Assembly (NCBI GenBank): GCA_964016885.1
Contig: OZ024747.1
Location: 48,298,001-48,362,000 of the forward strand
From: Eledone cirrhosa
Taxonomy: Eukaryota
Reading direction: 5' to 3'
DNA length: 64,000 nt
The translations under genes and the position numbers were made by a program. Shown one piece after another: positions 1 through 64,000 of the stretch (the first letter of the stretch is position 1; the number at the start of each line of letters is the position of its first letter). The notes beneath the pieces are model-generated. The model made no database searches. It was not told the origin of the DNA and saw nothing but the letters and a program-made list of their open reading frames with translations.

Positions 1-19
1 TGTGTGTGTGTGTGTGTGG

Positions 20-340
20 CAAAAAGTACGTCTACTGTGGCATACTTTTTTCCTCGGGTGATGTGGGTTTTGCGTGCCCAGACGCACTCCAAGGCCTTTT
101 GAATTCGAGCCTCCGTGGCTCTCTCCACCCGATGTGATATTTTGTTTACAGTGCAGTAAGTGAGCGTCCGTAGCTGCTGGTCCTTGAAAAAAATCTGGTG
201 GAGGTTTCATGGAGACTCGTCGATTAGCATTTCTCATCACCACGGCCCTTACGACTGCCATCTCCTTCTCCGTGACTAGCACTGTTTCTAAATTTCGGGC
301 CACACCTGCAAAAGAAGTGGTCCCTTTTTCAGCGGCACCA
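20..340 (-). mobile_element. Possible L1/Tx1-type ORF1 fragment
   Basis: Minus-strand translation QLRTLTYCTVNKISHRVERATEARIQKALECVWARKTHITRGKKYATVDVLF loosely resembles the ORF1 region of the Tx1-like copy near 55330 (RTITNKT...TEIELAL...IRKDRHYGSL). Confidence 0.3.
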
Positions 341-1050
341 CTATTGCTGCCGCTACTGCTGCTACTGGTCTTGTTAGTGGTGCTGGGATCGTTGTTACTG
401 TTGTTGTGGCTGTTGTTATTGTTGTTTTCGTTGATATTGTTGCTGCTGTTATTGTTGTTGTTTTCGTTGATATTGTTGCTGCTGTTATTGTTGCTGTTGC
501 TGTTATTGTTGATACTGTTGTTGTTGTTATTGTTGTTGTTTTCGTTGATACTGTTGCTGTTGTTATTGTTGTTGTTTTCGTTGATATTGTTGCTGCTGTT
601 ATTGTTGTTGTTGCTGTTGTTGTTGATACTGTTGCTGTTGTTATTGTTGTTGTTTTCGTTGATACTGTTGCTGCTGTTACTGTTGTTGTTGTGGCTGTTG
701 TTATTGTTGTTGTTGTTGTTGTGGCTGTTGTTATTGTTGCTGTTGCTGTTGTTGTTGATACTGTTGCTGTTGTTATTGTTCTTGTTTTCGTTGATACTGT
801 TGCTGCTGTTACTGTTGTTGTTGTGGCTGTTGTTATTGTTGTTGTTGTTGTTGTGGCTGTTGTTATTGTTGCTGTTGCTGTTGTTGTTGATACTGTTGCT
901 GTTGTTATTGTTGTTGTTTTCGTTGATACTGTTGCTGCTGTTACTGTTGTTGTTGTTGTGGTTGTTGTTATTGTTGTTGTTGTTGTGGCTGTTGTTATTG
1001 TCATTGTTATTGTCTTTCTCGACCTGTTATTTTCGTTGTTGCTCTTCTTA
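340..1050. repeat. Degenerate (GTT/GCT)n trinucleotide array with higher-order units
   Basis: Recurrent gttgttattgttgttgttttcgttgata(c/t)tgttgctg motifs; source of the poly-L/V/T ORFs. Confidence 0.95.
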
Positions 1051-1057
1051 TTGACGG

Positions 1058-1577
1058 TGTTGATGGCGACGATGATGATGATGATGATGTCGATGATTAT
1101 GATGCTGTTGATGATGGTGGTGGTGATGATGATGATGGTTATGATGATGATCGTGATAATGATCGTGATAATGATTGTGCTGTTGATGATGATGATGATG
1201 ATGTGGATGATGACGATGATAATGATGGTGATGATGGTGATGATTGTAATGGGGATGAAGATGATGGTGATGATGCTGATGATGATGATGGCGATGGTGA
1301 GGATGGTCATGATGATGATTGTCATCATGATGATGGTTATAATGCTGATGATGATGGTGTTGAATGAAGATGATGGTGATGACGATACTGATGATGGTGA
1401 TCATGGTGATGATGATGATGACGATGATTGTAATGGTGATGATGATGCTGAAGATGATGCTGATGGTGGTGGTGATGATGATGATGATGATGACGATGAT
1501 GACGATGATGACGATGATTGTAATGGGATGGTGATGATGATGATGGTAATGATGATAATGGTGATGCTGCTGTTGCT

Positions 1578-1608
<31 letters not shown>

Positions 1609-1670
1609 ATTATGATGTTGATGGTGGTGATGGTGGTGGTGATGGTGGTGATGGTGATGATAATGATGGT
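1058..1670. repeat. Degenerate (GAT/GGT)n trinucleotide array
   Basis: gatgatgat/ggtgat runs; source of the poly-M/D/H ORFs. Confidence 0.95.
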
Positions 1671-2295
1671 AAAAAATCAAATCATAGAAAGACCAAACAA
1701 TGAAGTGAGAAGAAGAAGAAGAAGAAGAAGCGCAGGTTAAATATCACCATAAATTTATTATCCAGGAATGATGATTTCCGTTAATAATCCTAGCTCCCAA
1801 CAATTTGACATAAACCTGCTAAAACTGTCAAATGAATGACTTCATTTATTTAATAAAAAGACAAACAAAAACAAAATATTTGCGGCCGTGTCTTCCGGTG
1901 TTCTTAATTCATATTTTCTATGGAGGCTTCCGGTTAAAAGAAGAACATTTTAGATGGAAAAAAATGATAAATGACTCGAGATTTGTTATTATGTGCAGAT
2001 GTTTTCGCTAATGAATCTACACCCCTTTTCCAATGTGCATTTCTATGTGTTCATATATGTAGTTTTTATTATTCTTATATTCTTTTCTTCAATCATTGGC
2101 CTGCGACCATGCTGGGGCACAGAGCCTTCAAAAGTTTTCAGTCGATTATATCAACCCCAGTGGTTTGTTCAGTATTTATTTGTCCGACCTCGTTAAAAAC
2201 AAAAGGTAAAGCCGCATGTGTCTTAAATAAGACAAACCAATTTTTTCCCATCAAATATCTCCTCAGTAATGTCCCTAAAGCCTTCGTCAAAATTC

Positions 2296-2490
2296 GGCAG
2301 TGATTTGACAGAGTTGTTAACGTGTCGGATGCCTTCGTATTTGTTTGGGTTTACTGCATTCTGAGTTCAAATCCCATCGCGGTTAGATTTTCCTTTCATC
2401 CTTACGAGGTCGATAAAATAAAGTACCAGTAACACATTGCGGTCGATTTAATCGACTTTCCCCTCCCCCAAAATTGCTGGCCTTGTGCTT
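2296..2490 (+). mobile_element. tRNA-derived SINE, family A (diverged)
   Basis: Box B-like gagttcaaatccc, core cctttcatccttacgaggtcgataaaataaagtaccagt (resembles the Meta-type SINE central domain as I recall it), tail gctggccttgtgc; homologous to copies at 19329, 46973 and 56272. Confidence 0.8.
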
Positions 2491-2504
2491 TCATGTTATC
2501 CGAA

Positions 2505-3745
2505 ACATGAAAATCAACATACTGATTGCGGACTTAGTAAGAGTGATGAGGAATGTGTCCCGCATGTGCAGTCCTCGAGAATTACAGAGACGCATACAAC
2601 ACTTTATCCACCTCATGCAGTTCTCTGGCTACATTCAGAGAGACAGGATCAGGGTATATAGAGGAGCCAGGACCAAATAGGCAAAGATTGTAGAAAATGA
2701 TGCAATTGGGACTTGCCACATGTATAGGGCCACATGTATAGGGGCAAATTTTGGAATAAGAATTAAAAAAAAAAAAAAAAAATTTGGAATAAGAATTAAG
2801 AAAAAGACCCCCCAAAAAATCAACTCATGGTATGATAGCCATAAATACCAGAGTGTAATGTTCGATAATGCAAACCTCAGATGCAAACTAGCCTACAGAT
2901 TTAGAAGGGCTCTAGACAAACAAAATAAAATTCTAAGATAGTTGAAAGACCAGGTACTCCCATAAAAGCCCGTTTCAAAAAGCCCTGTACTGATAGGAAA
3001 TGCATAGTCTGCGAACTAAGCCCTCAAACTAACTGCAAAACTAGGAACGTAGTATATAGCATAAGATGTAGTGAGGGACAGTGTAGGAATAAGAACATAA
3101 CATACATAGGTGAAACAGACCGTAGCATGGGAGAAAAGATAGGTGAACATTGGCGAGAACTCTAAGATGGGAAAAACTCATCAGTACTCCACCAAAATGC
3201 GAAGATGGAACATAGGGGCACACTAGAGAACATGGAGATAAAAATGATATCCACAAACAGAAAAGACGCAATGCTCCGACAAATCACAGAGGTGACAAAC
3301 ATAAACGAACTCCAACCAAAATTAAACAGAAAACATGAGTGGAATAGCAACATCACAACTAGTAATTAAGGACAAAATAAAGACATACAGACACACACAA
3401 ATACCAAACTAATAAAACAAACCAGAGACACACAGATAGAACAAACAACCAACTAGTGACAAGTAAACAAACACACACACACACGGATGTAATGCATGCG
3501 CAAACCAAGTACCCAGCACACAACACACAAAAAACATGATGGTGTAGGACAGAACAAAGGGAGACAAAATAAGAAACCAGTCACTGAGGAGGTCACCGAA
3601 TATGTGACGAAAGAGATTTGACAATATATAAGCAACCATCCGGTTATTGACCCAACCAACTGGAAATTTATAATAAATTGAAGTGAAAACCAACAGGTGC
3701 GTGTGTTTTTATTGGCAACATGACCCTCCCAAAGTATAACAAAAA
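2505..3745 (+). mobile_element. Penelope-like element 3' part (Naiad-like): RT thumb, Zn linker, GIY-YIG and pLTR; decayed
   Basis: ILIADLVRVMRNVS...HFIHLMQFSGY; PCTDRKCIVC; RNVVYSIRC...YIGET..R..EH..SVLHQ..EH..RQITE..LNRKHEW; frameshifted; paralog at 34912-35716. Confidence 0.8.
3580..3622 (+). ncRNA. Minimal type-I hammerhead ribozyme in PLE pLTR
   Basis: gtca-CTGAGGA-g-gtcac(cgaatat)gtgac-GAAA-gaga-TT-tgac; stems I and II pair, stem III vestigial. Confidence 0.65.
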
Positions 3746-4554
3746 ATGTAAATTTCTCCACCCTAACATTTGAATTTTGACAGTTTTTATGCTAATTATG
3801 CGGCGTATTAACAGAGTTGTTAGAAGGTTGGATAGAATGCTTTGTAAAGCCGCCGAAGTCAAAATTGACTCTCATTCTCTCGATATTGATAAATTTAACA
3901 AATCAGTAGTGGGCGTTGGTTCTTCCTACATATCCTTCTCACTCACTTTTTTATTTCCCTGGAAGAAATCTACTGTGTACAGACCTGGCGAAGGATGGGT
4001 TCCACCAGATTTAAACTGCTCAAGAGACGATGGTGACCCATATAACTTTATTGGGAGTTAAGGAACCGTGACATAGTATGACATACTATTAAAAAAATGC
4101 GGGAATCATTAGACGATAGACAGTAACAAATATCACATAGTCTACACACGTGATATAAAAACATAAAAATGTTCAAATTTTTCACTTTGTCATTTGTTGA
4201 GTTCTACAGGAAATGGATGAAAACCATGTTAATAACATTTTACTCCCAGGAAACGTAAGAAATAATTAACTAATTAGTTTCTTGTTAAAGGAAATTATTT
4301 TAGATCGATTCAATATAACATTTGAAGGGTAACGAGTCGATCTGGGATAATATTTCAAATTACATTAAATAAATAAATTTTATTATTTCCTGCAAAGTTA
4401 AACCTACATTTCTTTACCAATAATAAAATAACACAAAACTGATTGAAAGTAAAATCAAACAAACAATGTTTTCTTTTTAATATTTCATACATACATACAC
4501 GATGGCCATTGCACAAAAAAAAAAAAAAATATTAATAATAATAATAATAGTGAT

Positions 4555-7500
4555 TTCATTTATTGGCCACAAGGGCCGACATATAGGGGATAATACAAAA
4601 GACAGGGACAGTGGGGCTTTACATATACAACGTGTAAACAATATAAATAACATAACAAAGTAACAAGAAAATACAACAAGAAAAATTCCCCAATAAGGGG
4701 GATGACCACCCAGGGTTCACAAAGGTACTCCACCAATCCTGAACGACCCGACGCTTTGACAGCATCCGGGAAGGGCACCCCTCTACTCCTCAAATTTACC
4801 CACCTGCAAGCGCATGATCAGAGTAGGTCCACTCACACGGGCCATTCTCGCTACATTCACCCACCTTTCAGCAAATGTACTGGGGGGGGGGGGGGGGGGC
4901 AGCACTTCTCTCTCCACCCTCACCTTCCTTTCCAAGTGAAACTTGAAAAAGTTGATGAGGGATTGGCCGAAGAGAAAAGTGTCTGTCTTCAGTCCTTTCA
5001 ACCTTGTCCACCATACAACCTCTATCACTACTGCCACCAGACAGGGTCGATCTTCACTATGGACTCGGTCGATAGCCGGATCCGTTCTACACGCGACAAC
5101 AGCAGTTCGACATAACTCCACAAGTCAGTAATGCACGGACACTGGACTAGTGCGTGCAGAACGGTTTCGTCGCTCTGCGCGCATCTCGAGCACGACCGTC
5201 TGACAGCACTTCCGTGCTTGTAGAGTTTATCTCGAACCGGCAGTGTCCCCCGGTAGCACTGCCAAGCGAGGGATTTTTGGAAATTATCCATCGTCCCAGG
5301 CTCGAAAGTCCTCCAGAACAGACTGGTTAGTTCGACTTCGTCGACGCCCAAAGCCTCTCTGAATGCGTCGTCGCACTTGCCCACCACTAATCCTCTATAG
5401 AACTCGAGAGTGGAAGTTCCATTGACCGCATTGCCCGCCTGGTAGAGGGCAATGAGTGCCTGGCAACATTCCAGATGACAGTCACCCAGTCTTGGTCTCT
5501 TCTTGACCCAGGACTGCAACTCAGTCAAAGAGACGAGCTGCGGAAAACCCGTCTGACAAACGGCGACCACATCTGTTCACCGTTTAGGCAGAATATCTGG
5601 AGATGCCGCAGCCTCAGTGCATCATTAGCCACGGCATTCCCAGCCCTCTATGTAGAGGGTGCTGGTAGCAGATGGACAACCTCACCAACGGAACCTGACC
5701 CCTCCACAAGAATTTGAAGAGGAGCCGTTCTAAGTTGGCGAGGCGCGAACGGGGGCAAAGAACGACGGTCAGGCGGTAGTAGATGACGGACGCGATGTAC
5801 GCGTTCGCCACCTCCGCCCGACCATTCAGTGATAGCTTCCTCGCAGCCCATTTCTGAGTGAGACTGGCTACCCTGACCGTCACCTCGTCCCAATTCTTAT
5901 CCACCTTGAGGTCTGACCCGAACCAAATCCCGAGAAACTTTACCGGTCCGTCCATCCAGCGCCCAACGACGCTGTTGGACGGCATGGACTTGCCTCTCCA
6001 GGCTCCAGAGTCAATACGTACAGAGGGTGGGTGGGGTGGGGGGAGGGGTGGAGAGAGAGCACCCTTGACAGACCGATCGGGAGATCTGAAACGGTTCCGA
6101 GAGGTGGCCATTAACTTTGACCACCGAGCAGATGCCGCTGTGCATTGCAGAGATCCAACTTCTGAAGACGGGGCCGAAGCCAGCCGCCTTGAGGACAGCC
6201 TCCAAGTACCGATCGTCGACCCTATCGAATGATTTCGATTGATCTAAATTGATCAGAGCCCTCTCTATGATGTATCGCATGAGGTTGTGGTTGTCGTGTA
6301 TGGACCTGGTTGGGATTGCGCAAGTTTGCGCCTCCCCAACCAAATCCTCGACGACAAGCACCAACTTCTTCGCTAACACCTTGGCCAAAATCTTAAACTC
6401 TGTGTTGAGCAGAGTTATGGGCCTGAAATTGTCTAATGTGTCCCTCTTGTTCTCATCTTTCCTTATCAGCGTCACTATGTCCCGGCTCACAGAACTGGGA
6501 TTACTCCCGTTCTGCTGCCAATTGCAGTAGAGCGCTTTGAGATCGGAGAACAAGTCTGGTATATTTACGTAAAGCTCGTAGGGCAGACCATCCAAACCGG
6601 GTGACTTGCGCCTCATGCAGCCGACAAGGGCATCCTGAATCTCGGCTGAAGTAATCGGCCTTTCGCAGCGCTCAGCATCGGCCGCCGAGAGTTGCGGCAA
6701 GCCATCGAGGTAGGGACTGAAGTCCGCCACCGTCTCTGACCCTCCACTTCCCCCGAACAAACGAGCAAAATGTTGGCGAAAGGCCTCACACATCCGCTTG
6801 GAATCGCTCAGCTCGTGTCCATCTCGGTCTGTCAAAGACCGAATCGTGGTTTTATTACCACGCTGCGCCTCTGCCATGTGGGCCCATCGAACAGCTTTGG
6901 TTCCCTCATTTCTCAGAACACGCGCCTTAGCTCTGACAATGCAACCTTCGTGTTTCGCATTGAAGAAATGGTCTAATGCCATTCTCGCCGCTAGCACGTT
7001 AGTTGCAATGCCACTACCAATAGCCTCGTCTAACTTATCTACCAACTCCCCCTCCTTTCTATTTTTCTCTAACGCTACTTTGCTAAACCCTATCGACATT
7101 ACTCTAATCTCTCTTTTGGGAGCCTCCCACCATCTATTGTTGACGACTCCCCTGTCAACTTTTTCTTAACTAAATTGTTGCCTTACGTGCCGGAAATGAC
7201 ATGTTCAACTTCCAGTAACCAGGTCCTAACCTACGCGTCTTATCTAGGTCGACCATACAGATCACAAATTTGTGATCTGAATAGGCGACCGTTTCAAAAC
7301 GTGGACAGCTTACACTATTTCTGTCTATTTTTCCTAATAAATATCCTGCTTATATACGATCTAGATGACCCTATGCGGTTAGTCCAGGTCCACAGTGGCG
7401 TATTAGGGAAATCTAGTCGGTACCTGTCAGACAGTTGGAACTGGTTGATCAGGTACTTGAGGCTTTTGCACCCCCGCTCCTATCGGATACTCCCACACAG

Positions 7501-8972
7501 TCCCAGCGTGCGTCTAAGGTGCCGTTCCAGTCCCCCGCTAACAGTAAAGGGCGAGACGTATCCAGAAAGGCTTCCGGCCACCAGTCTAAAGGCACCACCT
7601 TCGTTATTATTCACCTCCAGGACCACCAACTTACCGTCTGGGTCCCGGATTTAAAATTTCCCCTCTTTTTGTATTTCTTCACTTCGTACTACGAGGGCCA
7701 TCAGTTCTTTGTTGGACCTCCTGACGAGCACGAAGTTTTGTATGTTTTGTTGGTGTGAATTTATTTGTTTGCGTGGCTGTGGTGGGGATGGTTTTGATGG
7801 TGTTGTTTCGGTTGTGTCTGTGTTTATTGTGTCTGTGGTTTCAGATGTTTGCGTGTGTATTTGTTCTTGCGTCTGTTTAGGTTGTTTGCGTTTAGGAGAT
7901 GGTGATAGTGATGGTGGTGTTGATGTTGGTATTTTGGGGGAGATGTTTGCGTGGGTTGGGTGGTGCCAGCATTTTTTATTGTGGGTGTTTTTGTGCTTTG
8001 TTGAGTTTTTTTTTTCTTTTTTGTGTTCCATTTTTGTATTTTGGGGGATTTGGGTTTTCCCTCATCTTCACTACTGGAAGATGAGGAGTCTGTGTCTGCA
8101 AGTGTGTCTCTGTCTGTGTGTGTGTTTATGTTTTTATTGATGTGTGTATTTTTTTTTTGGGGGGGGGGAGGGGGAATTTGACAACTTTCCTCGTTTCCCC
8201 CCTGGGTGGTCAATGTTGGTGGTGGTCTTTCTATTGATGTTGTTGCTGGTGGTTTTGCTGGTGCTGGTGTTGGTTGTGGTCCTCGTCCCGGCGTCGGCAG
8301 CCGTGGAGCCCTTCGACCCCTTGCATCTTTCAGCAGATGAGGGTAGAAAGCTCGCAAATGGGTTTTTTCCCCACAAACGATACAATGCAGCCTTTTGCCC
8401 TCCCTCAGTCATAATGTGAATTACTGTCCCGTTCTGAAGACGGATGTGGTCCAGGATTGTTTTGACATTCTCCGGTCTGATCTGGAGAAGTATCTCCAGG
8501 TCAACCCCGGATCAGTCATATCTGGCAGTTCTTGTTACTTCTATCGCGACGGTATCCGGACACATCCCAGAAGCCACCACATGTCAACTCCTGGTGGGAT
8601 TCTGGGAATGCGGAGACGGGCCGTTATTTTTCCCATGTGGGAGGGGTACATATATGATTCCAGTTCCTCAGAGGAATAACAACACAACCAGGATCTGGAC
8701 ATATCGATGTATTGACGGAGTAAAACACACTTCAACAACATGTGTACCTGTCTTTCCCACACCAATTTGGACTGCCTGAAGAGGTCACAGCCAATGATGG
8801 CTGTCACCGAAATATATATAGCAGTATATCTATAATTTATAATAAACGAAGCCAAATTTTACATATTTGACTTAATTATTTTACGTTACTCCGGAGTAAA
8901 CAAACCAACCTGAATACTTCGTCGAGTGCTCCAATCTGCATACAGAGGTGTCGGTAAACAACCAACATATAC
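4555..8972 (-). mobile_element. L1/Tx1-clade LINE, near full length, decayed
   Basis: ORF1 remnant with degenerate CCHC knuckle (~8350-8420); ORF2 with APE (~7650-7200), RT (KSPGLDGLPYE, NFRPITLLNTEFKILAK, DQSKSFDRV, VCQGCSLS) and C-terminal CSRC..ETVLHALVQC; several frameshifts. Confidence 0.9.
6011..7099 (-). pseudogene. Tx1-like ORF2 reverse transcriptase fragment
   Basis: 362-aa ORF carrying the N-terminal RT motifs, ending in a frameshift/deletion before the catalytic DD motif. Confidence 0.85.
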
Positions 8973-9057
8973 TAAAAATAAAAAAATAAAAAAATAAAAA
9001 AATAAAAAAATAAAAAAATAAAAAAATAAAAAAATAAAAAAATAAAAAAATAAAAAA
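8973..9057. repeat. (TAAAAAAA)n 8-bp microsatellite
   Basis: About 10 perfect units. Confidence 0.95.
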
Positions 9058-9176
9058 TATATATGTATGTGCCTGTATATACATATATATGTATATGTGT
9101 GTATGTATGTATATGTATGTGTGTATGCATGTATGTGTATGTATGTGTGTGTATATATATATATATGTGTGTGTGT

Positions 9177-9210
<34 letters not shown>

Positions 9211-9495
9211 TTAGAAGGTAATCAGGACACAAACAAGAGGAGAAAAGTTTCCCTTCATCAGCTGTTTACTACGGATCTTGGATGTTTCGGCGCTTAAAAC
9301 AGAACATCAATCGGTAGTGCGCCCATGGCCTTTTATCCATCAAAAAGCCATGTGGGAAAGAAGTGATAGTGGAGAGAGAGGAAGAAAGAAAAAGGGAAGA
9401 AGAAAAAAAAGGGGAAAAAAGGAAAAAACGAAGTAAACATACCGATAGAAGGGGGAACACAGGACAATGGCACGTGTATGTGAGTAACCGAAGGT

Positions 9496-9635
<140 letters not shown>

Positions 9636-9669
9636 ATGTGTGTATCTAAATATGTGTGCGTGTGTGATT

Positions 9670-10186
<517 letters not shown>

Positions 10187-10369
10187 CACACATATATACA
10201 CACATATATATACACACATATATATACATACACACATATATACATGTATACACACATATATATATACACATACATATATATACATACATATACATACACC
10301 CACACACACACACACATACATACCCCCTACACGCATACATATACACACATATATATTAACAATTAATGG

Positions 10370-13300
10370 TGCTGCGATTGAATGTGGCTTTTTAGCCCAG
10401 CCAATGATCTAAAATGCCTTGCACAGAGTTGGCAACCAAAACATTCACTGGCAATTGCCGGCTGTGGTTGGTTTTCATGTACTTTTGCATGTCGCTTGAG
10501 CCCTCCTGCTGATCTACGCTCTCTTCCACATGCTTGACATGTATGATGAGTAGCATCTTCGACAGCAGCCTAGTAGTCAACCACTGGTCTTACTTTATGA
10601 CTGCGAAGATGACTTTCGAGTTCAGCTTTGCTGCGGCAGAGTCTCGCACAGACGCTGCACATCAGCGCCATAGGAGGACCTTCACTGTCTGGAAATGCAA
10701 TAGCAAATGCCTTTCCTCACATTCCTTTTTACTTTCTCGTATGCGATTCGAGATGCCTCAAAGGCAACTTTTCCCTCATATACAGTCTTTCTCCATTTAT
10801 TACGATCAGCAGCTACATTTTCCCATGTATCAGCAGAGATGTTAGCGTCTTTCAAAGACGTGGAGGTCGTTTTCCTTTAACTAACTCTCCATAAAAGAGT
10901 TGTTTTGGTATTCTAGAATCTTTCATCCTGGCAAGGTGATCACTCCATCGGAATCTTTGCTTAAGCGTAAGAGCTTCTATACTTACACATAGAGAGCCTT
11001 CCAAAATCTTGACATCACTGATGTGGTCCCTCCAGTGGACGCCATGGATTCGTCTGAGACACATCTGATGGAACACTCCAATTGTTTAAGGTGGTGTTGA
11101 TTTGTGACACAGGTCTCGCAGGCATAAAGAAGAGAAGAGAGCACACATGCCTTGTACACCTTTACCTTTGTCTTGCATATGTCTCGCCGAACCCAGAGGC
11201 GCCTTTCTAGCTTTCCGAAAGCATCATTTGCTTTCCTAATCATGAGTGGAATTTCATTATCAAGATTGCTTTATCGATTGACAGTGCTTCCCAGATAGAC
11301 AAACTGATCAACCATTCGAAATCGCTTACCATACATAGATATTTAGTTCACTGTACTGCTTACCAGGGTTACTGCTTACGACGGTTTTCTTGAGACTGAC
11401 AGTCAATGCAAGCATCAGAAAATGCATTCAAAATGTGCTGCATATCAATTTCTGTGTGCGCTAGAAGATCGCAATCATCTGCATACAAGAGGTCTCTTAA
11501 GATTGAGGTAAATACTTTTGTTTTTGCAGCAAAGCGCCTGATGTTAAATATGCTGCCAAAGGTTCGATTGTAGATGTAAACACCATGCTCGCAATTCCTG
11601 AATGCAATATAGAAAACCATCGCAAATGGCAAACAGGGTCGGTGCTGGAATATCCCCCTGTTTCACCCCATTCTTCACTGAGAGATGTTCAGATATATTA
11701 CCTCTGACATTAACCCAAGCCTTCCAGCACGAAAACCAGATTGACTTTCAGGAAGAACACAGTCTGCAATATGTCTCAGCAGACGTTCCAGAAGCACTCT
11801 ACATAACATTTTTCCTACGACAGAAAGCAATGATATACCGCTGTAGTCTCCCCAATCATTCTTATTACCCTTTCCCTTGTACAAGACTATCATTACTGTA
11901 TCTCTCCAGTCCTCAGGTACGGATTCACTAGCCCATATCCTGCCAAACAAAGAGTGAAGATCTCGCAGAAGTCTCTCACCACCATATTGTAAGAGCTCTG
12001 CATGTATGCCATCCATAGCTGGAGGCCTTCCACTATTCAGCTTCGAGATAGCTACTGCAACCTCCTCAAACGTCGGTGGCTCTGCGAGAGCTACTTTCAC
12101 AGAACTTTCTGGAATGAGATTAAGGAAATCTTCATTGACGACAGACGGCTGATTGAAAAGTTCATCAAAGTGCTCTCGCCACCTTCGCAGAATTCACTCC
12201 CTGTGAGTCACGAAGAAGTTCCTTGCTATCCCTGCTGCGAAGCGGTGTCACCAAAGAAGAAGACGGTCCATAAACTTCACGCAAGAGACTGTACAACAGC
12301 TTTGTGTTATTGGAATCTGATGCAGCTTGTATCTCATCAGCTTTCTCACTCCACCACTTATCCATCATCTGAGAAAGCCTCCGCCTCACACGTGATTTCA
12401 CATCTTTGAGTTTCTTATGCAACATATTCTTCTCCTGTGGCGTTGCTGACAAGTAGCGTAACAGAGCACGCTTCTTATCAGCCAACAATTCATCTATATG
12501 TTCATCATTTTCAGTCTTGATGCTTTCTCTGCACCAATCCCAGAACACGCCTGCCTACATCATAAACCGACTTTTTAAGGGTCGGCCAATCCTCACCAAA
12601 ATCTGCAACATGCATCTTTTCTCGCAATGTCCTCTTCACACTATTATCTCTAAGACGAGTAGCATTCAGTATTCTAGGCAGGGTAACACCAGGAGCCCGG
12701 ATTTTACGTTTAGTGATTAGTTTTACTTTTGCACGTACCAGGAGGTGGTCCGTCCATCACTCAGCCCCACGAAGAACACGAACACACTGCACACCCCGTC
12801 TGTCACGCACCCTGACAAGGATATAGCCCAGAAGATGCCATTCTTTAGATGGAGGGTGCATCCATGTGGTCTCAAATTTGTTCTTTTGCTGAAACATGGT
12901 GTTGGTAACACACAGATCCAGCTCCTCTCACATCTGCAGCAGAAGCATACCATTGATGTTACACTTTCCCACCCCATGGCTTCCGATTACATTCCATGTG
13001 TTAAAATCCCTACCCACTCTAACATTAAAGTCACCAAGCACGATGACCTTGTCTGCCTGAGATATATTTCTTATAACACCTTTCAAAGCATGTTAGAAAG
13101 ACACTTTTTCCTCATAAACAGAATTCATAGTTGGAGCATAGATACTCACGAGGGTTGCATATCTTCCTTTGTCCAGCGAAATTCTCATGACCATAAGACG
13201 CTCATTAATCCCTACTGGGAATTCTTCCAATTTATCTCTAAGAGCAGTCTTAACAGCAAATGCTACCCCAGCCTCTCTTCTAATTCCTTCATCTCTCCCT

Positions 13301-13720
13301 TTCCAGAAGAATGTATATTTTCCAAAAAATTCTGTAAGACCATCTCCAGCTAACCTCGTCTCGGATAAAGCAACGATGTCAAAATCGTAACGACGAAGCT
13401 CCTTTGCAACAAGAGCGGTCCTTCGTTCAGGACGTTCTGAGAATTCCCTGTCAAGCAGTGTCCGTACGTTCCAACAGCCAATATTCAATGTTTTGTTTGG
13501 TTCTATCACAGTGGCACGATCATGGGCGGGCCCAGGCTGTGATACCCTGGCACCCCTGCCAGGCCAGGCCCTTTCACCTGGTGTGGTTACAGAGCTCTTA
13601 TTGCCAATTATCTCTTTTATACTGTTTTGGAACATCATTGAATTGGTTGCTTTTTAAGGCTAGCCAGCCGTTCAGTAGAATAAAATAAAATAATAATAAC
13701 ACTATTAATAATTATTAATT
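10370..13720 (-). mobile_element. RTE LINE, decayed paralog of the 23440-27632 element
   Basis: Colinear fragments (WNVRTLLD, LSETR, LLYADD, terminal LAGLKSHI) with many frameshifts and internal deletions. Confidence 0.92.
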
Positions 13721-13721
13721 A

Positions 13722-14325
13722 ATGGTTTCTTTATTAACCACGAGTGTTGATATAACATTAAGGACAGCACAAGACGGTACAGGACGGTACAGGACGGTAC
13801 AGGACGGTACAAATGGGCATTTCTGCGTGTAAAGAAAAAAACAAAGAAAATGACAAAAAAGAAACAAAGGAAAATTCCCCAATAGGGGGAGACTCCCGAG
13901 GGACACTCGTAGAGAAAGCCCATTAAAAAAGCCACCAGGGCAAGTGCCCTCTCCCAGTTTTCCACCTTCAATTTACTGGCGCATACTCAGAGCAGGCACA
14001 TTCACTGGAGCCATTCTTGCCTCTCTCACCCATCTTTCAACAAAATTCTGGGAAGAGAACACTTCCCTCTCCACCTTGATTTTCCTTTTCAAATGAAATT
14101 TGAAAAAGTTAATCAGGGATTCGCCGGAGAGGAAAGTGCTCGTCTTCAGCCCTTTCAAATGCGTCCACCACACGATCTCTTCCGCCATGGTCACCAGGCA
14201 GATAAAAACTGCCTGCCCTTCCTGACTAAAGGAAGACAGCGGGGAAAACCTCACGATCGACTCAGCTGATAGCCGGATCCGTCCTACACGCGACAGCAGG
14301 TGTTCGACATAAACCCACAAGTCAG
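13722..14325 (-). mobile_element. L1/Tx1 3' fragment inserted in the RTE 5' UTR
   Basis: WVYVEHLLSRVGRIRLSAESIV...FFKFHLKRKIKVERE matches the ORF2 C-terminus at ~4800-5150 and 58200-58500; the 3' UTR contains (AGGACGGTAC)x3-4. Confidence 0.85.
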
Positions 14326-15460
14326 CCTAGAAATTTTTTTTTGATTTTTCTAGGCTGGAAAAATGAAAAATGAAAACAATGAAAAAAATTCTTTTCATTT
14401 TTCTAGGCTGCAAAAATGAAAAATGAAAAAAATGAAAAATTTTTTTTTCATTTTTCTAGGCTGGAAAAATGAAAAAAATGAAAAAATGAAAAAAATTAAA
14501 AAAAATTGAAGAACTGAAAAAATGAAAAAATGAAAAAATGAAAAAATGAAAAAATGAAAAAATGAAAAGATGAAAAAATGAAAAAATGAAAAAATGAAAA
14601 AATGAAAAAATGAAAAAATGAAAAAATGAAAAAATGAAAAAATGAAAAAATGAAAAAATGAAAAAATGAAAAAATGAAAAAATGAAAAAATGAAAAAATG
14701 AAAAAATGAAAAAATGAAAAAATGAAAAAATGAAAAAATGAAAAAATGAAAAAATGAAAAAATGAAAAAATGAAAAAATGAAAAAATGAAAAAATGAAAA
14801 AATGAAAAAATGAAAAAATGAAAAAATGAAAAAATGAAAAAATGAAAAAATGAAAAAATGAAAAAATGAAAAAATGAAAAAATGAAAAAATGAAAAAATG
14901 AAAAAATGAAAAAATGAAAAAATGAAAAAATGAAAAAATGAAAAAATGAAAAAATGAAAAAATGAAAAAATGAAAAAATGAAAAAATGAAAAAATGAAAA
15001 AATGAAAAAATGAAAAAATGAAAAAATGAAAAAATGAAAAAATGAAAAAATGAAAAAATGAAAAAATGAAAAAATGAAAAAATGAAAAAATGAAAAAATG
15101 AAAAAATGAAAAAATGAAAAAATGAAAAAATGAAAAAATGAAAAAATGAAAAAATGAAAAAATGAAAAAATGAAAAAATGAAAAAATGAAAAAATGAAAA
15201 AATGAAAAAATGAAAAAATGAAAAAATGAAAAAAATGAAAAATGAAAAAATGAAAAAAAATGAAAAATTTTTTTTTCCATTTTTCTAGGCTCGAAAAATG
15301 AAAAATGAAAAAAATGAAAAATTTTTTTTTCATTTTTCTAGGTTGGTAAAATGAAAAAAATGAAAAATAAAAAATGAAAAAAAATGAAAAAATTAAAAAA
15401 TGAAAAAATGGAAAAAAATGGAAAAAATGAAAAAAATGGAAAAAAATGGAAAAAAATGAA
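14326..15460. repeat. (TGAAAAAA)n 8-bp satellite with ~60-bp ctagg-containing flanking units
   Basis: Near-perfect 8-mer array at ~14515-15230, flanked on both sides by tttttctaggctggaaaaatg... units. Confidence 0.95.
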
Positions 15461-15461
15461 C

Positions 15462-16035
15462 ATTGTGTTTCATAGGGAGGTAGTAACGAGACGTCATTCT
15501 TTCACAGTTGGCAACAATGTGGCTAACATCTTCGGTCTATGTTTTACAAAGCCTACATTTATTGTCGACTGATGGCCCTCCTCTTTTGTGTAGCAGGTAT
15601 TTCGTAGTGATGTCTTGTTCCTGTATTGCATAGAGATATCCTTCAAGGTGGGATGTTATAACCTTGTCGGAACTCCATGCCAGGCTTTTTAAATGATTTA
15701 TTCCCTCTATTGTCTGTGTTTTTCGTCTCAGGTACCCATGCACAAATTTCTCTGTAAATTGGTCCATTTTTTAAATCTTGTTCGAACATTGAATAGGATC
15801 TTCCAATTTCCCTGCTTCTCTCCTTATTTATGGGTCCATCATGTCTGACATTCTCATCCTGTCCAAGATATCTATGTTGTCACCTGACTGTAGAGGTTGT
15901 ATTGTCAAGCCATTCATTTCTAGATTTCCAGAGGAGGGCAGAGCCCTTCCACGTTTTACTGTTAAATATGCAAATTTCATTCTGATGTCTGCAGAAAATT
16001 GTGTAATGAGGTCCAATTGCTTTTTAATTTCCTCA
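15462..16035 (-). mobile_element. Fragment of the R4/Dong family seen at 28335
   Basis: IKKQLDLITQFS...NGLTIQPLQSGDN and DQFTEKFVHGYLRRKTQTIEGINH...DNKCRLCK, nearly identical to the 1169-aa ORF; internally deleted. Confidence 0.88.
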
Positions 16036-16039
16036 CTTA

Positions 16040-16148
16040 GTAAAGCTTCAAACATGGCTATCGTTTCATATGTGACACCTTCTTTAGTATCAAGCGATGG
16101 TATTACTCGAAATCGAGTTGCAGCCATTTTGTATATATGTATGTATGT
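16040..16148 (+). mobile_element. RTE-derived 3' stem-loop with (ATGT)n tail
   Basis: tactcgaaatcgagttgcagccat followed by gtatatatgtatgtatgt; same terminus as 21540-21570. Confidence 0.7.
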
Positions 16149-19100
16149 TCTGGTTTTATAATTTCACAAATTTTTGCCAATAGAGAGAGAGTCGGTTTCT
16201 AACGTAGACACAAGACTCTCTCATTGGAATTTACACAACATCAACTAGGTAGATATGTATGCATGTCTGCATGCATGTGTAGATATGGATGTTATTGTAT
16301 GTGTGGATATGGATGTTTTGAGTTGTATCTGTACATGTGTATATTCAGTTATTAGATGCAAAATTTTTGGAATGTTTTACATATTTTTACTGTTCCATTA
16401 ATGGATTGCACTTGTAATTTCCTAACTAGTTGTGTTCTTTCTGTTCCTGTGAAGCCTAGCTTCTCAAGATTTGTATTGAGGCAGTTACTAACATATCCCA
16501 GTGCCCCAATAATCACAGGCATAAATCTGAAGGTGTAATCAGGGTGGAGTATCTTCAGATTTCTCATCAGTTCTGCATACATATTCTCCTTTTCGCTAAT
16601 CTTTGATATTATTTTGGCATCTGCTGGACAGCTAATTTCCACTACTGTGCATGCTTTCTTTTCCCTGTCCCATATCATAATATCTGGTCTGTTATGCCTG
16701 CATTTTATTGGGGTTTTTACTGAAACATTCCACCAGTACTCTTTCATATTATGTATATGTATGTCTTCCACATTGCTGTAGCTTTTAATGTAGTTATTAT
16801 CGGGGTTATCTTTTCTACGGATTGCATTGTACAGTGTTTTGTCCACTACATTATGCCTCAGAGGTAGATAGTAGTGTTGACATCTTTGGACATGGGTGAC
16901 ATTTTCAATGTTAATTCTGCAGAGTCTGGATTTGTTATCACATCTAGGTGTTTTTCCTGCATCCCTATCTCTTTTGTGTACCAGTTACTTTGTGTTGATT
17001 TCCTGTTCTTGGATAGCAAAAGCGTATCCTTCAAAGTGGGAGCCAAAATAGCGGTTGTTGGTCCAAGATAAACTACTTTACTTATGTATATGACTCTCAC
17101 TCTGGATCTTCCATGCATGATTTTTTGCTGATAAGCATGCAGTTTTTCATCCATGGATTTACTGCGATACTGCTGAGCATCTTCCCTGGGTGTGTGTTTT
17201 TGATTATCACACAGGGAATACTTCTCGAGGAGTTCCTTCCCAACTTTCATGATAGACTTCCTCGAGAGACGGGCTCCTACGCTTGGAAATTCGTAAATGT
17301 TGTCGGAGGGATATGATGCGACATTCAAATGCTGTCTGGACTGATGTTAGGCCTCTGCCTCCCTGCTTACGTTTCAAGTAAAGGCGGTCTATGTCACTGT
17401 TGATGTGGAAGTTTCCGGTGTTGTTTAGTAATTTTCGAGTTCTAACATCAATTGCTCGGATTTCGTCTATCGTCCAATTGAGTATTCCAAACGTTGGTGT
17501 TAGGACAGGCACAGCAAACACATTGTGAGCCACATTGTTTTGCGCAGAGAGATCCGATGACCATATCTTTCTTAATAGGGTGTAGTATTCCCTGGTTACG
17601 CGTTCCTTATTACAGATATCATTATTGGATATGTCCTGTAGCAGTCCTCATCAGATATTGGTGAAACAGTTAGGCCATTGATACAAATGTTGTTAAATTG
17701 GGTTATTGTTTTTCCCCGCTTTACAGTCATATATGAGCATTTATCTTGGCCAAACTCCATTCCTATATCCTTTCACAATGTTGTAACCAGGTCAAGATTT
17801 TTCTTCATCCCATCCATGTTCTTGGCATAGAGTTTCAGATCATCCACAAAGAATTTATGGGTTAGGTTCGTATTTCTGTCCTGTGACCCAATGATGTATC
17901 CTTCACATTTCTTGAGCAGAAAGGACAAGGGGTTTAATGACAGGAGACAGAGAGACTGTCTCCCTGAAATATACCCCTGCGATATTTTATTTTATCAGTG
18001 AAAATAGAGTCCTCCTTCTCTGTCTTTAACTTTAGGATAGTAGCCCAAGAAGAAGATAGCTTCTCTATGGCTCTGATAATAATGTCTTGGACTTTAGCAA
18101 GTCAGAGGGTCTCTATTATCCAAGAGTGGGGAACAGAATCGAAAGCTTTCCTGTAGTCCAGCCAGACTGTAGCCATATTCCTCTTAAGTTGTCGTACCTC
18201 CGACATCGCAGTTTTGTTGATTAGGAGTTGTTCAGCACACCCCAAACCCCTTTCTTTCCAGCTGCTTGTTCATCTGTGATGATGTTATTATTTTCACATT
18301 GATCTTGGAGAAAAAGGTTCAGGCAGGCTGTATACAACTTATACATCAGGTTCTGGCATACAATGTGTCGGTAGTTTTTTGCCAGGTGGGTGTCTTTGGA
18401 CCAGTAATGTTTGTGCTAATGTCAACCATTCTGGTATAAGTATATCTCCCTTAAGAACTTGTTGGTAAAGGTCGGTAAGATACCTCCGATAGAATATCAG
18501 TTTTTTGTACCAGTAGCCGACAATCATGTCTCTTCCTGGTGTTTTCTTATCTTGGAGTTTTCACAGTCTCAAGGGTACCCTCAATTATTTCGTATGTTTT
18601 TGTTGTAGTGTAGGAGCAATAGTTCTTTTGGATTTCTTTTAGCCACACTGCATCTTGGTTGAAATTCTTCTTTTCATCCCATATTTTTCTCCAAAAGGAA
18701 TCTATGTCTTTCTGGGATGGGTCCTTAGTAACACTTATTATTTTATTTTTCCCTTCATATCTCTATAGACTGATGTTTGGTTTCGTCTGAATCTTTTATT
18801 AAGCACTTTTCTTTCATCTACCTTATTCAGGTATCGGCGTTTTTCGCTTGTTTGAGGGTGATCCGCTTCTGGTTCTACTATTACCAAACATCGTCTCTAT
18901 TTTATTTTTTACTCTTTGTTGGTGAGGAGTGAAGTTTTTTTTGTGTTTGTTTGTATGTAAGCAGCATTGTCACATATCCTATGGATTTTCGTAGGTCAGC
19001 AATCTTTTTTTCTATTTTAGTTATACATGATGGCATTTTTGGTGGTGTTTTGTTCTTGTTAATATCTCTGATATCACCAAGATAATGATTCACTGTCGTA

Positions 19101-20309
19101 GCTAAGGCATATAAACAGGCGTTGATTTGCCAAAATGTTGGGGTTTTTATCCGTCGTAAATCCCCTATTTCGTCAATAACGTAATATTTCATTATTTGTT
19201 TTTTTTATTATTAAATATTGTTGTTTTAAAACGTTCAGCAATAGAAATGTTTATACATGAATTAATTTCTCTCTAGAAGATTTCGTTGAGGAAAATTTCA
19301 ATTGTTTATACTTTTGATTATCATTATCGGAATTGGCAGTATCGGTAGAGGGTCGGACGCCTTGCTTTGACGCATAGAGTTACGGCCCTTGCCATTCTGA
19401 GTTCAAATCCCACCGAGGTTAACTTAGCCTTTCATCCTTACGGGGTCGATAAAATAAGGAAGCAGTAATTTACTGGGATAATTGCTGGCCTTGTGCCAAG
19501 AGTAGAAACAATTATCGATAGTATTTTCCACAATAGTCGAAGTAGACTCGGATGGTACACGTGGTGTCAAATTTCTTCGATTATTATTATTATTTCTTCG
19601 ATTATTATTATTATCGATAGTGTTTTCCCCAGCATTCGAGGTAGACCTAGATGGTACAGGTGGTGTCAAGTTTCTTACAGGCATAGTTGTTTCAAGGCAC
19701 TGTTCGACCTGGCTACAAGGAAGTCTAGTAGCATGGCGACCTGTAGCACGTGTTGTTGATTCCATGTTTGTTGTGGGGGGACTTACAATTAATAATATTT
19801 ATTTTATTTTTTCGTTCAACAAACGTCGCTTGTTGGCGTAATTGTTTCGCTGTGAAGTGATTTAGCTCTGGGTGTATTTCGTCCCAGTATAGCTTCATTC
19901 TGTTCAATGGAGGGATTGTTTTTCGCCATTTTATAACAATTAAATAAATCATCATTAAGTTCGCAAATCCAAGAGAAATACGATTTATAATTTCGGTTTC
20001 TTCTGTAGCTACAACTGAATAAATTTTGTTTACCTTTCTCGTTTTTCTTCGGTACTCCACTAATGTTGTTGTCGTTGATGTTGTGTTCAGCCATGCTGTT
20101 TGTAGCAAATCCTTGTAAAATGAATTATGTATTTAGTCGGATATCTCTACGAATTCGAATAAAAGGTGTCTTCAGTAGATATAGTTAGAAGAATATCCAG
20201 TTATTCAACATGACTGGTAGTTGTGGCATTACTGTCGGAGATAGTATTCATCTTAAATTTAATGAATAGTCTCCCACACCAAAATATGCGACTGATCGCG
20301 TTGACTGAT
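16149..20309 (-). mobile_element. Second R4/Dong-clade LINE, near full length, decayed
   Basis: N-term WDEIHPELNHFTAKQLRQQA; RT (WLDYRKAFDSVPH, FFVDDLKLY); RLE NRPDIMIWD..VVEISCP..KENMY; ends KICKTFQKF; (TACA)n on both sides. Confidence 0.9.
19329..19510 (+). mobile_element. SINE family A inserted into the R4 ORF
   Basis: ggcagtatcggtagag...gagttcaaatcccaccgaggttaac...ggccttgtgccaagagtagaaac; flanked by the repeat attatcg (probable TSD). Confidence 0.88.
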
Positions 20310-20310
20310 G

Positions 20311-20344
<34 letters not shown>

Positions 20345-20406
20345 TGTATGTATGTATGTATGTATGTATGTATGTATGTATGTATGTATGTATGTATGTA
20401 TGTATG
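20310..20406. repeat. (ATGT)n microsatellite
   Basis: Near-perfect tetranucleotide run. Confidence 0.95.
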
Positions 20407-20676
20407 TCGAGTCACCCTTGAGTGCTACTGGCAACATGTAACCCAGTACAATCTGTCGCATGGTCGGGTCGTCGGCGACTAAACCGCCAACGCCACCAAG
20501 TTTACTTGGTGAGGAGGGTGATTTTGGACATCATGCGGGATAAAAAACAAAACCTGACAAAGGGCAGAAGAATTCATGAGTCGACGGTTATCTAAAAATG
20601 TGTAAATATGTATATACATATGTATATATGTGTATATGTATATATGTATATACATGTATGCATGTGTATGTATATG

Positions 20677-21118
20677 CACGGGGAAGTAGAAATAATCGGG
20701 CTGGACACCCGATTGCGCAGTTAAACCACTGGGAGTGAAGGACCCCTAGCCTTTGTCAGGGAATTCTTCTAGGAGAAGGCAACTCAGGAAACTGGGATAA
20801 CTCCGACATAACACCTGCGGCTCAGTAGTTACCGATGATGTTGATCTTTTCTTCTTTTCGCGTTATAGCTACTGTCGCTCAGAGAGTGGGATTGGCTCAG
20901 TGCACAGTCATTCCTCACTTTAAAAAAGAACTTCACGCATAGGCATTGCACAATGGCATTAATTGATAATTATTAATAATGTTATATCGTGCAATGACCA
21001 TACTCGATATCGAGGGAGCAGCCATCATGTATGTATGTATGTATGTATGTATGTATGTATGTATGTATGTATGTATGTATGTATGTATGTATGTATGTAT
21101 GTATGTATGTATGTATGT
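20677..21118 (+). mobile_element. Bipartite non-autonomous RTE derivative (5' UTR fused to 3' stem-loop and (ATGT)n)
   Basis: 20677-20960 matches the reverse complement of 27350-27632; 20990-21030 matches the reverse complement of 23461-23502; the ORF is absent. Confidence 0.9.
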
Positions 21119-21119
21119 A

Positions 21120-21629
21120 GGCAAATGGGCTCTTAAGAGTCAATAGCCATCCAAAATCACCGGGAGAGATGACCCCTTAGCCTTTGTCAAGGCAGAATTC
21201 TAGGAGAAGGAAAACTCTGATATAACACCTGCAACCCTGATGGTATCCAATGATGTTGAATTGTTCTTCTTTTTGGTAAATATCATCTTGGTTAAGAGAG
21301 TGGGACTGGCTTTGTGCAGTGCCTTTGCTCACTATAAAAGCTTCACAGCACAGGCATTGCTTTATATCTGGAGATCTCTCTGCACTTGTCGTCACATGGT
21401 ACCATGGGCCCAGCACTATGTGTCAATAATTGTCACAAGTGTAGTGTTTGTACCAGAGTTTTCAAGTCGCTGGCTGGACTAAAAAGTCACATTCGTTCAG
21501 CGCATTGGTAGGGGTTCTCCTACATGGATATAAAGTAGTGGCCGTACTCGAAAACGAGTTGGCAGCCACCATGTATGTATGTATGTATGTATGTATGTAT
21601 GTATGTATGTATGTATGTATGTATGTATG
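21120..21629 (+). mobile_element. Bipartite RTE-derived SINE-like element, family B
   Basis: RTE 5' UTR motif tagcctttgtcaaggc..ctaggagaaggaaaactctg, terminal C2H2 coding remnant ([23 protein letters not shown]), stem-loop tactcgaaaacgagt and (ATGT)n tail. Confidence 0.88.
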
Positions 21630-21924
21630 TCAGGTCGCTCTCGAGTGCTACTGGCATCATGTAATCCATTACAACCTGTCCCATGGTTGAGTCGTCGGCG
21701 ACTAAACCGGTATTTGTTTGTTCGACATAACTCCAAATGATCACTAACGAGTACGTTACTGAACCCGTTATTTGTTGAAGGTGAACCAGTCATTCTGTTC
21801 CCCAGAGTTAATGTACGACATACACATATATCATTAATGATATTGTTGAAGGGATGTCTTGAAATTAGAGTTAGCTCTATGTATAATATAATATAATATA
21901 ATATAATATAATGGTTTCTCAGCA

Positions 21925-22098
21925 ATTTGGGGGGATTAAATTGACCCCAGCGTGTGGCTGGCACTTTACTTTATTGACCCCATAAGGATGGAAGGCAAAG
22001 CTAACTTCAACGGGATTTGAACTCAGAACGCAAAAGGCCGTAGCTCTATACCGTGAAGCATGGTGTTCGACGCTCTACCAATACTGCCAATCCACCAC
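21925..22098 (-). mobile_element. SINE family A (minus strand)
   Basis: Reverse complement reads ggattggcagtattggtagag...ctgagttcaaatcccg...gccttccatccttatggggtcaataaagtaaagtgccag. Confidence 0.82.
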
Positions 22099-22128
22099 CC
22101 TCATACAATATAATATAATATAATATAA

Positions 22129-23183
22129 TCTCTTTCTATATAAAATTCTTTGTCTCTCTGTCTGTCTTTTCCTTATGCATTCCCAAACAGCTCGACCAAA
22201 TCAAATCAAATTTTACAAGGTATTAGACCCCTCGGGAGTAACAACATATCATTTTTATTTTCATATGATAAAAACAATATAACACTTCATCTAAAATAAT
22301 CTATCATAGACAAGTAAACGGATATTTTCTAACACGATGACGATGTCCCATTTTGAATATGAGTGTGTATGTGTCTGTGAGTGTGTGTATGTTTGCGCAT
22401 TCATTACGTACGTTACGTCTTAGTAAGTTACATATACACACATCTTCACGTAAATATTTAATCAGATACGCAGAGAATTAAACACGATTCGGACGCTAGT
22501 TTACACACACACGCACATGCACACATACACATGCGCGCACGCACACTCACACTCACACACACACATACAAACACACACATTTATATACAAATATCTAAAT
22601 CTATATATCTATATCTACATATAATATAAAATATTGGAACTTCCATCATCCTTTTGAGAAAAGTGGACTCGCTACTTCTATGCAACGGGACACAGTTTAC
22701 AGTCAGGTGGATGAGGAACCATCTCCTAGAGGTCACTAGTCTTGGAGGCAATCATCAAGGAGAAGATGCATTTATTCCCAAGATTCCTCTTATCCCTTCC
22801 TCAACCGAGCTGCCGTTCAAATTCTCAAGACTTCAGTTCCCTGTTTGAACCAGTTTTGCTATGACCATACATAAAGCTCAGGCTCAGAGTTTCAAAGTTG
22901 TAAAATTAAATACAAGAGAAGCGCTTTTTATCCGTGGACAGTTATATATAGGTTGTTCACGAGTGAAAACACCTAGAAATCTTCATATACTACGCATGAA
23001 CGGTAAAACGAAGAATCTGGTGTATCTGGAAGATTTTTTTACTGTTTATATTTTTGTAACACACACACATCACGGTCTCGCCTCATACTATAAACCAGGC
23101 AAACATCCAATATAGTAATTTTCTCTTCAACCTGTCTTCTCTTATCATCTGTTTACCCAGGCGAAGCTGGGTACGTCAGTTAG
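22129..23183 (+). mobile_element. Internally deleted Helitron with Pif1-like helicase C-terminus
   Basis: 5' TC..tatataaaa; LCNGT..IPKIPL..LPFKFSRLQFPV..FAMTIHKAQ..GQLYIGCSRV..TKNLVY (22645-23040); 3' hairpin tacccag-gcgaag-ctgggta then TTAG; inserted in (TAATA)n. Confidence 0.85.
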
Positions 23184-23439
23184 CATAATATAATATAATG
23201 TGTTTCTGCAGGCTTTAAGGCAGGCACCGAATGTATTGATGTTTGACCTTTTATGCAAATACAGTCGAGTAGCTGAAGATGAAATGCTGCTACTTACCAA
23301 ATATCCGCTGAATAGTAACGATTATTGACCCTACGTACATTTATTTAATCGATTAACTCGGAATCAAGTGTTGAGATTGGATTGCCTATTTACACATACT
23401 TATATATTTCTATATACTTGCTGATACACGTATACATAT

Positions 23440-23525
23440 ACATACATACATACATACATACATGATGGCTGCCCCCTCGTTATCGAGTATGGCCATTGCA
23501 CAATAAAAAAAAAAAAAAAAAAAAA

Positions 23526-23562
<37 letters not shown>

Positions 23563-26500
23563 GCAATAATAATAATAACGACAACAACAATAATAATATA
23601 CATATTCATATATATATACACACACACGCACGCACACAAGCATATCTACACACACACACACAAACACACGATAGCAACTAACAGTGCTGCGATCGAATGT
23701 GGCTTTTTAGTCCAGCCAATGATCCAAAATGTCTTGCACAGAGTCGGCAACCAAAACATTTACTGGGAATAGTCGGCTGTGGTTGGAGTTCGTGTACTTT
23801 TGCATGTCGCTTGAGTCCTCCTGCTGATTTACATTCTCTACCACATGTTTGGCAAGCATGATGAGTAGCATCTCCAACAGCAGCCTGGTAGTCAACCACT
23901 GGTCTTACTTTATGACTGCGAAGATGACTTTCGAGTCCAGCTTTGCTTAGGCAGAGTCTCGCACAGACGCTGCATGTCAGAAACATAGGAGGACCCTCGC
24001 CGTCTGGAAGTGCAACAGCAATACCCTTCCTCACGTCCCGCTTTACTTTCTCGTGTGCGATTCGAGATGCCTCAAAGGCAACTTTTCCCTCATATACAGT
24101 CTTTCTCCATTTATTACGATCAGCAGCAATATTTTCCCATGTATCAGCAGAGATGTTAGCGTCTTTCAGAGAGGCCTTCAAGGAATCCTTATACCTCCTT
24201 TTTGGTTTATGTGGCGGTCGTTTTCCTTTAACCAACTCTCCATAGAAGAGTTGTTTTGGTATTCTAGAATCCTTCATCCTGGCAAGGTGACCACTCCAAC
24301 GGAGTCGCTGCTTAAGCACAAGAGCTTCTATACTGTCACACATAGAGCTTTCCAAAATCTCGACATCACTGATGTGGTCCCTCCAGTGAACGCCATGTAT
24401 CCGTCTGAGACACATCTGATGGAAACGCTCCAATTGCTTAAGGTGGCGTCGATATGTGACCCAGGTCTCGCAGGCATAAAGAAGACAAGAGAGTACACAT
24501 GCCCTGTACACCTTTACCTTTGTCCTCCTGCATATGTCTCGCCGACCCCAGAGTCGCCTTTCTAGCTTTCCGAAAGCATCACTTGCTTTCCTAATCCTAA
24601 GTGAGATTTCACTGTCAAGGTTGCCGTATCGATTGACAGTGCTTCCCAGGTAGACAAACTGATCAACCACTCCAAGTCGTTTGCCATACACATAGATGTT
24701 TGGTTCAGTGTACTGCCTACCAGGTGCAGGTTGGTACATGACGACGGTTTTCTTGAGACTGACAGTCAAACCCAGGGCAGTGCAAGCGTCAGAAAATACA
24801 TTCAAAATGTGCTGCATATCACTCTCTGTGTGCGCTACAAGATCGCAATCATCTGCATACAAGAGGTCTCTTATGACTGATGTAAATACTTTTGTCTTCG
24901 CAGCAAAGCGCCTGATGTTAAATATGCTGCCTGAGGTTCGATATCGGATGTAAACACCATGCTCGCAATTCCTGAATGCAATACAGAAAACCATTGCAAA
25001 GTATATGGCAAACAGGGTCGGTGCTGGAATATCCCCCTGTTTCACTCCATTTTTTACTGAGATAGGCTCCGACATGTTACCTCCGACATTAACCCAAGCC
25101 TTCATGTCGTCATGGAAAGACCTAACTAAAGCAAGGAACTTATCAGGGCAACCAAGTTTCTGGAGAACCCTCCATAATGCATCTCTGTTGACAGTATCGA
25201 AAGCCTTTGTCAGATCGACAAAAACCTGATACAGATCCAAGCCCTGTTCAATGCACTTCTCCTGGAGCTGTCTAGCTGAGAAGATCATATCAGTAGTGCC
25301 GCGTCCAACACGAAAACCAGATTGACTTTCAGGAAGGACACAATCTGCAATGTGTGTCAGCAGACGGTCCAGAAGCACCCTACATAAAACTTTCCCCACG
25401 ACAGAAAGCAATGATATACCTCTGTAGTTCCCACAATCATTCCTGTTACCCTTTCCCTTGTACAAGACCACCATTACTGCATCTCTCCAGTCCTCAGGCA
25501 CGGATTCATTAGCCCATATCCCTCCAAAAAGAGAGTGAAGATGTTGCAGGAGTCTCTCACCACCATATTGTAGGAGCTCAGCATGTATGCCATCCATACC
25601 TGGAGATCTTCCACTGTTCAGCTTCGAAATAGCCACTGCAACCTCCACAAGTGTCGGAGGCTCTGCGAGAGCTACTTTCACAAGACTTTCCGGAATGAGA
25701 TTGAGGAAATCTTCACTGACGACAGACGGCTGATTCAAAAGATCATCAAAGTGCTCCCGCCACCTTCGTAGAATTCCCTGTGAGTCACGAAGAAGTTCTT
25801 TGCCATCCCTGCTGCGAATCGGTGTCACCAGAGAAGAAGACGGTCCATAAACCTCACGCAAGAGACTGTACAACAGCTTTGTGTTATTGCAATCAGACGC
25901 AGTTTGTATCTCACCAGCCTTCTCACTCCACCACTGATCCTTCATCTGAGAAAGACTCCGCCTAACACGTGATTTTACATCCCTGAGCTCCTCATGCAAC
26001 GTATTCCTCTCCTGTGGTCTTGCCGTCAAGTAGCGTGACAGAGCGCGCCTCTTATCAGCCAACAAGTCATCTATATGCACATCTTTCTCATCAAACCAGT
26101 CCTGATGTTTTCTCTGCACCAATCCCAGAACACGTCTGCCTACATCATAAACCGACTTTTTAAGGGTCGGCCAATCCTCACCAAGATCTGCAGCCTGCAT
26201 CTCTTCTTCCAATGTCCTCTTCACATTTTTATCCTTAAGACGAGCAGCATTCAATCTTTTGGGCAGGGTAACACCAGGAGCCCGGATTTTACGTTTGGTG
26301 ATTAGATTCACTTTTGCGCGTACCAGGCGGTGGTCCGTCCAGCACTCAGCTCCACGAAGAACACGAACACACCGCACATCCTGTCTGTCACGCATCCTGA
26401 CTAGGACGTAGTCCAAAAGATGCCATTCCTTAGATGCAGGATGCATCCATGTGGTCTTGAATTTGTTCTTTTGTTGGAACATGGTGTTGGTAACACACAG

Positions 26501-27231
26501 ATCCAGCTCCTCACACATCTGCAGCAAGAGCATACCATTGCTGTTACACTTTCCCACCCCATGCCTTCCGATTACATTCCATGTGTTAAAATCCCTACCC
26601 ACTCTAGCATTAAAGTCACCAAGCACGATGACTTTGTCTGCCTGAGGGATATTTCTTAAAACACCTTTCAAGGCATGGTAAAAGGACAGTTTTTCTTCAT
26701 CGACAGAATTCATAGTTGGAGCATACACACTCACCAGGGTAGCATATCTTCCCTTGTCCAGCGGAACTCTCATGGACATAAGACGCTCACTAATCCCCAC
26801 TGGGAATTCTTCCAATTTATTCACCAGTACAGTCTTAACAGCAAATCCTACCCCAGCCTCTCTTCTGGTTCCTTCATCTCTTCCTTTCCAGAAGAATGTA
26901 TATTCTCCACAAAATTCCGTAAGATGACCATCCCCAGCTAACCTCGTCTCAGACAAAGCCACGATGTCAAGATCGTAACGTCGAAGCTCCTTCGCAACAA
27001 GAGCGGTCCTTCGTTCAGGACGCTCCAAAGAATCCCTGTCAAGCAGCGTCCGTACGTTCCAGCAGCCAAGACTAAATGCCCTGTTTGGCTCTATTACAAT
27101 GGCACGATGACGGGCGGGCCCAGGTTGTGATAACTTGGGGCCCCTGCCCTTATTGCCAATGATCTTTTTTGTTCCAGAACCCAAATTGGCAATTATCTCG
27201 TTTACATTGTTCTGGAACATCATTGAATTGG

Positions 27232-27267
<36 letters not shown>

Positions 27268-27295
27268 AGAAAAAAAAAAAAAAAAAGTAATAATA

Positions 27296-27330
<35 letters not shown>

Positions 27331-27631
27331 ACACTATTAATAATTATTAATGCACTCGTGCAATGCCTGTGCGTGACGAATATTTTTAAAGTGAGGAAAG
27401 ACTGTGCACTGAACCAATCCCACTCTCTGAGCGACAGTAGCTATAACCCGAAAAGAAGAAAAGATCAACATCATCGGTAACTACTGAGCCGCAGGTTTTA
27501 TATCGGAGTTAACCCAGTTTCCTGAGATGCCTTCTCCTAGAAGAATACCCTGACATGGGCTAGGGGTTCTTCACTCCCAGTGGTTTAACTGCGCGATCGG
27601 GCATCCAGCCCGATTATTTCTATGTCCCCGC

Positions 27632-27632
<1 letters not shown>
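23440..27632 (-). mobile_element. Full-length RTE LINE
   Basis: Structured 5' UTR (27632-27230), intact ORF, 3' UTR ending in stem-loop ggccatactcgataacgagggggcagcc and (ATGT)n tail. Confidence 0.93.
23678..27223 (-). CDS. RTE ORF: APE endonuclease, reverse transcriptase and three C2H2 zinc fingers (1181 aa)
   Basis: WNVRT, LSETR, GDFNARVG, LDYVL, TDH (APE); DLTKAFDTV, GVKQG, LLYADD (RT); CSVC..H..H, CQTC..H..H, CRLC..H...H; uninterrupted. Confidence 0.95.
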   Translation of the reverse strand: MMFQNNVNEIIANLGSGTKKIIGNKGRGPKLSQPGPARHRAIVIEPNRAFSLGCWNVRTLLDRDSLERPERRTALVAKELRRYDLDIVALSETRLAGDGHLTEFCGEYTFFWKGRDEGTRREAGVGFAVKTVLVNKLEEFPVGISERLMSMRVPLDKGRYATLVSVYAPTMNSVDEEKLSFYHALKGVLRNIPQADKVIVLGDFNARVGRDFNTWNVIGRHGVGKCNSNGMLLLQMCEELDLCVTNTMFQQKNKFKTTWMHPASKEWHLLDYVLVRMRDRQDVRCVRVLRGAECWTDHRLVRAKVNLITKRKIRAPGVTLPKRLNAARLKDKNVKRTLEEEMQAADLGEDWPTLKKSVYDVGRRVLGLVQRKHQDWFDEKDVHIDDLLADKRRALSRYLTARPQERNTLHEELRDVKSRVRRSLSQMKDQWWSEKAGEIQTASDCNNTKLLYSLLREVYGPSSSLVTPIRSRDGKELLRDSQGILRRWREHFDDLLNQPSVVSEDFLNLIPESLVKVALAEPPTLVEVAVAISKLNSGRSPGMDGIHAELLQYGGERLLQHLHSLFGGIWANESVPEDWRDAVMVVLYKGKGNRNDCGNYRGISLLSVVGKVLCRVLLDRLLTHIADCVLPESQSGFRVGRGTTDMIFSARQLQEKCIEQGLDLYQVFVDLTKAFDTVNRDALWRVLQKLGCPDKFLALVRSFHDDMKAWVNVGGNMSEPISVKNGVKQGDIPAPTLFAIYFAMVFCIAFRNCEHGVYIRYRTSGSIFNIRRFAAKTKVFTSVIRDLLYADDCDLVAHTESDMQHILNVFSDACTALGLTVSLKKTVVMYQPAPGRQYTEPNIYVYGKRLGVVDQFVYLGSTVNRYGNLDSEISLRIRKASDAFGKLERRLWGRRDICRRTKVKVYRACVLSCLLYACETWVTYRRHLKQLERFHQMCLRRIHGVHWRDHISDVEILESSMCDSIEALVLKQRLRWSGHLARMKDSRIPKQLFYGELVKGKRPPHKPKRRYKDSLKASLKDANISADTWENIAADRNKWRKTVYEGKVAFEASRIAHEKVKRDVRKGIAVALPDGEGPPMFLTCSVCARLCLSKAGLESHLRSHKVRPVVDYQAAVGDATHHACQTCGRECKSAGGLKRHAKVHELQPQPTIPSKCFGCRLCARHFGSLAGLKSHIRSQHC

Positions 27633-27694
<62 letters not shown>

Positions 27695-27700
27695 CATACA

Positions 27701-30700
27701 TTATGGTGACCGTTGTGGTCAGTGTCCGATAATCGGACGTGTGTAATTACGGCTTACATGAAGGCAACATACCATATATTGGAAAAAGTTGAGCTACATT
27801 ACGCGGTAAGATTACATACAATAATTCTACATAAGTGTTTGAACTGTAAGTGTGTTGTAAAACACCTATTTATATGAACGATACATACACTTATGATATA
27901 TGAACGATACATATACTTTAACATATAAATGCAACGTTGTTATATTACATTTATAAAAAAATATAAAAGTAACGTTTTCGATTCAGAAACAAAAATATAA
28001 GTGTTTGAACTGTGAATGTTGTGAATATGTTGTAGAACACCTATTTATATGAATGATACATAAACTTTAACATATAAATACAGCGTTGTTATATTATATT
28101 ACATTCGTAAAGGAATATACTAAGTAACGGTTCTTTTTGTTCTCGATTCAAACGATTCAAGAACAACGTTTAAAACACAGTTGTAGAATTAAAAACTAAC
28201 TGAAAAGAAATATTACCCAAGCTGTGAATAACTTTAAATTTGATTCTGACAGAACTTTGTCGTAACTTTTAAAGAAGATCATCGACTATTTAAAAAAAAT
28301 AAATACAAAATATTAGTGAATAGACGAACTCATCATGGCAAAAAGTACAAGTCTCCTTCGACCAAATCGCAATTACAACCGTTGTATACAGTGGAGCTAC
28401 GAGCTTAACAAAGAATTATATGAAGCATACAAACAATCTGAACCCCAAAAGTTCGGTTTTATGCAAAGGCTAAAAACTTTATGGAACTCCAAACACCCAG
28501 AATTAGACTTTTCTCCAAAGCATCTAAATGAACAGGCAAAACGTATCATTAGATGTAAATTGATACATCTAACGGAATCGAGTGATACTACAAATACAGC
28601 CCTTGTAGACAACCACCCCACCTCCACTGACAGACAAAGAGAATGGCCAGCTAAATCTAACAGTGAACAGCTCACCAACAATTTTGCTGAAATCCATCCC
28701 ACTTCCACTGAAGAACAGCGAGAAAGGTCAGCTGACTCTAGTAGTAATTGTCACCACATCAACAACGAGGCTGCAATTCATGACTCTACTGAACAAACAG
28801 AGCACCAAAAACTTGTGGGCACCCTACAAGTGATATGGAACGATATGTTTCAAGAGATACACAGCCTTAATGTGAGTGACAGACCATACAACACTAGAGT
28901 CAGTAAAGAACCCACTAAATTGGAATTGGAAGCGGTGAACGAAATAGCTGGCAATTATCTGAAGGCTATACGATCTAAAGGTGTAGAAACGACATTTGAA
29001 ACGCTCAATGTTTTGTTATATGTTTCAGCTGTCACATTGCTATCATATAACACACATCTAAAACCATGCAATCAAGATACAAACAGAAAGCCTGAACCAG
29101 CGTGGATGCGAAATTTAAAAACCAAAATTTTGTCCCTGAGACGAAGTATCTCACACATCGCAGTCGTTATGAAATGCAACATAGAGAGAAACTTCACACG
29201 ACACCAGGAAGACCTAAAGAAAAAGTTAGAGAGACGATTTGGAGATACCAAATTTAAAACTTTGAACTCCAAATTACACCAGTTGAAACAACAACTCACA
29301 GCTACAACAGAAAGACTAAAATATAAGTCAACAGCCCATAAACGACAAGTGCTAAATAGATTGTTTGCCAGAGATCCTAAATCAGTTTATCGCAGCTTCG
29401 GTGGCAAAAGCTCAATCCCTGTAAACGACACCACTTCAAAAGAACAGGTTGAGAACTACTGGAGATCTGTATGGGAAACGGATGACGGATTCAACAGACA
29501 AGCTAATTGGCTAAAACAACTGGAACAGGACTACTGCCAACATGTCCAGACAAAACAATATGACATAGATGGGTCAATACTGGAAACAGCTCTACAGAAA
29601 ATGCCGAATAGGAAATCGCCAGGCCCAGACCTCATTACAGGATACTGGTTGAAGAATTTCACTTTCTATCGGCAAGATCTCATACGGCTGTTTACAGAAA
29701 CCATTAAGGGCACACAAGAACTGCCCAGATGGTTATCAACTGCCACTACTCTCCTCATTCCCCAAAATAGCCAAACCACCCTTGCTAAAAATTACCGCCC
29801 AATTGCCTGCCAAAACATCATGTATAAATTATATACTGGGTGCCTTAACCTGTTCTTACAGGATCACTGTGCTACCAACAACATCATAACACCTGAGCAG
29901 GCTGGTGGAAAGAGGGAGGTGTGGGGTTGCATAGATCACCTACTAACTAACAAAATGATTCAGGAAAAAACAACAAAGAATCGCAGAAACATGACTGTCG
30001 TGTGGCTGGACTATCAAAAAGCATTTGATAGTGTACCTCATGGGTGGATTATTAAGGCTTTACAGTTAGCTAAAGTCCCACAACCATTAGTAGCTGCTGT
30101 TGAACGCCTGACCAAGAACTGGTACACCAATTTGATCCTTAGAGGTGAGAAGGAGCAGGTTAAGACTGATAGGATACATTACCAGAAGGGCATCTTTCAG
30201 GGTGATAGCTTGTCAGTACTACTCTTCGTTCTCTCACTGAATCCACTATCTTACCTACTCAGGAAACAAGGTGGACAAAGAAGTGGGCCCAGAAGTATCT
30301 CCCATCTTTTCTTTGTTGATGACCTGAAGTTGTATGGGCCAAATATCAATGACATCAAGAAACAATTGGACCTCATTACACAATTTTCAACCGACATCAA
30401 AATGAAATTTGGTGAGTCCAAGTGTGCATATTTGGCAGTAAAACGTGGAAGAGCTGTGCCCTCCTCTAGAAATCTAGATATGAACGGCCTGACAATACAA
30501 CCTCTGCAGTCAGGTGACAACTACAGATATCTTGGACAGGATGAGAATGTCAGATATGATGGACCCATAAATAAGGAGAGAACCAGAACTGAATACCTCA
30601 GAAGAGTAAAAAAAATATGGTCATCAGAACTGTCAGTATACAACAAATACATTGCCCACAATACCTATGCTGTGCCAATTCTAACGCCAACATTTGGCCT

Positions 30701-31925
30701 ACTGAACTGGTCATTGCAAGAACTAAGTGAGATGGATGTTAGAACTCGAAAACTTCTCAGTGTTACTGGGAACTTTAACATCAATGGTGATGTGGATAGG
30801 CTATACTTCTCACGCAAGGAAGGTGGCCGGGGTCTAAAATCAATATTAACAACATATGAGACCCGGATAGTAACACTGAAGCAACACCTTCAACAGAGGA
30901 AAAAGGTTGGCGACCATCTTGCTCAGGTTTATGAGCATGAAAAAAGAAATATCATTAGAATAGCGACTGATCTGGAGGAGAGATATGGAATAAAGCCTGA
31001 TATAAATCTCTCACCCAGAGAAATCGGAAGATCCTATTCAATGTTCAAACAAGAAAAAAAAATTGACCAATTTACAGAGAAAGTTGTGCATGGATACTTG
31101 AGGCGTAAAACACAGACCATAGAGGGGATAAACCACTCAAAAAGCCTGGCATGTAGTTCCGACAAGTTTATGACATCACACCTTGAGGGATATCTCTATG
31201 CAATACAGGAACAAGAACTCCCTACCAAATATCTGCTGCACAAAAGAGGAGGGCCAGCAGCTGACAATAAATGTAGGCTATGTAAAACAAAGATCGAGGA
31301 TGTAAGCCACATTGTTGCCAGCTGCGAAAGAATGTCATCTCGCTACTACCTCCCCATGAGACACGATGGGATAGCTAGAACTATCTGGAACGCACTTCGG
31401 AAAACAAAATTAACAACAAACGAGGAAGAATATATTGAGACAGATGGCACTAAGGAATACTGGTGGAACCTGAAAATAAAAACTGCCACCAAATTAAAGC
31501 ACAACCGGCCTGATATTGTAGTTTGGGACCACACATTGAAAACGTGTTCTGTTGTGGAGATCAGCTGCCCACTTGATGCAAACGTTGTCAGAAAAATACA
31601 GGAGAAGGAGGACATCTACGGACCATTGATGAGGAGCTTACAAATCCAGTATCCAAGATACACCTTTAGCTTCATACCCATCATTATTGGTGCTACGGGT
31701 TATATACCAACCCGCTTGGACCAAAGTATGACCGAACTTGGATTTGCGGACAAAAAGCGCAGCTCCCTAATTCATAGTCTACAAATGGCTGCGATAGCTG
31801 GCACCTTCAAAATATGCAAAACATTCTTGCGATTCAAGGGATGACAATTTCTTTTCTTTTACAACCTTGCCACCAGGAAGGTGGCCGGTCAAAAAAATAT
31901 ACTCGAAATTAAGAGAAAGAGAAAA
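27701..31925 (+). mobile_element. Full-length R4/Dong-clade non-LTR retrotransposon
   Basis: ~630-bp 5' UTR, intact ORF, short 3' UTR with hairpin gccacc-aggaa-ggtggc; (TACA)n on the left and acatacat on the right. Confidence 0.9.
28335..31844 (+). CDS. R4/Dong ORF: RT, CCHC knuckle and restriction-like endonuclease (1169 aa)
   Basis: WLDYQKAFDSVPH, GIFQGDSLS, LFFVDDLKLY, CRLC..EDVSHIVASC, RHD, RPDIVVWD..VEISCP..K..Y; no APE domain. Confidence 0.95.
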   Translation: MAKSTSLLRPNRNYNRCIQWSYELNKELYEAYKQSEPQKFGFMQRLKTLWNSKHPELDFSPKHLNEQAKRIIRCKLIHLTESSDTTNTALVDNHPTSTDRQREWPAKSNSEQLTNNFAEIHPTSTEEQRERSADSSSNCHHINNEAAIHDSTEQTEHQKLVGTLQVIWNDMFQEIHSLNVSDRPYNTRVSKEPTKLELEAVNEIAGNYLKAIRSKGVETTFETLNVLLYVSAVTLLSYNTHLKPCNQDTNRKPEPAWMRNLKTKILSLRRSISHIAVVMKCNIERNFTRHQEDLKKKLERRFGDTKFKTLNSKLHQLKQQLTATTERLKYKSTAHKRQVLNRLFARDPKSVYRSFGGKSSIPVNDTTSKEQVENYWRSVWETDDGFNRQANWLKQLEQDYCQHVQTKQYDIDGSILETALQKMPNRKSPGPDLITGYWLKNFTFYRQDLIRLFTETIKGTQELPRWLSTATTLLIPQNSQTTLAKNYRPIACQNIMYKLYTGCLNLFLQDHCATNNIITPEQAGGKREVWGCIDHLLTNKMIQEKTTKNRRNMTVVWLDYQKAFDSVPHGWIIKALQLAKVPQPLVAAVERLTKNWYTNLILRGEKEQVKTDRIHYQKGIFQGDSLSVLLFVLSLNPLSYLLRKQGGQRSGPRSISHLFFVDDLKLYGPNINDIKKQLDLITQFSTDIKMKFGESKCAYLAVKRGRAVPSSRNLDMNGLTIQPLQSGDNYRYLGQDENVRYDGPINKERTRTEYLRRVKKIWSSELSVYNKYIAHNTYAVPILTPTFGLLNWSLQELSEMDVRTRKLLSVTGNFNINGDVDRLYFSRKEGGRGLKSILTTYETRIVTLKQHLQQRKKVGDHLAQVYEHEKRNIIRIATDLEERYGIKPDINLSPREIGRSYSMFKQEKKIDQFTEKVVHGYLRRKTQTIEGINHSKSLACSSDKFMTSHLEGYLYAIQEQELPTKYLLHKRGGPAADNKCRLCKTKIEDVSHIVASCERMSSRYYLPMRHDGIARTIWNALRKTKLTTNEEEYIETDGTKEYWWNLKIKTATKLKHNRPDIVVWDHTLKTCSVVEISCPLDANVVRKIQEKEDIYGPLMRSLQIQYPRYTFSFIPIIIGATGYIPTRLDQSMTELGFADKKRSSLIHSLQMAAIAGTFKICKTFLRFKG

Positions 31926-32336
31926 CATACATGGTGGCTGCCAACTCGTTTTCGAGTACGGCCACTACTTTATATCCATGTAGGAGAACGCCTACCGATG
32001 CGCTGACGAGTGTGACTTTTTAGTCCAGCCAGCGACTTGAAAACTCTGGTACAAACACTACACTTGTGACAATTATTGACACATAGTGCTGGGCCCATGG
32101 TACCATGTGACGACAAGTGCAGCGAGATCTCCAGATATAAAGCAATGCCTGTGCCATGAAGCTTTTATAGTGAGCAAAGGCACTGCACAAAGCCAGTCCC
32201 ACTCTCTTAACCAAGATGATATTTACCAAAAAGAAGAACAAGTCAACATCATTGGATACCATCAGGGTTGCAGGTGTTATATCAGAGTTTTCCTTCTCCT
32301 AGAATTCTGCCTTGACAAAGGCTAAGGGGTCATCTC
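31926..32336 (-). mobile_element. Bipartite RTE-derived element, family B, second copy
   Basis: Near-identical reverse complement of 21167-21575; its tail is interrupted by the R4 element. Confidence 0.9.
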
Positions 32337-32409
32337 ATACATACATACATACATACATACATACATACATACATACATACAAACATACATACATACATAC
32401 ATACATACA

Positions 32410-32440
<31 letters not shown>

Positions 32441-32447
32441 TATACAT

Positions 32448-32547
<100 letters not shown>

Positions 32548-32688
32548 ACGTGCATATGCACGCACACATGTATACTTACATACTTAAATATGTATACACA
32601 TTTCGCACACATGCGTATAAAAACACATGCATATAAGACTAATAGCATATTGATTAACACGAAATTACAATATATATATATATATATA

Positions 32689-32930
32689 GGAAAAGAGTCA
32701 GAACCTCGACGGATGAGCTCCGGCCGTTTCGACAGCTAGGTCTGAACTAAAGCGGTATTGTTAGGACAGCAGTAGCTTGGCTGAACTTATCAAGGGGTAA
32801 TTCCATATATGGGCATGCAATGAGAGCGTCGCAGTAGTGTCGTGTCAAACAGTTCTCAAAGTTGTTTTTCATTATCGAGTACTTTGGTACGTTATGGTCC
32901 ACCTGGTTACTTCTCACACTTCCCTCGTTA
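32689..32930 (-). mobile_element. Short PLE-pLTR-like element in (TA)n
   Basis: Related to 48817-49003 and 50733-50920 (gagtact..ggt.cgttat.gtcca.ctggtt and gtcgaaacgg..ccgtcg). Confidence 0.6.
32703..32798 (-). ncRNA. Type-I HHR variant (U3-A8 core)
   Basis: acccc-TTGATAA-gtt-cagc(long loop)gctg-tc-GAAA-cgg(ccggagctcat)ccg-TC-gaggt; imperfect stems I and II. Confidence 0.5.
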
Positions 32931-33480
32931 TATATATATATATATTCAAAACAACAAACAGCGGAGGACGCGTTTCGCACTTGTCCGACAGACAACCTTT
33001 CCCCCACCCCGGAAAACCCCCCAGTTGATGGATGTGAATCCGAAATATATAGGGACTATTAAATCTCTCCCAAGGTAACTCTCTCTCGTGTTGTTATTTT
33101 ATTTTATCCTTTATACTCTTTCCTTCATTCTTCTACACATCTCATACACACCACGCATCTCAACGTACACCCACTTACATCTCTCTCTCCACCACCGGAT
33201 CTTGTTACCCGGAGATTTACCCATTTGCATTGTCGAGGCTTCCAAACGATTTAAAGATATTCAATTTTTTTAAACTTCAATTTTAATAGCAAACCTCTCT
33301 TTTCTTTCCTTTTAATAAATAATTGTGATAATTATTGAAATATATATGGCGTCTAAACATAACGGTCCTTTTCAGTTTTAACGTTATCCTCATTAGCATA
33401 TTCATCCCAAGTTTTGAAGATTTATCCACTATCTACATTGAATTCATAACATTAAGTTCATATGTCATTATGTCATTATC

Positions 33481-33790
33481 GATTATTAGCCGTACAGTGT
33501 TCGGAAACCATCGTTGCCATTCTGTTCAACACTGACAAAGGAACGATGAACTAGTTTCTAGCTTATTAGCTACCATCAGCACCGTATACCTTCCTGTCAG
33601 TGTTGAACAAAATGGCAACGATGGTTGCCGAACACTGTACGGCTAATAATCGGGCTGTTTGTTTACAAACAAACCGAGCATTATAATAAATGTTCCGTAA
33701 GCCCATACGTACATATATATATATATATGTGTGCATGTATATACATACTACTGTACGTCTGTATACATATATGTATATACGTATACATAA
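33481..33790. mobile_element. Fold-back copy of the 431-nt HHR repeat family
   Basis: Inverted arms 33481-33537 and 33594-33651; minus-strand HHR at 33543-33585 with an A9>G change. Confidence 0.8.
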
Positions 33791-33829
33791 TTATGTATTA
33801 TGTATATATATATATGTATATATATATAC

Positions 33830-34089
33830 AGATAACAAGGACGATTGGTTACTCCTTCATTACATTTATTGGTTGGTGACGCGCGTTTCGCCACTGATCA
33901 GCTCAAGGTTCGATCTGTATCGATCTTACCCGACTCTGTAATCCGCAGCTCGACGGACCCCTTAAAATGATAAAGTCAGAAGTTCATATGTCGGACAATA
34001 AGGATTGTTTTGATTGGTGGAATAGATCATAGGGATGTTTTCGCCTGTAGTGTATGTGGGGGTGGGTGTGATGACGTCCAAGTTACACT

Positions 34090-34092
<3 letters not shown>
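33830..34092 (-). mobile_element. Short non-coding dispersed repeat in (TA)n
   Basis: Homologous to 43030-43180 (+): agagtcggg..agatcgatacagatcgaac..ctgatca..gcgaaacgcgc. Confidence 0.6.
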
Positions 34093-34171
<79 letters not shown>

Positions 34172-34173
<2 letters not shown>

Positions 34174-34842
34174 GCTGACGATAGCTAATAAACTTGAAAC
34201 TAGTACATCGTTAATGTCTCAGTTTTGAACAAAAAGGCGAGGATGGTTGCCGAACACTGTACGGCGTAATCCGAGCTGTTTGTTTATAAACAAACCGAAT
34301 ATTATAATAAATGTTCGGTAAACCCACACGTACATATACATATATGTGTGCATGTGTGTATATATATTCATACTACTGTACGTCTGTATACATATATGTA
34401 TGTACGTATACATACTTACATTTAAGTATCAGCCGTACTAAGAGTGAGAAATGAAATTTCGTTTCATTCTTTTCCATTTATCGTTTTCGGTACGCCCGGC
34501 CGACTAACTCACTCGATATGCAAATTAGGCTGCTCAGCCGTTAATATGCATAAGGAAAGTATATAATTTCAAACGTTCAATCAACTGACAGTAAGGTATA
34601 CGATGCTGACGATAGCTAATAAGCTTGAAACTACTACATGGTTCTTGTGCTAGTGTTGAACAAAAAAAAAAAAAAGGCGACGATGGTTGCCGAACACTGT
34701 ACGGCGTAATTCGAGTTGTTTGTTTACAAACAAACCTAACATTATAATAAATATTCGGTAAACCCATACGTACATATATATATATATATGTGGATGTATG
34801 TATATATATATACATACTACTGTACGTCTGTATATATATACA

Positions 34843-34850
<8 letters not shown>
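34172..34850 (+). mobile_element. Tandem (~1.6 units) 431-nt HHR-bearing repeat, retrozyme-like
   Basis: CTGACGA cores at 34175 and 34606 (431 nt apart) with colinear downstream sequence; non-coding; flanked by (TA)n. Confidence 0.85.
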
Positions 34851-34911
<61 letters not shown>

Positions 34912-34917
<6 letters not shown>

Positions 34918-35716
34918 ATACTTTGGGAGGGTCATGTTGCCAATAAGAAACAAACGCATCAGTTGCTTTCACTTCAATTTATTATAAATTAAATATATTT
35001 ATAAATTTCCGGTTGGTTGGTTGGTTCCACAACCAGACGATTGTTCATATATTGTCAAACTTCTTTCGTCACACATTCTGTGATCTCTTCAGTGACTGGG
35101 GATTCTTTTCTTTGTTTTTGTGTCTCTCCTTTGTTCTGTCCTACGCCATCTTGTTTTTGGGTGTGTTGTCTGCTTAGTTTGCGCATGTGTTACATCCGGG
35201 TGTCTGTGTGTGTTTATATTTGTTTATTTATTTGTTTATTTACATGTTACTGGTTGGTTGTTTGTACTATGTGTGTGCTTGTTTTCATTTTGTCCTTAAT
35301 TGTAAGTTGTGATGTTGCTGTTCCATTCATGTTTTCTATTTAATTTTGGTTGGAGTTCATTTATGTTTATTGCCTCTGTGATTTGTCTAAACATTGCGTC
35401 TTTTCTGTGTGTAGATTCTATTTTCATTTCTATGTTCTCTAATTTACCCATATGTTCTATTTTAGCATGTTGGTGGAGTACAGATGATTCTTTACTATCT
35501 TGAAGCTCTCGCCAGTGTTCATTTATCCGTTCCCCTATACTACAAGCTGTCTCACCTATGTACACTATATTCTTATCTCTACCTTGTCCATCAGTACATC
35601 TTATGCTATATACTACATTTCTAGTTTTACAGTTAATATGGGGGCTTAGTTTACAGATTATACATGTCTTATCCTGTATAGATAAGAAATGTATAATCTG
35701 TAAATTAAGCCCCCAT
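34912..35716 (-). mobile_element. Naiad-like PLE 3' fragment (GIY-YIG and pLTR) with 5' inversion
   Basis: [50 protein letters not shown]; inverted duplication 35637-35664 / 35690-35716; (TA)n on both sides. Confidence 0.85.
35054..35096 (-). ncRNA. Minimal type-I HHR in PLE pLTR
   Basis: gtca-CTGAAGA-ga-tcaca(gaatg)tgtga-c-GAAA-gaag-TT-tgac; same position as the 3580 motif. Confidence 0.65.
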
Positions 35717-36790
<1,074 letters not shown>

Positions 36791-36834
36791 ACACACATAT
36801 ATGTAACGTATGGATATATATATATATATATATA

Positions 36835-37295
36835 GAATTAGTACATCTACCAACATTGGAAGATGTACTAATTCTCTATATTTATCTCCAAATTATTTGT
36901 TGAGCAAAACTGGCCAAAATTTACTGCTGTTTCATGGTAGTAGTAGGCTCTTGTCATAATACCACCGTGCCCCTAACTGATTAACCTCGGTGTCACGTGA
37001 TTGATTCTTTAGAATCTGCCACTGACCAGAGGCAGTGAAATTTTTTCAGTGCTCCGGAATTTAGTCCACGCTAGCCTCATTCCATCTACTGAATTATTAT
37101 TTTATATGGGTTCCTAGTGTCCGCGCATTGCCTGGGAACTTAGCTGAGAATAGACTCCCTGATGACGTAATGAATTCTCTATAGTTATATATATTATGTA
37201 ACTATATTTATCCCATTACAGAAACTAATTAGTTGGAGTGAAAATTTTAGTAAGTAAGTTAATTTTTAATTTTTAAAATTTTCTTATTTTACGTC

Positions 37296-37298
<3 letters not shown>
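36835..37298 (+). mobile_element. HHR-bearing non-coding element (551-nt family), copy 1
   Basis: Colinear with the reverse complement of 60830-61290; starts with hairpin agaattagtacatct..agatgtactaattct; (TA)n flanks. Confidence 0.8.
37154..37239 (+). ncRNA. Type-I HHR with long stem II insertion
   Basis: actcc-CTGATGA-c-gtaatg(41 nt)cattac-a-GAAA-ctaattag-TT-ggagt. Confidence 0.82.
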
Positions 37299-37346
<48 letters not shown>

Positions 37347-37976
37347 TGTTACTACCTGATCTAACCTGTTGATTAGCAAACAGATTTTAGTTGGATCAGC
37401 TTCTGTTGTCACGTATACTGTTGTTTTTGTTATTGTTGTCACTACTGCTGTTACTGTTGTTGGTGATGATGATATTGTTGTTGTTATTACTAATGTTGTT
37501 GTTGATGTCACAGTTGTTTACGGAGTTGTTATTGTTATCCTTGATGTTGTTATTGATATTATTTTTATTGTCGTCGTCAGTACTATTGTTTATTGTTGTG
37601 GTTGTTGTTGATATCCTCCTCCTTCTTCTCCTCCTCCTTCTTCTTCTTCTTCTTCTTTTCTCTCTCTCTCTCTCTCTCTTCCCGCCTCTCTATCTCTCTC
37701 TCTAATGTTTCTATTCCAGAGGTAATAAACTTCATTTAGAGTGCCTTTAACACTCTGTGCTCTCCCCACCTCTAACAAAAAGTAGGCCCTAAAAATGTGA
37801 GCCCCTCCCCCGGACATCCACAGAATGGAATGCAATTTGATCCCTTTCATACTGCTGTGACCCCTAAGACAAACTAAGTGTTCTTACCAAAACACGATTG
37901 GTTATGTACTAACTCGATATTGCTGCCCCCATGAGTAAGGGATATAATGACATTAGCAGGGACGAGGAAGGCTCCT

Positions 37977-38056
<80 letters not shown>

Positions 38057-38373
38057 GCGAGACAAAATGTATGTTTATTATACATAAACATTTTATACAC
38101 GGTTTTATATATTTATACATACACCCATACGTTCACATACATAAATAATGTATATATATCAAATATCATTCAAGGCATATTCTGTTGAACTCATGACACC
38201 TATAAGCGCTTTATCAGACTGATGTAAAGATTTCAAACAATTTGATGTGCTTGTCCCACTTGTCTCCCCTACACACACACACACACACACATATATATAT
38301 GTGTCTCTGTGTGTGTGTGTGTATATATATGTATGTATCTGTCTATCTACCTCTTTCATTTAGGCCTCTCTCT

Positions 38374-38429
<56 letters not shown>

Positions 38430-38454
38430 GTGTGTGTGTGTATATATATATATA

Positions 38455-41090
38455 TCATCATCATCATTTTACGTCCGATTTTCCTTGCTTGCAATGGTGG
38501 GACGGGTCCTTTTCAGCACAGCATCTCTCCATTCGTCACGGCCCTTCATCATTTCCTCTGTGAGCTTCAGCGAGCTGAGGTCAGATCTCACAACATCCAC
38601 CCTTGATTTTCGTAGTCTTCCTCTATTACGTTTTCCTTCCACTGGGATTTCTTGGCTCTTCTGTACCCAGCGGTCATCTTTCATGCGCATCACATGTCCA
38701 TAGCAACGCAGTATTCTCTCTACTATACTATAGTTTATCTTTCTTATACACAGTTTCTCTCTCAACTCGTCTATGCTTTGTCGTTCACGCACATTGACAT
38801 TGCACATCCATCGGAACATGCTTGCTTCATTTCTCTCCAGCCGACACATATCCTCCACAGTTGCTGCCCATGTCTCACTACCATGCAGCATCGCGCATCG
38901 CACACAGGCATCCTATAACAAGCCTTTCGTTCGTAGGGTGAAACCCTTCTTTTTCAACAGAGGAAGCAGCTCCCTAAACTTCTTCCAACCCGTCCCTATT
39001 CTAAATATTATGGCCTCGGAGCATCCTCCTCGCTTTCTAATTTGATCACCAAGCTATCGGAAGCTATCAACCACCTCTATAGATCCTACCTGTATTTGAA
39101 AAATGTGTCTATCACTGATACTTCTACTATCAAATTTCCCTGAGCATCTACTACATATGTAATTTTCCCTACCTGTTAGTTTGCCTGCTAATCCACTACA
39201 CCTCTTTTGTACTCAAGATCAGCATTGTGTACATTTTATAGAATTTATGTCAACTCCTTTCCTACATATCTAACATGGCTATTTCCCTGATGGAATCAGA
39301 GTTTGTCCTCTTTTCTACTTAGCTAGGTTCACTCTCATGTTTCCATAGTCAGAATTTATTCTCTAGCTCCTCTACTGATTCTGCTATAAGTACCAGAACG
39401 TCAGCACAGAGAATTTCCCATGGACAGCCAGTCATAAACTCGTCTCTTATGGCTTGGAGGACTATAATGAACAAGAGCGGGCTGAGGGCCTAGTTTCCTT
39501 AGGGACCACCAGATGACAGATCGGGGTACTCTATCAAAGGCCTCTAGGTCAACAAAGGCTAAGTATAGTGGCTTATTCTTCTCTAAGAACCTCTCTAAGA
39601 ATATCGCTGCACCAGTCTTTGTGTATGATTCCGCCATATATAACTTGATTGACTATGCGTGCAACTAGTTTAGTTCCAAAAACTCCTAATGCCTTCAGCA
39701 TCTCAGTAACTATCCCTGACAGTCCAGTGGCCTTACCACTTTTCATTTCCTTAATTGCCCCTTTGACCCTATAGTCGTCAATCTCAAACCTCTGTCAGGT
39801 CTACTGGGGGTAGTTTCTTTCCCATTCATTCTCAACATTCACCAGTGTCTCATAATAACATTTCCAGGCCTCCTTTTTCTGAGCGTCAGTGACACTAAGT
39901 GCACCAGCATCATTTCGGACACACTTATCTCCAACAACATCCTGATTTACACTGACACTGTAATGCGGAACACTGCACATCTCTGATCTTCTCGTTGCAG
40001 AACATTGGCAAACATCCTACTCTCAGCGTCCCTGCATGCTAAGTACACCTGACATCTAGCCTCTCTTTTAGTGGCTGAGTATTGGTCTCTAGTCCCACCA
40101 TTTATCCAAGTCTTCCATGCTAGTCTTTTGTCTTTAATGGCTCTATCTATCATGCTGTTCCTCCACCAGGTCACCCTCAGGCTGGAGCAGAGATCCAACC
40201 ACAAGACTCTTCAGTAACCTGCAGAAAGTCGTCACTTAAGAACTTCCAGTTATCATCTATGTAATACGATTCTAACTCATCTTCTTTTTCGTCATACACA
40301 TCTTGAAGAGCTTTCCTGAATTTATATTTTAGTGAAAGGTCTTTTAGCTTTCAGTCCTTCCTTTTCCACACCTTCCTGTGTATCTCATTTTGTCTCTTGC
40401 TTATTGAGATGTCACTAACGACTAACCTATGTTAGGGGATACATTCTTCCCCGGGGTATACCTTAGTATTTGACACCATCTGTCTGTCTCGTTGCCCAAC
40501 TAGCAATAAGTCAATCTGGCTTATGTGCTCGCCTGATTGGTAGGTTATTAGGTGGTTGGTAGGTTTCTTAAAGTTAGTGTTGCAAATGGTTAGTTCACTT
40601 GCATCACAAAATTCAAGAAGCCTCAATCCTTCTTCGTTTCTTGAGCCATAACCATGACCACCATGTACCCCAGTGTATCCATGGTGGGGCTGTCCAACAT
40701 GACCATTGAAGTCACCTGCTAGTATAACTATGTCACTGTCCTCTGTCATTGTGGTTGTCTCCAGATGTTGCTCCTAAAAGCAGTCCTTCTCTTCTTTACA
40801 TAGGCCCGCTTGGGGAACATAGGTAGAGATAATTGTCAACAGTCTATAGTCTACAACTAATCTAATCTTAATTATTCTATTACATACTCTAACTACCTCT
40901 ATTGTCTTATTGGTTCACCTCTTGGCTAGTAAAATGCCTACTCCACCAAACCCATCATCATTTCCTACCCAGAGAAGCTTATAGCTAAGCTGTTTGCCTG
41001 CGATTAGACTTGCTGAGGCACCTCTCCATCTCACCTCTTGCACGCAGCACACATCTCAGGGTGCCAACATCAAGTGTGGCAACCCTGAGA
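38455..41090 (-). mobile_element. Second RTE family LINE, decayed, with (TGA)n tail
   Basis: LRVATLDVGTL, ILAGDFNGHVG, QIDLLLV, AFVDLEAFDRVPR, MLHGSETW, RCYGHVMRM, RGRLRK. Confidence 0.88.
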
Positions 41091-41399
41091 TGTGACGTCT
41101 TTCGTTGATTTTTCCTTTTCTGCAAAGAAAAATATTTATTTATAATCACGTTGCTGTGCGATTGCTTGATTACGGTCCCCACATAGCCGCACTAGCTACC
41201 CCACTACCGTGCGCAGCCCTAACAAGGTTAGTGTTAAATTCCACCCCACCCGTCCCTTCAATCTATCTTATTTCTCATTCTTTCTTCTGATGAAGGACTA
41301 GCGTCCAAAACGCTAAGACCCTCTTCCTGCTATTTCAAGCGTTAACCTAATATATCCCTTCCACATACTGTATTGATTGTGTTGTTATTTCTGTTTGCC

Positions 41400-41485
<86 letters not shown>

Positions 41486-41488
<3 letters not shown>

Positions 41489-41719
41489 GTGGTAGAACAC
41501 TGGTGGGGTATATCCGCAGTAGTAGAGCACTCACTCCATGGGATGAGTTTGGTAGAAGTAGTTCCACAACAGTTAATACACCATTTCCGAGAACAATTTG
41601 TTTCACCTCAAACGGATCATCAGCTCAGTTTTAAAAAAAATCGTAAATTGTGTATTAACTGTTGTGGACTGAGTGCTCTACTAATGTGGTTATAACCCTC
41701 CAGTCCTCTACCACTGTAT
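41486..41719. mobile_element. ~230-bp inverted-repeat element with internal HHR
   Basis: Arms agtggtaga..tagtagagcactca..tccacaacagttaatacac and gtgtattaactgttgtggactgagtgctctacta..tctaccact. Confidence 0.7.
41587..41628 (-). ncRNA. Minimal type-I HHR
   Basis: ctgag-CTGATGA-t-cc(gtttga)gg-t-GAAA-caaattg-TT-ctcgg. Confidence 0.7.
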
Positions 41720-41942
41720 CACGTGTTAATTCCTCCCTCTACCTATACAGATTTTCTCAGTTGCTGCAAACGCGTCAAGGAAACAGTCCTTTTTCCTGGG
41801 GTGTCTCTTGAAAAGCAGATTTGCCTTACAACGATGATGCATTTTATAATGCACAATGCTGCACACGGATCAGCGAAACTGCAGTCGGGATTTGAAGAAA
41901 AAATAGGTATATTTTCGTCTATTATGTCCTCATATTTTGTAA

Positions 41943-42022
<80 letters not shown>

Positions 42023-42849
42023 TGGTATATATATGTATATATGTACACACACACACATTGTTTTATAGTAAAGGTTTGATTTAGTTATCTAAAACAACGG
42101 TATAATATTGGTAGATGACACGGATAGAGAACACAAAAAAATATATCTAGCTTCTTGAGTACATAGTTACAACTTTTAACACAGACACAAAGGTCAGTGA
42201 GTTGTGTATGTGTGGGAGAGAGAGGTAGAGTGAGGTAGAGAGAGAGGGGGCGGGGGAGAAAGAGAGGTGGTGGACAGAGGTACGAAACAGTAAGTTGTTT
42301 ATTGACAGCAGAAAAACAAAAACAAAGTTGATATTGGCGTGTCCATAACGATGACTAAATAGCCAAATGTGGTTTGTCTGGTGCTCTGGTGCTCTACCAT
42401 TGTCTTCGGTTCTTATGTTTTACTGCAAAATACTTTTGATAGCAGTCCGGCTAAAACTGGCCCTGGTTCAATGAAAGAAAATCACAGATTTATTTTAATT
42501 AAAACCTTCCAACATAACTATGAAAACCTTTCATCAAATTATGTTGCTATCTTAATGAAATAATTAATAACTTTAATAAAGTCCTCCAAATGTTCCATTA
42601 ATTAATTAAAATACAGCGTATGTCATTAGAAATACAGTAATGAAAGATTTATTAAAATAAGGAAACTAAATATTTGTTAGTAGAGAACAATTGTTAGAAT
42701 GAATAACTTAAACATTTTGTAAATCATTCAATATTTGAGGAATTCCACCAACGAAATAAATTATTTCTAAGCAATAATAGTCTTTCTGCTATCGATGATC
42801 GGAAGATCGGGAGAATTAAAATTACTGCCGAGAGGCGATGAAAATAATA

Positions 42850-43008
42850 CAGACGCAGGCAATGTGGTCAAAGAGTTCACAACCATTTAGTTCTAGGCTC
42901 AATCCCGATTGAGTGACACATTGGGCAAGTGTTTCTTTCTATAGTCTTGGGTTGACCAATGTTTTATGAGTGGAATTTGGTAGACGGAAACTTCAAAAGC
43001 CCATCGTA
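42850..43008 (+). mobile_element. tRNA-derived SINE, family C (diverged)
   Basis: gtggtcaaagagttc..ggctcaatccc..ttgggcaagtgtttc..gagtggaatttggtagacggaaact. Confidence 0.65.
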
Positions 43009-43180
43009 TATATATGAGGTTCATTCTGTCATTACTACAACAGAAGTCCGACGAGCTTTTGATTCCAGAGTCGGGCCAGATCGATACAGATCGAACATTG
43101 AACTGATCAATAGCGAAACGCGCTTCACTACTCAATAAACGTAATGAAGACATAACAAATCGTCCTTTTTATTATATACG

Positions 43181-43583
43181 CTGACCAGTCTGTTCTGCCG
43201 GCTCCTCCTCCCCCTCCCTCTCACACATTGCCCTGCCATCTCCACCCTCATCATCCTCTCCTCCCACTCCTTTGACTTGACCATATTGACCACTTCCTGT
43301 TGTGCGCGCCCCATAACATTGCACTTCCTCCTCGCCATTTTATACCGACTCTACCACAAGGAATCTCTCACTCGGATATCGACGCCATCTTACCTTCGGA
43401 ACTTTACCATCCACATACATACACACCGACATCCATTCAGAAACTTAGACACACAGACACTTGCACCATTTTCGCACACACACAACTATACATTTCACAC
43501 GAACCCACATCTCCCTCCCACACCGCCTCCGGATCCCACACGATCTCCCCTCACACCATCCGACCCTTTTCCATCCACACACA

Positions 43584-43618
<35 letters not shown>

Positions 43619-44102
43619 ATACAGGGACTATACACACACAAACATACACTCCACTCCAACACACAGTGGTTTTTCAAAACCCACAATCACATACACCCGC
43701 TCTCCCTCAGACCCTCACACTTACATCCATGCATACACACACACACACCTTACCTTCTGCCAACTCCACTCGGACTCCATTTTTCTTTCCCCCTCTCTCT
43801 CCCCCTACACCCACCCCCATGCACCGCCACACCCATGCCCTCCCGGATCCATACACCCCCTTTTTTATAACTTTTATTTTCCACTTCATGTTCCATTTTC
43901 CATTTATTTTATTTCTATTTTTCTCGCTAACTCCCCCCTCACTCCTTTTCGGAGTTCCTCCCCCTATTCTCCTGATGAAGGGCTTATGCCCGAAACGTCG
44001 CACCCACACGCCCCACTCTCATCAAGCGTGAAACTAATAATATTTGAAACATTTACTCCTGCGTTTGTCTTTTTTTTTGTTTTTTGTTGTTGTTATTCCT
44101 AA
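43181..44102 (+). mobile_element. Solo 3' region/pLTR of the Neptune-like PLE
   Basis: Reverse-complement match to 51092-52025; HHR-like core at 43972-43999. Confidence 0.82.
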
Positions 44103-45129
44103 CTTCACACACACACACACACGTGTGTGTGTGTGTGTGTGCATGTGTGTCTGTATAGAGTGATGGTGATGGTGTTGATAGTGTTATAGATAGTAATTCT
44201 GATAGAAGTGATAGTGGTAGTGGTGGTGGTGGTGGTAGTATTCTTGATGGTAGTGTTGGTGTTGCCGGTAGTGAAGTGACAAACGGGAGACAGGTGGTGT
44301 ACGATTAATAAACATACGCAGAAAGAGGTAGTTTATCCAATGCCAACTGATAGTCCCTGGTGGTAAAGTGATAATCACTTAGAGTAGTGGGTTTGTGGTA
44401 GCGATGGTGTATTAATGGTTGTATGCTATAACGATGTACTGTCCCTTCAGGTGTGGTAGTAGTTTGGATGTGATAGTGATGTAGTAAGATTATATATTTC
44501 ATTGATACTTTAATTCCAACCTTTTGTAATTCTAAGATGGAAAGGATGATGGATAATAGAATCGGTAGAGCTTCGGACAAAATGTCAAGTAGTCTTTAGT
44601 TACGTCCTTCTTTCGGACTTATTTCTTTCATACTGACAGGGTTGGATTTAGACCTTATGGGAGCTCCTCTTGTATAAAATATTAGAATACATATCAAAGT
44701 TAGCTTGGCACAAGTAATTGGAATTGAAAATTAATACACACAGGTATTAATTAATACACACAGGTATTAAATTAAAAAATGCTAACCACCAGCTGAGGGC
44801 ACAAATAAATTGCTACGGCCGTCGTCGGTTGGACCCCCCCCCCACTGCAGGGGCCCCAGGGCAATTACCTTCTTTGCCTTTAAATCCGGCCCTACATACA
44901 GACCCACCATAAAATATTAATAAGAACTCAATCAAATACTTGCTTAAATCAGTGATACACAGAATTCTTGAGGTAAATTTCATGGATCACCAGATATATA
45001 TTTTTTTATTGCATTATTTAGTACAAAAAATATTTTACGTTAAGAAATTAATCATATGTCGTATAATAAGATAGACATAAATTTACTTCGACTTGATTCA
45101 GATTCTAAAATTAACTCGTAAAAATATTG

Positions 45130-46260
45130 GGATTGCCTTCATCTTACGAAACTCACCGTGAATCCCTAAAACTTTGGTGCGGACCAATGATGGTTCACTC
45201 AAACCACGTTGTGCATAATCAGCTTAAACCATATAGGCTCGCAAATCACCCACTAAAGCAATGTCCATGCCTGTAAAGTTTATCTCGAACTGGCAACGCT
45301 CTCCAGTAGCACTAACAGACCAGATATTTCTGGAAGTTATTCATTGCCTCTGGATCGAAGGTCCTCCGGAAGAGAATGGCTAGTTGGTTTTCGTTGATGC
45401 CCAGAGTTTCTCCAAGGATGTCATCGCTTTTGCTGATTGCTAATCTCTATATATAAAACTGAAGATGTCTGTGTGTGTGTGAGTTTGAATCCCTAAAACT
45501 CGAGAAGTACCCAACCGATTTTTTTCAAACTTTACATGTGTATTACTGATGTTTCAGGGAGTGTTATGCACATAAACAATTTTAGGGGTTTTTTGAGGCG
45601 TTACGTCAGATCGATTTCCTTTAAATTGTAACTATGTATTAGTCAGTCTCTTCTTCATACCGCGAGCAAAGAAAATCCAACTTTTTTATGAACTAGGGCC
45701 CGCATTGGGTGAAAAACTTCATTTCTTCAGTTTTTTAGGGCGTTACGTCTAGCCGATTTTCCCCAAATTTCAAGGCATATTATGCACATAATAAAAATTC
45801 ATTTTCTTGATCCCCTAGGGCCCGCATTAGGTGAACACCTGCATTTTTCCTGCCTCATCGAGGAAAATCTTAAAGATTATCCAGCCATCAGAGTATTCGG
45901 TTTATTTTCTTTACATATTGTCCAGGCATGCAGTTTTTCGACGATGTGGTCTGTTGGCGGCCCCGTTCCAAAATACCTTATCCCGTGCAACGCCGAGTAC
46001 CACTCCTAGTATAATATAAAACACCAAGGTAAAGTTTACACCAATCACAATGCCCGATTGGTAAAGGGCTGCGAGTACTTGAAGATATTCCAGTTTCTAA
46101 GCGCTCCCTCTAGGTCTCTGCTTGACACAGGATTGGAGCTACGTCAAGGAGACGAGCACGGGAAAAACGTGCTTTTCGAAAGTTCACCGTCGAGGAAAAT
46201 CAGGAGACATAGCCACAACGCATGTTTGCGCATCATCAAACATAATGATATCAGATTGAT
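45130..46260 (-). mobile_element. Old L1/Tx1 ORF2 fragment split by a Helitron
   Basis: NNFQKYLV..CYWRALPVRDKLYRHG; sequence after 46010 continues colinearly with ~5390-5460. Confidence 0.7.
45444..46009 (+). mobile_element. Non-autonomous Helitron
   Basis: A|TCtctatatataaaa 5' end; 3' hairpin cccgtgcaacgccgagt and CTAG|T; no TSD. Confidence 0.85.
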
Positions 46261-46279
46261 ACTTCATTCCTACCCCTTA

Positions 46280-46545
46280 TTACACACAATCGCTGCAACT
46301 CAATTTAGAATGATGCCATCACTTGATACTTAAGCATGAGCATCACAGACGTGGCTTTTTAGTCCAGCTAAGGACTTGCCTGTGGCCAGCAATACCATGC
46401 ATCGCAAAAAATGTCACATATCAAGCGAAGCCTGTCTGTGCTTGAAGCTTTTTTAAGCGAGGAAAGGCTTTACACAGGGCCAATCCTACTCTCTGCACAT
46501 CGAATGCATTTGCCCCAAAAGAAGAACTGGTCTACATCATTGGAT
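46280..46545 (-). mobile_element. Diverged bipartite RTE derivative
   Basis: gtggctttttagtccagc (AGLKSH), gccaatcctactctct, terminal gctgcaactc; paralog at 59200-59445. Confidence 0.7.
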
Positions 46546-46573
46546 GCAAACGAAGTTATTACGCATACACACG

Positions 46574-46661
<88 letters not shown>

Positions 46662-46662
46662 T

Positions 46663-46703
<41 letters not shown>

Positions 46704-46724
46704 TGTATGTATATACAAATATAA

Positions 46725-46878
46725 TGTGGTTGATCTTAGGAAGGGCATTCAACAGTAAAAAAAACCCTGTCGGAGACACTTCCGTACGAGCTAGACATGG
46801 TCTCCCGACCATTCCCGCATCAAATGGAACAAAACCGTCTAAGCCATGCTAACGTAGAAGATGATGAAGATGATAAAC

Positions 46879-46920
<42 letters not shown>
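46725..46920 (+). mobile_element. Short RTE-related SINE remnant with (GAT)n tail
   Basis: ttaggaagggcatt..aaacc and ccatgctaacgtagaa followed by (gat)n. Confidence 0.5.
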
Positions 46921-46972
46921 ACGAGTACATACTCTATATATGTGCACATACATATATAGATGTTAATATATG

Positions 46973-47155
46973 ATGGATGGCAGTATCGGTAGAGGGTCTG
47001 ACGCCATGCTTTGCAGCAAAGAGTTACGGCCCTTGCCATTCTGAGTTCAAATCCCGCCGAGGTTAACTTTGCCTTTCATTCTTACGGGGTCGATAAAATA
47101 AAGTACCAGTAATACACTGGGATAATAGCTGGCCTTGTGCCAAAAGTAGAAACAA
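46973..47155 (+). mobile_element. SINE family A, full length
   Basis: Box A-like tggcagtatcggt, box B gagttcaaatcc, core and tail as in the other copies. Confidence 0.88.
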
Positions 47156-47737
47156 TATATAATATACATGTTATAGCTGTATCAATGACCAGAGTTAGTC
47201 ATCACATGATCATAGCCTAAAATACCTACAGCTAGACTTTGTATGTTTATTATAATACACTGAACCATGCTGTGATCGTACTATTGCTAATATGAGGAGA
47301 AAATGGTATAGACCAGACTAATTAATTTTAATTTCAAGGAATTTAATTTCTTTGAATTACTAACTTTGCATAAGTTTCACTCTTTTGTGCTTTTTCTATA
47401 GTTACCTACTTTTACACTATCATAGTTAAATTCCAAATTACCTGCCCTTAAAGAGGTCTTATGTATTTTATAAATATCTCAAATCAACCTGTAGGGTAGC
47501 CATTTTTATCTTATATACAGGCTGAATGAGTTGGGGTGAAATTATTTCCTTTTCTCTAACATTCCCGTAGGATCTCAGGATCTCAGTCGGGTGTGAATTA
47601 TAGCAGTAAGACTGCTGGCAGTCACGTGGTTTTCCCAAAAGGAGGTAAACCCCAGTTTTGGCGATCGAAATTCAAATTTTGAATAAAGGAATAAATTCCT
47701 TTCCGCAAACCGAATAAAGCTCTCGACCACACGTTAT

Positions 47738-47848
47738 AGTTCAAATCCCGCCGAGGTTAACTTTGCCTTTCATCCTTACGGGGTCGATAAAATAAAGTAC
47801 CAGTAATACACTGGTTGATTGCTGGCCTTGTGCCTAAAGTAGAAACAA
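47738..47848 (+). mobile_element. SINE family A, 5'-truncated at box B
   Basis: agttcaaatcccgccgagg...gtgcctaaagtagaaac. Confidence 0.85.
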
Positions 47849-48085
47849 TTATTTCCTTTTCTCTAACATTCCCGTAGGATCTCAAAAATAGCCACGGGTA
47901 CAACCCTTTCTTGACTGCCTAGGGCATACGAAAATAAACTGTAGTTGTAAATTTAAGGTTTGTTTATTGTAACTGGAGTTATTTGGAAACACCCCGGAGA
48001 ATTCCCTCTCCGAGAAATATGGAGTCACTATATCTTTATTTACTATATTCAAGACTATTTAATTTAACGCCATCTCAACTGTGGA

Positions 48086-48123
<38 letters not shown>

Positions 48124-48250
48124 CAGGCAATCACGCACAAACACGCATGCCCACACACATCTAGCTTGTATGTATGTATACATATATATATATATACATA
48201 TATATATGTGTGTGTGTCTATGTGTGTGTAAATATATATACATATATATA

Positions 48251-48316
<66 letters not shown>

Positions 48317-48520
48317 TATATACATATATATAACAAATATATGTATATATATATATACATGTATCTATATATATATATATATAGATACATGTATATGAAA
48401 TACCAATGATCGTTGGCAAATCACTGATGAAGGACTAATTTTATAATATGTATTCCATGTGCAACCATGCAGTATTCTTCTCCCCATGTTTTTCATATAT
48501 GTATATATATATATACACAA

Positions 48521-48555
<35 letters not shown>

Positions 48556-48816
48556 CATAAATATATATACATAAATATATGTATATACACATATATATAT
48601 ATCCTGATTAGTTTTTTCGTTGTTTTGGTATTGTATGGCTGGGTTTTGCCTGCCGCAATTTTCAATTTGTCAAGCTATCTAAGCGTAAGTTATTACTCTA
48701 AGGTCCTCCTACCCTTATTGAGTGCTTTGCTACTCATTCCTTATTGTAGGTCGATTTTGCTTGGCCGTAGCCAAAGCTTCGATTTTACTTAACATCCACT
48801 TGTATATATATATATA

Positions 48817-49001
48817 GGAAAATGTTTAGCCCCGACGGCAGAGCTCAAGCCGTTTCGACGGGTATTTCTGGAAATAGCCGTCGAAACGGCTTGAGCTCTG
48901 CCGTCGGGGTTAAACATTTTCTTATTACCCACTCTACTACCCTAAGTATTGAGTACTCTGGTGCGTTATAGTCCATCTGGTTCCTTACCATACTTCCTTC
49001 G

Positions 49002-49003
<2 letters not shown>
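48817..49003. mobile_element. Short pLTR-like element with ~51-bp fold-back
   Basis: Arms 48819-48868 and 48871-48921 are near-perfect inverted repeats containing an HHR 3' half (GAAA-cggc..gccg-TC). Confidence 0.75.
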
Positions 49004-49063
<60 letters not shown>

Positions 49064-49068
<5 letters not shown>

Positions 49069-50390
49069 AAAAGGGAACGGGAACAAAACAGAGAGGCAGT
49101 ACGAACAAAGGTTTATTAGTTTCACGCTCTTGAGAGTGAGGGGGGGGGGGAGGGAACGACGTTTCGGGCATAAGCCCTTCTTCAGGCGAAAAGTGTGTGG
49201 GAAGAGAGTTCCGAGGGTGTGTAGGGGAGTGGAAGAGAGACATTTAGAAAAAAAAGGGGGGGGGGAACGGTGGAAGGGGTACAAATAAAAACAAAAAATA
49301 AATAAATAAACATGAAGATAAACAAGTGGTGGAAGGATGTGGGGCGTGTAGGGGTGGTGGCGGGTGGAGTGGGGAGAGGGAGGCGGGGTGTCCGAACAGG
49401 GAGGGCTGAAGGTGGTGTATGTGTGTAGGTGTACGTGTGTGTGTGTGTGTGTGAGTATGTGAGAGTTGGAGGAAGAACGAGGTTCCATGTTCAGGAAAAG
49501 GTGTGTGTGTGGGGTGGGGTGTAGGTCGGTGTGTGTGTGCGCGTGTGGATGGGGAGAGGTCAGTGGGATGGGGGATGGGGGGGGGGAGTATTCCGGAGGC
49601 TGAGTGTGTATATATGTGGGGGTACGCACGTGTGTGTGGTGTTTATACGTATTGTGGATGTAGGTGGCGTGGTTCGAAAAAAAATGTTTGTGAGTGTATG
49701 TCCGTGGGTAAGTTCCTAAGGTAGTTCCGTAGAGGATGTGGTGAGTTGCCGGATATTTTCCATGTGATGGAATTGATAGTGGGAACGATGGCCAATGGTG
49801 TGTAATCTGTGGTTGTGTTGGTCGGAAGAGGGGAGATGTGGGGTGCACGCGAAGCAGGAAGTAGTCAGAGGGTCAAGGCAGGAGGAAGGTAGAGGAGAAT
49901 GACAGGTGGAGAGGGCTGTGTATCTGTGTGTGCAGAGAAGTGGTCAGAGGGTCAAGGCATAGCAGCAGTAGAGGAGTATGGCAGGTGGAGAAAGTCAGTG
50001 TGTCAGTGTGTGCGGAGGTGCGGTGGACAGGGGAGAGGATGGGTAGGTGTGAAAGGTGGAGTGGGAGGGGGGTCGTGCCCGGGGATGGGGTGTGTATTAG
50101 TAGAGGTGTTAGTATTAGTGGGATGTGAAGAGGTTGGGGTGGAGCGGGGAGAGGGAGAGAAAGGTGTGGGGGACGGTGGAGGGAGTGTAGTGTACTGGTG
50201 TGTGTGTGCGTGTTTGGATGAGTGTGTGTGTGGTGAAGGGGTGGTAGTGGGTGTTAGTATACAGGTGGTGGGGAAAGGGTTGAATGCGGGAGTTTAGTGG
50301 GGGGTCAGTGGTGGTAGGATGTGTTGAGTGGGTGGTGTAAGTGTGTGTGTGTGTGTGTGTGTTCGTGTGTGGGGTCGGGGGGATGTTAGT
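49064..50390 (-). mobile_element. Related PLE pLTR/3' region (low-complexity, GT-rich)
   Basis: Shares cctgaagaagggcttatgcccgaaacgtcg and caagagcgtgaaactaataa with the 43970-44040 end. Confidence 0.65.
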
Positions 50391-50460
50391 GGTAATAATA
50401 TATGCATATATTATTCAAAATGTTAACAAATGAAAAATATTCTCATAATCAAAATATATA

Positions 50461-50522
50461 CTTTATTATATATATTTCAAAGGTACTGTGTTGTTTTTTC
50501 AGTACGTCCTCATCAGACAAAA
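50461..50522 (-). ncRNA. Type-I HHR candidate in a short element (50395-50685)
   Basis: ttttgt-CTGATGA-ggac-gtactg(11 nt)cagtac-cttt-GAAA-tatata-TA-ataaag. Confidence 0.6.
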
Positions 50523-50919
50523 TATATGATTTGATATATGACATACCGCTACGGTCTTGATTATTCAATTCCAGTATTGGCAGTTAACATTTTGAATAAT
50601 ATTAAAAACTCTTTGTTGAGTGCTTCTAATCTATTGTAAAATTGTATACGTTGAGTAATCAACGAGCCATACTAATCTTTGGTTATATGTGTATATATAT
50701 ATATGTATATGTGTATATATATATATATATATAACGAAGGAAATGTGGTAAGGAAATGTGGTAAGATGGACCATAACACACCAAAGTACTCAATACTTAG
50801 AGTAGTAGAGTGGGTAATAGGAACGAGTAGGACCCCTCATTCCTATATATATATATGGGAAAATGTATGACCCCGACGGCAGAGCTCAAGCCGTTTCGAC
50901 GGCTATTTCAGTCCTTCGT

Positions 50920-50993
<74 letters not shown>

Positions 50994-51004
50994 CATATGT
51001 ATAT

Positions 51005-51039
<35 letters not shown>

Positions 51040-51091
51040 CATACACACACACACTCACACACACATATATATATAAATATAATTTATATAA

Positions 51092-51526
51092 TTAGTTTCA
51101 CGCTTGATGAGAGTGGGGCGTGTGGGTGCGACGTTTCGGGCATAAGCCCTTCATCAGGAGAGTGGGGGTGGAGGAACTCCGAGAAGGAGTGAGGGGGGAG
51201 TTAGCGAGAAAAATAGAAATAAAATAAATGGAAAATGGAACATGAAGTGGAAAATAAAATTTATTAAAAAAAAGGGGTGTATGGATCCGGGAGGGCATGG
51301 GTGTGGCGGTGCATGGGGGGTGGATGGAGGGGGAGAGAGAGGGGGAAAGAAAAATGGAGTCCGAGTGGAGTTGGCAGAAGGTGAGGTGTGTGTGTGTGTG
51401 TGTATGCGTGGATGTAAGTGTGAGGGTCTGGGGGAGAGCGGGTGTATGTGATTGTGGGTTTTGAAAAACCATTGTGTGTGTTGGAGTGGAGTGTATGTCT
51501 GTGTGTGTATAATCCCTGTACGAGTG

Positions 51527-51563
<37 letters not shown>

Positions 51564-52353
51564 GTATGGAAAAGGGTCGGATCGTGTGAGGGGAGATTGT
51601 GTGGGATCCGGAGGCGGTGTGGGATGAGGTGTGGGTGTATGTGAAGATGTGCACGTGTGTATGTGTGTGTGTTTGTGTGGTGAAGAGAGGAAGATGTGGG
51701 TTCGTGTGAGATGTATAATTGTGCGTCTGCGAAAATGGTGCAAGTGTCTGTGTGTGTCTAAGTTTCTGAATGGATGTCGGGTGTGTGTATGTGGAGGGGA
51801 AAGTTCCAAAGGTAAGATGGCGTCGATATCCGAGTGGTGGAAATCATTGTGGTAGGGTTGGTGTAAAATGGCGAGGAGGAAGTGGAATGTTATGGGAGCG
51901 TGCGCAACAGGAAGTGGTCAAGATAGTCAAGTGAAAGGGGGTGGGAGGAGATGGTGGCGAGGGTGGAGATGGCAGGGCAATGTGGGAGAGAGGGGGAGGA
52001 GGTGGAGCCAGCAGAACAGACTGGTGAGTGAGAGGATGTAGTATTACTGTCTGTGTGGGATGAAGTAGCTGTGTAGACCGGCAGGTGTGTGTGTGGGTGA
52101 CAGTGGCATGTGTGTAGGTATGTGTGTATGGTGTTGTGTGTATGTGTGTGCTGAAGGTGTGTGGGACACGTGTGGAGGTGAGGTCTGTGAGAGTGAGGGG
52201 GGGGGTATATCTTGGTGTGTGGTGTCAGTGTGAAGAGAGTTAAAGTTGAAGGAGAGGGTGGTGTGTGTGTGTGTGTGTGTGTGTAGGGGGTATTTATTAG
52301 TGAAGGTGTTAGTAGGATGTGGATGTGTGGGTGGGGGTTAGTGTTGGTAGTAT

Positions 52354-52391
<38 letters not shown>

Positions 52392-52999
52392 GGGGGGAAG
52401 GTGCTGTGTACATATGTATGAGTGAGTGTAGAGATACTGGTGTGTGTGTGCGTGTTTGGGGTGTGAGTGCGTGTGTGTGTGGTAAGGGGGAAGGGGTGGT
52501 GGTTGGTGTTAATTGTATCAGTGGTGGGGGTGGTCTAATATAGATGTGTCGGGGTGGGAGTTAGTGTAGCTAGAAGGTGAGGGACTGTTACTGTTAATGT
52601 TGGGAGTGTTTTTAGTGGTGTTAGTATGGAGGGGAGAGAGACGGGTAGGATGGGGGAGGGGGAATCGGCCGAAGGCTAAAGGAAGAGGGTGGGGAGTTCA
52701 AACCGGGTTGTGTAAGTCTGTAATAGAAAGATGGTGCGTTGTTCAGCCCCAAGTCGGGCATCGGGGGGTTCCAGGGCACCCAATCAGGCCGCAGAGGGTT
52801 AAGTTCCGAGCGGAGTGTCCGGCGGAGCAGAAGTGTCGACGATGGGGGGAGGACACCCGCCGAGAGGAATGTCGCGGAGCTGCTCGGTGAACCTATCGGC
52901 CAGACGGCGTCCGGTCTGTTCGACATAGGAGGCACCGCACTCCGAGTCCGTAGACAAGGATGGAGTAGGTGCAGCGAAAGGCATGCCGGACAGAGAGAG

Positions 53000-53060
<61 letters not shown>

Positions 53061-54480
53061 CGGAGAGAGAGAAAGAGAGAGAGAGAGAGAGTGGCCATTG
53101 GATCCGTGCAAGGTGGTGGTGTTGGTGATGTGGGGGCATGTGTGGCAACGAGGTCTGGAGCAGGGGAGGGATCCGGGGGTGGGGGAGGAGGTTGGGGGTA
53201 GGGAGCTGCGGACGAGGAGGTTGCGTGCGTGCTTGAAGGAGGAGAGGGATGCGAGTGGAAAGATGGGGAGAGGGAGGGGGTCGGAAGCAGAGAAAGATGG
53301 TTCGTTGGCGGGGATAGGGTGGTGGGGTGGTAGGTGAGGAGGTAGGGGAGATGGTAGGGGTTGGGGGTGGTGGTGAGGGCGGCGTGGACGAGGGAGGGGG
53401 TGTAAACCCCTCCGAGTGAAATGACGGACCAGAGAAAGAGCCTGGATCTCGAAGTCGGCATCTCGGCTGCAAAGGCGGCGGATCCGTAGGAGTTGGGAGT
53501 AAGGAATGGAGTGTTTGGTGTGTGTTGGGTGGGAGGAGGTGAAGTCGAGGTAGGAGTGGGAGTCTGTGGGTTTAAAGACAGCGGAGGTGATGAGTGAGCG
53601 GTGGGAGGGGTCGATGGCGATAGAGATGTCCAAGAAGTGGACGTGGGTGGTGAAGATAGAGGTGGTGAAGTGGAGTGGGAGGGTGGAAGGAACAGAAGAA
53701 AGAGAGAAAGGAGTCGAGCTGTTCTCGAGCACCGATACAGTCGTCAATATGAAGACCGAACAGTTCGGGGGTAGGAACAGTGTATTGGGCAAAGATTTGG
53801 GCCTCAACATGGCCAACGAAAAGGTTGTCATAGTTGGGGCCGATTCTTGTGCCAATGGCTAACCCAGTGAACTGTTGGTAAAATTCAACCGAGAAGGAGA
53901 AGCAGTTAAGGGTGAGGACCTGCTCGGCGAGGCGGAGGAGGGTGGGTTTGGAGGGGACGGGGGAGGGATGAAGGTCGAGATAATGCCGGAGGGCGCGTAG
54001 GCCGTCGGCATGGGGGATGACCGTATACAAAGATTTTATGTCTAAGGTGAAGAGGAGGGTGGGTGGGCCGGGTGGGAAGGTGAGTGAGTCAAAAAGGCGG
54101 AGGACGTGGGTGGGTCGGAGATGTGGGAGGGGAGGGTGGTGACGAGGAAGGCGGAGATGAGTTCGGTAGGGCAGTTGCAGGCCGAGACGATGGGGCGGGT
54201 GGGGGTGTCGTGTTTGTGGATATTGGGGGGAAGTAGACGGTGGGTGTTCGGGGGTGCGGACTATTAAGTGGGAGACGGTAGGAGGTAGAAGGGAGAAGGA
54301 GACGAGGTGTTGGATGGTGGAGGAAACTTGTTGCTTGCTGTTAGTGGGGTGTAGGGTCGGAGGGTAGGGGGCGGTAGAAGAGCGGGGTACGAAGCTGCCT
54401 GAGGGCCTCAGCCATGTAGAGGTCAGTGCGCCACACCACCACGGCGCCTCCCTTGACCGCCGGATTGATGACGATGTCAT
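51092..54480 (-). mobile_element. Neptune-like Penelope element, decayed: RT, CCCC linker, GIY-YIG and long pLTR
   Basis: LFTLDIKSLYTVIPH, GLAIGTRIGP, HIDDCIG, FLDISI, FKPTDSHSYL..SSHP, IPYSQLLRIRRLCS, PCSRPRCHTC, YVEQTGRRLADRF; (CT)n insertion at 52992-53090; HHR-like core at 51130-51157. Confidence 0.88.
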
Positions 54481-54481
54481 C

Positions 54482-58852
<4,371 letters not shown>

Positions 58853-59199
58853 GCAAATGCGCGTGGCTTACAGTTGAGGGTCATGAGTTCGATTACTGGA
58901 CCGGGCGGCATGTTGCCTCTTCCAGCATAACACTTTATTCCATGTTGTTCCTGTCCTCTCAATTGGTAAAAGTCACATCGTGACACAATGGGTTACAATT
59001 TGGCCACTTGAATTACAGGTATAACTCATTTCTACTACTTGAGTACCCTGGAGAAAAGGGAGACAAAATGTCTTGCTTAAAAACACAACGTGCTGTCGTG
59101 AATTGAGTGCACTATCTTACGATTCTGATTTGGGCACGCTGATTTGGGCACGCTAATTACTAAGCAATGCGTTTCCACAAGGCTGATCTAGATACATAC

Positions 59200-59445
59200 C
59201 TGATTCGATTTAGAGTAATATTATCACTTAATACTTAAGCATGAGCATCAAGGATGTGGCTTTTTAGTCCTGCAAGGGACTTGCCTATAGCCAGCAATGC
59301 TATGCCCCCCCCCCCATGTACAAAGCTATGCCTGTGCTTGTAGCTTTTTTAAATGAGGAAAGGCTTTACACAGAGCCAATCCCACTCTCTGAACACCGAA
59401 TGCATTTTCCCCAAAACTAGAACTGATCTACATTATTGGATGCAA
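59200..59445 (-). mobile_element. Diverged bipartite RTE derivative
   Basis: Colinear with 46300-46545. Confidence 0.7.
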
Positions 59446-59508
59446 AGGAAGCAGCAGGTTTTAAAATATATTAGATGTACGATATTATATATATGTGTGT
59501 ATATATAT

Positions 59509-59594
<86 letters not shown>

Positions 59595-59882
59595 CTGTTT
59601 GTAAATACATACATATGCATATATATACACACACACACACAAGCACACACAGACACACATATATGTATATGTAGACTGTTACTTATATAAGCATATTTTG
59701 TTGGCTATATTGCGTTATGTCTTTATGTGCACCAGTTTGGTGAGACCGAAACTAAATTCTTTATTAATTCAACTTTTGTGTAGCGAAGATCAGGTTTCCG
59801 TGCCAATGGTGGTTGTGTGTTTCCTACCGAAAACTAGAAACTATTTCACCAACGACACCCGCAGTCATTCTCATATACATTT

Positions 59883-59977
<95 letters not shown>

Positions 59978-60210
59978 TAAATAATCGAGAATCAGAATCT
60001 CGGCCCACGAAATAATCATAAACAATCTTCGACATGTGTGGCAGAGGGCTCAATAGTTTGGATGAACCAGAGCTATAACTATCGTTAAAATACCAACACA
60101 TAGAGACGATGCCTAGATCATTCGTACAGCCGAAAAAAACGACCAGGAAAATTCGGGTCACTCAAATAATAAATTAATAAAATAAATGAATGTAAAAACT
60201 CACCCATATG

Positions 60211-60263
<53 letters not shown>

Positions 60264-60266
60264 TAG

Positions 60267-60388
60267 TGAAGGCGTGTGGCTGAGTTGTTAGAGAATTGGA
60301 TTCGCAATCGTAAGGTTGTGAGTTCGATTCCTGGACAGGGCGATGCGTTATGTCCTTGAGCAAGACACTTTATTTCACGTTGCTCCTT
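60267..60388 (+). mobile_element. tRNA-derived SINE, family D (V-domain-like core)
   Basis: tggctgagttgttaga (box A), gagttcgattcc (box B), tgtccttgagcaagacacttt; a diverged copy lies at ~58855-58970. Confidence 0.75.
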
Positions 60389-60486
60389 CTACCTGGAGTT
60401 GCGACCGATAGATAGTATTAGCAATTGGGAAGACAAACGGAAACATTGTTTCGTCGGTCCGATTTGACGAAAGTCGATCGTTCCTT

Positions 60487-60596
<110 letters not shown>

Positions 60597-60706
60597 TGTA
60601 TATGTACATGTAGTATATGCATATGTATATATATGTATATGTATGTGTATATATGTATACGTATTTGCATATACGATTGTATATATATATATATATATAT
60701 ATATAG

Positions 60707-61293
60707 ATAGATAATTTAATATATCTACTAACATAAGCGCACAGATGTACGCCAATGCCAGCAAATACACAGGTTATGTCATAGTACCTAGGTGGTTCGA
60801 TGCAGGAGAATGCAGAACAATAATATAAAAGACGTAAAATAAGAAAATTTAAAAAAAATAAAAAATTAACTTACTTACTTAAATTTTCACTCCAACTAAT
60901 TAGTTTCTGCAATGGGATAAAGACAGTTACGTAATGAACCGTTGAGAATTTCATTGCGTCATCAGGGAGGTCATTCTCAGCCGAGTCTCCAGGCGATGCG
61001 CGGACACTGGCGACTCATATAAAAATAATAATAATTCGGTAAATGGAACAGCTATCGAGGACTGGATTCCAGCTACTGAAAATGCTCACTGCCACTGATC
61101 ATATGGCCGATTCTAAAGAATCAATCACGTGACACAGAGGCTAGTCAGTAGGAATGGGGTGGTAAGATGACAAGCGCCTACTAACACCCCCCCCCCAAAA
61201 AAATTTAGAAGTGGTTTTGGCAGGTTTGCTCGACAAATCAGTGATTTGGAGATAAATATAGATAATTTAATATATCTACTAACATAAGCGCAC
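60707..61293 (-). mobile_element. HHR-bearing 551-nt unit with 36-bp terminal redundancy, copy 2
   Basis: atagataatttaatatatctactaacataagcgcac at 60707-60742 and 61258-61293. Confidence 0.8.
60890..60969 (-). ncRNA. Type-I HHR with long stem II insertion
   Basis: ctcc-CTGATGA-c-gcaatg(loop)cattgc-a-GAAA-ctaattag-TT-ggag. Confidence 0.82.
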
Positions 61294-61294
61294 T

Positions 61295-61406
61295 ATAAAT
61301 GGAAACGAATGAAAAGAAATTTCATTTCTCACTCTTAGTACGGCTGATACTTAAATATAAGTATGTATACGTACATACATATATGTATACAGACGTACAG
61401 TAGTAC

Positions 61407-61487
<81 letters not shown>

Positions 61488-61735
61488 CACATATATATAT
61501 ATGCACGTATCGGTTTACCGAACATTTCTTATATTGTTCGGTTTGTTTGTAAACAAACAGCCCGAATTACGCCGTACAGTGTTCGGCAACCATCGTCGCC
61601 TTTTTGTTTAACACTGACATTCAACACCGAACATTATAATAAATGTTCGGTAAACCCATACGTGCATATATATATGTGTACATGTACTGTACGTCTGTAT
61701 ACATATATGTATGTACGTATACATACTTACATTTA
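61295..61735. mobile_element. Fold-back partial copy of the 431-nt repeat (HHR not included)
   Basis: Minus arm 61295-61620 and plus arm 61625-61735. Confidence 0.75.
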
Positions 61736-61856
61736 TATATATATATATATATTATTCAGAATATTAATAACTCCAGAATGCTTTTACTATCGTAAAACTA
61801 TATTCATTGAGTAATCAATGAACCATATTAGTCTTTGGTTATATATATATATATAT

Positions 61857-61857
<1 letters not shown>

Positions 61858-61894
<37 letters not shown>

Positions 61895-63552
61895 TTTACG
61901 CCCGCTTTTCCCTGCTTGCAAGGGTGGGACGGGTCCTATTCAGCACAGTAGCTCTTGTTACGTTCCTTCGTCATCTCCTCCGTGAGTTTCAGCGATCTGA
62001 GGTCTGCTCTCACCACGTCCGCCCATATTTTTCGTGGTCTTCCTCTACTACGGCTTCCCACTACTGGGATTTCTTGGCACTCCTTTACCCAGCGGTCATC
62101 CTCCATGCGCATCACATGTCCATACCATCGCAGTCTTCTTTCCCGCACACTACAACTTATCCCTCTTATACACAGTTTCTCTCTCATCTCGTCTATGCCT
62201 GGTCGTTCACGCACATTGACATTGCACATTCAACGGAGCATGCTTTCCTCATTTCTCTCCAGCCGTCGCATATTCTCTGCAATTGCTGCCCATATCTCAC
62301 AACCATGCAGCATCGTGCATCTCACACAGGCATCATATAACCGGCCTTTCGTACACAGGGAGAAACCCTTCTTTGTCAACAGAGGAAGCAGCTCCCTAAA
62401 CTTCTTCCAGTCCGTCCTTATTCTAGATACAACTCCCTTGATAATCAGATCACCTAGGTACCGGAAGCTATCAACCACTTCTATAGAACCCACCTGCATT
62501 TGAAAAATGTGTCGATCACTGTGACTTCTACTGTCACATTTCCCTGTACATCTACTGTATATGTAGTTTTCCCTACCTGTTAATTTGCCTGCTATCCCAC
62601 TACATCTCTCCTGTATCCAAGATCTTCTTTGCGTACATTTTATAGAATTTATGCCAGCTCCTTTTCTACATATCGAACATGGTCATTTCCCTGATGGAAT
62701 CAGAGTTTTGTATTATTTTCTACTTATCAACACTTTTGTCTTAGCTAGGTTCACTCTCAGTCCCCTGATTCCAACTACTGTTTTCATAGCCATTCTCTAG
62801 CTCCTCTATTGACTCTGCTATAAGTACTAGATCGTCAGCACAGAGAGGTTTCCATGAGCAGCCAGTCTTAAATTGCTCTGTCATGGCTTGGAGGACTATA
62901 ATGAACAAGAGCGGGCTGAGGACCGAACCCAGATGTAAACCTACTTGTAGCTGGAATTCCTCACTAAACTCCATACCTACTCTCACTTTACTGACAGCAC
63001 CCCTGTACATAGCTTGCACTGTCCTCACAAGTCATTCCTCTACATCTAGTTTCCTTAGGGACAACCAGATGACAGATCGGGGTATCCTATGAAAGGCCTT
63101 CTCTAGGTCAACAAAAGTATAGTGGCTTATTCTTCTCTAAGAACCTCTCTTGTAGTTGTCTCACTAAGAAGAGGGCATCTATTGTACTTTTCCCAGGCAC
63201 AAAAGCAAACTGCATCTCATCTAATTTGACCTTTTCTTTAATTAGTTGTGCTAATATTCTTTCCGCCACTTTCATAACCTGATCCATCAGTTTTATGCCC
63301 CTATAATTGCTCCTCTCCAGAGCATCCCTTTACCTTTGTAGCAATTTATGAGAATACTGCGGCCTTACCATTTTTCATTTCCTTAATTGCCTCTTGGAAT
63401 CTATGGTCAACAACATCCTGATTTACACTGACACTCTGCCTTGCAATGCGGAACACCGCACGTCTCTGATCTTCCCGTCGCAGAACATTGGCAAACCTCC
63501 TACTCTCAGCCTCCCGCGTGCTAAGTAAACTTGACGTCTAGCTTCTCTTTTA
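61858..63552 (-). mobile_element. Second RTE family, 5'-truncated and decayed, with (TGA)n tail
   Basis: VGLHLGSVLSPLLF, LCADDLVL, FRYLGD, RLRWYGHVMRM; paralog of 38455-41090. Confidence 0.88.
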
Positions 63553-64000
63553 TCTGTCTCTACTAATATATATATATATATGATATATTAGGCTCCGTTA
63601 ATTTGTTGAGTTAATTCAAATGTCGAATAAACCTGGCTGCTATTTTTAGTGGTGTGAGTTTGTGAGACACGCTACGTTCAGATACCATGTGCGTTATTAT
63701 ATATACGCACACTATTCAGTTTTTTAATATACTTAGAAGTGACCAGGATACTAATTCTTCACCCACCCATGAGCTAGAATCGGTATTCCTCTTCACAATT
63801 AACTTTGCGAAACAGCAATGCCAAAGCTGTGTGGGTGATTGGTAGTTACCACAATTCCGGTTTGTATTTATTTTCTTGATTTATTCTTAAATTGAGTCTG
63901 GCAAACCCTATTGTCTATAGTTAGTTTTCTTTTCACCTTAGCGAATCTGGTCCCTTACGATTTGAACACATATATGTATATATCTGTACTCGGTTTTCTT

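Follow-up and report, generated by a model that had tools for sequence, protein, structure and literature searches.

The window analysed here, a 64,000-nt stretch of the Eledone cirrhosa genome (GCA_964016885.1, contig OZ024747.1, positions 48,298,001 to 48,362,000 of the forward strand), contains retrotransposons of the R4/Dong type lodged beside ACAT repeats, together with elements of the RTE type. In window coordinates, the features are as follows.

16150..20308, minus strand: decayed copy of family 2, a second ACAT-targeting Dong; a short repeat of high copy number breaks into it, and tblastn aligns it with family 1 as four pieces at 28-46%
20316..20407, minus strand: (ACAT)23, upstream target array of family 2, reading (ATGT)23 on the forward strand
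20408..21630, plus strand: RTE-derived elements chained head to tail, type B first and a truncated type A after it, with (ATGT)23 and (ATGT)15 as linking arrays into which no Dong has inserted
23464..27633, minus strand: RTE LINE (type B) with an intact APE, RT and C2H2 frame at 23678-27328
27666..27701, plus strand: (ACAT)9, upstream portion of the interrupted target array
27703..31924, plus strand: full-length ACAT-targeting R4/Dong-type LINE, family 1 (four other full-length copies, 99.3-99.6% identity; 80 sampled 3′ ends)
28335..31844, plus strand: single ORF of 1169 aa, with an N-terminal three-helix (likely Myb/SANT-like) domain, RT, CCHC knuckle and PD..E-type RLE nuclease
31925..31932, plus strand: (ACAT)2, downstream portion of the target array
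31933..32338, minus strand: 5′-truncated copy of a 606-bp non-autonomous RTE-derived element (type A) with a 3′ stem-loop, 98% identical to 21166-21577
32336..32540, plus strand: (ACAT)n/(AT)n array at the 5′ head of the type A RTE-derived element

Judged by its sequence, the family-1 element is an intact R4/Dong-type LINE. Its start coincides with that of the four other full-length copies, and the family has at least 3699 exact 3′ ends in the genome. The layout described in an earlier note on this DNA has been borne out: a (TACA)n repeat, here given as (ACAT)9, adjoins the 5′ junction of an intact RLE element, the 3′ junction passes through two ACAT units into the antisense stem-loop end of an RTE-derived element at 31933, and the family-2 copy repeats the arrangement, with (ATGT)23 on one side and, on the other, ACAT units that lead into a related stem-loop end near 16100-16128. 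The head of the type B RTE lies farther upstream, past an A30 run; the 3′ end of this RTE is followed by (ATGT)6.

The family-1 protein matched RVT_1 in Pfam (E 3e-24) and, below the Pfam cut-off, zf-RVT (E 9e-5), with no Pfam match to APE; CRLC..H..C and RPD..E motifs are present in its sequence, and the RLE is C-terminal. Its fold is closest to R2 proteins (Foldseek against PDB, best match E 1.7e-34), which also provided its best sequence match (phmmer against PDB, E 8e-28). The full-protein structure model contains three confident helices at residues 22-74, and the N-terminus is homologous to that of the (TAA)n family discussed below (E 1.6e-7) and to a Tribolium protein (E 6.7e-7). This modelled three-helix domain is likely Myb/SANT-like. 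Myb clusters occurred among its Atlas neighbours (0.76-0.86, lead level only), and no Myb match was found among the 25 Pfam families listed for the protein; folded alone, the domain reached low confidence (pLDDT 65), with a best Z of 7.0 to unrelated helical bundles and no Myb among its best 50 matches. A Myb/SANT-like region without zinc fingers has been described at the N-terminus of Dong (excerpts of PMC7998251 and PMC3812793).

A conventional, (TAA)n-flanked Dong family also resides in the E. cirrhosa genome, in another clade; family 1 aligns with it over residues 20-1165 at 30% identity (E 2e-146), and at 38% in the RT. In a quick RT tree (51 rows, midpoint root, about one third of 120 homologs, with family TAA2 and the RTE left out for short RT coverage), families 1 and 2 and an Argonauta protein formed a separate, long-stemmed clade (SH-aLRT 100). 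The closest RT relatives, in a tree without named Dong, R4, Rex6 or Hero references, were unnamed proteins, insect proteins and the (TAA)n-flanked family, all far closer than R2. Family 1 shares with the R4/Dong clade a single ORF with RT, C-terminal CCHC and RLE, the lack of an APE, and sequence-specific insertion, here into a microsatellite.

The specificity of family 1 is clearest at its 3′ junctions. Genome-wide, 3106 of the 3699 exact 3′ ends (84%) have CATAYA within 6 nt downstream, where the background, taken from 600 kb of evenly spaced genome samples, is 1.9% at random positions and 6.6% within purine-pyrimidine repeats; the (TAA)n target of Dong in the strict sense is thus not that of family 1, and no (TAA)n array was seen among 80 sampled 3′ flanks read by eye. 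The remaining 593 ends (16%) lack CATAYA within that distance, and 5 of 40 sampled non-standard ends missed the motif yet were readable as variant ACAT flanks. The register is fixed: the element ends in GAGAAA or GAGATA and is followed by ACATAC, and every standard 3′ end continues with ACATA in the same register. The GAGATA ends belong to a second subfamily. Family 2 shows the same target behaviour, with ACAT directly after 29 of 30 3′ ends read by eye (1150 genome candidates at first look). In contigs of other organisms, ACAT repeats follow the 3′ end in three (X4, X7, X8) and precede the 5′ end in two (X5, X7), whereas X1 and X10 had no loose end at the 5′ start and X9 did not extend over the 3′ end; a metagenome scan for relatives with flanks gave 155 pattern matches and no confirmed locus.

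At the 5′ side, 46 of 50 truncated family-1 copies have at least three ACAT units in the 40 nt upstream (background 1.4%), and none of the 50 has the reverse polarity. Arrays that also occur at the 5′ junction of truncated copies identify the array as target rather than tail. Pure arrays are longer upstream than downstream (median 60 vs 20 bp, n=21, p=0.003), and downstream arrays sometimes consist of only one or two units or are degenerate like the upstream flank. Degenerate flanks match across both sides of three copies (L003, L005, L006). Target site duplications are mostly invisible in pure arrays; with variant units, flank matches of 20-28 bp were found in L005, L006 and L172, and none as long in copies with short downstream arrays. 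An empty allele was not seen for any single locus, both flanks being repeats that do not permit anchoring. These findings support (ACAT)n as the target, and not the own tail, of a strand-specific RLE lineage of the R4/Dong type, as the earlier note had proposed, and both the predicted genome-wide enrichment for ACAT and the distinction from a templated tail came out in its favour.

The RTE-type neighbours require separate consideration. By comparison with the intact RTE at 23678-27328, type A is an RTE-derived non-autonomous element: its 5′ part is 68% identical to the 5′ UTR of that RTE, and the C2H2 finger encoded in its 3′ part shares 59% identity with the RTE's C-terminus (E 2e-7). The exact autonomous parent was not found. 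Pattern searches gave 21478 exact type A ends in the genome, and the end at 31933 takes a stem-loop fold that was matched by 3 of 200 shuffles (z -2.83). Type A copies are flanked by repeats on either side, and an ATGT tail is not obligatory: many copies lack one, the 3′ flank often being pure (AT)n. Among 30 copies from the first 10 Mb of C1, the 3′ flank began with ATAT in 15, with ATGT in 14 and otherwise in one, and the length of the duplication exceeded that of shuffled pairs (6.9 vs 4.4, p 0.014), a modest signal at this sample size. ATGT is more abundant 5′ than 3′ (4.4 vs 3.2 per 40 nt, p 0.03), and the composition of the two flanks is correlated (rho 0.48, p 0.007). Repeats on both sides, together with a variable 3′ flank, fit insertion into existing repeats; the array at 32336..32540 lies at the 5′ head of its element and is therefore no tail. 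Type B, with ATGT immediately at all eight ends seen, may add true ATGT tails.

How far family 1 depends on such tails is central to its interpretation. A broad reading holds that a Dong sub-lineage, still mobile and not reported before, has exchanged (TAA)n for (ACAT)n as its target and occupies that repeat together with opposite-strand RTE in polarised nests, with RTE supplying or extending much of the Dong target pool. It is offered tentatively, and the balance lies against it; if true, one retrotransposon would maintain a microsatellite niche that another exploits. The stronger proposal, that RTE elements make most (ATGT)n arrays as 3′ tails and that the Dong lineage lives on that supply, is improbable. 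It draws on the RTE-type stem-loops beside which both Dong copies of the window end, on the ATGT that begins type B ends, on the roughly 3376 type A and 927 type B ends (one strand) with five pure units within 30 bp, and on the seeding of microsatellites by RTEs of Lepidoptera (excerpt of PMC2887409). An RTE-type end also stands at the far side of the array in 21 of 70 sampled Dong ends, but the background frequency is comparable (4/16 or 10/57; Fisher p 0.77 and 0.15). Likewise, at most 3.9% of family-1 ends have the commonest RTE-type end within 30 bp, as against about 5.1% of all array positions, a per-site null with an estimated denominator that takes in arrays already adjoining Dong copies. 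The suggestion of the earlier note that the target sites are generated by RTE is therefore not supported: RTE-type 3′ ends are no nearer to family-1 ends than to array positions in general. Arrays next to RTE heads serve as targets too, not only those next to RTE tails (heads upstream in 18/45, tails downstream in 18/70); downstream of 34 of 70 Dong ends, neither an RTE nor a Dong neighbour can be recognised; and type A, the commonest, has the (AT)n-rich 3′ and ATGT-richer 5′ flanks noted above. Half of 16 long background ACAT clusters touch an RTE-type element by eye, and some of the arrays may owe their origin to RTE activity, which could even be a major source of them.

Loose or random insertion into AT-rich repeats, with copies persisting in ACAT arrays through selection or passive accumulation, is very unlikely. 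Passive accumulation has been proposed near CA repeats for Drosophila Waldo-A/B (excerpt of PMC3812793), but in E. cirrhosa the pattern already holds in 39 of the 40 youngest copies (those whose 146-nt end is identical to that of the window element), neither the register nor the polarity varies, (AT)n arrays go mostly unused although they are far commoner (413 to 25 ACAT arrays in 600 kb), and a sister Dong family of the same genome occupies (TAA)n. Least credible of all, and largely refuted, is an origin of (ACAT)n as the element's own tail through slippage in reverse transcription, which would suit the constant ACATA at standard 3′ ends (a few of these junction bases could be encoded in family-1 RNA) but not arrays that meet truncated copies wherever they are broken, that are longer upstream, and that may shrink downstream to a unit or two or be degenerate there.

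The reading that is probably correct is that of an intact R4/Dong-type LINE family residing in (ACAT)n in one orientation and a fixed register, likely through site-specific nicking and TPRT; the neighbouring RTE elements likely exploit these repeats independently. On the model of R2, the family-1 protein would hold on to several upstream units through its likely N-terminal Myb/SANT-like domain and its RT, and the RLE would nick the ATGT strand where two units meet; the 3′ end freed by this nick would then prime cDNA synthesis, with about one unit sufficing downstream. RTE-derived elements, for their part, would enter (AT)n/(ATGT)n repeats at their AT steps, their sense strand being that of ATGT; the two groups would consequently accumulate in shared arrays, often directly side by side. 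The RTE-type neighbours of family 1 were antisense in 36 of 36 cases, and Dong neighbours were sense in 25 of 25. Two LINE groups co-occupying one microsatellite with opposite polarity is the best reading of these data, and the RTE neighbours are likely fellow tenants rather than makers on which family 1 depends.

Comparison with known systems places the finding in context. Like the Dong elements of the R4 clade (Bombyx Dong, DongAg, DongBg and Darwinula Dong; excerpts of PMC7998251 and PMC3812793), family 1 has a single ORF, RT and RLE, and a microsatellite target; unlike them, it targets (ACAT)n rather than (TAA)n and belongs to a separate RT clade. R2 (9nl3, 9dou, 8gh6) provides its best structural and sequence matches in PDB and the mechanistic model, but shares only 14-20% identity and has a 28S rDNA target and N-terminal zinc fingers (excerpt of PMC7998251). 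Hero elements, described as without specific targets (excerpt of PMC3636483), differ from the site-specific family 1. Waldo elements of the R1 clade (WaldoAg1/2, WaldoFs1) share an ACAY microsatellite target (excerpt of PMC3812793), but their nuclease is APE, and that of family 1 is a C-terminal RLE; the lack of an APE match in Pfam sets family 1 apart from the Waldo/R1 clade, and the two reached the same kind of target independently. Lepidopteran RTEs also have 3′ ends joined to simple repeats (excerpt of PMC2887409), whereas type A, unlike these microsatellite-seeding elements, is flanked by repeats on either side and varies in its 3′ flank. In Octopus vulgaris, Dong-R4 accounts for the most recently active LINE insertions (5 families, 1129 insertions; excerpt of PMC13282606), and in O. 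bimaculoides one Dong and one RTE have full ORFs (excerpt of PMC9115989); by term search, the excerpted text of the former lacks the word "target" and that of the latter "target site". No report of an ACAT- or ATGT-targeting Dong was found in the literature searched, which did not extend to Repbase and Fell 2025.

On this comparison, (ACAT)n appears to be a new target variant of a known clade, and it joins the short list of RLE retrotransposon specificities with thousands of junctions behind it. It also shows an RLE element and the APE-type Waldo converging on ACAY-type repeats. For the annotation of cephalopod repeats, a caution follows: repeats behind RTE ends need not be tails. RLE proteins are under development as insertion tools, and the presence of intact-frame (TAA)n and (ACAT)n Dong elements in one genome makes RLE target change directly testable by domain swaps.

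Family 1 is an R4/Dong-type LINE encoding RT and RLE, and family 2 is a second such family. Two further elements recur around them: type A, a non-autonomous RTE-derived element with a 3′ stem-loop, and type B, an RTE LINE.

Repeats of the window
27703-31924: full-length family-1 LINE, one ORF of 1169 aa
16150-20308: decayed family-2 copy
15800-16038 (-): 230-bp fragment just past the family-2 copy, with 85% identity to the RT region of family 1
~19330-19515: ~185-bp very high-copy repeat within the family-2 copy, often beside (TAA)n; probably a SINE, occurring in about half of 60 random 10-kb samples
21119-21570 and 31933-32338: type A copies
23464-27633 (-): type B, intact frame of about 1180 aa with several C2H2 zinc fingers at its end; long A/T runs in the 5′ and 3′ UTRs
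46281-46545 and 59205-59463 (-): short RTE-related elements of greater age, with a type C end and, at the head, (AC)n or (AT)n arrays in place of ATGT
14465-15258: (AAAAATGA)98 array
5028-8408, 52621-54486 and 55471-58511: L1/Tx1-like and Penelope-like (GIY-YIG) remnants, decayed, translations judged by eye

As the earlier note had described, ACAT arrays, here (ACAT)9 and (ACAT)2, flank the family-1 element, an RTE-derived element beyond the 3′ array presents its stem-loop end in antisense, and the decayed second copy is laid out similarly. The family-1 protein matches RT and, weakly, zf-RVT in Pfam, with no Pfam match to APE; the best structural matches of its AlphaFold model (pLDDT 87) are R2 proteins, and its closest named homolog is from Argonauta hians (65% identity), pointing to an octopod host. 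Several copies keep an intact 1174-codon frame at >99.3% identity, and family 1 is therefore judged young from its sequences. Its 80-nt 3′ UTR (window 31845-31924), which includes a GC-rich hairpin, folds better than shuffles (z -2.94, 3/200) and is a candidate recognition signal.

Junctions were surveyed across 3.0 Gb of genome. CATA repeats continue beyond the 3′ end in 39 of the 40 best family-1 matches, all identical over 146 nt; that query stopped on the first A of the junction, and the later count was made without it. Exact 27-nt family-1 3′ ends number 3699, of which 1444 have the window's own junction, and CATAYA lies within 6 nt of 3106 (84%), including a second subfamily ending in GAGATA. 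In 60 evenly spaced 10-kb genome pieces, the share of random positions followed by CATAYA is 1.9%, and within purine-pyrimidine repeats it is 6.6%; the same samples hold 413 (AT)n versus 25 ACAT arrays. Identical junction pairs occur ~1 Mb apart on one contig (L176/L177 and G000:C1:34391607/35416923), suggesting segmental or assembly duplication, and the genome counts thus include some non-independent copies. By eye, ACAT also follows 29 of 30 family-2 3′ ends (one being the window copy), and contigs from other organisms show flanks of this kind.

A tail of the element's own does not account for ACAT arrays at arbitrary 5′ truncation points: 46 of 50 truncated copies (those with a readable 5′ flank among 80 sampled) hold at least three ACAT in the upstream 40 nt, versus 0/50 in reverse orientation. 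Among ten longer copies, four of them reaching the full-length 5′ end, the array lies exactly at the 5′ junction in nine and a few bases away in the tenth.

Family-1 junctions have a fixed register and polarity, and the pure array is longer upstream, where its median is 60 bp, than downstream, where it is 20 bp (n=21, p=0.003). R2 is described as protecting DNA 10-40 bp upstream from its target (PMC13586686). By analogy with R2, the family-1 protein may bind upstream of the insertion site and nick the ATGT strand where two units meet; target-primed reverse transcription would follow, with frequent 5′ truncation. Every insertion leaves arrays on either side, hence Dong-behind-Dong chains.

The earlier note had further held that these arrays are tails generated by RTE elements, and this did not hold up as a preference. 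Type A ends lie within 30 bp of 146 family-1 ends, at most 3.9%, versus 18064 (5.1%) of about 352,000 forward-strand five-unit ACAT positions (an estimate: 291,268 six-unit positions scaled by 231/191 from a sample), so no excess near type A ends was found relative to those positions. An exact type B end adjoins 2 of 80 sampled family-1 3′ ends by eye, against a null of 1.3%. An RTE-type end lies past the array at 21/70 Dong ends versus 4/16 or 10/57 background clusters, a non-significant difference. Across the array, RTE-type neighbours are all antisense (18/70 downstream, 18/45 upstream, the latter facing it with heads, not tails), and other Dong copies are all sense (18/70 and 7/45).

It is possible that RTE elements make or extend ACAT/ATGT arrays: all eight type B ends examined run into ATGT immediately, and by eye an RTE-type element touches 8 of 16 long ACAT clusters. 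Type A, however, fits insertion into pre-existing repeats. This 606-bp element (21478 exact genomic ends; sampled as L131-L160) joins RTE-like 5′ UTR sequence to the C2H2 end of an RTE. Among 30 copies, the 3′ flank starts with ATAT in 15, ATGT in 14 and another sequence in one, a purine-pyrimidine repeat lies 5′ of 20, and 5′ and 3′ flank composition is correlated; short duplications surround copies such as L134 (12 bp) and L147 (10 bp). On these flanks, (AT)n/(ATGT)n repeats appear to be where type A inserts, its sense strand coinciding with the ATGT strand, and the microsatellite preference of an RTE-type element may merit separate study. Dependence of Dong on RTE could stand only as a claim about where the arrays come from.

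Published targets are TAA for Dong and ACAY for Waldo (PMC3812793). Dong is described as having a Myb/SANT-like N-terminus and using (TAA)n in most insects, molluscs and cnidarians (PMC7998251), "most" leaving room for exceptions. Searching the genome with an insect homolog recovered other families, with (TAA)n-type or A/T-rich 3′ flanks at 30/30 loci and an ACAT array at 0/30, by eye. The main TAA family, with many intact 1141-codon frames (L201-L230, L246-L250; e.g. G000:C3:208141800-208146800), shows 30% identity with family 1 along its length and shares an N-terminal motif with it; at least two further TAA-flanked families exist (L210/L221 and L249). A third Dong-like family (L112:760-1300, (-)) resembles family 1 close to the 3′ end (76% identity) and has 17 ACAT units behind it. 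In a quickly built RT tree of 51 rows, none a named R4/Dong reference, family 1, family 2 and the Argonauta protein lie in a distinct, long-stemmed clade (SH-aLRT 100), with the TAA family and insect proteins outside; R4/Dong membership of family 1 rests on architecture and kinship to the TAA family.

What stands of the earlier proposal is the (ACAT)n-targeting R4/Dong lineage. Dong targets (TAA)n, whereas family 1, of the same kind, targets (ACAT)n and is well supported as a new target variant, relative to literature other than Repbase, Fell 2025, and Kojima and Fujiwara 2004. It coexists with a conventional TAA Dong in one genome.
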